Shown in pieces: positions 1-64,000 of a stretch of 64,000 nucleotides of DNA. Below the pieces are notes generated by a model. That model saw only the letters and a program-made list of their open reading frames with translations. It was not told the DNA's origin and did no database searches. The position numbers were made by a program, and so were the translations under genes. The first letter of the stretch is position 1; each line of letters begins with the position of its first letter. Origin of the DNA: Antechinus flavipes. Taxonomy: Eukaryota. The stretch is taken from contig NC_067401.1 in the NCBI RefSeq assembly GCF_016432865.1, positions 185,566,001 through 185,630,000 on the forward strand, written 5' to 3'.

Positions 1-66
1 GGTCCCCACATAGAGCCTCCATACTTCCTATAGCCCCATACTCAGGGACTGGGGAGTTAAGATTTA

Positions 67-68
<2 letters not shown>

Positions 69-116
<48 letters not shown>
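69..116. repeat. (CA)24 microsatellite
   Basis: Uninterrupted CA dinucleotide run read directly. Confidence 0.97.
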
Positions 117-120
<4 letters not shown>

Positions 121-532
121 ATTGGTCTGGGGGAGGAAATAGACTTCAAGAAGAAAATAAAAATACCAGTTCATTAATTAGCAGGAAGTGGTGGTTTGTT
201 TATCTGTGTTAATTACTTTGGAGCTATAATTTAACCACCACAGCAAACTCCCCACTCCCACCCTTAGTCTGAGGTAGTGACTGGGACCCAGTTTCCAAGC
301 CCCCAGCTTCTTTTCTTCTCCATTGCTCAGTAACCAAGGGGATTTAGTTATCCAGCCCTCCAGCTGTCACCCATCTTCTTTCACATAGCTGCCTTCTTTC
401 TCTTTCCCCTAAAGTTCAAGGTTTCCAGTGAGCTAGGGACTGGACAACTGAAAGCCTAGATTTCTGACTGGGGAGGAGGGCTTCTATGGGGGTTGGAGGG
501 GCAATTTCTGGGGATGTGTGATCCTGGTGCTG

Positions 533-584
533 GTTGCCAAGACAACCAGATGCTGCCCCGCAATGTTACCGCGGCAACCAGCTG
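533..584. promoter_or_regulatory. Candidate enhancer: two RFX X-boxes (GTTGCC-AA-GACAAC 533-546; GTTACC-GC-GGCAAC 565-578) with E-boxes CAGATG (547-552) and CAGCTG (579-584)
   Basis: Motif match to the X-box consensus GTNRCC(N0-3)RGYAAC (second site full match, first near-match); local CpG retention. Confidence 0.55.
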
Positions 585-1639
585 CAGCTTTAACCCTGGA
601 AGGAGGCTAGGGGGTGGAGAAGGGGCCATGAAGAGCTTTGGGACCAAAGATACTAAGGTCTCTTACTAAGAATAGGGGTTGGAGGGGTGAGAGGGAGGAA
701 AAAATCCCAAGGACTGGGACACCAGACTCCTGGTTCCTTGTCACTCCTAGAACTAAAATAAAGGAGCCTGTATTGTTGCGGGGGGAGTAAGATGGGGTGT
801 CAGAGAAGCCTGAAAGCTCCTCCTCTTGCCCCCCTTGTTGGCCAATCCTAGTATAGCACTAGTGACCCAGGCCTGCAGACTCTGGTGAATAGGTAGGGAG
901 GGGGAACTTCTGATGCTGAAATAGTGGGGGTGGGGTGAGGTAGAAGGCTTTCAATGAACACAGCAACTACCTCACAGTAACTACCTCTTGACAGTGTTAG
1001 TTTCTACCCAACCTACCCTTCTAAGTTCCCCCCCAAATAACTGGAGGTTCCTCCTTACTGGCATGGGGTTGCCACCTACATGCCTTACCTGTTCCTCAAC
1101 CTCAGTCTAGTACCCCATTCTGCCCTAGATCTAACATTTTCTCTTTTCTAGGGCTAAAACAACCAGCCTGTTTGCCTCCCTTATCTCTTTTCTCCCAGTT
1201 CACTAAGAAAGAACCAATATCACATATTTGTGGATAAAGCACCTGGATCCCTTACAAAAAGCAGAATGTAAGGAAGGGGAAAAATCCAGGATCTGGGGAC
1301 CCAGATACCTGGGTTATTCTTACATACTTCTTCCCTCCCCCTCCTACTGCTAAAGCTGTTTGCTGACAAGGAGATTTCTTTGGGTCATTTTTGGAACCAA
1401 GAATGTGTGCATGCCTGCCAGACAAGCTCTCTGCAAGTGTCAATTTATTCGGGAGATGAGTATACAGGAATTCCCAATACCACTTCAGTCCCATCCCTTT
1501 TCCATCTTGCCTTTTCTGCCCTCCACCCCCCAAACTCAGCTCTCCCTCCTATTCTTTCAGGACCCTACCCACTCCTGGCATTTCATATCCCAAGTCACTT
1601 GGGTCTTGTTTCACTGTTCTCCCATCCCCACCATTCAGC

Positions 1640-2135
1640 TACTTCTCCACTATCCAATCTCTCTAGTTCTCTCTGCTCTTCTTTCTGCTTCCTTCCCATC
1701 CCATCTCCCCATTTTTGTTTCTTTTTCAGCATTACATCTCTTCCTCCTAAACCCTTCATCGTTCAACACTTCTAATCTTCATTGGTTTTATCCCTTTTCT
1801 ACCTATATTTTTTCTCCCTCTTTATCTCTTTCCCTTCTTTCTCCATCTTTCGCTTTCCCTCTATATCTCTATGCATTTTCCCCTGCATCTCCCTTATGCC
1901 TCAATCTGTTCCCATCTCTCTTCCCTGTCCAGTTTCTTTCTCCATCTCTCTCATTTCTTTCGCCTTCCTTTTTGCCAATATCTCCCTCCCATCTCCCTTT
2001 CCTCTATTTCTTATACTAGTCTCTCTCCTATTCCTCTCCTCCCATTTTATGTCTCCATTTCTCTTCCAATCTTTCTTTCCCCACCCCCTTTCTCCTTTCC
2101 AATCTCTCCTTTCCTCCCTCCCTCCATTACCTGCT
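1640..2135. repeat. G-poor polypyrimidine low-complexity tract (purine-rich on the - strand)
   Basis: About 500 bp dominated by C/T; explains the spurious S/P/L/F-rich ORFs at 1360-2278. Confidence 0.85.
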
Positions 2136-2454
2136 CAGGCCTGACTCCCCAAACCCAAAGGGAGTTGGGGGCAGGGGTTCAGGCCTCAGCCCCCTCCCTT
2201 GCAGTGAAGAAATGGATTGGCCAGGAAGGGGGAGGAGGAGGGGGAGATGGGAACACACGGGGTCTGTGGGCCCATTGAAAGGATCATTCATGGGCTGGAG
2301 AGAGAGAGAGACAAAGAGACAGAGACAAAGTGACCAAGACCAAGAAAGAGGGAGAAATGAAGATACAGAGATATAGGGACTGAAGATGGCTAAAGAGAGA
2401 TATGCAGAGACAGGCACACGGCAGACCCTCTAGGGCCCCTCCCCAGTCTCTTAC

Positions 2455-3450
2455 CTGCCTCAACCCCGGGGCCGTGGCTTCTCCATCTGGGGGTCGGAGT
2501 GGGGGAGGAGAGAGGCACACAGGGTCCTTGCAGGGGCCTTAGAGCCTCCAAACCCGGCAGAACGAGCCCCCGCCCACAGCGCCTCACCCTACTGGGGAGG
2601 GGGATTACCCCAAGCCCCGGGGGCGGGCCCGGATCCAGTCGATTCTCTGGGAGAGGAGAGGCAGGGTACGAGGCCCGGGAAAGGAGAAGCAGATACCCGC
2701 TTAGGAGGGGGCTGGGAACCAGGAATCCCGCAGCGGGGGTAGAGTACGATGGACTGGAGATCGCTGGATCCCTGGAGATAATTCAAAAGGGGCTGGGGGC
2801 GTCTCCCGATGGGACTTGATTGAGGAAGAATTAAAATTGGGGAGAAGGTGGCGGATCTCACGGATCTTGAGGGATCGGGGATGGGGGGGAATAGTCTCCG
2901 GAGATCCTAAGGGATCTGAGGGCTGTCGGGAAGGCCCCACGCTGAATCCTCTGAACAGGAGGGAATTAGGTCGGAATCCTTAGGAAAGAGAAGGAATCCA
3001 CTCGGTCTCGAATAAGGGGGAAGAAAATCCAGGGGAGATCAGAAAAGGTCGGGTTTGGGGTCCCTTGCCGATCTCCCCAACCCTGGGCTAAGGGTTTGGA
3101 AGCTAGGTTCCAGAGATCCTGGGATAGGGGAAGGCAGAGCGGGGCCAGTGTCCCTCGGGGGATGGTGGAGGTAGAGGAGAGGAATGATGGGGGAAGCGCT
3201 TAGCTGCTGGGCGGCCCGAACTCCTGGTTCTGCGAGCCGGGGCCCGCCCGCCCCTCGTCCATCCCAGCCCGAGAGTGATGAGCCGCCGGCGGAGCAGCCG
3301 CAGCAGCCACGCGCGTCACAGCCCAGCTGCCTCCCCCTCCCCTCTCCCTCCCCCCAACTCCGCTGGAGCTCGCTACTTCCCTCCCTTCCTCCCTTCCTCC
3401 CTTCCTCTCTCCCTCCTTCCCTCCCTCCTTCCCTTCTTTCCCGGGCCTAC
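2455..3450 (-). promoter_or_regulatory. NLGN2: CpG island with probable promoter and 5' non-coding exon of NLGN2 (coding exons lie left of the window); - strand donor CAG|GTAAG at 2455|2454
   Basis: High CpG/GC density, strong donor on the - strand, head-to-head with TMEM256 as in human. No NLGN2 coding sequence is visible, so identity is by synteny only. Confidence 0.5.
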
Positions 3451-4049
3451 AGAGCCTAGCATCTCCTCACTCTGATGTCCTCTCCCTCCACCCATCCCAT
3501 CCCTTCTTCGATCCCGCCTCCCCGCTTCTTTCCCATCCCCCTTTTCCTCCTCTTTGTTCTCCCAATATCCCAACTTCAGGTACCCCTCGCCTCTTCTCCC
3601 CTACGCTTCTTGCTCCTTCAGAAACCGTGGAAGTGGGAGTCGGGGACGGAGGTGGAAGAAAGGAGTGAAAGAGGGAGGGGCAGTGACATAATAAAAACCT
3701 AGAGGCTGAATGAGCCTAGTCAGACTAAGAGCAGAGACGGAGATGAGGAGAAACGGCACAAGTGGGGCTGAAGTGAGAAGATGCAAGGTGTACCTGGAGT
3801 TGGGAAGGGGTGACTTCCTCTTCTGGACACTTCTCTCCCTGCCCTAGACACTGGTGTGGCCCTAGAAATCTGGGATGTGGGGAGGACAGGACAAGGGTGC
3901 TTGGGTGTGGCTTATAGTAAACTTGGGTAGAGGGCAATGCAAGCCACACTGGGGGAGCCCGGAAAAAAAAAGGACTTCCTGGCCTCTGGAGGCAAGGAGG
4001 AGGAGCCCCATGGGCAGTGGGTGGAGCTTAAAAGAAATAGGGACCAAAA

Positions 4050-5733
<1,684 letters not shown>

Positions 5734-5914
5734 AGTTCTTCCCCTGTAATGTCCTAGGGACCAGTCTTCAGACTATCCTCTTTAGGAATGAAGCCACAAG
5801 CCAATTTTTGTAAAGGTACTGTTCCTGGGAGAAGCCAGTGTCAGATGGGATGCTGGGAACTTGATTTTTCCATCTGTGCTTGTGTTTTGCTTGGAGATTC
5901 AGAATGAGAAGGCA

Positions 5915-5920
5915 ATTAAA
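5915..5920 (+). terminator. TMEM256: Probable TMEM256 poly(A) signal, variant ATTAAA
   Basis: First PAS hexamer seen after the stop; first canonical AATAAA seen only at 7274-7279. Confidence 0.45.
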
Positions 5921-6149
5921 AATGGAATGTAGAAAACTTTGGCATCTTTATTGATCTCATGGGGTGGCAGGGTGGGGGAGGAATCTGACTTGAGGGACTC
6001 TTCTTGATATTCTTTCCTTTGGTGATCTCATTTTCTAGGCTAGCATCATCTATTATCCTTACACCCTTGGTTTTCTTGTCTGGCCTGATAGGTTCAGCTG
6101 CTAACATTACACAAATGACTCTCATTAATCTCTCCAATTCCAAACTTAC

Positions 6150-6620
6150 CACACCAACTTCCCATTAGATATTTCTGCATTTCCACACTGAGCATGTCTA
6201 AAACAGAATCTTTTCCAAGAACATATCATGTCTTCAAGTTTTTCATAAAGGGCAGCTCTGTCTCTCAGATATCCAGGTTTGTAAACTTAAATTCATTTAT
6301 ATTTTTTCCCATTTTCTCAAACTCCATATTGAATTGCTGTCTTGTCATTGTACCTTATTGACCTCTCTCATACTCAACTCCCTCTTTCTATTCAAATTGC
6401 TATTAATCCAGGACTTCATCATCTCCTATTGGGTTATTGTAATAACCCTTCTAATTGGCCTTCCTGATTTCAGGCTCTCCTTTCTTCAGACTGCTCCCAA
6501 AATAATCTTTAGTTCAAAAAAGTACTGTGCCTTAGAAATCTGTCCTGCTCTGACATTCTAGGAATCTACATCTAAAGCTAATAGATTCATCTACCTTCCT
6601 GTATGTTACTAATTCCACCA
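6150..6620 (+). mobile_element. Ancient LINE2 fragment
   Basis: Degenerate L2 signature (actgagcatgtctaaaacagaatc) and L2-like pyrimidine-rich downstream sequence. Confidence 0.6.
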
Positions 6621-7192
6621 TTTTTAAAGTCAAGGTTGAAACTTTGGTGTTTTTGTTTCCTTTCTCATCTGCTTCTAGGCACCAAATCTTGTCCATTCTG
6701 TCTTCAAAATACCTCCAGCAAATAGCCCCTGCTTATTATTGTGGGTGAGGTAAGGAGAGATTTTGACATGTACATAGATACATTTATTCAAATTAATTTC
6801 AAGGAGGAAAGAACACAAACAATTGAGGGCCAGGGGGTTAAAAAAAACCTTTTGAAAGAGGTAGCATTGGAAATGAATTCCAAACAAAGGGAACTACCTA
6901 TTCTAAGGCACAGAGAAAGCAGAATATGGCCGGGGTTTGACAGGGTTGTAACTTTTGGCTCACTTATCAGGGGTGCTCCAAATGCTCCATCTCTTTCACA
7001 GTTGCATACTTTCCTGACATGTTTTAAGTTGTCTGGTTAGTATATGAAGACCTAAGCTCAAGAACCCCTTTATTATCAACCTTAGGTAGCCTTCCACCCC
7101 TACCTCAGAAGGACTGTTTTGGTATGCCTGCTAATTTGGTGTCTTTGACCATTCCTAATCCTCTTGATTAAGAATTAGAGAAAGAAAAAACC

Positions 7193-7633
7193 TATAATGT
7201 TCAGGCTAGCTCTCTGGAGGTCCTCCAAATGGGCTTTGGTTTCAGCAGAATAATCACCACAAGAATAGTCAGGAATAAAGTCCAAAGTTTTTATTATCTC
7301 CTTCACAATCTGTCTCCTTCACCTGAGGCCAGGCTAGTTTTTTTTGGGGACCTTCAAATGGGCCTTGGTCTCAGTGGAGGAATGTAGGAGGCAGGAGAGC
7401 CTCAGGATGGTGGAAGATGGAATGTCTCTCTTCCAGTCCTTGTTGGCTCATATACCTTATTGTAATTACATCATTACAGCATGCTGATTATGTGTGAACA
7501 TAAGAGAACCATTACATCACCATGCTAAGTACCAAGTATATATGTAAACTAGATAACCATTGTCTCATCAATTCATCTGAATTACCACTTTGTTTCAAGT
7601 GTACTTCTCCAGAATTCTGGCTCTGGAGAAACA
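7193..7633 (-). mobile_element. Solo ERV LTR, related to the LTRs at 34124 and 39649; boundaries approximate
   Basis: Reverse complement ends ...gagctagcctgaacattata, like the end of the 34124 LTR (...gagctagtctggacattata), and shares ccagaa..cttgaaacaa with the 39649 LTR; no clear TSD. Confidence 0.7.
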
Positions 7634-7869
7634 AGTCTGGCCATTTTATTTTTTATGGCTCACGTTATGATCAAATCTCTCTCTCTACTTTCTACTTGAG
7701 GACCATCCTGATGGGATCCCTTACTCACCAGAGCTATTTCTGGTTGTGAATATATGGTAAATAAACTGGTTTTTTCCTAGCTTCCTTCCTCTGCATTTCT
7801 TGACTCTCTCTGCCTCATGGGTATTTCTCTTGCAGTTCCCTTACCCCTTGACCTCACAAGCAGAGTTTG

Positions 7870-10030
7870 TAAGGGAGGGACAAACCACATCATTTTCTTA
7901 ACTTTTTATAGCTTCTAGGATAAAATAAAAACTTTTGGACAGGCATTTAAGGTCTTCCCTAATCTGTCTCTAACCTACCCTGACATTATTTCATATTCTT
8001 CCCCTTCATGTCCCAATCTGTTTTAAAGTGAATTAATAACTCTTCTCCAATTTGGCATTTCATATCCATCTCTCACCTGGATTGTACTCTCTTCTTATTT
8101 CAACCTCTCAAAATAATAATCTTCTAAACTAAGTTATCTCCTCAGATATCACCTCCTTCAGAAGCCTGCCTTATTACTATAGACTCAAGTTGTTTCCCCC
8201 CTCCTCTTATACATGTTGAGGAGGGTGGTGATGGAAGTTTTAAATTTTATTTTGTCTTTTATATGCTCAAGACCTAGTAAATAAATACAGTAAATAATAA
8301 CATTTATTGAAGTGAGTCTGAGGCATGTCCTTGTGAATTCTATTTCCACAAAAATTTTTTTTTTTACATCTATGCCCTCTTTTCCATTTTTACTGCAACC
8401 ACCTCCTTCTGATGCTCACTATCTCTTATAACTTCAATTCAGTTGTGTTACCACTGTTAAGAATAATCATCAGATGCTCAGGTCTAATCATGTCATTCCT
8501 CTTCTCAAAAACCTCTAGTGATTCCCTAAAGGTTACTACATAAAGTCTAGCCTTTTTTTTTTTTTTTTTTGGGTGCAGCCATAATAGTTCTTAGATAAAC
8601 AATTATTTCTTTTCTTTCTTTTTTTTTTAATAGCTTTTTGTTTGCAAGTTATATGCATGGTTAATTTTACAGCATTAACAATTGCCAAACCTTTTGTTCC
8701 AATTTTTCTCCTCCTTCCCCCCACCCCCTCTCCTAGATGGCAGGATGACCAATACATGTTAAATATATTAAAGCATAAATTAAATACAAAATAAGTTTAC
8801 ATGTCCAAACTGTTATTTTGCTGTACAAAAAGAGTCGGACTGTGAAATACTGTACAATTAGCCTGTGAAGGAAATAAAAAAAGCAGGCAGGCAAAAATAT
8901 AGGGATTGGGAATTCAATGTAATGGTTCTTAGTCATCTCCCAGAGTTCTTTCGCTGGGTGTAACTGGTTCAGTTCATTACTGCTCCATTGGAACTGATTT
9001 GGTTCATCTCATTGCTGAAGATGGCCAGGTCCATCAGAGCTGATCATCATATAGTATTGTCGTTGAAGTATATAATGATCTCCTGGTTCTGCTCATTTCA
9101 TTCAGCATCAGTTCGTGTAAGTCTCTCCAGGCCTTTCTAAAATCATCCTGTTGGTCATTTCTTACTGAACAATAATATTCCATAATATTCCATAATATTC
9201 ATATACCACAATTTATTCAGCCATTCTCCAATTGATGGGCATCTACTCAGTTTCCAGTTTCTGGCCACTACAAAGAGGACTGCCACAAACATTCTTGCAC
9301 ATACAGGACCTTTTCCCTTCTTTAATATCTCATTGGGATATAAGCCCAGTAGTAACACTGCTGGATCAAAGGGTATGCACAGTTTGATAACTTTCTGAGC
9401 ACAGCTCCAAATCGCTCTCCAGAATGGCTGGATATATTCACAATTCCACCAACAATGTGTTAATGTCCCTGTTTTCCCACATCCCCTCCAACATTCCACA
9501 TTATCTTTCCCTGTCATTCTAGCCAGTCTGACAGGTGTGTAGTGGTATCTCAAAGTTGTCTTAATTTGTATTTCTCTGATTAATAATGACTTGGAGCATC
9601 TTTTCCTATGGCTAAGTCTAGCCTTCTTAAACTGGTATTTAAATCCTGTTCAGTCTGATTCCAATTTACTTTTCCACCCTTATCTTACTCTATTCCCCTT
9701 CCTATAGTCTACATTCCATCCCAATTCCTTGAAACTGCTACAGTTTCTTGTCTTATTACATTTTTGCTTATTGTATTTCTTTGGCCTGAAATGTCATTTC
9801 TCTGCATCTCTCCAATTGAAACCCATAGAAACTGACCTGAAAAGCCAACTTCTTCATGGCAATCTTTTCCTTGTCTGAATTCTCATATTTGTATCTTCCA
9901 TTTTCACACTCAACCTTGATTCCAGTTGTATATATTTGAGTCACATCTCCCCTGACATATTTATGTCCCACTACACTCCCCTCCAACACAACACTTGCAC
10001 ATAGTAAGTGCTCAGTAAATGAGAATCAAT
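7870..10030 (+). mobile_element. LINE2 3' fragment split by the L1 insertion at 8555-9613
   Basis: L2-like sequence on both sides of the L1; ends in an L2 terminus-like acacttgcacatagtaagtgctcagtaaat. Confidence 0.6.
8555..9613 (-). mobile_element. 5'-truncated marsupial L1 (ORF2 C-terminus plus 3' UTR) with 12-bp TSD aagtctagcctt (8543-8554 / 9614-9625)
   Basis: ORF 9155-9553 (MRYHYTPVRLA...HCWW...CIPFDPAV...CPSIGEWLNKLWY) is the L1 ORF2 C-terminus; poly(T) at the left end; exact TSD. Confidence 0.93.
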
Positions 10031-10047
10031 GTAATAGAATGCAAATG

Positions 10048-10200
10048 GGTAGGGCAGCTAGATGGCTCAGTGCAGAGAGCTCCTGCACTAGAGTCAGGAG
10101 GATCTGAATTTAAAATTGACCTCAGACATTTAACACTTACTAGTTGAGTGGCTCTGGGTAAGTCACTTAACTCCAATTTCCTGGCAAAAGAAAAAAAAGG
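10048..10200 (+). mobile_element. tRNA-derived CORE-SINE (WSINE1/SINE1-like)
   Basis: gggcagctagatggctcagtgcagagagc head, B-box-like segment, CORE ctgggtaagtcacttaac, A-rich tail. Confidence 0.8.
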
Positions 10201-10239
10201 GCTATGAAAATGGAGACAAAATCTAAAATCCTAGGAACT

Positions 10240-10365
10240 TTTTTTTTTTTTTTTTTGGCGGAGGCAATCTGAATTAAGTGACTTGTGCAAGATCACACAG
10301 CTAGGAAGTGTTAAGTGTCTTGAGATCAGATTTGAACTCAGGTGCTCCTGAATTCAGGGCTGGTC
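10240..10365 (-). mobile_element. Truncated CORE-SINE with poly(T) tail
   Basis: poly(T), then ttaagtgacttg...cacacagctagg...gatttgaactcagg. Confidence 0.75.
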
Positions 10366-10959
10366 CTAGAAACATTTTAAAGACAGAATGGACAAGACTT
10401 CCACTTGAAGGTGGAAGGGAAAGAGGAAGAAAAAATACCAAGATTGCAAACAAGTTTAACCTTGAAATGGAAGAATCCATAATAGCCTAAAAAGGAAGAT
10501 GAATATCTTGACTTTAGATGTATCCAATAAACCAATAAGTATTTATTAAACAGCTATTATGTGCCAGACACATCTAAAGGCTGGAAATATGGATACAAAA
10601 AAAAGAAACAATTCCTACTCTGAAGATTCTCGATTTGCATGAGGGAGATTACAACATATACATATATGAAAGAAATTGGGTATCTGGTATTCCTTCTTCT
10701 CCCTCTCCCTCTAGTCACAGTTAACATTGAGGGATGTTATCACAGGTTAATCACAGAGGTGTTAATGAGATAACATGATGTTCACACCTGTGAGAACACT
10801 TTCTGTGATGCAATTAAAGGGAACCTGGCCATTGGATGAGCAAGATGAGGTGATGTATCAAATGAGATAATATTTGTAAAAAAGAAATTAGCTAATACCT
10901 GTAATAATAATAAACATTTGCATATGCCTCCTATGCACTATTCTAAACTTTATTTCATT

Positions 10960-11110
10960 TGATCCTAACAACTGGTTTGGGAAGTAGGTACTATTATTAT
11001 CCCCATTTTAAAGTTGAAGAAACTGAGGCAAATGGAAGTTAACTTGCCCAGGGTCACACAACTAGTCATATATATAGGCCAGATTGGAGCTCAAATTTTT
11101 TTGACTCCAG
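10960..11110 (-). mobile_element. MIR-type SINE
   Basis: attatccccattttaaagttgaagaaactgaggc...cttgcccagggtcacac CORE signature. Confidence 0.75.
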
Positions 11111-11684
11111 GGCTTTACTTGCTTAGTACAATGCCCGACACAAACATACTAGACAACATATGAAAGCTCATCCCCCCTCCCCTTCCCTACACGAATCTAT
11201 TGAATAAATACAATTTAAATGCAGTTATTAAATAATAAAGTTGTCAATAAGGAAGGGCACTAGCAATTGGGGAGGTCAGAAAAAAGTGGTACCTGAGCCA
11301 ATAGAATTCTATGTAGATTCAGAATATCAGAACTGGCAGGGTCTTCAATGACAATCTGCCTAATTTATTTTATAGAAGAGATCACTGAAGCCCAGGGAGA
11401 AGAAACAGTTTGACCACATACACCTAGTTAGAGCCTGGGTTCCAAATTTCCTTTCAGATCTTCTACACTACCTCCTTTGAGTTTTTAATAAAGATGTACA
11501 ACCTAAGGTAGTCTGTAGGATAGGGAAAAATATGGTCTCACATTGTGTGAGCTAAAGACCAGCAGATATGGGTGTGGAAAACGTACATAGTAGGTGGTTG
11601 ATAAATATTGATTGATTCACTCTTAAGCGCTATGTGAGAATTAGAAAGGGAATCAAAATGCATGAAATGGCTTCAGAGGTCATA

Positions 11685-11713
11685 GTTCCTGTATTTACCA
11701 GTAGGGGGCGCTG
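11685..11713 (+). promoter_or_regulatory. CTCF site CCAGTAGGGGGCGCTG (11698-11713) with an upstream-motif-like AGTTCC
   Basis: Matches CCASYAGRKGGCRS with no mismatch. Confidence 0.75.
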
Positions 11714-12149
11714 CAGTCATGTGATGGAAGTGTACATACAGTGTGACGACTCCTCCAAACCACAGTAACTTTTTCCAGAAAACTCACTCCCTTTTCTGCA
11801 TATCAGTATCCCGCCCTCCATTTTAGGGTTGGTCAATTTGCATATCGACATCCAACACCCTAAGGTTGGCTAATTAGCATAAGTGGGCTCTCTATAAGCC
11901 GCCACCTCCAACCCAGTACCGGGGGAAGGAAGGGGTATCATTTTCCTGCAGAAGAAACTGGCCCCGACCCTTTCATTGCCCCTTTTACAAACCTGGCTCT
12001 TCTCATCCGAAGCAGAGAGCATGTGCTAAATAAATACAACTTGACTGATTCATGTCTCAAATTTGTGTTTCTCCCCCTCCTTCCGCCTCTCCACTACTAG
12101 AATGACTCACTGAGCATGAACCAAGGTGCCTGTAGGCGCTACCAAAACA

Positions 12150-12900
12150 AGTCACCTCCAGATGTCTGCGGCTCAGTTGCTTGAGTGGTCACTAGATCTC
12201 ACAGCATCACAGATTTAGAGCAGAAGAAGAAAGAGATAGGCTGCGGGCAGGGAGAGCCTGTCTTTCAGTCTAGTCCTTCGTCCTTTCACTTTTCCGACCT
12301 CTCTCCCTTCCGTTTCCATTCTCGCAGTTGGTGGAGAAGATCCGGAAAGAAGGGGAAGGGTGGGAAGGGTGGGAAGGGACTCAAAGCAAGCAGCTGCGTG
12401 TCCTCTCTTTTCCCACCCTGCCCGGAGGGCCGGCACTAGTGTTCTGGCCTAGCCAAAAATGTAGGCGGTAGAGCAGTTCGAGGGCTCGGTCGGATCTGAA
12501 TATAGTTTACCCCTCCCGAACCCTCCTGGGATTCCCGGCAAACCTGGAATTCGGGGCTGCCTATTGTAAGCTGGGACCATTAGATTAGGGCGGGGAGGGA
12601 AATCGAGCAGGGCGGGATCGGAGGGAGGAAGGGAGGGATACGGCGGGGAGGGATAAGAGAACAAAGAGACAGGCGAGTGGAGGGTCCTAGGACTGGTGTG
12701 ACTGGGACCCCGGGGTTCCAGGACACCTGGGTTCCTTGTAGGGCTGCTGCTTCTACACCCTGCCTCCTCCCCTCCATCTACCCACCCCTCAGTCCCACGC
12801 CGACATTTCGGATTCCTGCGTCCACTTTTCCTGTTTCTCTGAGTGAGCCGCAGTGCCGACCCCGCCTTTCTCCTGGTCCCAGATTTGTGCCTCTGCTATA
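12150..12900 (+). promoter_or_regulatory. PLSCR3: CpG-rich PLSCR3 promoter and 5' non-coding region
   Basis: CpG/GC-rich, GC boxes, upstream of the first coding exon (acceptor AG at 12960-12961). Confidence 0.65.
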
Positions 12901-13009
12901 TCGCTTGGCTCCTTTTTCTCTTTTTCTCTCTATCACTTTTCCTCCTCGGCTCTTTCTCTAGAAGACACTCCTCGAGGGACATTGACATCCCACTGATAAC
13001 ACCCCCTCC

Positions 13010-16000
13010 ATGGCAGGTAAGGGTATCATCTATGGAGGTAATTAGGAATTCCTAGGGCAGAATGGTTACTGGGCAGGGATGGGAGGGATTCTATCAGAGG
13101 GATAAGTGAGGATGGGCAAACCTCCAGTTATCCTTCATTCTTTTATCTCTTAACCTTTGACTTGAAGGTTAGGAATGGGATATCAAGGGAGACATCTCCT
13201 GTGAATGTAGTTGAACCTTCTCTCCGTTCTACCTCCTCCATCTTTGTCTCCAGGTGTTTGTTTAATTGTTTTTTCATTTCTTCCTTCCTCTGTGTGTTTC
13301 CCCTTAGTTCTCTGGGGGAACTTGAAAAAGGCAAGGAGGTCACTCTACTCACTATTTCCCTCTTCCATATCACCTTCCTACAGGTTATTTACCCCCCAAA
13401 GGCTATGCCCCATCACCCCCATACCCAGTGACCCAGTCTACCTCATATTCCAATCCTGCACCTGCCCCAGGCCACATTGTCAACCTCTTCCCTTCCCCTG
13501 GTCCTGTGGCCCCCTTGGAACCAGAACCAGTTACTGTTCCCTTTCTGCAGTTGCCTGGAGTCCCTTCTGGCCTGGAATTCCTTATACAGGTGAGTTAGAA
13601 ATATGGGCGAGGAAAGCTCTGTCATCTGGATCCTAAGTCTTTTTCTCACACACATTATTTCATGTAGTCCTTACACTGTGGTGTGCAATAGGTTAAATCC
13701 AAATATTATACAGGCAAGTTAGAAATATGAGGGAGGAAGGCTCTGTGGTCTTAGTTAGGATCACAGAGAGACTTAGAATCCAGATCCTATTATTTCATGT
13801 AATCCTTACAGTGTGGTGTTCAATAGGTTAAATCCAAATATTATGCCCATATTTTAGCTAAGGAAATAGAGATTGTAGATTGTTACTTGGGTGGGATGGA
13901 ATAGTGATACAAAATGAATTATTTGTATATATATATAAAATTATAGTCCTTGGCTTCAAGGAGTTTATACTCTGATAAAGGAGATAAGACCATGCATAAT
14001 GTAAGTGACATGAGAGGTATAAAGTTCTAGAGAATAAGAAGGAGAAAAACTTACTTTTGAAAGGAGATTGTGGTAGTAATGAATCAGAAAAGAGTTCTGG
14101 GAAGAAGAACTAGAGTCTTAAAGGATGATAGAATTTGCATAAGTTGGGGAGGAAGAACTAAAAAGGCATGAAAGAGAAAGTAGTAGGGAATATAGCTGGA
14201 AATTTAGGCTTTCTTTCTAGCTCTATGGGGTAGCAGATAAGTATGTTTGTATATGTCTCTCTTTCTAGATTGATCAGATCCTGATTCATCAGAAGATTGA
14301 GCGGGTGAAGGGTAAGTGGGGTATGATTGTACCCAGATATAGAAAATGATAGATTAGAGAATGGTTGAAGTAGGAGCTGGGAAAGGAAATTTCACGGCTA
14401 GAAATTAGTAGGATAAAAAAATGAGGAGAGCCTGCATCTTCTTCTCGAAGTCATTTTATCAGTTCCCTGTAGGTTCACCTATCATTTTTAGGCCAATTAC
14501 TCCCAGATACACATATATCTATAGTCCTAGAATCCCTCAGTTGCATTCTTTCCTAATAGACAATTGGACATTTTCTTAAAAAATTTTTTTTTTGTTGTTA
14601 TCTTTTGTTTTTACATCACTGTCATTTTACAATGCTTTTTTTTTTTCTCATTTCTTCCCCTCAGTGATGAATCCCTAATAACAAAGAATAAAAAAGAAAG
14701 GAAAAAAGTTGTAGTTCAGCAAAACTAAGCAACATAGAGATCAAGTCCAACGTTGTTGGCATCATTCCACACTCCTCACTTCTAAAAAGACAGGAAATTA
14801 TATTATGTATATTTCAATGTAATATTCAGTTTCAATTTATTTTATCCACTTACATTGTTTAAGTATTCATGTATACTGTTTTTTTGGTTTTGCTTATCTC
14901 ATTGTATGTGTATTGATCTTACTCTTCTTATGATTCTCTGTATTTTTCACAATGATTATTTCTTGTATCAGAGTAATATTCCATTGTTCTTATACCCCAC
15001 ACGGCACATTGCCAATCTGATATCTCATGGGCATTTTAAGGTTAGCAATTATCAAACAGAGTTCATTATCTGTTCTCTGCCCCAACCTCCATTCTTTCTG
15101 ATATCCTTATTTTTGCTGAAGGTACCACTCTTATAAACAAAGCTTCAGAGGTGTCCTTTTCTTTCTTTCTTACTCTTTGTATGCAAATCAGTTGCCAAAT
15201 CTTGTTCATTCTACCTTTCCCACACTTCTCCCATCTGTCTCATCACATCTGGCCTGAACTACCACAAGAATCTCTAATCAGTCTCTTTGCATCATTTCTC
15301 CTCACCCAATCTACAATTCTGCCAAAAGTTTGACCTTGTTATTCCTCTGTTCAGAAGTTCCAGTAGCTCTTAATTGCTCCTTAGATAATTGTCATTTAAA
15401 GCCCTTTACATTCTGACTTCAGTCTCTCTTTCCTGGATTATTTCATTTTATTCCTCTTCACAAACTCTATTCCAACAAATTGGCTTGCTTTCTGTTACCT
15501 CATAGACAGCATTACATCTTCTGTCTCATTGCCTTTGCTAGAATTTCCCCCTTACTCACCTTTAGCTTATAGAATCCCTAAATTCCTTCCATGTTAAGCT
15601 CAATCTTGTACAAAAAACCTGCTTGACTTGTTCTTTCCTCATCATCAGATATTTCTTTGCTTATATTTGGTACTTTTTTTCATATTGTTTCTTCACAACT
15701 CCCAATAGATTGCTATTCCCAGAGGGCAGGAACAATTTAATTTTTGTCCTTGTTTCATAATCAGCATAATGTCTAGTAAATAGTAAATTCTTAGTAAAGG
15801 CTTATTGAATGAGTGAATGGATGCCTGGAAGTAACCTCAGAAATTTAGTGCTAATTTCCCTGTATTTTCTTCTCCCCATTGCCATCTTGCTTCTTGCTCT
15901 TAGCATTTTTTGGCTGGGATATCTGTAACCGATATGAGCTACATTCTGGAGCAGGGATACTACTGGGCCAAGCAGTTGAGGAAAGCAGCTGCTGTGCCCG

Positions 16001-18436
16001 TCTCTGCTGTGGGGCTCGCCGGCCCATGCGTATCCGTGTGGCTGATCCCAGGAATCGGGAGGTCCTGCACTTAATCCGACCTCTGCATTGTGGGTCCTGC
16101 TGCTGTCCCTGTTGCCTTCAGGAGGTGGGCCTGGATGTCTGAGACTTGAGGAGAACTAGGGTTTGTGGACTACTTAGAGGTAGAATCCAAAAGAGTGATG
16201 GGGAAAATAATTGGAATCTGGGAGACAGAAGTCTAGAACTAGCGATGTTGAGACTTGGGGGAACTAGATTGAGAGACTGAGAGGTCTTAAATCTGATAGT
16301 CTTCTTCTACCATGGGTACAGACCCACAAAGAAACTGGGGCCTGGATTGGGGACTGGAAAGCTTGAAACCTGTTGTGATTCTGTCTTCTCATGGCCTTAG
16401 CTGGAAGTACAAGCTCCCCCTGGCACAACTGTTGGGCATGTACTACAGACTTGGCATCCCTTCCTGCCCAAGTTCTCAATTCAGGATGCAGATCGCCAGA
16501 CACTGCTTCGAGTTGTGGGGCCATGCTGTGCCTGTGGTTGTGGCAATGACACCAACTTTGAGGTAGGGATTAAGAGGCAAGAATTATGACAACGGAATTC
16601 AGAGAACCAGTGAAAACTCTGGAATTTAATATTGTATACCACATAAAACAGGCTTGTTACCTTCCATAAACAGAGAAGTACTCAACAGTCTAACATACTT
16701 ATCTTGATGATCTAAAATGGTCATTCCTAGAAAGCAAGATGGCCAGTTCTAAGATCTCTAATACCAACATCAAAATCCAATATGGTTGCCACTATGATAA
16801 AGATATTTTCCTTCATAAGACGGTAATCCCTATAGTCTAATGCAATGGCTATTTCTGTGATGCCAGATTGTGACCTGCTGTAACATGCCAATACTTGTCA
16901 AAGTAGCTACTTTCTTGGTAATGATGTTTTAATGAACTTTGGAAGGAGAACTTATAGTTTTTACTGTCTTTTTAGAGAAGATTTTTATTACAATAATACT
17001 GTTTTAGCATTCCATTGGTTATCCAATAATTGCCAGGAAGAAAAACCACTTTGCAGTACTCAAGCTCATAAGCATTGGCATTCAATTGATTTCATAAGAA
17101 AGTCAATTTAGTAGTCTGCAATGACCCTAATAGGCCACCTAGTCCAACCTTTTCATTTTACAGGTAAGACTGATGAGATTCATAAAAGTGTTTAATCCTT
17201 CCCCTTTTTTAAAAAAAAAAAAAAAAAAAAAAAGTACTCATCACCAAAATCACAAGATTTGGAAAAAGAATTTTGGTCTGTATCTAATCTAACCCCTTCA
17301 CTTTAAGATTAAAAAGCTGATGCCAGAGTATCAATAACTAATAACTATTCAGTCACTAAATAGTTAAAAATTAATTACTTTAACTTGTGCAAGATCACAT
17401 AGATAGTATGTAGCAAAATTGAGATTCAAACTCAGATTCTGTCAATACAAAGATATTAGCTGAAATAGCTGCTCTCAGCTTATATTTAATGATGAGATAT
17501 AATGTATACCAAAAATAAGTGTGATACAGAATAACATATTATGGAACCAGAGTTAGATTTCTAGATAAAGTATTTTAGAAAATGTTTAAGGAGGAAAAGA
17601 AAGTGGGAAGAGTGGGGCTTGAAATGGCAAAGACTATAGTCAAGCTGAAATGTGACTGTGTTCACCATTATCTCCAAACAGAAGAATTTTCAGGGACTCT
17701 AAGAATCAGTTCAAAAGCAGTAGCTTTGGGATAAATAAAAGAGCTTCTTTGCAACACCATATCTATGCTGTAAATGAAAGTAATTAATTACTCCAAAGAA
17801 GTATGAAAATATTTGAGGGGTTTAGATCAGTTTATAAATAATAGTTCCATAAGTTTAAGATTGTCCAAAATCTTTTTTTTGTTTTGTTTTGTTTTTTGGC
17901 AATTCATTGTGGACCTGTCAGTGTTCTAGCCAGGGGACAAGAGGGGGTAGATTTCTCATATAGCAAATATTCTTTTTCATGCTTCATGGCTCATCACTTC
18001 CCTCCTGGTCATCAGGTGAAGACCAAGGATGAATCTCGGAGTGTGGGTCGGATCAGTAAACAGTGGGGAGGCATTGTGCCAGAGGCCCTCACTGATGCAG
18101 ACCAGTTTGGCCTCCAGTTCCCCCTGGACCTTGATGTTCGATTGAAGGCTGTGCTGCTGGGGGCAGCCTTTCTCATTGTGAGTGCTCATATCCTATGTTC
18201 TCTCTCATCTCTTTTGGGGTGTCTTGTTTTTTTCAAGGGTATGGGATTTAGGGTGGATTATGTGAGAAAAGAAATGGGCAAATGGAGAGGGACAATCCTT
18301 TGGGAAAACATGGATGGGGATCATTCTATGTTAGGATTCCTCTTATTGGTTCCCTATTGGCTCCCCCTCCCAGGATTACATGTTTTTTGAGAAGCCAGGA
18401 GATGCCAATTCGGGGCCCTCAGTCATCACCAGTTAG
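13010..18436 (+). CDS. PLSCR3: Phospholipid scramblase 3, 287 aa; join(13010..13016,13384..13589,14269..14311,15904..16124,16401..16562,18016..18177,18374..18436)
   Basis: [17 protein letters not shown]...[16 protein letters not shown]/...[12 protein letters not shown]...[16 protein letters not shown]...[24 protein letters not shown]...FPLDLDV/DYMFFEK...ITS*; all introns GT-AG with consistent phases; 864 nt. Confidence 0.97.
13582..13845 (+). repeat. Diverged tandem duplication (period about 124-135 bp) at the start of the PLSCR3 intron following 13589
   Basis: gttagaaatatg..gagga..gctctgt and attatttcatgta.tccttaca.tgtggtgt.caataggttaaatccaaatattat each occur twice. Confidence 0.85.
14570..15040 (-). 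mobile_element. Old L1 3' end fragment
   Basis: T-rich marsupial L1 3' UTR-like sequence. Confidence 0.55.
15040..15820 (+). mobile_element. LINE2 3' fragment
   Basis: L2-like text ending ...ttattgaatgagtgaatgg. Confidence 0.65.
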
Positions 18437-21400
18437 AGATGCCCATGTAATCAAAGATAGATATCCTGGCCACAGCATTCCAAGACATCTGCCACTACCC
18501 TGGCCTGGCCCCAGGATCAAAGATGGCCGCTACCATTCTTCAAGATGATGGTGCCTTGAGGAGACAAATCTAGGAGTGGAGGCTAGGGCTTGGGCACCCC
18601 AAAGAAACTTTGAAAGCCTTCATTATGAAGAATGAGGCTCTGTTTTCTACAAGGAGTGGGGACGAACAAATGTTGCATGTGCTGAATGCTAAGAGTTTTT
18701 GTTTAAGATCTCATCCTCTTTTGGCTCTTTCAACACAACCCCAAATTCCCAATGATGGCTATTACTACTTCTCATTGGTATCTTATTCCATAAAGGTTCC
18801 ACCATTCTCACTCCTCTTTTCCTGATATTTCTCTCTTTTTCTATCCCTTATTCTCCTATCTCCAGGCACTAGCTATCTTCCCCTTCTCCTTATTTACATT
18901 GTTGTTTCTACTTCTGCTTCTAATCTAACCCCATCCTATATCCCAGCATCATAATATCAAAAGGAAAAATAGATGTAAGGAGTTGGGGGATTTTATTATA
19001 TCTGCCACTCCCCCTCAAAAATCCTAGAATCATAAACCTTTTTAATTCTTCCTTTTATAAATGAGGAAGCTGAGGCCATGTAAAAGTAAATTGACCAAAG
19101 TCACACAGTGAATTGGTGTTAGGGGGCAGGGATCAATTCCAAATTTTCTGGCTCTCATGATGGTGTTTCTCCCTTCCTCTTTCCCCTCCCTCCCCATTTT
19201 ATGACATACCTTTTCTTCCTTGGCTAAATGAAACCCAAGCCCTGGAACCTTTTTTAGACCCATGGCACTTAAAGAGGAGGTTAGAAAACTCTCCACACAT
19301 ACCTCTTTGGGGACTGAGTCCCAGTACTTGACTGTCAGGTCCCCAAATACTACTTCTCCTGCCCTTTCCCTAGCTGATTCTTATTGAAGCTTTTCTTATG
19401 CTTTATTTAACATTTTTCCAACTCCCTCTGCCTGGATACCAAGGAAGATATTTCTTTGTATGGTGTGTTTACATATATTGTATGTACATATAAGTAGACA
19501 TACACACATATATGTATATATATTAAAAGCTTTCTAACTTTTTGGAAATTAGAAGATTCATATGTGGGATTGGAGAGGGGGCTTGGTATGGAAACAAAGG
19601 AAAATTGAAGATAAGCTCCTGTTTTAAATTGGTCAAAATCTCATTTGGTCTATATTCTGCCAAGGTCAGAGAGAGTTGCTTCCCAACATTACTTTTAGCC
19701 AAGACAACTATGACCATGTTCACACCAAGTCTCAAGAGAAATCTTCCGTGATCCAAAGTTAGAAGACTATGCCCACATAAAATAAAGGTATTTACAACTA
19801 CCCTTTTTGACCCCTGCCTATAAGCCAAGATGCCTTCTCTCATGATCCAGTTGAAGATGACAGCACCAAAAGCTTCTTGAATTGAATGATCTCTAGTGTT
19901 CCACATATTTCAGTAGGTATGCCACATATTTCAGTTTGAATTTTACAGTAGGGTAGGGGAAACAAGGCTCCTGTGGATGGAGTATGCTAAAGCATCAAGT
20001 TCTTGCTTCTTAGGTAGGGGTTGTTGCAAACTAAGCAGAGCCAAATGAATGTGCCTTAGTCTTAGAATTTAGAGGTTTTTAAAAAAGAAGAATTTAGAGA
20101 TAGAAGAAGTCTTTGAGCTTCTATTGTTTCAAAAATGAGGAGTGAAAGTGAAAAGTGAAGTGAAGACTTATAAGAAATCAAATAGTTAACAGCAAATCTG
20201 GGATTTCAACCCAAATCTTCTGATTCCCAATCTTGTGCACTTCCTATTTTTGCATATCTTATACTTGCCATTCTCAGGCAGGTTCTAGGGTACCAAGTCT
20301 GCTCCCTTAAATAACAATCTATCCTGGATTGCAGTAAGAGAGGAAAGAAAAAGGTCAACTCAGTATCATTAACATTATTAGTTCCAAGTGAAGCTCCCTT
20401 CCTATGGGGAGGTTTCTGGTGTGTCATACTTCATCAAAGCTGGAAAATGACGATGAAGATTTCATCCTCTGACAGCAGTCCTGACCTAGTGGCTCAAGGT
20501 ACAGAGAGGTTCCATTGATAACATTCTAGGATTTGCCAGCAGTTTACCCCTAGAGCAGCTGCTCAGATGAAAGAAAAGTTAAAACCTACAAAGGACTTAA
20601 GAGTTGGAGGGATGGGGAGCTGGATCTCTCCAGAGAGTGGAGGGCAGGAAAGAGAATCAGAGGTATGCCTCAGGGGCCTTCAGTTTCAGGAAGAAGAAAG
20701 GTCAGAGAGAGAATGAAGGACTTAAGTGAACAGAAACAATGAAAACTTGGATAACTTCCCTGATTTCTGAGAAGAATCTTGGAGGATAGAGAAAGGCTGA
20801 AGTCTCAGATTCCTGGGGGTTTGGGAGCTGATAGAGACTGGTGTAGTTCTGATTGTGGGCCAGACTTTATCTTCAGGGTTCTAGAGAGCAGAAGTCATAT
20901 TACCTGTCACTCTGAATGTATAGCTGCATTTACAAGCAATGAAAACATCGGATGTTTCTCCCCTGGCAGACTCATATGCTATATGTTGTCCTCTTTGCCC
21001 ATCATTGCTACCTCAAATTTTTTTTACCTCTGGGACCCAAATCAGGGCAAAGTCTCACATGGACTACAAGTACTTTTGTCTGGTCTCCTTGTGTCTCCTA
21101 CAAGCTAACCAGATATAAGGGGAAGGAGAAGGGAGGGAGGGGAAAGGGACAGTGAGAGAAAGTGTGCTCTTACTAGCTCAAGAATCTGTTGTTAAATTTT
21201 CAATGTGAGCTTTACATCTTAGAAATCAGGAGATGTTATAAACCAAGACTTGACTTATTGTTTTCTTGATTTTCTATATATAAGAAAGCGATGGAAAAAT
21301 GTTAATATGCAGATTAGATTTAAATATGTTATGCACACATTTTTGGAGGACTAATTAAATGTTTACTAACACACCCATGGGTCTGAGTCTCACTGGGGGT

Positions 21401-21479
21401 CCGGTTAGGCTGGAACTTTAGAGAAGGTGCAGAGAGGTAAGAAGGAAAGGATCTGTATTATTATTATTATTATTATATT

Positions 21480-21680
21480 TAACATTTATGTATCAGCATA
21501 AGGTTTGCAAAGCCCATTACATATGTGAAGGATTGTTTGATTTTCACAACCTATAAGATAGATGGCTATCATCCCGTTTTTACAGATGAAAAAACAGAAC
21601 AAGAAAGATTATATGACTTGCCCAACATTACATAAATAGTAAATGTTTGAGGCAGGATTTGAACACAAGATTTTTTTCAT
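21480..21680 (-). mobile_element. MIR-type SINE inside the TNK1 remnant
   Basis: atcccgtttttacagatgaaaaaacaga...tgacttgcccaa..taca...ggatttgaacac. Confidence 0.75.
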
Positions 21681-24232
21681 TGCATCACTCAGCTGCAGTA
21701 ATGTACAGCAATAGAATGTTGGATTTTTGAAGGGTTGGAGCCATTTCCTGAGGATTGAGTACCCAGAAAGAGGGCAAGACCAAAATTCTTGTAGACATCT
21801 AGAAAGGAGAGTAGAGAATTTAGTGTGACCCGAGTACCTGGTTTCCCAGACCTTTTTAAAGACTCCAGGAGCACTATCAAACCATCCCCAGATCCTTTTC
21901 CCCTTTGGGATTGCAGAATTCCAGACTTCCAGCAGCTACAACCTTATTTTTCACTTTCAATTGATCTCCCTTGGATCTGAACTGAGTCTTGAAACTTTTC
22001 TTTGCATCTAATAAAGAGGATAAGATGTGGGGGAGAGAGGGAAGAAAGGAGAAAATGGGAATTTGGGATGGAAGAGACGGAGAAGGCAAAATAGAAGAGA
22101 GAAGTAGAGAAAGAATGTATGATGGAAAAGAAGGGAAATGGAGGGAAGAGAATAGCAAAATGAGGAAACGAGATGGGGAAGTTTTTTTCAGGAACTGGGA
22201 TTGATCTCTTGAAGGATGCCCTCCAGATGTAGGAAATTTGATCAGTCAGAAGGATAAAGAATCCAATAGCTAGAGCAACAGCATGATAGTCATGAGAGTA
22301 GAGGGGAGGCTGAAAGATTTGTGTACCACCATAACCCTGACACTAAATGATCAAATAGGTCTGCACCCTAGCCCACGATTCCTTACCTCCAGAGAACATT
22401 TTTCACATCACTTCAAACATTTATATATTTAAGGTAGAGGAGAAGATTCCTGGAGACTAGCATATCTGGTGGGAGGTAAGGGATAGTGTCTCTAGAGCCC
22501 CATTCATTGCTCCACATAATCCTTGTCAAGTTACCTTTTCCCTCCTTCATTTCTTCCTTTTACTAATCTACTACAAGACCTTTTCCTGTTTTCCAGGTTT
22601 CTGACTTCTCTCCATCTCACCACTATCCAAAGGGGAATCCCATGGTGATTCCCACCATGATGTAACAACTCTTAGTCCAAAGTCCACCAGCCTAATAGTT
22701 TGTAGGGAGAGAAGAGGAACAAGTTTTGAGTATCCAGATCATCATAACACTACTTCCCAGCCCTATGATGTAGGTTCTGGTCCCTGCCTTTTGGGACAGG
22801 AACAGAAAAAAGGGAGACATAGAAATTAGGATGTTGGGAGCTGAGGGAACAAGCCAAGAGTACAGGCAGCCCAGTGGAATCGATTTTATCCTCTACAGGA
22901 GACAAGGGAAATAAGAAGCCTTCATAATGCCATTCTTCCTTTCCTTCCCTGGAAATTCTTCCTAGCCTTAACTTCCTGACTTCTTGCAACAGCATTTCAA
23001 GAAGCATTTCATTCTCTTCCTGACAAACCATTCTTTAGAGTCCCAAGGAGCTGGGGGGTTATCAGAAATCTACCTTAGCATTTAGAGAAGGGATCCTTCA
23101 TGGGGTCATGAAGTTTAGGCACATGAAATCTTATGACATACGCCCAAGGAATGTGCCTTTGGACCCTCTTGAACTATCCTGAAAAGACTTCATTGGCACT
23201 GGGACATAAGCACAGAGTAGAGAGTTGACGAGAAAAACAGTAGATTTTAGGGTTTGGAGACTAGAAAGGAAGTGGACTCCATTCAGGAAGGCAGCTGGGA
23301 GGTTAGGAATGAATGAAGCTTTATTTTGCAGGGCATCATTTAGAGCTCCAAGTTACTTAAACTGTATCTAACTTGACCCTATCATTTTATACCTGAAGTA
23401 ACTCAAGCGCAGAGAGGAAATGACTGGCTCAAAGTCACAGTGGGAAAATTTGAATCCAAGTTGTCTGGCAGCATCCTGGGTAAATAGAAGAACTTGAAAA
23501 GAAGTACAGTGAGAATAAAGAGGCTCAGAAACAGCTGGGAAGGAAAGTGTCTAGAAATTCTACCATCACGACCCTCATGTGCAGTCCCGAGTTCTTGGTG
23601 AACCTTACCAGAATAGTCTGCTCCTTCCCCAGTACATAATTGGAATCAGCTACTTGAGAGATACCTCTTACTCTAATATCCGAGAAGGAAAATTTTGGGG
23701 AGGGGAATGAATAAATATTTCTTTGGCTCAGAGGCCTCATTATCTATGACCTAAAAACATTATGAAAGCCTTGGAAACACCCCGTAGGATAACCCATGCA
23801 TTGATTCACTCTACTTTTGATCTCCTGAAACATTGCATTTCCCTACCTTGGAGTCCCATTCTTAGGTTTGAACATTGACCAATGTCTTGTTAAGGTTTCA
23901 TTCAACAGTGGGGCAAGAATATAAAGGGATAGTCAGCAGAGATTCTGGATTTGGGGGATGAAAAGGATTTAAGGTTAGAAATATAATCCAGGGCTAGAAG
24001 AGACTTTAGAGATCATCTAATGGAAACAGGTTGAGAGGAATTATGCAATGTATCTAAGGTCACACTAGCAGTTAAATGAGAGAGTCAGATTTAAACTTTA
24101 ACTCACTATGTCCAAGTCTAACACTCTTTTCACCGATGGAATATTAAGGGAATAGAATTTGGAAAAAGGAGGTATTTAGATGTCCCAGGGTGGTGTGGAG
24201 TGCATCAAACTGAGATCTAAAAGGGTTTAGAG

Positions 24233-24352
24233 GGGCAGCTAGGTGGCACAGTGGATAGAGCACCAGCCTTGAAGTCAGGAGGACCTTAGTTCAAATCTGA
24301 TCTCAGACACACTTCCTAGCTATATGATCTTGGACAAGTCATTTAACACCTC
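24233..24352 (+). mobile_element. tRNA-derived CORE-SINE (WSINE1/SINE1-like)
   Basis: gggcagctaggtggcacagtggatagagcacc...agttcaaatc...ggacaagtcatttaac. Confidence 0.85.
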
Positions 24353-27300
24353 AAGGGGTGGGGAAAAGGTTTAGAGGAACAGGATGAGGGGCCTTATGAG
24401 TTGGAACCAGAAACATAAGAGATCATTAACTGGACTTCCCACTACTCCAGGTTCATGAAGTCAAAATACTTAGACTGTAAAATGTTAAACTGTTATGCTA
24501 CAGTTCTTTTACTGTCCTGCCTCAGTTTCCCTAATTATCCTGACCCAGTCTTGACTCAGTTTCTCTGCTTCAGTTTATAATAATCAGCTCAAAGCTCAGT
24601 CCTGCAAAACCTCCCCTCCCTCTCTATCAGAATATTTGATAAGGATAAAAGATCTTGTATTTTAGAATATCAGAAAGCCTCTCCCCATCCCAAACTAGTG
24701 GAATGTCAGATACTATCTTATCAAGATCTCTCCCCATGTCAAGGGTTCCTCATCCCATCCCCCATGCCCTGTCAGAACCAGATTATCAGAGTCCCATTCC
24801 CGTTTTCAGCACCCTGACTTCACTCCTACCTCAGTATACCCCCTGAGTCTGAGCCATGTGTATATAGGTCATTGAGGACTCACATTGTTTGCTAGATTCT
24901 TGGAGATGATAGTCTCATTCAGCCCTGGGACCAAACCATGGATCCATTTGGTCCCAGTAAATAATTTACTCCCCATTTAATAAATTATTAAATACTCTCT
25001 AATCTCTATCTTGCCTCAGTTTCTCCGACATTACAAGCTAATTGTAGCAAGTAAAATTGGACCCACTGGACTTTCCAATCAGATGCAAACATAGGATCTC
25101 TTCCTTGGGAAGTACTTTGGCAGGGGCTGGGGGGAGCAATAGGGCCTTTCTTCCATTTTTGATAACCTATGATAATAATAAAAATATCTATGAAAGTCCT
25201 AAATAAGGAAACTCTACTTTTTTGAGTCATTCTTGTTCCCCAGGTAAGGAATGCTCCTTCCATATGTTCCAGGAAAGGAATACCTTGATACTCTGAGATA
25301 CCACCTCTAGGCTGGGAAAACTCCTATTCCACTGATGTGGTGGAAGAAAACATACTCAGCTGAGACATCTTTCTCCCAAATAAGGAAACTCTCCTCCCTC
25401 AGAATTCCCCACTGAATAATTTTTCAGAGAAAGTAATCCATATCCTTGAAATATCTCTCCCTTTTCCCTCTCACCAAAAAAAAAAAAAAAAAAAAAAAAA
25501 ATCCCCACAGAAAACCCTAGCAGCTCCTCTTCTGAGATTCCTAATTAAGAAACTATTTCTAATATAGTTCCATCCTCTACTCCTACCCTAAAAATCCCTC
25601 CCTTGGAACTTAGATTCCTCTTTACACCACATCCTCTAAAAATCTCTTTAATAACTTTCAGATGAGAAGAGCCCTGACTTCAGGGTAACAAATCATTCCC
25701 TTCCTTGGGATTGCCCAATTTAATCTAGTTCGATAAATCTCAGGTGCCGCTGCATCACAAAACATTGTGGCGGAATGAGGATGTGAGATGGAGGTGGTAA
25801 TAGGAGGGAGAGAAATAGCATAGTTCCTACCCTTGAGTGTGTAAACTAGTAGAACAGCCACAGATAAATAACCTTCATTGATGCCTTCTCAGATAATGTC
25901 CCTTACCGTACCCCGAATGTGACCAATTTAAAAAAAAAAAAAAACTGCTCTCTCTTTCCCTGCCACACATTATTTAACAGAAGAGAAAGAAAGTAAGAAA
26001 AAAAATGAAGTTTGAAAACAATAAAAAGAGTGGGGAAATTACATTGAGACCAAAGGAAACAATTGGAAGCAAGAGTGATGAAAACTTAGGTGGGGGAAAT
26101 ATTAAGATTAGAAAAGGGATAAACAGTAAAGGACAAGAATCAAGAAAGGGGAAGGGAGAAAGAATTTGAAAAAGAGGTGGACCCAGGAAAAAGGAAAACA
26201 AAAGGGAATAGTGGGTTCAAATTTAGTTCAGTTCTTGCCAAGCTTTGGTCTCATCAAGTTCATCTATATATTTGACACCACTGCCTGATGAAGCCTTGTC
26301 TCACCTACAACCAACCTATGTTCCAAAGGTCAATCTTTGCCCCTTCAAGTCATTAATGCTGAAACTGGTTACAAAAAAGTAGACACTGAAATACATCCAT
26401 ACTGTTCTTCTGTCACCTAAATGAAAGAACAAATGCCAAGACAGGCAAAGATAACAATAATTATGATTATTTGATAATAATAATACCCACGAGAGTCTCA
26501 AGTAAGGAAACTGTCCTTTCCTAGGTAAAGAAAACCTTGTATTCACAGAACCATATGACCTCAAAGGGAACTGGGCTCAAGAATTCCCCGCTAAGCATCA
26601 TTCTCTCTCAATGGAAGCCATCACTGCAGAAGTCAAAGACACATAAGGATCAAACTAGAATGAATCAAAGAAACTGGCCTAGCTTATTTAAGATCTTTTT
26701 TCAAGGAATACCTAGTTTCAATTATTGTAATCAGCTGAAAATAGGGTTCTCCTAACTTATGGTTAGTAACTTAGAACAGGTCCAGAATTACTACAATTTA
26801 CTTCACTATCTTTCCAAAGAACTTTCAGTTCATGTGATCACAACTCTTCCACATTTTCAAAATCACTAGCCCCTGGTGTATTCTCAGTGTGGCTGTGGAA
26901 AAGACACAAGCAGTGTGGATCAATGCCAGAAGACTTCCTAGAAGAAGAAAGTGTGGAATGTAGTTTTGAAGAAGGGAAGGCACAGAGCTGAGAAGGGAGC
27001 AGTTAATTCCTTGAGGTCGGGGCCTATTTAACTTTCATCCCTGAATCCTTAATGTTTAGCACAGGGCATACTATATATAGGCACTTAATAAATGTTTATT
27101 GTTTGATTGAGCAGCATATTTGCCTTAGTTATATTGCACTATTTAAAAAAATTTGAAGCCTCAATTCAGCAAACATCAAGCACCTAAAATAGGGATCACA
27201 CCTCTTTTTTTCTTGTCTTCTCAAAGAGAGAGTAAAGAAGTTCACAATGCACAATATGAGTCAAAATATGATTCAGATAATTTATTCCTATAGGGAAAAA

Positions 27301-27455
27301 AATGCTACACATAGGATACTTATAAGCACATATTAATAGAATTAATTAAATAGGATTCAGTATTTCAATTAATCACTGTTAATGATCGGATGGGAAGATA
27401 AAATTCAAATCTTTTTTGCACTTCACCTCAACTAATATCTGTTCAAACAACTGCC

Positions 27456-27458
<3 letters not shown>

Positions 27459-27488
<30 letters not shown>
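27459..27488. repeat. (AC)15 microsatellite
   Basis: Read directly. Confidence 0.95.
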
Positions 27489-27493
<5 letters not shown>

Positions 27494-27542
27494 TATACAG
27501 ATATGTTAGAGATCCTCATTTTTTAAAATACACATTTATTTT

Positions 27543-28381
27543 TCTTTATTCTTTTTTGTAAATAGTATTTTGTTTTTCCAATTACAGGTAAAGATAGTTT
27601 TATGCATTCATTTAAAAAAATTGATTAAAGCTTTTTATTTTTCAAAACCTATGTATGAACAATTAATTCTTCAACATCAGTCCTTGCAAAACCTTGTATT
27701 CCAATTCCTGCCCCCTTCTCCCACTCCCTCCCTTAGATGGCAAGTAGTCCAATATATGTTAAACACAGTAGAAATATATGTTCAATCCAATATATGCATA
27801 CATATTTATACAATTATCATACCGCACAAGACAAATCCAATCAAATCAGTGTAAAAAAAAAAGGAGAAACAAACTAAAATGCAAGCAAACAACAAAAAGA
27901 GTGAAAATGCTATGTTGTGAACCACACTCAGTTCCCACAGTCCTCTCTCTGGGTGTAGATGGCTCTCTTCATGACTGAACAATTGGAACTGGTTTGAATC
28001 ATCTCATTGTTGAAGAGGGCCACGCCCATCAGAATTATCCATCACATAATCTTGTTACCTTGTATCCCCTGGTTCTGCTCATTTCACTTAGCATCAGTTC
28101 ATATAAGTCTCTCCAGCCTCTCTCAAATCCTGATGATTGCTTCTTACAGAGCAATAGTATTTCCTAACATTCATATACTATTAAGCCATTCTCCAATTGA
28201 TGGGCATTCATTCAGTTTCCAGTTTCTTGCCACTATAAAAAAGGCTGCACATTTGGGTCCCTTTCCCTCCTTTAAGATCTCTTTGAATATAAGTCCAGTA
28301 GAAACACTGCTGGGTCAAAGAGTATGCACAGTTTGATAACTTTTTGAGCATTGTTCTCTAGAATGTTTGGATCTATTCACA
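27543..28381 (-). mobile_element. 5'-truncated L1 3' end with a diverged 14-bp TSD (tacacatttatttt 27529-27542 / tatacattcatttt 28382-28395)
   Basis: L1 3' UTR and ORF2 tail similar to the 8555 element; TSD 12/14 identical. Confidence 0.8.
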
Positions 28382-28395
28382 TATACATTCATTTT

Positions 28396-29335
28396 AAATA
28401 AGATTTTGAGTTTCAAATTTTTTTTCTCTCTCCTTCCCATCCATCCCCTCCAAGACAGAAAGCAATCTGATGAAGATTATACATGTACAATCATATTAAA
28501 TATTTCCACATTAATCATGAAGAAGAAAGAGAAAAAAAGGGAAAAGCCACACATACCAAAAAAGTGAAAATAGTGTTTCAATCTGCATTCATTCTTTCTC
28601 TATATGTGGATAGTATTTTTTAATCATAAGTTTTTTGGAATTGTCTTGGGTCATTGTATTGCTAAAAAGAGCTAAATCAATCAAAGTTCATCATTGCAGT
28701 GTTACTGTATATGATGTTCTCCTAGTTCTCCTCACTTCACTCAGCCTCATTTCATGTAAATCTTTCTAGGTTTTTCTGAAATCTGCCTGCTTATCATTTC
28801 TTATATCACAATAGTATTCCATTACATTCATACACCACAGCTTGATCAGCCATTCATTTTCCAATTCCTTGCCACCACAAAAAGAGCTGCTACAAACATT
28901 TTTGTACATGTGGGTCCTTTTCTTTCTTTTATGATCTTTTATACAGATCCAGACTACTAGATCAAAGAGTATCTATAGTTTGCCCTTTTGGTATAGTTCC
29001 AAATTGCTCCCAAGAATGGTTGGATCAGTTCACAACACCACCAGCAAAGCATTAGCATACCAGTTTTCCCCATCTTTTCTAATATTTATCATTTTCCTTT
29101 TCTGTCATATTAGCCAATCTGATAGATGTGAGGTGGTACCTCAGAGTTGTTTTAACTCTAATCAGTGGTGATTTCCGTGGAGCATTTTTTTTTCATATAG
29201 CTGTAGATAGTTTTAATTTTTTCATCTGAAAATTGCCTATTCATATCCTTTGATCATTTAGCAATTGAGAAATGATTTATATTCTTATAAATTTGAGTCA
29301 GTTCTCTATATATTTGACAAAATGAGGCCTTGATG
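28396..29335 (-). mobile_element. Older L1 3' fragment adjacent to the previous element
   Basis: Second copy of L1 3' UTR/ORF2 tail sequence (gaatggttggatcagttcacaac, gtggtacctcagagttg). Confidence 0.8.
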
Positions 29336-30184
29336 GAGATACTCCTTCTAACTCAAATTCTAACTGATATAGTATCCCTCAGAGAAAGGCTAGACTTTCT
29401 CATTTAGGATTCTAAGAGATCAAGGGTGTCTTTCTTCTTTTGTCTCTTTTTTTGTCAGAGAAAAATTATTAATACTCTATATTTTGGCACAAATATGCCA
29501 GAAACAACTTATTAAGAAGAGAAATGTCCATGGTTTCTAGATACCCTCCTCCCATGTGTGCTTGGATATCTCTTTAACACTAACTAATTTAAGGTAATTT
29601 GCAGGAATATTAAACTGGAAAATTACAAGAAGAAAAAATATCGTTTGAGGTTAACATTCTACTCAATCACTCCATCTTTAAATTCTTAGTTCTTTCTTTA
29701 ACCATTCCACTAACAAGCTCTAACTAAACTATCAGGTAATCAAAGGGATCTTCTTCCTTTCCTCAATACCTGAATCCTTTCAAAAAAGAATGGGGGCTCT
29801 TAGGAGTGTCTTCTTAGTTTAGGTTCTGTTTGGGGACAAAAATGAGATACTTGTAAGTCACTGAACAGATATCACAATAATATTAACTTAATGTTAACTT
29901 AGCTCTAACATAGCAAAGATATACAACAATAATAGAGTTAGCTTCTATAGAAGCTTAGCAAACCATCTCTTCCCCCATATTTCCATGTGGAAATTCCTTT
30001 GAGCAGTATGACAGGGTACAGTGATTTCCTACGGTGTTCAAGCAAACAACAAGCTGGAGGGGCCCCAACTTCACTTGGGTGGAACTTTTATGTCCTTATG
30101 AGACCAGGAATCTGTGTCAAGTAAAACAGGGATCATTCAGGTTCCAGGAACAGCTTTGTTTTCTTTTAGGGAAAATCTCAATTC

Positions 30185-30460
30185 AGTGGTATAGTAGATA
30201 TTATGCCTAGAATGCAGGGACTAGAGTCAGAAAAAGCCTTGTCTTCCTGAATTCAAATCTGGTCTCAGACACTTATTAGCTATGTGACTTTGAGCAAGTC
30301 CCTTAACCTTCTTTGTCTTAATTTCTCATCTATAAAATGAGCTGGAGAAGGAAACGGATAATCACCCTATCATTTTTGCCAAAAACAAAAAACAAAAAAC
30401 AAAAAAACCCCCAAAACCAAACGGGGTCACAAAGGGACACAGACACAAACAAATAACAAC
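30185..30460 (+). mobile_element. MAR1-like CORE-SINE with RTE-derived tail
   Basis: CORE followed by gagctggagaaggaaacggataatcacc...ggggtcacaaag and an (aac)-rich end. Confidence 0.75.
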
Positions 30461-31334
30461 AAAATCCCTGTTTTGGGGAAAGTAAGAATTTCCAATTCTG
30501 TTGATCCTTCTAGGATAACTCTTGGCATAGGGAAGACAAAGATCTCAACTAAACTTGATCTAAGTTTGGTTAACACCTTTAATCCATTTTCCTTGGTCTC
30601 TAGCTTTTTTTTCTTTATCTTTTATATGTTTTTCTAAAGAGAAAAGTCTAGAAAGGCCTTTAGACTGGAAGATATTTATTTCTTAAATTTTTTTGTTGTA
30701 ACAAAAAATGAGAATATGCTTCCAAATTTCAAATAACAATGAACAATTATTAGTGTCTCACTATCATTTAATCAAATAATATCAATTAGCTTTTACTAGG
30801 GAATATTTAGTTAACAAAATGAAGTAAGAACAGAAAAAGAAGCATTCCCTCCTAATAACTGTAGATGCAGATGAGGAATAGGAGGCACTCTCTCTTTTAA
30901 AAAGACCTGATTCAACTGCTTTTTTGGGAGGGGACTAGTGGTTTATCATTATTTTGAGAAAAAAGTTGCTTTACTCTATATTTTCATTGTATTCATTGTT
31001 CTTTTGAAGCTCATTTCACTCTTCATCAATTCACATGTCTTCCACATTTCCTATGAAACTGCTTCATAATTTATGATAGTATTTCATTATACTCATATAT
31101 TACAAATTGTTTAGCTGATCCCCATTAAAAGTACCTCACTTTAGTTTTCAAATTGTGACCACTATGAAAAGTGCTTCTTTTTTTGGCAGAGGGAAGAGAG
31201 GGTTGGATAGATCCTTTCCCACCCCTTAATCCCCCTCCCCCCTTTTTTAATATTATTGAAGTATAGTTCCTAGTACTGGTATTTATTATTATTCTTTGAT
31301 GTTTCGCTTGTCTCTGGCTCATTTCTCATTTCCT

Positions 31335-31480
31335 TCTCCATTTGAGGATTTTATAGATGAGGAACTAAAGTAAAGAGGATTAAGGGACTTGCTCAGGATC
31401 ACACAGTGAGTGTCTGAGGCCAGATTTAAACTCAGAAAGAGCCCAAGGTTCTATCCACTGGACCGCCTAACTGCCCCAGT
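31335..31480 (-). mobile_element. CORE-SINE
   Basis: ttaagggacttgctcaggatcacacag...gatttaaactcag...tatccactggaccgcctaactgcccc. Confidence 0.75.
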
Positions 31481-32495
31481 AGTGATATAGCTGGATCAAA
31501 GGGTATATACAGCTTGATCATTTTCTGAGCAGAGCTCTAAATTGCTTTCTAGAATGGTTGGACCACCAACAGATCATTAATGTACTTGTTTTTCCATAGT
31601 TCCTTGAACATTTGTCATTTTCCTCTTTTGTTATCTCAACTTAAAGATATGAGTTAGAACCTCAAAAATGTTGGGTTTTGTCAAAAAAGACTCTTTGGCA
31701 TCTTTGGTATAATTATATGTCTTTTATTATTTATATTGTTAACATGGTTTATTATGTTAATACTGTTCCTTATGTTGAGCCAACCCTGTATTCTTGGTCA
31801 ACCCAGACTAATAATACTGTGTAAATCTTTCTAATATGTTATTTTAGTTTACATACTAATATTGTATTTAAAACTTTTTTTTGCATTAGTCTTCATTAGG
31901 TATAGTGGTGTATAATTTGCTTTGTTTCTCCCTGATTTATGGATCAAGATTATATATGCAACATAGAGAGAGATTAGAAGAATACCTTCTCTTTTAATTA
32001 TTTGATGGAGTTAATGCAGTATTAGATTTTAATTGTTCTTTGGATATTTTGTAAAATTAATTTATAAGTCAATTGAATCCTTGAGATTTTTTCTTTTGAG
32101 AACAAATTTTATGACTTGTTCTATTTCTTCTTTTGTTAACCTGTGTATTTTATCATTTCTGTAAATATTTGTTTGCTTTAGGTTATCAGTTCTTAGTATA
32201 TAATTAGGTAAAATAGATTCTAGTAATTTCCTTTATTTCCAGTTGTTGTGAGTTTTTTCAGTTAAAAAAGTTTTTATGTTACATATGTCATTCATTTTTA
32301 AATTTTTTCCATATGAATCATGTTGGGAGAGAAACATCAGAACAAAAGAGAAAAACTATGAGAAAAAAAAGCCAGAGAAACAAACCTTTTTCACTTTTTG
32401 TATAAACAATTTGATTTTCCTCTGGCTTTAAAAAAAAAGGTTAACTTACCTTTTATCTATTTTGTTAATTTTCTTTAAAAAAAAAAAAAAAAAAC

Positions 32496-32650
32496 TAGTT
32501 GTGGCAGCTAGATGGTTCAGTGGATAGAGCACTGCCCCTGAATTCAGGAGGACCCCAATTTACACATGGGCTCAGACATTTAACATTTACTAGCTGTGTG
32601 ATTCTGGGCAAGTCACTTAACCTGAATTACCTCATCAAAAAAACAAAACA
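32496..32650 (+). mobile_element. tRNA-derived CORE-SINE inserted in the old L1
   Basis: gtggcagctagatggttcagtggatagagcactg...ctgggcaagtcacttaacc, A-rich tail. Confidence 0.85.
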
Positions 32651-34123
32651 ACAACAAAAAACAACTCCTAGTTACTTATTAATTCAGCAGTCTTTTTGGT
32701 TTCAATTTAATCTCTAATTTTTCATAATTTATGCTTTGTTATTTAGTTGGAGATTTTGGATTTGTTGTTCAAATATTGTTGTTAAAAGATATAATTTCCA
32801 ATTCACTGGTTTGTTCTTTATTTCTTTTGCTTATGAATACCTTTAAAAATATTAATTTTTCTCTCAGAATTGCTTTAGCTGTATCCTATAAGTTTTGGTA
32901 TGATGTCTCATTATTGTTTCTATAATTTCTATTGTTTCCATAATTTGTCCTTTGATCTTTAGATTTTTAAATTGTTATTTAGTCTCTACTAAAAAAAATT
33001 CCTCAAGAATCCTTCATTGAACATAGTTTTTATGAATTCTGATCAATAAATGATGTGTTTAGAATTTCTGCTTTTCTACATTTTTTATTATTTTTTTTAC
33101 TCTAATTGCTCTGTTTTTGTACAGAGCCATGTATAGATTAAAAAGCATAAATTTCTTTTTATTTACATTTAATAATTACTAGAGATCTAACATATTTATT
33201 TTTTCTAAAGTTATAGTCAGATTCTTAACTTCTTTCTTCTTTATTTTTTGATTAGATCTGTCTGGGTCTGAAAAATATATATTGAAGTAGTCCACTATTA
33301 CTGCTTTATCTTTATTTTCTTTGTCTTTCTTTCAATTAACTTTTAAGTATTTAAGTGCTATGTCATTAGGGTCATATATATTAATTATGGATATTGATTC
33401 CTTATCTATGTTGGCTTTAAGCAAAATAACTTCCTTGCCAATTTCTATTTATCTTATCTATGTTTACTGTAACTTTATTTGAAATCATTATTTGTTGATA
33501 TTGTTTTTGTTGCTGCTGCTGCTGCTATTTAGTTCAATGGAGTTTGCCTTATAACTTTATATAAATCTTTGTGCCTCAAATTAAGTTTCTTATAAATAAC
33601 TTAATGTCATATTCTGCTTTCTAATTCATTCTGCTTCTCTTAATTCTCTTCTTTCTTATGAGTGAATTAATTCCTTTTACATTCAGTTATGATTATTGAT
33701 TTTGTATGTCTATCCACTTTGTCTTCTTGTAATTTTTCCATTCTGTGTTCCAACCGCTCACTTTATAAACAAGAAGATAGTAGCAGAGAACTTGTTTGAT
33801 GCTTGTGATCTTATAAGTGAAATAGTATCTTCTCTGTTGCATTTTTTCTCTTACCCTTAACCTTTATTCCATGTTTTTATTTTTCCTTCTTTTTAATTTA
33901 TTCTTTACAATCTTCTTTTCAACATTCAAATTTGTTTTGCTTTCAAAATTTCAACATTCAAAATCTTTCTGCCCTCCTTCTTATGTCTATCATTTTCTGA
34001 TTCATTTCTACTCCTTCCTTTCCCCTTCCTATTTCCCTTTTGAGTTAAATGTTTTTCTGTATAAAAATCTGTGTGTGTGAGTATAATTATGCTCTATCCT
34101 CCTTGATCTAATTCAATAAAAGT

Positions 34124-34525
34124 TGTAAAGGGCTGAAACTCTGAAAAGGTGTGCTGGAATCAGACAGCAGAGCACTTATGGCTAATTACTGATTTGATGT
34201 GAGATATTGGTTCTATATACATATATTTAGGTGATATGGTAATGTGATGGCTCTCCTCACTATTGGTGCTTGCTGAATGTTTGGTGGTGATGTAATCATA
34301 GGCAAGGATTGGAGGGCTGAGGGAGAGAAGTCAGAGTCACTTGGCTGCAGGATGAGGAAGAGAGAAGCAGGAGACTCTGGACTCCCGAATCCAGGATACA
34401 TCTTTGGCAAGCCACATGGCAACTTGCCTGCCTCCTTTACTTCTCCCCTTAAAGACCAAGAACTTTGATTAATCCTTACTCTGACTGATCCTGAGGCCTT
34501 CCAGGGAGCTAGTCTGGACATTATA
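34124..34525 (+). mobile_element. Solo ERV LTR (402 bp, TG...TA) with near-perfect 6-bp TSD (aaaagt / gaaagt)
   Basis: Starts tgtaaagggctgaaac, ends ggacattata; flanks 34118-34123 and 34526-34531. Confidence 0.85.
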
Positions 34526-35759
34526 GAAAGTGAGGTTTATAGAATACCCATTTCATTCCCCTTCCTCAATGACTATCCACCCTTCATCTTATTCATCTCT
34601 ATTATGCAACAGAGATTTCCTCTCTTCTTCATCCTTGTGTCACCTATTCTTCCCGTTTATGCATTCTCCTATGACTATTGAAACAGAACAAAACCACCTG
34701 CAGAATCTTGGTTATTTCAATCTTTCTCTATGAATCTTGTTCCACTCTACCCCAACCCCTGCCATTATTATGCAATAGTTTATCCCCATATATTCCCTTT
34801 CAATTAAACAAATGTTTTTTTGTGGTTTTCTTGGCATCCATTTCCAAACATCTACTTAATTCTAACTTTTTCATGAAGGATGCTTGGAAATCCTCTATTC
34901 CATTAAAAATCTCTGTAGGATTATCTTTAGTTTTGCTGGATAGGTTATCTCATTTTTTGGAATAGCACATTCCAAAGTTATTCTTTAAAGTGGCAGTTGC
35001 TAAGGCTTATGTGATCCATATTGTGGCTCCATTGAATTTTAATTCCTTCCATTATTTAGCTGCTTAGAATATTTTTGAGTTTGTTTGTTTTGACCCAGAA
35101 GCTCTGGATTTTGTCTATGATGTTCCTAGGAGTTTTTATTTTGGAATTTCCAAAGGAAATTGATCGATTGCTTATGTTTTCATTCACTATGACTGCGAAT
35201 TCTCAGACTCTGAGAAGTTTTCACTTATAATTTCATGAAATATGGTAGCCAGCCTTTTTTAAAATCATTTTTTTCAGAGTCTTAATGCTTCTTAGATGGT
35301 TTCTCTACCTGTTTTCCAGACAAGTTTTTTTTAATATTACATTTCTTATATAATAATAGATCCATCCCTTCTCCCAATATTTTGATTTTGTTTTAATATT
35401 TTTAGTTCTCTTATTGAATCATTGTTTTCATAAGTTTTCTGATTGGTCTACTCTAATTTCAGAGCTTTTAGTTCTTCTGTGAGATTTTTCATCACCTAGG
35501 ATGTAAATTTTTTTTTTTGACCATCATTTTTTCCTAGCTTTTAGTTTGGGTATCTGTTGTTTCATTTCTTCTGGGTATTCCTGTATTCCCTGTTACCAGG
35601 AGTCTTTTTTTTTTTTTTTTTTTTAACCCTCTGAGGCAATAACAGGAGCCATGATGTTGTTTTTTCTTTAAGTAAGGATCTGGTGCTGTAAAAGCACCTT
35701 GTAATAGAGTTTTCTTTGATTTGATCATCTCATCTATCTAAATATATGTGTTGGAGCAA

Positions 35760-36170
35760 GATTACACAATGATCAATTCTGAAGGATGTGGCTCTTTTCA
35801 ACAGTGAGGTGATTCAGGCCAGTTCCAATAGTCTTGTGATGGAGAGAGCCATCTGCATTCAGAAGGAAGACTGTGGGAACTGAGTGTGGATCGCAACATA
35901 CATTTTTACTTTTTATATTATTTGCTTGCATTTTTTTCTCCCTTTTCCCCATTTTTGATCTGATTTTTCTTATGTAGCATGACAATTGTGGAAATATGTA
36001 TAGAAGAATTGCACATGTTTAACATATTGGCTTACTTGCTGTCTAAGGAGAGGGTAAGGATAAGGGAGGGAAAAAAATTGGAACACAAAATTTTGCAAGG
36101 GTAAATGTTGAAATTTATCTATGCAGATGTTTTGAATATAAAAAGTTTTAATAAAAAAAAGAAAAATATA
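35760..36170 (+). mobile_element. L1 3' UTR fragment with A-rich tail
   Basis: Sense-strand version of the 3' UTR seen at 27543-28000. Confidence 0.85.
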
Positions 36171-36595
36171 TGTTGTGTTGACTGTGGTCAACCTCCACAA
36201 CTGGAGCATCGTCAGTGTCCTACCTGGTCCTATGTGAAGTGAGATAGGATAGACTTCTTTTTCAAGGAGGTTTCTCTGAGTATGTACAACTGCTGGATTT
36301 TACCTGAAGTTTCCCTCTTGTTCCAAGACTTGATGCCCCTCTGGGGATCAGGAGCTCCCCAGGGACATAATTTTGCATATGACCTTTCTCCTGCAGATGG
36401 ACTTTAAGCAAAGATACTCACTGGATCCTATCTAGAGTGATTTGAGATTGTTCTCTTGGATCAGGCTAGAATTACTACTACACTGAACCAAGTCCTGCCT
36501 CTCAACTTTCCCCATCTCCCCTACCCCACATTCTTTCCCTTATCATTTAAAATTGTTCTTTTTCAAACTGGACTTCTGAAGCCATGGGCTTTTGG

Positions 36596-37143
36596 AAGTC
36601 TTTGTGCTTGGCTCAGGCTGTGTTTGGCTCAGATAGGGACTGCCACATTGGAACTTCCCCAAAAACCCTGTAGTAATTTTTACCTGACTTGACTCTTACA
36701 GTCAAAGGATCCAGAGTAGGTTGGGCTGATCTGATCTTGGGTGCTTAGTAGCTGAAGCAAGGAGTATGGAATCCTCTTGAAGATTCCAGAGGCCATGTGG
36801 ATCCTGCATTTTGCTCTTTCTTCTAAACTTTGATCTATCTAGATCAGGATTTCTGTAGTATTCCAGAGTTCCCTCTTTGGATTTCTGGGTTGGGTGAAGG
36901 AGTCTAAACATGATTATTTTCTATCTCTTACCAGAGTGGTACATCTCTCAACCTCAGTGGAGTGTTTACTGGAGATATGGGACTGTGGAATACCACCATC
37001 TTCCCAAAAAAACACACAAGTCTTTGTGCTTGGCTCAGGCTGTGTTTGGCTCAGATAGGGACTGCCACATTGGAACTTCCCCAAAGACCCTGAAGTAATT
37101 TTTACCTGACTTGACTCTTAGAGCCAAAGGATCCAGAGTAGGT
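36596..37143 (+). repeat. 126-bp direct repeat: copies 36596-36721 and 37018-37143 (4 mismatches)
   Basis: Direct comparison of the two copies. Confidence 0.92.
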
Positions 37144-38364
37144 CTTCCACTCCATCCCTAAGGTGTGGACTCAGATTTCAAGCACTCTCTAAAATTCATT
37201 TGCCTTAATAAATTCACTTCTGAGTGAACCAAAGTTCTGAAGTCCTGTTATCTGATCCAGCATCTTTTGGCTCTGTGGGTCAATCCATTGTTGGGGTGGA
37301 TCCCCATTACTTTTCATGGTTCTCATGGCAGATCACAAACTTAGAATCTGAACTTGACTTCCAGACTTCTAGTGACTCTCTTTCCCAAACTTTTAAAGCT
37401 TTTACAGCACCAGATCCTCACTTAGAATCAGAAGAGAATATGTAAAACAGAGAAAAGAAACAATATCAGAGATATCCTTCCTGGGACATATGATAGCAGC
37501 CTGATTCAGAAAATAGAGGTCCAAAGCCTCCTTTTTTCCCCACTAGAAGGCTTATATCAGTCCTTGCCTCCTCACTTGAACACAGCCAGGAAAGAAAGAG
37601 ACCGTACTTTGACTGGTTAATTTCTTTTGAATGCAATTTAAATTCTGGCTCAACAACCAGTTGAAAGACTCCCCTTTTTCACATGGTAAGGAGATTACAA
37701 TAAAGTCCACATGGATGGCATCAGCAGAGCAGGGTACTTGTAATAATATGGACTGGCCCCAATGTCCAGAGTCCTTGTATTACAAACTCATTAACAGAAT
37801 GAATTAATGAGAAATCATGAACTTAATTTATAACTACTGTTATAAACAGATAGGATGTGAATATTAAAACTTTATCAAACATAAAACAGTTTGCCAAATT
37901 GCTAATTAGGCAGTTTATCCTCAACAACCAAACACTTCTCAGTACATATCCCTCAATAAAGCCTCAATCCAGCCTAGGCTTGGGCCAGTCATCTTGTCAA
38001 TGACCAACCTCTCCAAAGAACCCTTCCCTGCCACCAATCAGCTCAAACTGAATAGGCCTGAAATAAACCTTTAGACTTCTTGACTTCATAGTGTCATTCC
38101 CAATTCTAGACTAGTCCAATATATTCCACAAATATCCAGAGAAAACAAACAAAAAAGGACAAAGACAGTCAGGTATCAGCCACAAGCCCAACTAGTTGAG
38201 TATGAGCAGCAAGGTCAATTTTGCATGAAGGTGGAGAAAGCCCCCCTCCTTTTTTTTTTAAAACATTCTTCACTGGAGTTAACATAATGCCACCTGGAGA
38301 GTCACTGATAAAAGGTCAAACTAGGCATTGTTTCTTCTCTTAGTCCCCAGTACCTATGAAACTA

Positions 38365-38595
38365 CAAGGTGGCTCAGTGGATAAAGTGCTAGGCTTGGAG
38401 TCAAGAAGACCTGAGTTTAAATTCATTGTCAGATACTTACTAGCTAGGTTACCCTGGCTAACATCTGTTTTCCTTAATCTACTGGAGAAAGAAATGGCAA
38501 ATGGCAAACTACTCTAATATCACTGCCAAAAAAAAAATAATTCTAATGGGTAGCATTGACAGGCTGTGGACCACAGAATCACAAAGAACTGATGC
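38365..38595 (+). mobile_element. MAR1-like CORE-SINE with RTE tail
   Basis: ggtggctcagtggataaagtgc...ctggagaaagaaatggcaaa...cacagaatcacaaag...actgaatgactgaac. Confidence 0.75.
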
Positions 38596-39648
38596 AACTG
38601 AATGACTGAACACATGTCCCTGTGCAGTGTGCACTGGACTTGAACTTGGGATGGACTAAGGAATCATTCAGGCAAATATTTGTCAGATTTGTTGCTTAGA
38701 GTTTTTAATGTAATTCTAAAGTACCAAGTCCTTTATGTACTGGACCATTATTTGCCCAGTAACAGCCAGTAAGTTTGTCTTCCCCCAAAGGTCAAAATAA
38801 TGAATCATCACATCCTCAGAGTCCCTTGAAGTTTCCAGGGAGCCCTGGGTTCATGCTTCATTGGAATGACCTCTATAAGTCCATTTAGGCTAAGCTAGAT
38901 ATCCATAGCAGATGAAATGCTGGTGCAGATTTCAAATCCTCCAGAGCTTTACATCCTTTGTGATTCCTGTTCACTGTTTTCCTTTAAGTCCTCCATAGAG
39001 AAGTCACTTAATGCACCAGAGACTTTTCCCTGCTTTTATTAATGTATCATGAATATAATCTTTACAGAAAAAATGATGGGCTAGAGGTGCAGGATGAGAC
39101 ATTTTGGAACATAGTAAATGTGTGGATTTGTCTTATTTGACTCTGCTTATTTGTTATAGTGAAGGAGATTTTTTAAAATTTGGAAGGAGGGAGTAAGGGG
39201 TAAAGGGGTAAGGATTTAAAAAAAGAAGGAAAGAAGAAAATGAGTGTCAATGAAAAAATAATTTCTAAATTCATAGAAGAGAACAGAAGGAAGTTTGGGA
39301 TGAGACACAAACAACCTATTTATACTTGGACTATACATGTTGAACACACATACACAAAGACACACAAGCATGCATGCATACACAAGTGTTTGTATGCATG
39401 TGTGCATTACAAAAAGTTATACCTAATAGAAATTTTCAGCTTCATGTATAATCATCTTTTTTTATTCTTCTTTGTATACAAGGATCTTGGTGTTCATTGA
39501 ACCAGCATTTCCCATTGTTAAAACCATAAAAAAATTAAAATAAAAATATGAATTTCATGGCTGGGTACTAGTGAAGAACAATACAACAAAGAGTAACAAC
39601 ATGGAAGGTAAGACTTTGTCCCCAATGTAACTGTTTCTAGCTCTTCCC

Positions 39649-40212
39649 TGTCATGGGCCAGAACTTGAAACAAGGTGTTAACTCATTAGAGTTGATAGAA
39701 ACAATGCTTTAGTTAACACCTTAGAGAGTTCACACATTAGCTCACATGTTTGGGAGATTTCAGGGTTCAGTATGAGACATCCAAATTCACACCTCCCATA
39801 ATCCCACTCTCAGAGGAGGAGTCAACCTTTGAGTTTACATCTCTAAAAGAGCATAAAAACAGCTGAGCTCAGTCAGGAGGGGTCAGTTGAAAAGATTGAA
39901 AGGGGAGCATCATTTGGAGATTGAGAAGCCATGAGTCGGAGTTGAGCTAGAGGCAGAAGCTGGAAGAGCTAAAAGACAAGCTGCAAGAGTTCTTGGAACC
40001 AAGGAGGGAGAGAGGCCTCTAAGAAAACTATCCGGGCCCAAGGAAAGAGATAAGACTTGGAAGGAGAAAATAAGCATTTGGATTTTATCAGCTGGTTGTA
40101 TTTGAAGTGATTATTACTTTGAACTGAAACTAAGGCTGCCTCCATAAAACCTCCCCAAGAAACCTGCCCACAGAGAACAATCATATTATAGAAAAAGAAG
40201 AAGCACATCACA
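39649..40212 (+). mobile_element. Solo ERV LTR (564 bp, TG...CA) with perfect 6-bp TSD cttccc
   Basis: tgtcatgggccagaac...aagcacatcaca; cttccc at 39643-39648 and 40213-40218. Confidence 0.92.
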
Positions 40213-41234
40213 CTTCCCCTCCCTTGAAGTAGCTTTCCACAGAAGAGCTACCTCCAAGTATACATTTTGAGGGCTAGACTGCTCTCTCCCAGATTTCTCT
40301 CATGGTAGATTTGACATCTAGGTAATTTGGGCTTTGCCATCTGCTGCCTATCATTCTTGCCTCATGACCAACCCATCTTATTTTTTAGAAATATATTCTT
40401 GATTTTTAAAAGTTTTATTTATGCTTTATTTATATTATAGTCAGTTCCCATTAAAGCACACATACATACAAAGAGTTTATACATATATAGTAAGAATTTA
40501 ATCAATGATGGTTGGAGATGATTGAGTGATGGATGTGTTTTATACCACTCCTGACATGTAAGACACTAGTAGAATGTGAAACTTATATTTATGATGTATT
40601 TTTCCCTTCCTCTTTGGGTTAAAAGAACTTAGAAGGATCAAAACTTCAAGATACAAAGATAGATGTGACAAAAATCCTGGCCTTTAAGGAGTTTACAGGT
40701 GAATGAGTAGATGGAAATATATATATACATTCATACATAAATATGATATAGCATAGATAGAAAACAGTGGTATCACAAAAAGTATTATGTATCTGGAACC
40801 AAAATGTATTGATTTGAATTCCAGATTTGTTACTTATTAGCCAACTTTAGTAGCTCTTCCCACAGAGAACATGGATTTTGTTCCTAGACATTTATTTACG
40901 AGACAATAGGCTTTAAAATAGATTTAAATAAAAGAGAAAAGTAGGTAAACTACACTGTAATTCATATTGATCATTATTGTTTTAGACCATTAAAATAACT
41001 AGACAACATAAGGTTGGAATATTGCTGTGGTGTGAGAAATGATGAGCTGGTAGAGTTAGAAAAATATGGAAAGACTTGGACTTATGAAGGGAGATATTAT
41101 ACACCTTCAGAAAACAAATACCAAGCAAGCATAGCATGGTCTTACATAGAGGTATATGAATCTATATGTGTTTATATGTGTATGATTATAGATATCTATG
41201 TATATGTGTGCATATATGTATGTATTTATGTTTT

Positions 41235-41440
41235 GTCAGTGTTGTTTCCCACTATCTCTAGAGCCATCTCCAGTCATCTTGATCTATATCTTGCCACTGA
41301 ATCTATGACTCTGAAAGAGAAAGTGAAGTTGGTTACTTTGCAAAGTCCTCCCTCACTTAAATTCAACTCACTTACATGTCATGGTATCACCTCCCTAATG
41401 TCATGGTACTCTTTGAGAACAAAGGACAAACAACAACAAT
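41235..41440 (+). mobile_element. RTE-related SINE/LINE 3' end (WALLSI1-like)
   Basis: Ends gtcatggtactctttgagaacaaaggacaaacaacaacaa, typical of marsupial RTE-derived tails; family name from recall. Confidence 0.65.
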
Positions 41441-41887
41441 GAGTATATGTTTGTGTATAGATACTCACTTAATTCTAGGCTTCTTGGAGTGGGGGAGGAA
41501 GGGGAAAAAATAAAGTAAAAGGTGCACAGAAGAGAGAGATCAAAAGAAAATTAACAAGGAAGCAAAGGAAAGACAGACTCTTCTGAACAAAATATATAAA
41601 ATTATATAGGCTTTCTTGAGATGGAAATTTGTTGCCTTATATTTTGAATCCTCTCTTATATTCTGCTGTGCAATGTGTTTTTTTTTCCTTTTCCTATTTT
41701 GCATTTAAGTTTAAATAAATAAATAAATGGTTTTGAAAAATAGGGCAATTGACTCTTGGAGAGAGGGGAAATTTAAATGTCATCTGAAGAATAATTTCTT
41801 GTATGAACACATTGAAAAAGGACTAAAACAAATTCTTTCTTAAAATACTGAGGAAGTATATTGTTCTCTTTGAGGAAAAAAATGAAG

Positions 41888-42010
41888 ATGGATAGCTAAA
41901 AGTATAGTGGATAGAGCACTAGCCCTGGGAGTCAGGAGGATCTGAGTTCAAATCCAGCCTCAGACACTAATCACATAGCTTTGTGATTCTGGGCAAATCT
42001 TTTGACCCCA
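41888..42010 (+). mobile_element. tRNA-derived CORE-SINE
   Basis: gtggatagagcactagccctgggagtcaggaggatctgagttcaaatccagcctcagacac. Confidence 0.8.
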
Positions 42011-42059
42011 AATAATTCTCCAAAATCATTATAAAGATAAAGAATGAAGAGAAATTTCC

Positions 42060-43800
42060 TGATAGAACTGAGTTTTATGCATTCTAGTCAGTTAGCAAAT
42101 AAACAATTATTAAGTGTTTATTATTTTCCAGGAATAGTATTAAATGCTGGAACAACAATAAAAACCAAAAGATAGTTCCTGCTCTCAAAAGAACTCCTGG
42201 TCTAATGACAACATGACAACAACTACATAATACAAGACACACACAAGATATATACACAGTATATATTTGAAATAATCAATAGAGGAAAGACCCAAGAATT
42301 AAGAAGATTATGAAAGGTTTCTGATAGAAGGTAAGATTTTAGCTTTGATTTGAAGGAAACCAGTAGGCAGAAATGAAGAAAAAAGATCTTTTTTTAGGCA
42401 TAGGGCACAGTTACTGGTAAGTCCCTGGAATTAAGAGATGGAGCTTTTTGTTAGAGAAACAACAATTGAAGAGGGTGTATGGAAGGATTACAGTAGAAAG
42501 TGTAAGAAGACTGGAAAGCTTGAGGGTCAGAGTAGGTTATGAATATTTTTTTAAATTAGATTCTGGAGGCAATTGATAACTATTAGAGTTTATTGAGGGA
42601 AGCAATGACATGGTAAGACTTTCAATTTAAGATCATTGTGATAGCTGAATGGAGGGTAGACTGGAATGAGAAGGAACTTGTGGCAGAGAAACCTATCAGA
42701 AAAATATTACAATGATCCAGGTATAAGCTGATAAGATTTTTTATCAGGATGGTAGTAATGTCAGAGGAGAGAGCAAAAGGGATAGATGTTATGAAAATTA
42801 AACTGATAGGTCTTGGCCAATGGATTGAATATAGAGGTCAGAGAGATTGAAGAAGTGAGAGTGTCTGGAGGATAGTAGCATCTTCAACAATAAGACAAAA
42901 AGAGAGTAGGGATAATTAGGAACAGTTGGAAGAAGGCAAAGTTGGAGTGGGGGTGAGGCAGGGATAAGTTCAGTTTTGGACAAGACATCCAATAGGCAGT
43001 TGATGGTGAGAGACCAGAGATAAGCAGAGAAGTTAGTTGGATAAGTAGAAGTGAGAATCATCGGCCTAGAAAGGATATAATTGAATCCATGGTTGTTGAT
43101 ATCACTAAGTGAAATAGTATAGAGGGAGAAGAGAAGATAGCCCAGGACAGATCCATGTGAGACACCCACAGTTAGTGAGCATGACCAATATAAAGTTCTA
43201 GCAAAGGAGACTTAGATAGATATGGGAATAATATCCCTAAGATATGATTAAATAGGTTAGATAGAGAACAAAGTACAAAGGGAAGGATGTGATTCACTGT
43301 GCAAAAGCTGCAGTGAAGTAAAAAAGAATGAGATGTGAGAAAAGACCATTAGATTTGACATTTAAGAAGTTGGTAATTATTTGGTTGAATAATAAGATTG
43401 AAAGTCAGATTACAGAGAATTAAGAAGAAAGTGAGAAGAAAGTAGAGAGATCTATTGAAAGTGGCCTCCTTAAGGAGTTTAGCTGTAAAATGGAACAGGT
43501 ATGGGATAACAGTTCATGGGAATGGATGAATTAAGTGAGGAATTTTTGAGGACAGAGGAGACAAGATTATGTTTGTAAGCAGTAGGGAAGCAGCCAGTAG
43601 ATAAGTAAGAACGGGAATAAGAAGGGACGGTCTGCTGTAGACGATGGGATAGAATGTGATATCTTGTGCATGTAGAGGGATTTGTCTTGGAAAGGAGAAT
43701 CACCTCATTTTGTTAGAAAGGAATGAAAGAGAAGATAGCAGCAGAAAGCATTTGAGTGATGTGAAATGAGAGGGGGATCACAGGGAGTTCAAGATGAATG
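42060..43800 (-). mobile_element. Long LINE2 fragment with RT remnant
   Basis: ORF 42798-43169 reads GVSHGSVLGYLLFSLYTISLSD..HGFNY, matching the L2 RT motif GVPQGSVLGPLLFSLY. Confidence 0.85.
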
Positions 43801-44829
43801 TTCTCTGTTTTTCCAGTAAATTATAAGACAAGGAATGGAGAAAGTATGTTCAAAGGAGTTTGGTAAGCATTGAAGAATGAATTCAGGTAGGTTTTCCTTA
43901 TACATAGGAAATAATTTAGTCTCTGACTGAAGTTCTCTCAAAGCCTGTGGCAGTTTAGAAGAGAACAATGCTTCCTGCAGAAGGAATTGGGTTACTTTCC
44001 TTCTCTCGAGGCAAGAGATCAGGCTGAAGGCTAATGGAAATGGCTTTTATCCTTATCCCTACTGTGGAGAAAGAATCCTAAAGAAAATTCCTGATTTTGC
44101 TATCCTGAGAAAATTGAATGGTAGAACTGTGTTTTTAGGATTAAAAAACTGAAAACTGCAGTAGATATGCAGGAGATGATTCTGGCTGTGATCTTTCTTA
44201 TTGTTTTGTAGCCACTTACCTCCCACTTGTCCATGTGGAAGTATGTCTACTCTCTCATTACTATTTCTTCGTTGTCCTTATTTGTTTTCTTCCTGAATTC
44301 TAGGGTAATCTGGGAAATACTCTACACTTTCCATCTTAGTAAAACTGAAGCATCTTTCTCTTTAATTGAACAATTGGCTTTAAACCACCACACCAGTTTA
44401 TTAAATATCAGTTACAAAAGAAAAGGCAGAAACTTATTTTCCCATTTTTGCTCTTCTTTCTCTCTATACCGCTACCCCACCCCCACTCCTCCAAAAAAGC
44501 CTCCTAAACTTAAATATACATCAAAGTTACTGCTAATACTATTTATCAAAATATCAAATAATTATTTGCTATGTATAAGGATTGAGAGTATTCCTAGCCA
44601 AAGTTACCTTGAATGAGAGGAGTACCAGTAAATTTTAGCAACTGGCTCTTTATGGAAAATGGGATTGTACTTATGAGGAAACTGTACCTATAACACACTT
44701 TTAGGCTTAATCTGCCATTATTAACATTTTCTCTATTACTTTCTTAAGTGTAGAGTGATAATCAATAAAACAATAAATCAATCCTTGACTTTTTTATATA
44801 TGCTGATTTTTGAGGTATAAATGCTCACT

Positions 44830-46620
44830 TTGAAAGAGATCATAAAAGTGGGAAAAGGACTTACAGGTGTGAAAATGTTTGTAGCAGCCTTTTTTGTAGT
44901 GGCAAGGAACTAAAAATTGAGTGGATGCCCCTTGGGGAATGGCTGAATAAGTTATGGTATATAGATGTAATGGAATATTATTGTTCTATAAGAAATAATG
45001 AGCAAGCTGACTTCAGAAAAGCCTGGAAAGATTTTATTTTATTTATTTATTTTTTAAATTTTATTTTTTAATTTTATAATAACTTTTTATTGACAGAACC
45101 CATGCCAGGGTAATTTTTTTTACAACATTATCCCTTGCACTCGCTTGTGTTCCGATTTTTCCCCTCTCTCCCTCCATTCCCTCCCCTAGATGGCAAGCAG
45201 TTCTATATATGTTAAATATGTTGCGGTATATCCTAGATACAGTATATGTTTGCAGAACCAAACAGTTCTCTTGTTGCACAGGGAGAATTGGATTCAGAAG
45301 GTAAAAATAACCCGGGAAGAAAAACAAAAATGCAAATAGCTTACATTCATTTCCCAGTGTTCTTCTTTGGATGTAACTGCTTCTGTCCATCATTTATCAA
45401 TTGAAATGGAGTTAGGTCTCTTTGTCAAAGAAATCCACTTCCATCAAAATATGTCCTCATACAGTATCATTGTTGAAGTGTATAATGATCTCCTGGTTCT
45501 GCTCATTTCACTTAGCATCAGTTCATGTAAGTCTCTCCAAGCCTCTCTGTATTCATCCTGCTGGTCATTTCTTACAGAACAATAATCTTCCATAACATTT
45601 ATATACCACAATTTACCCAGCCATTCTCCAATTGATGGGCATCCATTCAATTTCCAGTTTGTAGCCACTCTAAACAGGGCTTCCACAAACATTTTGGCAC
45701 ATACAGGTCCCTTTCCCTTCTTTAGTATTTCTTTGGGATATACGCCCAGAAGTAACACTGCTGGATCAAAGGGTATGCACAGTTTGATAACTTTTTGGGC
45801 ATAATTCCAGATTGCTCTCCAGAATGGTTGGATTCGTTCACAACTCCACCAACAATGCATCAGTGTCCCAGTTTTCCCGCATTCCCTCTAACATCCATCA
45901 TTATTTTTTCCTATCATCTTAGCCAATCTGACAGGTGTATAGTGGTATCTCAGAGTTGTCTTAATTTGTATTTCTCTGATCAATAGTGATTTGGAACACT
46001 CTTTCATATGAGTGGTAATAGTTTCAATTTCATCATCTGAAAATTGTCTGTTCATATCCTTTGACCATTTATCAATTGGAGAATGGCTTGATTTCTTATA
46101 AATTTGAGTCAATTCTCTATATATTTTGGAAATGAGGCCTTTATCAGAACCTTTAACTGTGAAGATGTTTGCCTGGAAAGATTTTCATAAACTGATGCTA
46201 AGTGAAGTGAGCAGAACACAGAGAACACTATACACAGTAAGAACAAAATTATGTGATGATCAATTGTAATGTACTTGGCTCTTCAACAATGAGGTGATTC
46301 AAAGCAATTCCAATAGATTTGTATTGGAAAGAGCCAAGTGAATCCAAGTGAATGTGGATCAAAGCATAGTAGTTTCAGAAAAGTTTGCTTGTTTTTTTTT
46401 TTCTCATTTTTTTCCACTTTTGATCTGATGTTGTTTGCACAGCATAATGAATATGGAAATATGTTTCAAAGAATTGCACATGTTTAACCTATTTGGATTG
46501 CTTGCTGGCTTGGGAAGGAGGGAGGGACAAGATAGGGAAAAAAAGATGGAACGTAAGGTTGTGCAAAGGTAAAAGGAAAATTATCTTTGCATGTATTTGG
46601 GAAAATAAAATACTCCAATA
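44830..46620 (+). mobile_element. Older L1 3' end (+), split at 45035/46171 by a younger antisense L1
   Basis: The sequence ...cttcagaaaagcctggaaagatttt|cataaactgatgctaagtgaagtgagc... is contiguous L1 ORF2 tail once the insert is removed. Confidence 0.85.
45036..46170 (-). mobile_element. Young 5'-truncated L1 (about 1.1 kb) with perfect 15-bp TSD gcctggaaagatttt (45021-45035 / 46171-46185)
   Basis: ORFs 45444-45860 and 45888-46112 are the L1 ORF2 C-terminus; T-rich tail; exact TSD. Confidence 0.95.
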
Positions 46621-46959
46621 ATTTTTTAAAAGAATCATTTTTTCTTACAAATTTCTTCATGAAACAGAATTATAAAGTCTTATAACATGATTTATGGGTT
46701 ACCTTAAGGCTGATTTCATTCTCATATTTAATCTTACTCCAAATTCTAGTGTAATTCAAGGAGCTATGTGTGGACATATACTGATTATATTCTCCCAATT
46801 ATCCTCTTTATATTTCTCCTTAAGATAAAAGTTAAATTCAATCTCTCTTCTATCATCACAAGAAATAATCTTTCCAGAATACACTTAAATTGTCAACTCC
46901 TGATAGATTCTTCTTATACTTATCTTTCTCATATTTGTTCATAAATTCATAAAGTAAAT

Positions 46960-47100
46960 GAAGAACTGAGGTAATTTGGGTTAAGTGATTTGCTCAGGAT
47001 CACATAGCTAAGAAGTGTTAAATGTCTGAGGCCAAATTTAAACTCAGGTCTTCCTGACTCCAGAGCTAGTGATCTATCCATTGCACCATTTAGCTTCCCC
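46960..47100 (-). mobile_element. CORE-SINE
   Basis: gggttaagtgatttgctcaggatcacatagc...tctgaggcc...tatccattgcaccatttagcttcccc. Confidence 0.8.
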
Positions 47101-47904
47101 AAGATAGTTTTCTAAAGAAAGAAGTTCCTCTTTACCTTCTTTCTTCTCTCACAAGTTCCTCAGAGATCTTCATAAATAAAAATCAACACATTTTCTTTGT
47201 CTCTACAGCAAGCCAGTTACAATAATAACTCTTTTCTTCAATATTTCACTTCTCTTTCGTGGCTCTCAGATACAGCAACAATATCTAGTATTAGCAATAG
47301 TCACTAAAGACCCAAACAAGAAAGTTCTCACAACCAGTCTTTGACACAGTAAAATGGTTCAGTATCAGAAAGAGATCTTTATTAGTAGAAATGACATTTT
47401 AAAAGAAGCATTATTGTTTGCTGCTAAACCTTAAATATGATAAAACCTTTTCATCTGACTTGTAAATCCTATATGTGTGATCTTTTCTCCATTTTAATAT
47501 AAACTATTTGAGAGGAGAGACTCTCTCATTTTCTTTTGGTATTCTTTATTTTTTTATTTTTTATTTTTATTTTTTTATTTTATTTTTTGGTATTCTTAAG
47601 GTAGAGCTTTACATATAGAAATTGCTTAATTTTTTTTCACTCCTTCATTCATGCATAGTCACTGTCAATAACTTAGTGGAACAAGTTACATGTCATTTTT
47701 CCTCAATGATGTTTTCATTTATTGCACATTGTTTTTTTATCTGCACCAAAACCTTGCCAGAGAACCTTTTCCTCTTTCTTTGATCTCTTGGAGGGTATAG
47801 TTACAGATTGTCAAAAAGTATAATGGTTGGCCACTTTCTGGGCAAAGTTCCAAATTATTTTCCAAGAATGGTTGGACCACTTCACAGCTCCATCAAAAGT
47901 GCTG

Positions 47905-48085
47905 TGATGCAGAGATGTCAATCACAGTCCTGCTCAGGTTGCAACATACTAGTGTTCAGTTAAACAAAGTTAAAATGTAATGGGAAAATAATTAACAAAA
48001 AAAAATGTAAATAATATTAATGTGTGGTTTTCCAAGTTAATATATAACAGGGATCCACAGATACAGTTTGGCAGCCCTCATTTTG
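47905..48085 (-). mobile_element. Possible non-autonomous hAT/Charlie-type DNA transposon remnant
   Basis: Resembles recalled MER-type sequence (ggatccctg...ttggaaaaccacacattaatatta...ttcccattacattttaa); not verifiable here. Confidence 0.35.
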
Positions 48086-48524
48086 AGGGTACCCCACTGC
48101 CAACCACTTTCTGTAACCCTTCTAACTAGTAAGATTGTATATTTCTATTAATTTATGGAAGAATATTAGGAAATACCTCTTGTTTTAGAATTCTAAAAGA
48201 GAATAAGGAAATAATCCAGTAGCAGTTAAAGTAACCCACCCAACTAAATTACATGTGTATGGGCAGAAGGGAGAATTGGTGGTAAAGGGGATCACATCCT
48301 TAAACTCTGTTATATGTAAGTTATTATAAAGGCAAAGAAGGATTAATTCTAAGTGCTATTGGAAATATGAAGAAGTGATTAAGGAATGCAACTAAGCTGG
48401 ATCTTGAATAGAATGCATTGTAGGCAATGAGAAACCAGAGACAGGAGAGATAGCAAACTGTCCTGTTTTCCTGGTTTATAAAGTTAATTATAAAAATTTG
48501 TTTTTCATTTGTATCCAACTCTTT

Positions 48525-48720
48525 ACTCCATTTGGTGTTTTCTTGGCAGAGATACTGGAATGGTTTGCCATTTCCTCCTCTAGCTCATTTTATGCTAGAG
48601 GAAACTGAGGCAATAGGGTTAAGTGACTTGCCTATCTTAGTGTTTGAGACCAGATTTGAACTCAGGGAGATGTTTTCTTAAGGCTGGGTACTCTATCCAC
48701 TATGCCAGTTAGCTGCCCCA
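48525..48720 (-). mobile_element. MAR1-like CORE-SINE
   Basis: tttcttggcagagatactggaatggtttgccatttcc...gaaactgaggc...tatccactatgccagttagctgcccc. Confidence 0.8.
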
Positions 48721-50859
48721 GTTATAAAAATAGAATGAAATAGTGGAATCAGTCCAGATTAAAGAGATAGCCTTTTATCTTATTGACATCTGAAGGCTTC
48801 TTAAAATCTTTATGTCAAGTGGTGACCAGGTTAAGAGGATTATTTGGGCAGCTGTATTGATTGGTTTTGATATTTTCCAATGAATCCAAGGAGTTTACAG
48901 GACACATTTATTTGGAGGCAGAGACATCCTTATGTAATTTAGGCATATCTAACCTTGCTGAAAGAACACTTAAATGCTTTTTTATTCATTTATTCAGTTC
49001 CAATGATTGCTAAACAGGAATAAAAAAAAAAACACATGCAACTCAAGTTTCAACTTATAAAATCCTCATTGGTAAAGACCAATTACTAAATGCTCCATGA
49101 CTACCTAAGGAGAAAAGTTGGGATAAGTGTGGGAAAAGATAAATCTTGGTCTTCTGACTCCCATCTTCCAGAAAGATGCAAATTTCCATCTTCTCTTTAG
49201 GTTCCTTAAGGGAGAGAAAGACTCTAGGATGAAGACATGTAGAGGAACTAGCAATCTAAGCATGTCCCTAACCCAGGCTAATTTTCTTTTGGGTGAGCTC
49301 TGGGGATTCAGTCTCTTGGATGAACTGAAATATCTCATTCTCAATGGAAGAATTCATTTACTCTATGTATTGTCTGGTATATTTTCATCTTTATATCTTC
49401 CCTGGTTTCTGTAAACTGTTGACTTACATTAATTTATTTGCTATTTTCTACATTCCTTTGTGAAACTGGCATTTGGTGCAAAGTGAATCAAACCTTGGAT
49501 ATATAATTTGGGGTATTCCTTTCCCATTAATGAATAGTAGTCAGCTCATGTTAAACTTAAAAATCATTTCCAATTTTAGAGGCAGCTAGATATAATCTTA
49601 ATACTCCTTCTTTTTGATGAGAACAAAGTAGCCAGCCTCTGGCCCAAACCTTCTGCTACTCTTCCTGGCAATAATCAGAATCTTCTTTGGAGAAGAGTGG
49701 ATGGGGACCCTAGAGATGTATGTTCATGTCTCTCTTCCAACCATATCTAGAGTGTCCGTGTGGACACTCAAAACAGGTAACACATAGGTAACACAATACA
49801 GACATTTGTCTGTGAAGCAAACAGAGGACTCATGGAAGTCAGTAGCTCGATATGGAAATACATAAAGCATCTTTTAAGAAAGGAACTGAACTTGGAATTG
49901 ACATCAGGGCAACTGTTTGACATTCTGGTTAGATTCTTATCCCTCCCACTCTCATAGTGTCTCCCTGTGGTTTGGAATCCCCTTCATAAGGCAAACATAT
50001 TTTGGGACTGCTGAACAAACAATTTCTTTCCTAAATGTCATTGGCTACAGTGCTGTGGAACTATTTGGATTATTCTCTTCTTTCTCCAAGGACCACACTG
50101 TGGGAGGAAATCCCCTTGTCTCTCTAGAAGGTCTGGTCATGGAATTCTCAAATTTAGAATCCTTGAATTAGGATGACACACAAGACCACTCTCAAGGGTA
50201 GAACCAACATTTAAAGATCCTCACTTTCTGGTTCCCATGTATCTTTCCAGTGAGTAATCCTCACTGCATACTATATGCACATTCTAACTTCTGTTTCTAG
50301 TCTTTATGCAGGTAATTTAGCAGACTCCATCCTCATCCTTACTACCTTAGCTTCCTTCAAAGCTCAGGTAGGTCGATGCATCTGTGATTTTTGTCCCAAT
50401 TCTCTTAATTGGAATTCTGGTACTCCTTAAATTGAATTGTATGATTACTCATCTTTGTAAATGTTGAATCTTCACTCTCTAGGTAAAATAATCCATTTTA
50501 AAAAATAACATAGGCCCAGGGAAGAGGATAGGCTAAACTGGATTTGAGAAACATTAGAAGAATCAAAAGAACTTATTGATGAGATCAGGAAAGGAAAGGA
50601 ACAATGCTGACCCTGAGATGAGGGTGCCACTGTCAACTAGATTGTAAATTCCTTGAAGTCAGGGACTATTTTTCTTTGTTTTTGTATTTTCAGCATTTTA
50701 GCAGAGTGTCTTGCATATGTAAACACTTTATAATGGTTGAATTTAAATTAAAAGGAGAGGGAATGTCTGAGGCCTGATCATCTCCAGATGGCATGTTGGT
50801 CAGCTATGTCAGAATCCTTAATGACCTCTTGGACCATAGCACAACAATATTGTCCATGG

Positions 50860-51015
50860 ACTATACTGGAGTGGTTTGCCATTTCCTTCTCTAGTGGATT
50901 AAGGCAGACAGAAGTTAAATGACTTGTGCAGAGTCACAGAAGTAGTGTGAACCAATGTAAACTCAGGACTTCCTTCTGAACCCAGCATTCTATCCACTGA
51001 GCCTTCTAGTTGCCT
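50860..51015 (-). mobile_element. MAR1-like SINE fragment
   Basis: atactggagtggtttgccatttccttctctag...ttaaatgacttgtgcagagtcacag. Confidence 0.65.
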
Positions 51016-51319
51016 CTGGTATGAGTATCCCAGATGGAATGATAGTACTCAGGTGAGGTACTTAATATTCTGACACTAGAGATCTAGAGAAGTACAAAGA
51101 AAAGTTGTAGAGCCTTCCCCCTTGCCCATAAAGGACTTCTAGCTTATTGGGGCTGGGGGAAAGGGAGAGGACATACACATAAAGGAGGGCATAGTCTATT
51201 TTACTATATTTAAGAGCTATTTGATTAAAGAATTATACATCAGGAGCTTACACAGATAAGATGGAATGGGAGAACTCTGAACTAGGGCTACCAGGAAGGT
51301 TAAGATTTAGCAAGATATG

Positions 51320-51580
51320 TTGTTAGCTTGTTTTTTATTTTCTTTCTCATTTTTTCTCCTTTTTGATCTGATTTTTCTTGTGCAGCAGGATAAATGTGGA
51401 AATATATTTAGAAGAATTATACATGTTTAACATATGGATTACTTGCTATCTAAGGGAAAGAAGGGAGAAAAAATTGGAACACAAGGTTTTGCAAGGATAA
51501 ATGTTGAAAACTATCTTTGCATGTATTTTGAAAATATATCTTATATAAAAATGGAATATTAATATTAATTTTATTATTTT
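51320..51580 (+). mobile_element. L1 3' UTR fragment
   Basis: Similar to 35930-36170 and 46390-46620. Confidence 0.8.
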
Positions 51581-53090
51581 TAAAAAAGATTTAGCAACAT
51601 AGAGGAATGAGGAAAAGATATAAATGAGCATAAGTCTAGAAGTAAAAATAGTAGGAGGAAAGGCCTAGATACAGTAATGATAGGAAAAGGGAATAAACCA
51701 ATTCAGCAGATATAGTAGGAGACAACAATAGAAAAATAGGAGGGCTATATGTTAGATGATTCTGAACTCAATTCAAGAAAATTTAAAGACCTGAGATATG
51801 CAAGACCTCAGGCAAGGTTCAGGGGATATAATTTTTTTTTAAATGACCAGGTTCTCTGTCTTCTAGGCATTAAAAGCCTAGGAAGGCAGACAACTTTACA
51901 AAGGAAATAATGGTTGAAATCCAAACTGATGGTGTGATATTTGAGGAGAGAGCAATATCACTTATGGGTGGGGGAAGAGATAAGAAAAGACTTTATGGAG
52001 GAGATGACATGTCAGTTTAAAGAAAGGGAAAATTTTCAGCTAATACAAATGTAGAGTTTCCTATTCTAGCATGTACAAGTTACAAAGGGGGGAAAAGGCA
52101 AAATATAATTAAGGAAATGATTGGGTATAGTATAACTAAGAATAGAAATATATTTGAGAAACAGACTGTCAAATGCTTGAAAGCTAGATTAGGCTTATAT
52201 AGGGATCAAGGATTTTGAGCAGAGAGATGAGTGTCTTGATTAAACTTTTTTAGGAAGATTACTGTGACAGTAGTATGTATAGAAGGAAGAAACTGGAGAC
52301 AGGGAGATGAGACCAGTTGCAATAATCCAGATAAAAAGTAATATAGACCTAAACTTGTCTGGTAGCAATAGAACTGGAAAGGAGGGACTGAACTGGACTT
52401 GAGAAACATGAGGAAAATCAATAGAACTTGGTGATGTGATCAGAAGAGAAGGGAAAAGAAAGTAACAAGGTTGACTAAGATGTAGATTTCAAAATGAGGG
52501 TGCCACTGTCAAATATAGGAACCCAAGAATGGTAACTATTGTAGTTTTAAGGGAAAACCCCATGATTTCATATTCAAACATCTTGTCATTTACACTCCTC
52601 AAAGGTGAGATTCAATTTCCTTCATGTAGCAGGGATTTCCCCATGGATAAAGACTATCTCTTATGAAAATGAAAACTCTTCAGAACTGTCATTTCCCAGT
52701 ATTATAGATTAAAGACCAGAATATGTGAAGGGATTAAAATAAAGCTATTTAGTGACAATAGGAAAAATGCCAGGGAAGATGAGGGGTGTCTCACCCTGAG
52801 TCAGAATGTACATGAGTATACAAACATCCATAATTAAACATACCTTGTTAGTTTTAAAACAAGATAATGTCACCTCCAGCATGGATTTTCTAATGTGGCA
52901 GGGAGAGTTTTCCAAAAATGATTGAATTTTCAAAGAAGGTTGACTCTCTGAGAATCCACAAAATCCACAGCTGATGAGAAAAAAAAAAGTCTGGAGATAA
53001 CTACAGGGCCAATGTTCTCAGTTGATTTTTCAGGGCCTAGATGAAAGAGGATCTGATGGAATAGTATGGGGGATTCTAATTTCATCTATA

Positions 53091-53096
53091 TTTATT
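53091..53096 (-). terminator. TMEM95: TMEM95 poly(A) signal AATAAA
   Basis: tttatt on the + strand, about 170 nt past the stop. Confidence 0.6.
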
Positions 53097-53264
53097 TGAG
53101 TCACTGACTAGTGTGGTGGTGGTGGTATTTGAAGGGGTGGGAAGTTAGGTATGTGAATGGTCCTTGGAGGTTGGGAGTGCTGAATGCTTGCTGTGAATTG
53201 CCAGAACTGAGTCAACAAGAAGACTTTGAAGGTGGAAACTGGGGGGGAAGGTCTTGGAATCTCT

Positions 53265-54955
53265 TCAAGAGTGTTGCTCTGCAAGAAGAGATCTGGATCT
53301 GGAGGAAAGGGATAAAAGGAAAAAGGAAGAAATAAAGACCGGCTTATGATGGGATAGACGAGAATATAATGATTAGAATGGCACATGCCCCATACTCCCA
53401 ACCTCAGACCCATTCCCCAACTCACTCTATTATACAGCTGATGAAACCTAGAATTAATGAGGCAGCTGAAAAAAACAGGAGCAGAATCTTGGCTTCCCTT
53501 AGGTCCTGTTTTCCTATGGGAAAAAGGGTAGAGTGAAAGTTGCCATGCTGCAAAGGAATCTGTAGTACTTCTTTTTGAAAGGAAGTCAGGGAGAGGATGG
53601 TGGGAAGTCATTGGAGAAGAAATTAAATCCCAGATAAGAGTTTGAGGGCCACAAGATTGGATCCCCAAGGGCAGGAGCTTCTGGAAAGGGTGGACAAGGT
53701 ACTTAGATGTGAGGTTGACCTGGGTTACAACGCTTGAGAGCCCAGCAATGAACCTCAACAGCTTTGCATGTGGAGCAGTTGTACAGGGTAGTCCTTCCAC
53801 CTGCAAGATTGGCTGGAGGTGATGATTAAGGGAGAGCCCAGCTCCCTCCCTCTTAGGGCCTCAGTAGTGATGATGATGGTGTCTCCTCACCCTTTCCACC
53901 CAACCTTTGTTCTCAGAGATCCAGGTGGTCAAACTACCCCTTTGCCCTCAACCCATATGCTATACTCACGGCAGGCAGGAGGGCACAGAGCTGAGAAAAT
54001 CAAGGAGAAAAGTGTCTGTCCCCTATCCAACACCCTTCTCCCACCTCCCACCCCCAATGCTTCATATCCATCAGGATTCCAGGTATCTCTCCCTTCCCAC
54101 CCTTCATGCCTGATACCTTGCCTCATATATTCAGGAAGTTTAGATTTCTGAAGCCATTGCCAATAGGTGGGAAGGGAAAACAGGTAACCTTTGATTTCTG
54201 GGGAAAAGGGCAGCAAATAGTTTGTTCATAAAACTTCTCCTTGGCCCCCAACCCTGGTTCTCACTCTCATTCCCCTCTCCCCACTTCCTTCCCTCTCCTT
54301 TTATATTTTTCCACTTTTCTTATCACCAATCAATACTTCTTTTATCCCATGCCCTCTACCCTTTATCATTTGAAATAGATCATTTTCTCCTCTTTATCCA
54401 CTTAAGGTGTCACTTTATCTCCTCACCAAGGACTGTCATTACTCTGTGTGTTTTTTCTGTAATTCTATCCATGGATACTTCATCTGGAGAAAAAGAGGAG
54501 ATGACAAAGTTCTAGAGAAAATCTTATAGATCCTAGAAGATAGAGTCAACCTCCAAGGGAGCTAGTCTTCCTTCATGGATCTCCTGGGCCTACAGTAAAA
54601 GTAAATCATATAATAGGATTCAAGGGAAATCTTATCAATAGATTTATTGGGTGGTGATGTGAAGAGAATTAGAGACTTGAATGAGAAGAGGGAAGGACTA
54701 TTCTAACAGATGGCTTTCACTTCAGGTACCTGAGAGATTTGGAGGAGATAGAATCAGGACTAGAGGAAAGGATTCTTAGGTCCCACCTAAGGCAAAGGTT
54801 GAGAAGTTCCAGCTGGTTTTACAGTCTCCCCATTCTGAACTTATCTGTTCACAGAGATGAGCCAGGCGTGCAGAAAGGTCTCTAGAAGGGAGGCGGCAGA
54901 AGATACAGGCTTGGGAGGTGCTTAAGAAAAGATAGCCAAGCATTGGGACCCACAT
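53265..54955 (-). CDS. TMEM95: Sperm-egg fusion protein TMEM95, 176 aa; complement(join(53265..53298,53426..53513,53720..53800,53970..53990,54117..54197,54427..54483,54787..54955))
   Basis: MWVPMLGYLFLSTSQACIFCRLPSRDLSARLAHLC.../DEVSMDRITEKTHRVMTVL/EIK...LPEYMRQ/ALCPPAC/RGRTTLYNCSTCK...CNP/GKQDLREAKILLL.../SRSLLAEQHS*; seven exons with GT-AG introns, 531 nt in frame. Confidence 0.95.
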
Positions 54956-55462
54956 GAAGACCAGAATGAGAACCTTGTTTGGAATAGAAGACACTGATTT
55001 TCTGTGGAGGGAGGCACTTTGGAATATTCTGTCAACTTGGACTCTAGTCTCTTTATTCTTGGGTTCTAGAGTCCAGAAGTATTCCAACTTGAAGGTTAGG
55101 GGGAGGGTGGATGAGGTCTCAGAAAGTCGTGGTGCTAGAAAGGATTGGAATCATAGTATGGAAGCTTAGATTTCTATAATCCCAGTACCTTATGTAGCAC
55201 TGATATCCTTTGGTTCTATTGGTCAATGATGCCTTCTGTAAGCCTATAAAAAGGACAATGCCTCTTCATTTTCCTGTGAGTGAGTATAATATTTTAACAC
55301 AGTTTTTGGCATATAAGTGCTTAATAAATGCTTGTTGACTGATAAATTGACTGAATTGGCCAACAGGTGTTCATCTATATTTGAAACAAGAACCCAGCTG
55401 TGTAAATCACTTTTTCAAGTCCACGAAAAACAAACAAAAATTCAACTGCCCTCTTAAGAGAC

Positions 55463-55496
55463 TGCAGCATAATTGCTGGCCACCAGAGGGGGCGCA
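55463..55496 (+). promoter_or_regulatory. Probable CTCF site GGCCACCAGAGGGGGCGC with upstream TGCAG module
   Basis: Core has one deviation from consensus; the upstream motif is at the usual spacing; isolated CpG. Confidence 0.6.
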
Positions 55497-55739
55497 GCAT
55501 CAAAAATCCTGGTTGGATCTCCCATAGCCAAGTAGGGGAAAGGAAAGGAATAATCATTTTTATATTACCTACTATGTGCCAGGCATTGTGCTAAGTTTAT
55601 AAATATCTCATTTGAGCCTCACAACAATACTTAGAGATACCCACGGATACCCACTTTAAGCAGTAGTAACCATTTTAATTCTCTCAAAGATCTCAAAGGA
55701 TCCAAAATTAAACTCGGGCACAAAATGGAATATCCTACA

Positions 55740-56400
55740 AAATATCAGTCAGTCATTATGACTAAATGCCAAGCACTCTGCTACATGGTGGGGCTACAAC
55801 GATAAAACAAAATAGCATTTCTGAACCTCAAGGACCTTAAATTCTACTGGGAGAAATGACATTTACATTTCTAAATAAATACACAAAGTGCTTTTTCATT
55901 GTTGTTCTTTTGACCTGTGATTTCATTGGTCCAGGGAGCTTCCAGGGAGAAAGCAGAAAAGACTATTCTTCATCTTCTAAGAGAGGGCCTATATGAAGTG
56001 AGAAAAGCGGTTTGTAAAAGGTGAGATTTTAGATGCACAGTGAAGGAAGTCAGGAGGCAGAAATGAGGAGGGAGAGAATTCCAGGCAACAGGAGCAGCCA
56101 GAGGAAAAAAAGACAAAGTTGGAAGATGGAATGTTTTTCAGGGAATAGTAAGGAGATTAGAGATATGGATCATAGAAAGAAGTGGTGTTAAGAAGACTGG
56201 AAAGGTAGGAAGGAGCCAAGGCATAAATGACTTTAAAAGCTAAATAGAAGATTTAGTATTTGACCCTGGAGGGTGCCAATGAATGGAGGTTGAGGGACAT
56301 GGAATAATATGGTAAAACTTGAACTTTAGGATGACAAATTTTATAGCTGAGTAGAGGATGGACTAAGAAGGTAGAGACTGGTGAGGCTGGCAGACCCTCA
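55740..56400 (-). mobile_element. LINE2 fragments
   Basis: cagtcagtc..atgactaaatgccaagcactctgc...ctcaagga and purine-rich L2 antisense texture. Confidence 0.55.
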
Positions 56401-58076
56401 TGTTATGGAAGAGAAAATATGCAAAGGTACAATCAACAGGCTTTTAGCAGTAGAAATAGGGTAAGAAAGAATGAGACAGATCATATTCCATTACCCTAGC
56501 CTGATTTATGATTTTATACTTGAATCAAGAGAGAGGAGGTTAATGAATTTCTCATGCAAAGATGATCAGAAATTGCTATATTTCTATTAGTCATTTTCTC
56601 TGTGAATCATCTCCCCAGATCTAGGGCAAAACAATTTAAGGAGAGAAACAGGTCAAGTAGAAACACAAGTTATACTAGTAAGTTCCAGCGTAGCCCACAG
56701 ATACTTTTGTTTATAGAACTGTAACTAGGATAGGGCAGCTGGAGCTTTGTTCAGGATGTGCTCCTCCTAGTAGTAGTTCAGAAACTACCATACATCTGTC
56801 TACTCTCTCACCTAGCTCTGTCCAACATGCTCAACATTTCGTCACTCTCCAAAAAGATTCCCTTCCTCCCCATTTCAAATGAGAGTAGAGTCACTCTCTT
56901 TCCTGACAGCTGCAAACATGGTCATACTGTCCTCTGTCACCACTATCCCTTTCTAAAGATTTTTGTCCCAAGTGAAAAAATACCTAGTCCCAACTCAGTA
57001 GCATATTCAATTCCCAATACACCTCTTCATATACCCACTCTGGTTTCTTCCCCATCCCCCACAGATTTCACAAATTTGTAGTTCAAAAAGTTTTTTTCTT
57101 TTTATTATTTTTAGGCATTTCTTATTTATTAGATATGAACAATAAATAGTGACTCTTCCTGGAAAAGAATCTGTGCAAAATAGGAGAGCAAATATTCCAT
57201 TTTCCCCCTCCCTTCATAAGTTTGTTGAATTAAATTTCTCTTCCTTTCACTATAGTGAATCCTAGCATCACCACCATGGTTTCTACAACAACCCAATAAA
57301 AACAAAATAGCCTCATCAGCCCAACTAGGCCTGTAGTTTTTGCCTCAAGGCTCTCTCAGGTTCTCTCCATATTGACAAAGGGTTGCCACCCTACAATTCA
57401 AAAATAAGTCTTCTACCTGTCCACTGAAAGAACACAAATGCATACTCCCTGTGCCAATCCAATCATTTCACATAAAGGAACAGCATTGTTATAGGTATTC
57501 TCCAGAACAGGCCTAGACAAGTCCAAAAACTGGAAAGGGAGCACAGTCAGAGATCAAAAGACAAATGACAGATTCTATTGCCATTCAGAGACATAAAGCA
57601 TTGTACCCCGCAATACCTCAGCTCCCCTACACCCTGTCAGCATGAAACATAGGGGTGAGATGAAGTATGGCATCACCCATTAGTCAGTCAACCAGTATTT
57701 GTTACACCAGAGTTTATGGATAATACTTGTTTTTCCACAGTCCACCTTCCCCCACCCCAACCCCCAATTTGAGATTCCATTAAGATATTTTTTCTTTTCT
57801 TAAGTCAGAGGACCAAGGAGGTGCCTCCCCACAAAACTCTCTTGCCCTTCAAAGTAATCTGATAAAATCTTAAGTTGGGAATGAGGGAAGGGTGGTTTTT
57901 TCCAATTTCCTATTTCTTTAGGGATTGAAGCTTCAGTCAAGAGATAGATTGGAAGTCCCCCTTAACTCTCATAGCTCCGACCTCCTCCAAGTCATTTTAT
58001 AAAGTCCTAAATCTCTTTTGGATCTAAAAGGATAGAGGGATTGCATTCCTAACTTTATTGACTCTTTCTTTTTCTT

Positions 58077-58892
58077 TCAATGTCGGACAAAACGCAGCGA
58101 TCGGGAGTTCAGCAGGTCCTCAGGGTCAGGGAAGACAGAGTCAAGTCGAAAACCATGTTCTAGAGCCACCTGGAGCACTTCCTCCAAGAACCCAGGTGTC
58201 CCTACTACCTCGCGCTTCTCACCAGCTTCTCCTACTACCCATAGTTGCTGCAATCCTAGACGTCGATACTCAACCTCTGGGAGTCCTTCTGGGCAGGGAG
58301 CCCATTCCAAATGGAAATGGGGACTTCCTTCTCCTTCCCCTTCAGCAACTCCGAACCGGGCTCGAAGTACCCCAAGACAGATGGGATCTGTACAGAAGAT
58401 ATTGGCTCTAAAGGTGTCAACTCGAGCAGCACTGAGTTCATAGTGGTGGGGACCTCGACGAGCTGAGAAGTGGACCAGTCGGGGGGTAGCATCCACATCT
58501 GCATGAAACAACGCAGCTGTGATCACCTCAGTTCCCTGAGTTACCTCCAACTCCCTAAGTGCTTCTAGTAGGGGCTGGATCTGGTAGAAATCAGCCTCAG
58601 CTCTCAGGAGCGCTGTCTCCCCATAACCCCTAGGCAAGTCCAGGCAGCCCAGACGCAGGAAATTGAGGATGTGACGAAAGGCTTTACCATCCCGATCGAT
58701 AAAGTAGTAGTTGCTACCTTGAGAGCCAGAATTGGGTGGCAGTGCCGCACCCTCTCTGAACATGGCTCCCAACATTGAGTCTGGGAATCGAGTTAGAGTT
58801 TCCAAGGTAGTAGCATACAGGGTTCCTCCCACATTTAGTGTCACAGGCCCCCCAAAAGAGGGTGCCTGGGAGGGCATTGGGGGAGGAGGAAT
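58077..58892 (-). CDS. KCTD11: BTB/POZ protein KCTD11, single coding exon; 271 aa from AUU (58892), 266 aa from in-frame AUG (58877), 232 aa from downstream AUG (58775)
   Basis: GGPVTLNVGGTLYATTLETLTRFPDSMLGAMF...YFIDRDGKAFRHILNFLRLG...DSVFPDPEDLLNSRSLRFVRH* is unambiguous KCTD11; the start choice is inferred. Confidence 0.96.
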   Translation of the reverse strand: MPPPPMPSQAPSFGGPVTLNVGGTLYATTLETLTRFPDSMLGAMFREGAALPPNSGSQGSNYYFIDRDGKAFRHILNFLRLGCLDLPRGYGETALLRAEADFYQIQPLLEALRELEVTQGTEVITAALFHADVDATPRLVHFSARRGPHHYELSAARVDTFRANIFCTDPICLGVLRARFGVAEGEGEGSPHFHLEWAPCPEGLPEVEYRRLGLQQLWVVGEAGEKREVVGTPGFLEEVLQVALEHGFRLDSVFPDPEDLLNSRSLRFVRH

Positions 58893-59379
58893 TTTGAATA
58901 GCACCAGAGAGATACAGATGGGAAGAGGCTGGGCTTTTGGCGGGAGTCTGGGGAGGAACTGATTTGTAGATTTACAGCAGCTGTTTTCGAAGTAACGAAA
59001 AGGTTTAGGGGTACCCAGAAGCTGCCTCCCCGGCACAGCCGGGCTAAATCTACAGCAGGGAATATTTTCAATAAAGTTTGGGAATACAGAGCAGTCCCGC
59101 GGCTGATTTCAAGGAAAAAAAGCAGTTTGGGTTCACCTCAGCTGGGATGTTGACCCAAATTAGGGGCAGCGGCCAGCTAAAACAGCTGGCCTGTTGGTCC
59201 AGAAATGCTAGAGTCCGAGTACTCCAAGATATGAATGGAGGGTTTTTCCTGGCGTACCTGAAGATTAAATTTCAGGGTTCCAGCCGACAGATCGGCGGTA
59301 TAAAAGGCTGATTTCTGGATAATCAATGCAGTCTTTTTTTTGGGGGGGGGGAAGAGGGGGAGTGGTTTGCAGAGGGTGT

Positions 59380-59870
59380 CCTTAGTTCCCAAGAGCGGAT
59401 ATCCTAGAGTTAGCGTCGATATTTTGGGGAGCAAGTCCAAACTTCTAGCCGTTTCCAATTTCCAAGTCAGGGAGGTGGGGTGCCGGAGGGAGCCTGGAAA
59501 GGGCAGTGACTTCAGGGATGGGGTGGGGTGGCCAAGCCGTCCCTGCAGTCGGTTTCAGGGTTCGCTCCAAATTCGGCAAGGGTGGGAATGGTGTCAAAGA
59601 GCCGGTCTGGACCCTAAATTTCGGGACCCGGGCTCAGGATGGGCTCCCCAGCGTCTTCAAGCTCGGTCCTCTGCTCTTCAGGAAGTAAAAGTAACAACGC
59701 AGACGTGATGGGCCCTTTAAGAGACAGGCCAGGCCCCCTGGAGCCCTACCCCTCTCCACCCCCACTCTCACCCCCGCCCTACTCCAGCCGCTTTGGCTAG
59801 TTCTCCCTTTTGGGGACAAGAGTTTAGCTGCTTAAACTGCACTGTGCTCTCCCGCCCCTAGAATGGGGAG
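59380..59870 (-). promoter_or_regulatory. KCTD11: KCTD11 promoter and 5' leader: GC boxes (59771-59780, 59851-59858), TATA-like TTAAAG near 59715-59720, RCGTG at 59703-59707
   Basis: CpG-rich; motifs read directly; TSS near 59690 is inferred. Confidence 0.6.
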
Positions 59871-60964
59871 GGGAGGGGAGGAGAGAAGGAAGGGACTAGG
59901 GAAAAGGCAGCATCTGAAATGAGTTGTAATTCCCTGGAGGCTGGGGAGGAGGGTGAAGTTTTCATCAGACACGTTCCCTCCCCCTTCCCCAAGTCTGGGT
60001 ACCGAAGGGACGAGAGAGAGCAGGTTGGAGCAGAGCGGCCAGTTAGGAAAGAGACTTCTCAAATTCTGGAGGTAGATAGAGGTTTCCCGGTAACCCGGTT
60101 TCTTGCAGCCAAGAGATTAGTACGCGCTAAAGTCATACCAGGGGATTCTTAAATGAGTTACGGGTTGCTTAGAATGGATGCCTAGATGACCTCTGCATTT
60201 CCTTCCTCTTCTGAGTCTGTTAGGCCAACTGCACCGATCGCTCAAAACCAACTCGCGAAGCATTTCGGTCAGCCTAGGGACACCTAAACCACCCACGCCT
60301 GGCGGCCGCTCTTCATCCCAGCCTCCCCATTGTTTATAAAGACCTTGAAGTTTTAGATTTCAGTGGACTGGAGCTAATGGTTTTCGTTTCAAGAAAGTTC
60401 CCCCGGGGGAAGATAGGGACGTGGAATTACAGTAGACAGAAATCCTGGGACATCACATTTAGAGTATCTTGGGAGGATGGGGTTAGGGAAATTGGGAACC
60501 TCGGTCCTGAAAGTAACCCTGGAAATAGTACTCCTCTATATGTTTCCCTTTTGGGGGTCAAGATTTGCGAGGGATGGGGAAGATAAATGCCTGAGCCTCT
60601 AGGAAAAAAGGGAAAAATTCGGGGCTGGATACTGGGGCTAGATACCTGGGGTAGCTGAGCCCCACTCTATTTCTATGAGATGGGGAAATCTCACTACCCA
60701 GGAGGAAAAGGTGAACACTTCCTATCTGACTAACCAGTCTGGTGACTACATGTCTCACTACGTGTGCTTCACCCTAGAACTAAGGGTCTTCTGAAACATC
60801 TTTAGCTGGTGGACTCTATACCCAGAGTCCCAAAAATCTGCCCTAGAATTCCTTGGCTTCAGGTCCCCCAACCTCCACTTCTACCCTTCCCTCAATCCAC
60901 ACACCCCCTTCACTCCCATCCCAACATAGGTACAGTGGAGACATGTAGGTAGCTGAGAGATCAT

Positions 60965-60970
60965 TTTAAT
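60965..60970 (-). terminator. ACAP1: Probable ACAP1 poly(A) signal ATTAAA
   Basis: tttaat on the + strand, about 45 nt after the stop. Confidence 0.45.
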
Positions 60971-61015
60971 GTGAATTATTCCAAAGGGAGGAGTTTGAGG
61001 GTTTAGCTCTCTGGT

Positions 61016-63443
61016 TCAGAGTGTGTGGAGATCATGGCTGCGTCGGCTCAACTTCTCTGGATCATCAGAAGCCATGAGGGAGAAGTCTCGGAAAATGTCC
61101 AGATATGTCTCATCTCCTGCAGTAAGGGAGATGGGAGGGAAGAGAGAGAAGCTGGAGGCTTCTTTGAAATTTCTGAGGAGTAGAACTGGGGTATATCTAG
61201 GGGGCAGGCAGCCAAAAACCTTGATTCACAAAAGGCATAGGGTTCAAAGGAGAAATATACACAGTTCTGAGAGTTAGATAGCTCACCTGCCTGCCCTTGG
61301 GCCACTTCAACCTCTCTCATCTTGGCCAAACGTAACCTAAAGCAGAAGGATAGGAATTTAAGCCCACTCCCTCCCTAATTCCCATTCTCCTAATTCTTCA
61401 GTTTAGGCCACAGGCCTGAATTCAGACACTCTTTGCTTTCCTCAGAGCCTGCTCCTTTTCCTGAGCTGGGATTTGTCTTATCCTATCCTCTGGTCTTTTG
61501 CTATCCATTGCCAGTCCTGCACACCTGCATTCCTCTAAGTTCCAGATGTTTAAACACTCTTTCCAGTACCTCAGGGAGTCAACAGGTTCAAAACTGAATT
61601 CTTCCTGAAACCAACCTCTTTCTCTGACAACTCATCCATTTTGTAATATCTGTGTCATTTCAACATTCCTCTCCCCAACCCTACCCATACTCACACTCTA
61701 TCAATAAATTGCCAAGTCCTGTAGCTTCCTCCAGTTAACTATCTTTCCAATGTACTGTCATCCCCTAGCTCTTGACCCATTTATCTTGGGCCTGGGCTAC
61801 CATCTACCATAATAATTCTTTTGTCCCTTTCTCAGGCCTCTATTTTCCAGATTATGCACAGAATAAACTTCCCAGGCAGCTAGATGATCCAATGGATAGA
61901 GCACCCGCCTTAAATTAGGAAGTCCCCGAGTTCAAATCCAGCCTCAGACAATACTTCTAGGGGTATCCTGAGTAAGTCACTTAACCCCAACTGCCTCAAA
62001 AATAAAATTAAGAAAATGACAAGAAAAGCTTCCCTAAACATTTCAATTGTTTCCCACTGTTTCATGACAAAATTCTCAGTTGCATAGCCTGCCATTCCTA
62101 GCCTCCAGCAATCAAATCCTAACCTACCTTCCTAGATTTCTATTCTATTGCACTTAATTTCATGGTTCTCCACAGATGCCTTTCCTGTCTCTGGGTCAAG
62201 GACTTCATTTACCTGATGTTTTCTTTTCCTGTATATTTATTAAATGAAATCCTAACCACTCATAAAGGCCCACTTTATTGAAGGCCATATTCTCTGAAGA
62301 TCCCAACACTTCCCCATTCTTCCCCTTCTCCCAAATTAGGAGTGACTTCATCCTCTTCTAAAACCCTGGAGCATTTTCTTTAACTTCCAGTTTTGTACTA
62401 ATGAAAAACTATACTTTGGAGTCAGGAGACCAACTAGGTTCTAGTCCAGGTTGGGCAGGTCAGTTCAGTTTTCTGAGTTTCTTACCTGTAAAATTAGGGA
62501 CACATTGTCTAAGTGGGTGGTGTGAGGGACAAGAGAAGCAACTAAGAAATGGATTTGTAAATTGTAAATTGTTCCTAGCATATTGCTGCCTTCCTCCGAC
62601 AGAAAACCATTTGTGGAATAGGTTAAAAGCTCAGAATACATTGTGGTGGAATTGAAATCAAAATCTGGCTGTGTTCCAGGATCCCTACTCAGATACCACT
62701 AAACTGTTCTGAGCCTATTTCCTCATCTGTAAAATAAGGGGGTGGATATGATGATCTTTAAAGATCTCATTCTTTTTGCTCCTCTTGGTTCCCCTTTTTC
62801 TCTCCCCATAAACTTCTTTCTAGTGTAGTGTTTTTGTTATTGTAACATTCAAATGTTTATTGAACTAAAATGATATGCTTATATGTCTTATCTTTTCTTC
62901 TGAGCAGCTCCACTTTTCCCTATTTTCTTCCTCAAAACTCTGACTACATGGATCCCTTAAATCTGGTCTTTAAGCATCAGTTCTACTCTCTTTTCAGGCT
63001 CCAGTTCTTGACACCATTCCAGTAATCTGCCCTCTGACTTTGGTCATGCTTTTTCCCAGAGCCATCCTCAACTTCATGGGACTTACAGAGTGACAATATC
63101 TGCATTGGTAGTCTCCATGGCAATAGTCAGAGGGTCTTTCCCTTCAGAATCCTGAGCTCTAAGGTCTGCCCCTCGCTTTAGGAACAGACAGGCCAAGCTG
63201 AAGGAAAGGAACAAAGATTCAGATCATTCATTGCCCCACTCTAACCCTCCCTCCCAGCCCTTTCATTTCTTAGCTGTCCACTCCCTTCCATCTGTCCTTT
63301 CTTCCTTTGGAGACCCGGGTGTCTTTGCTATACCCAGTGTAGCCAAGTATAGTGGCATGGTGGAGGGGGCTCCTTCCCATGTTGTCAGCCTGGTTCACAC
63401 TTGCTCCATTCTGGAGAAGAAATTCACAAGCAAGCAGAGAGTT
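61016..63443 (-). CDS. ACAP1: ACAP1 (ArfGAP with coiled-coil, ankyrin repeat and PH domains 1), last four coding exons: complement(join(61016..61116,61287..61336,63087..63197,63334..63443)); 5' part continues beyond the window
   Basis: NSLLACEFLLQNGASVNQAD..LHHATILGYTG/LACLFLKRGADL..DPLTIAMETTNADIVTL/LRLAKMREVEVAQGQA/GDETYLDIFRDFSLMASDDPEKLSRRSHDLHTL*; GT-AG introns with consistent phases. Confidence 0.96.
61520..62330 (+). mobile_element. LINE2 fragment in an ACAP1 intron, interrupted by a CORE-SINE at about 61874-62005
   Basis: aacaggttcaaaactgaattc (L2 motif); SINE ggcagctagatgatccaatggatagagcacc...ctgagtaagtcacttaacccc. Confidence 0.65.
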
Positions 63444-64000
63444 CTGGGGGGGAAAAAGAGAAGTAAAATGGGTAAAAAGGATAACATCAGATAGGAGATT
63501 GGGGAGAGGGAGTGTGGGAAAGGGATCGGAGATGGAGATAGTAGGGGAGAAGTTGGAGAGAGGAAAGGTTGGACTACTAGCTGTATCCAGAATTTGTTAT
63601 GTCTTCTCTTGCCTCCATGCATGTCTACAAATTTATCCTCCATCCCTGAAATGCTTTTCCTACTAAATCCGAATTTTCTCAAATCTTTTTTTTTTTTTTT
63701 AATTTTAAGGCTCAGTTCAATTGGCAACAGAGTTCAGTTCAAAAAGCAACAGAGCTAGAGGACAGAGCTTGGAGAAACAATAAGAATTGTTATTTAGAAA
63801 ATTATTTTTAAAAACTCTAATGCTCCTTTCTTAGGAAATTTTCACTGAAGAGAGATGTCCTCAAATATTAGAGACAGGGTTTGTTGTCATTTCAGTCCTG
63901 ACTTTACATGAACACATTTGGAGTTTTCTTGGCAAAGATATTAGATTTTACAGATAAGAAACTAAGGCAAATAAGAGTCCCACAGTTAGTATTTCAAGGC

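What the first reader, a model, noticed from the sequence alone, without database searches (positions are those of the whole stretch)
20494..25092. TNK1 is a dead gene at its syntenic locus (candidate unitary pseudogene)
Seen: ordered - strand remnants of nearly every TNK1 module (SAM, Gly-loop, VAVK, catalytic loop, DFG at 22676-22684, kinase C-lobe, Pro-rich region, UBA), several with surviving AG/GT signals. They are disrupted by stops (TAG 22623-22625, TAA 22421-22423, TGA 22403-22405, TGA 22242-22244), frameshifts (two in the UBA exon, one before TIRLVDFG), HRD to YDD (22738-22746) and an AG to AT acceptor at 23205. All flanking genes are intact, which argues against general sequence error. 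Known: TNK1 is an ACK-family ubiquitin-binding tyrosine kinase linked to interferon signalling, and mouse knockouts were reported to develop spontaneous tumours. Inference: a lineage-wide loss of a putative tumour suppressor in a group noted for neoplasia. I do not know whether this loss has been published.
Basis: partly seen in the sequence, partly recalled or inferred. Interest (0 to 1): 0.85.

Follow-up and report, generated by a model that had tools for sequence, protein, structure and literature searches.

The report
Dead TNK1 kinase gene in marsupials
The stretch is the decayed remnant of the tyrosine-kinase gene TNK1, sitting where the live gene sits in platypus and placental mammals. 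The same breaks occur in koala and monito del monte, so the gene died in an early marsupial ancestor and not specifically in the tumour-prone dasyurids.

Summary
The window is Antechinus flavipes (100% identical to GCA_016432865.2). On the minus strand between PLSCR3 and TMEM95/KCTD11, at 25115-20494, lie ordered remnants of TNK1. In platypus and tenrec an annotated TNK1 of 681 and 664 aa occupies this position.

A frameshift- and intron-tolerant alignment of six placental TNK1 proteins scores 239-318. Shuffled versions score about 85 (z 12-23), and ACK/TNK2-like and other kinases score 75-115. The catalytic/DFG exon, the C-lobe exon and the last UBA exon are each significant on their own. The SH3 and proline-rich parts are not detectable.

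Four disabling lesions are shared by Antechinus, Sarcophilus, Sminthopsis, koala and Dromiciops:
- a TAA stop at 23670-23668;
- three 1-nt frameshifts.

Exon remnants diverge at the same rate as surrounding DNA, and the three codon positions diverge alike. TNK1 was therefore dead before the Australidelphian ancestor, and probably before all living marsupials split; opossums were not tested.

The suggested link to dasyurid neoplasia is not supported. I found no paper reporting the loss. It is an ordinary kind of event (a unitary pseudogene) affecting a moderately interesting gene.

The parts
25035..25115 (-). TNK1 exon 1 remnant, 5' half (start of the SAM domain). GTA at 25115-25113 sits where the initiator ATG is expected. 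One frameshift.
   Evidence: With the insertion removed, the sequence reads 'VLPKEEIL-CLHLI-G/VQWVQFYLLQL-AFNILQSKYFDFM' against placental 'MLPE..LWLL.LLR./IQLAQFY..LEELNVT.PEHFDFV', z 5-6. Five-species DNA alignment.
24489..25034 (.). 546-bp insertion that splits the SAM exon. Present in the three dasyurids, absent in koala and Dromiciops.
   Evidence: In koala the two halves abut (L006 29798/29799) and in Dromiciops they are contiguous.
24407..24488 (-). TNK1 exon 1 remnant, 3' half ('FNILQSKYFDFM').
23844..23905 (-). TNK1 exon remnant for Myotis residues 67-87 ('LNETLTRHWSMFKPKN/WDSKV'). It carries a 1-nt frameshift found only in dasyurids.
   Evidence: z 4.7, with 0 of 60 shuffles reaching the score. 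The frameshift is absent in Dromiciops and koala.
23565..23736 (-). TNK1 exon remnant covering the linker and the glycine loop. It has a TAA stop at 23670-23668 shared by all five marsupials, a TAG stop at 23652-23650 (dasyurids only), a frameshift, and a 2-codon deletion before the loop. GxGxxG has become GADYSG.
   Evidence: 'GAGTAAGAGG' is identical in all five species. The Antechinus copy alone is weak (z 1.8), but the orthologous Dromiciops copy matches at 38/61 residues and the koala copy scores 108.
23085..23207 (-). TNK1 exon remnant with the VAVK motif ('VPVPMKSFQ...'). The acceptor dinucleotide reads AT at 23207-23206 instead of AG. There is a frameshift near Myotis residue 196.
   Evidence: Platypus and Dromiciops have CAG before GTCCC.
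22612..22907 (-). TNK1 exon remnant with the catalytic loop and DFG. Features: YDD 22746-22738; extra nucleotides at about 22701-22699 (+1 in all five species, +2 in dasyurids); DFG 22684-22676; a 22-bp deletion after DFGL (dasyurids only); a 1-nt deletion at about 22656-22654 (all five); TAG 22625-22623.
   Evidence: z 12.9 with Myotis and 10.4 with platypus. DNA alignments with platypus.
22200..22487 (-). TNK1 exon remnant, kinase C-lobe. Stops at TAA 22423-22421, TGA 22405-22403, TAG 22345-22343 and TGA 22244-22242. A 1-nt deletion between 22273 and 22272 is shared by all five marsupials.
   Evidence: z 21.9 with Myotis and 17.0 with platypus. tblastn E=1e-7. DNA alignments.
20862..20931 (-). 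Possible remnant of the first UBA exon ('KCSYTFRVT-GNMTSAL/RTLKI'). It is collinear with the other remnants but not significant on its own.
   Evidence: z 0.5. It is found at the same relative place in Sarcophilus and Sminthopsis.
20494..20590 (-). TNK1 last exon remnant (end of the UBA domain): 'FHLSSCSR/VNCWQILECYQWNLSVP*'. It has a frameshift found only in Antechinus and a TGA at 20496-20494, eight codons before the normal end.
   Evidence: z 10.7 with Myotis and 7.3 with platypus. Frames shown. Sarcophilus, Sminthopsis and Dromiciops read through without the frameshift.
13383..19748 (+). PLSCR3, the intact flanking gene (six coding exons), convergent with the TNK1 remnant.
   Evidence: The annotated Antechinus protein P0088 maps at 293/295 identical residues with no stop or frameshift. 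Gene call.
53721..54955 (-). TMEM95, first two exons (54955-54779 and 53801-53721). This is the next gene upstream of TNK1, as in placentals.
   Evidence: tblastn E=4e-16 and E=2e-6. Pfam PF15203 at E=1.4e-14.
58080..59108 (-). KCTD11 open reading frame.
   Evidence: Pfam KCTD11_21_C at 2e-23 and BTB_2 at 1.5e-19.

Best explanation
Window 25115-20494 (minus strand) is a unitary pseudogene: the only, ancestral copy of TNK1 (an ACK-family non-receptor tyrosine kinase), dead and decaying in place. The therian ancestor had a working TNK1 tail-to-tail with PLSCR3, as platypus and placentals still do. On the marsupial stem the gene lost its function. The first disabling hit was one of the lesions now shared by all five marsupials examined: a TAA stop in the linker/glycine-loop exon, two 1-nt frameshifts in the catalytic-loop/DFG exon, or a 1-nt deletion in the C-lobe exon. 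Since then the locus has drifted as neutral DNA. Each lineage has added its own stops, indels, a lost start codon, a lost splice acceptor, insertions and deletions, and the SH3 and linker exons have become unrecognisable. The remnant encodes no kinase and is expected to do nothing.

Shown here: homology to TNK1, position, lesions, sharing of lesions, and neutral divergence.

Inferred: the timing (before the Australidelphian crown, probably before crown Marsupialia) and the absence of any other TNK1 copy.
For: Position:
- In platypus a 681-aa gene with SAM_TNK, PK_Tyr and UBA_TNK1 domains lies on the opposite strand 1.8 kb downstream of PLSCR3.
- In tenrec a 664-aa gene with the same domains lies 1.1 kb downstream and spans 4.7 kb.
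- The remnant lies 0.75 kb downstream of the last PLSCR3 coding exon, on the opposite strand, and spans 4.6 kb. TMEM95 and KCTD11 follow.

Homology:
- TNK1 from six placental orders scores 239-318 (z 12-23).
- ACK/TNK2-like and other kinases score 75-115 (z -0.8 to 3.6).
- Segment z-scores are 12.9, 21.9 and 10.7. tblastn gives E=1e-7.

Same remnant in other marsupials:
- Sarcophilus 274 against 110+-11.
- Sminthopsis 190 against 112+-14.
- Dromiciops 346 against 178+-13.
- Koala 449 against 158+-11.

Shared lesions:
- Four lesions sit at identical alignment positions in all five species.
- Koala was fetched after the first four species had been analysed, and it carried the predicted lesions.

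Neutrality:
- Exon remnants and non-exon DNA diverge alike. For Antechinus-Dromiciops the values are 0.224 and 0.241 (p=0.39).
- The three codon positions do not differ (p 0.09-0.47).

Annotation:
- No protein-coding gene is called within 10 kb downstream of PLSCR3 in Antechinus, Sarcophilus, Sminthopsis, Dromiciops, Trichosurus, Petaurus or koala.
Against: - No whole-genome search was possible, so a second, intact TNK1 elsewhere (a duplicate or retrocopy) is not excluded.
- The named homologue list was cut at 120 rows, all placental, so it says nothing about marsupials.
- Exact placement of frameshifts depends on my own aligner and on MAFFT.
- Third codon positions diverge slightly more than first and second in every pair. 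The excess is not significant and the pairs are not independent.
- Transcription of the relic was not examined.
Confidence: 0.93

Rival explanations
1. The locus is a dead copy, but a functional TNK1 survives elsewhere in marsupial genomes (a relocated duplicate or expressed retrocopy). In that case this would not be a unitary loss.
For: Nothing positive. It simply could not be excluded. No whole-assembly search was available, and the homologue list is truncated.
Against: - The dead copy occupies the ancestral position and keeps its introns, so it is the original gene and not a retrocopy.
- None of the 120 best named TNK1 proteins is marsupial, although seven annotated marsupial genomes are in the same database.
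- Neutral decay for more than 50 My fits loss of the function rather than its transfer to another copy.
Confidence: 0.04
2. The disruptions are assembly or sequencing errors in a live gene.
For: None.
Against: - The same stop and the same three frameshifts occur in five assemblies of five species made by different projects.
- The neighbouring PLSCR3 reads through perfectly.
- There are far too many lesions for this: more than eight stops, about ten frameshifts, a 546-bp insertion and a 22-bp deletion.
Confidence: 0.005
3. The relic has been taken over for a non-coding role, for example a transcribed pseudogene or regulatory RNA, or 3' regulatory sequence of PLSCR3.
For: - It lies only 0.75 kb from the end of the PLSCR3 coding sequence.
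- The last UBA exon is the best-preserved short piece (14/23 residues identical).
Against: - Remnants diverge at the same rate as flanking non-coding DNA in every species pair.
- Dromiciops has lost 214 bp of the C-lobe exon and gained 2 kb inside the locus. Dasyurids have a 546-bp insertion.
Confidence: 0.03

Closest known systems
[quoted passage not shown]
   Same: - Same genomic position and orientation, between PLSCR3 and TMEM95.
- Same exon order.
- Recognisable SAM start, glycine loop, VAVK, catalytic loop, DFG, C-lobe and C-terminal UBA end.
- Specific similarity to TNK1 rather than to TNK2.
   Different: - No open reading frame remains: start codon lost, more than eight stops, about ten frameshifts, one splice acceptor lost and one exon split by an insertion.
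- The SH3 and proline-rich parts are unrecognisable.
- It evolves neutrally.
TNK2 / ACK1, the paralogue
   Same: Same family architecture (SAM, kinase, SH3, UBA). It presumably remains in marsupials and is the obvious candidate for any overlapping function.
   Different: ACK-like proteins with a GTPase-binding (CRIB) region score at background against this locus (75-114, z up to 2.3). TNK2 lies elsewhere in the genome.
Other clade-wide unitary pseudogenes in mammals, including the ELP5 and ROS1 candidates noted by this scan in the same genome
   Same: A single ancestral copy that decays in place, carries lesions shared across a clade and evolves neutrally.
   Different: A different gene. The scan's ELP5 and ROS1 notes are unchecked.

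Membership tests
TNK1 orthologue (ACK family of non-receptor tyrosine kinases) | Conserved position: convergent with PLSCR3 and downstream of TMEM95 and KCTD11 | tested here: met
   Platypus and tenrec gene tables. Window layout.
TNK1 orthologue (ACK family of non-receptor tyrosine kinases) | Tyrosine-kinase domain sequence closer to TNK1 than to TNK2 or other kinases | tested here: met
   Six TNK1 proteins score 239-318. ACK-like and other kinases score 75-115. Exon z-scores are 12.9 and 21.9.
TNK1 orthologue (ACK family of non-receptor tyrosine kinases) | N-terminal SAM_TNK domain | tested here: met
   Aligned as a remnant with z 5-6 after removing the dasyurid insertion. Koala gives z 8.2. 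Pfam itself gives no hit on the pieces.
TNK1 orthologue (ACK family of non-receptor tyrosine kinases) | [quoted passage not shown] | tested here: not met
   Myotis residues 389-470 and platypus exons G and H score at or below the shuffled level. The domain is decayed or deleted. This is expected of an old pseudogene and does not argue against ancestry.
TNK1 orthologue (ACK family of non-receptor tyrosine kinases) | C-terminal UBA domain | tested here: met
   The last exon gives z 10.7 and 7.3. The first UBA exon is only collinear, with z 0.5.
Unitary pseudogene | The reading frame is disabled | tested here: met
   Stops, frameshifts, lost ATG, lost acceptor and an inserted 546 bp.
Unitary pseudogene | It is the ancestral copy: syntenic and intron-bearing, not a processed copy | tested here: met
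   Exon remnants are spread over 4.6 kb in the order and spacing of the live gene.
Unitary pseudogene | The orthologue is functional in outgroups | tested here: met
   Platypus exons from the VAVK exon onward read cleanly. There are annotated full-length TNK1 proteins in all four placental superorders. This is evidence from annotation and open reading frames only.
Unitary pseudogene | Neutral evolution of the remnants | tested here: met
   Exon and non-exon divergence are equal, and the three codon positions are equal, in six species pairs.
Unitary pseudogene | No functional copy elsewhere in the genome | not testable with these tools
   No whole-assembly search of marsupial genomes was available, and the protein list is truncated.

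The most novel reading that the evidence does not exclude
TNK1 was lost on the marsupial stem, before opossums split off. Every living marsupial would then be a natural TNK1 knockout, more than 55-80 My old. Whatever TNK1 does in placentals would be done without it, or by TNK2, in a whole mammalian infraclass. That includes binding ubiquitin condensates, feeding into IFN/STAT1 signalling and restraining Ras.

A rough clock supports this. At residues conserved between bat and platypus, the marsupial copies had accumulated 1.2-1.8 times as much neutral-type change before the Australidelphian crown as after it. The opossum split is only about 5-13 My older than that crown (PMC5715987).
Probability: 0.65. 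Interest if true: 0.45.

Novelty: new member of a known kind. Interest (0 to 1): 0.38.

Why it matters
TNK1 is a poorly understood kinase. [quoted passage not shown]

A clade-wide natural knockout shows that the gene is dispensable for a whole mammalian radiation. It also offers a comparative system for asking what compensates for it. Practically, it warns against carrying TNK1-based reasoning or reagents from placentals over to devil or koala disease work.

The finding does not explain dasyurid or devil tumours. The loss predates the dasyurids by tens of millions of years and is shared with koala and monito del monte.

I found no paper in the searchable library that mentions TNK1 together with marsupials or Monodelphis. 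Genome-wide gene-loss tables, which were not searchable, may already list it.

Tried and rejected
- **Pfam on 10 stop-free Antechinus pieces and 10 Dromiciops pieces.** No kinase, SAM_TNK or UBA hit. The pieces are too short and too decayed, so this says nothing against homology.
- **phmmer of the DFG piece and the UBA piece against PDB.** Nothing relevant.
- **The search for homologous proteins with the 132-aa piece.** Nothing.
- **tblastn with every platypus minus-strand piece.** Without composition correction the output was swamped by proline-rich low-complexity hits. With correction the C-lobe exon was the top hit of the whole window, but only at E=5e-4. This is why I wrote a frameshift-tolerant aligner.
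- **First aligner settings (cheap intron jumps).** These chained junk over the part of the platypus locus that lacks exons. Penalties were raised afterwards.
- **MAFFT's apparent +1 insertion at 'SLESCL'.** Rejected as an alignment artefact, because the marsupial frame reads 'GCLYSWLVPSAP' without a shift.
- **Arg343 stop.** It is TGA in Sarcophilus and Dromiciops, TGT in Antechinus and Sminthopsis, and GGC (Gly) in koala. I rejected it as a shared lesion.
- **Ancestral-state dating that required Dromiciops to agree.** Biased, and dropped.
- **Loci that could not be read.** The Gracilinanus and Eretmochelys PLSCR3 look-ups failed, so no opossum locus was obtained.


Full report
**What the window is.** A PLSCR3 exon in the window matched marsupial phospholipid scramblase 3. 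The locus fetched around the Antechinus flavipes PLSCR3 gene (L002, GCA_016432865.2, CM028220.1) is 100% identical to window 12000-29751. The window is therefore from the yellow-footed antechinus, a dasyurid.

The gene order in the window is:
- TMEM256 (DUF423), called in L002 upstream of PLSCR3;
- PLSCR3 on the plus strand, coding exons 13383-19748, matching its annotated protein at 293/295 residues with no stop;
- the stretch in question on the minus strand;
- TMEM95 on the minus strand (exons at 54955-54779 and 53801-53721; tblastn E=4e-16 and 2e-6, Pfam PF15203 E=1.4e-14);
- KCTD11 (58080-59108, minus strand; Pfam KCTD11_21_C 2e-23).

**Where TNK1 should be.** In platypus (L005), a gene with a 681-aa product carrying SAM_TNK, PK_Tyr_Ser-Thr and UBA_TNK1-sid3 lies on the opposite strand 1.8 kb downstream of PLSCR3. 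In tenrec (gene table only), a 664-aa gene with the same domains lies 1.1 kb downstream and spans 4.7 kb. In seven annotated marsupials no protein-coding gene is called within 10 kb downstream of PLSCR3. These are Antechinus, Sarcophilus, Sminthopsis, Dromiciops, Trichosurus, Petaurus and koala.

**Getting a reference.**
- Stop-free pieces of the remnant gave nothing in Pfam, PDB or the protein database.
- I therefore took an intact platypus exon (L005:19496-19918, minus strand) and searched the representative library. This returned P0104.
- The name search and Pfam identify P0104 as Myotis lucifugus TNK1, 671 aa, with SAM_TNK, kinase and UBA domains.
- The 120 best named relatives are all placental TNK1 and cover all four superorders. 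That list is truncated, so it carries no information about marsupials.

**Is the remnant really TNK1?**
- I wrote a protein-to-DNA aligner that allows frameshifts, in-frame stops and intron-like jumps, and used shuffled proteins as controls.
- Myotis TNK1 against window 19000-27000 (minus strand) scores 283. One hundred shuffles give 111+-12 (maximum 142), the reversed protein 97 and the plus strand 90.
- TNK1 from six placental orders scores 239-318 (z 12-23). ACK/TNK2-like proteins and other kinases score 75-115 (z -0.8 to 3.6). The match is therefore specific to TNK1, not generic to kinases.
- Segment by segment: catalytic loop/DFG exon z 12.9 (platypus 10.4); C-lobe exon z 21.9 (17.0); last UBA exon z 10.7 (7.3); residues 65-89 z 4.7; SAM z 3.4 (5-6 once the insertion is removed); VAVK exon z 2.8; glycine-loop exon z 1.8.
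- The SH3 exons, the proline-rich linker and the first UBA exon are at background level.
- The weak glycine-loop exon is vouched for by its orthologues. Dromiciops matches at 38/61 residues ('SLKYLIPEGVV/CSGG--GAGYFGIVH*GLWTL') and koala scores 108.
- Plain tblastn with a placental TNK1 finds the C-lobe exon at E=1e-7, with the stops visible.

- The remnant actually begins at 25115, where GTA replaces the ATG.
- The SAM exon is cut in two by a 546-bp insertion (25034-24489) that koala and Dromiciops lack.

**Other marsupials.**
- The same remnant is present downstream of PLSCR3 in four other species: Sarcophilus (274 against 110+-11), Sminthopsis (190 against 112+-14), Dromiciops (346 against 178+-13) and koala (449 against 158+-11).
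- DNA alignments, with platypus exons as the frame reference where available, show four disabling lesions at the same position in all five species:
  1. TAA within 'GAGTAAGAGG' (window 23670-23668), opposite placental 'EPEGGLK';
  2. one extra nucleotide between the catalytic loop and TIR.ADFGL (two in dasyurids; window about 22701-22699);
  3. a 1-nt deletion at Y-I-M|G-G (window about 22656-22654);
  4. a 1-nt deletion in A-R-R-C-W (between window 22273 and 22272).
- HRD was already YHD in the common ancestor (koala and Dromiciops TAT CAT GAC) and became YDD in dasyurids.
- Koala was fetched after these lesions had been defined in the other four species, and it carried all of them. That is a fulfilled prediction.
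- Lesions found only in dasyurids: the 546-bp insertion, TAG 23652-23650, the AT acceptor, the 22-bp deletion after DFGL, and the stops at 22423, 22405 and 22345.
- TGA 22244-22242 is shared with koala but not with Dromiciops.
- Dromiciops alone has a 214-bp deletion of half the C-lobe exon and about 2.8 kb of insertions.
- Antechinus alone has the frameshift in the last exon.

**Neutrality.** In six species pairs the exon remnants diverge like the surrounding non-exonic DNA. For Antechinus-Dromiciops the values are 0.224 and 0.241 (p=0.39); for Antechinus-Sarcophilus they are 0.071 and 0.071. The three codon positions do not differ significantly (p 0.09-0.47), with a small, consistent excess at third positions.

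**Timing.**
- Dromiciops is the sister of all Australasian orders, and Didelphimorphia is the first split (PMC2910653).
- Lesions shared by Dromiciops, koala and dasyurids therefore put the inactivation before the Australidelphian crown, dated at about 50-69 Mya. The didelphid split is dated at about 54-83 Mya, only about 5-13 My earlier (PMC5715987).
- A rough clock uses residues identical in Myotis and platypus. It compares marsupial-versus-reference change with marsupial-versus-marsupial change. It gives a neutral period before the crown of 1.2-1.8 crown ages, with bootstrap limits of roughly 0.6-3.2.
- Taken literally this is too old, so the figure is inflated by alignment error and by any change that happened before inactivation. 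Even so, it indicates a death well before the crown, and hence probably before opossums split off. That remains a prediction, because no opossum locus could be fetched.

**What it is and how it works.** It is a unitary pseudogene: the original TNK1, disabled on the marsupial stem and decaying neutrally ever since. It makes no kinase. TNK2/ACK1 is the obvious candidate for any overlapping function (family description in PMC10047419).

- The background claims stand. [quoted passage not shown]
- The loss is not a dasyurid feature, however. It is shared with koala and monito del monte and predates dasyurids by tens of millions of years. It offers no specific explanation for neoplasia in that group.

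**Novelty.** No paper in the library mentions TNK1 together with marsupials or Monodelphis, and none with pseudogene, opossum or Tasmanian devil appeared among the listed hits. Unsearchable supplementary gene-loss tables may already list it. The kind of event is ordinary. The gene and the breadth of the clade make it moderately interesting.

**Limits.**
- No whole-genome search for another copy was possible.
- No placental genomic DNA was available.
- The platypus locus lacks the first exons.
- Frameshift positions rest on my own aligner plus MAFFT.
- No expression data were examined.

Noticed in passing
window 53721-54955 (-): The first two exons of TMEM95, a sperm-egg fusion factor in placentals, read open and conserved. 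Exon 1 reads 'MWVPMLGYLFLSTSQACIFCRLP...' and hits Pfam PF15203 at 1.4e-14. About 28 kb of repeat-rich DNA separates TMEM95 from the TNK1 remnant. In tenrec TNK1 starts within 6 kb of PLSCR3.
   Followed up: partly
window 24489-25034: A 546-bp insertion found only in dasyurids sits inside the TNK1 SAM exon. Copies of 'GAAACTGAGGCA(A/G)G' occur near both ends. The element type was not identified. Sminthopsis has a further ~780 bp of sequence about 160 bp inside this insertion's upstream end (near window 24873).
   Followed up: partly
L004 (Dromiciops) 27700-29200 (-): A roughly 2-kb insertion inside the dead TNK1 locus carries a 382-aa open frame (27758-28903). The overlapping frames are rich in Pro, Gly and Arg and end in 'RGGGRG'. 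It looks like a processed retrocopy of some gene. Pfam finds nothing.
   Followed up: partly
L006 (koala) 10001-23759: The longest annotated koala PLSCR3 product (421 aa) has a gene range that encloses the TMEM256 (DUF423) gene. This suggests a TMEM256-PLSCR3 read-through model. The Dromiciops PLSCR3 range is similarly long (13.7 kb).
   Followed up: no
window 9158-9649 (-) and 45447-46184 (-): Long open frames with LINE-1 ORF2-like C-terminal sequence ('...CWRGCGKTGTL.HCWW.CE.IQPFWRAIW...'). These are L1 fragments in the gene-poor stretches.
   Followed up: no
L005 (platypus) 21350-21326: Reading on past the end of the platypus VAVK exon as first drawn gives '...VVLGTQLHMV', which resembles the 'GQPLQMV' of placental TNK1. 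The true donor site therefore probably lies a few codons further downstream, and the next exon starts at 'MELAPLGS'. This affects only where the exon boundary is drawn.
   Followed up: no
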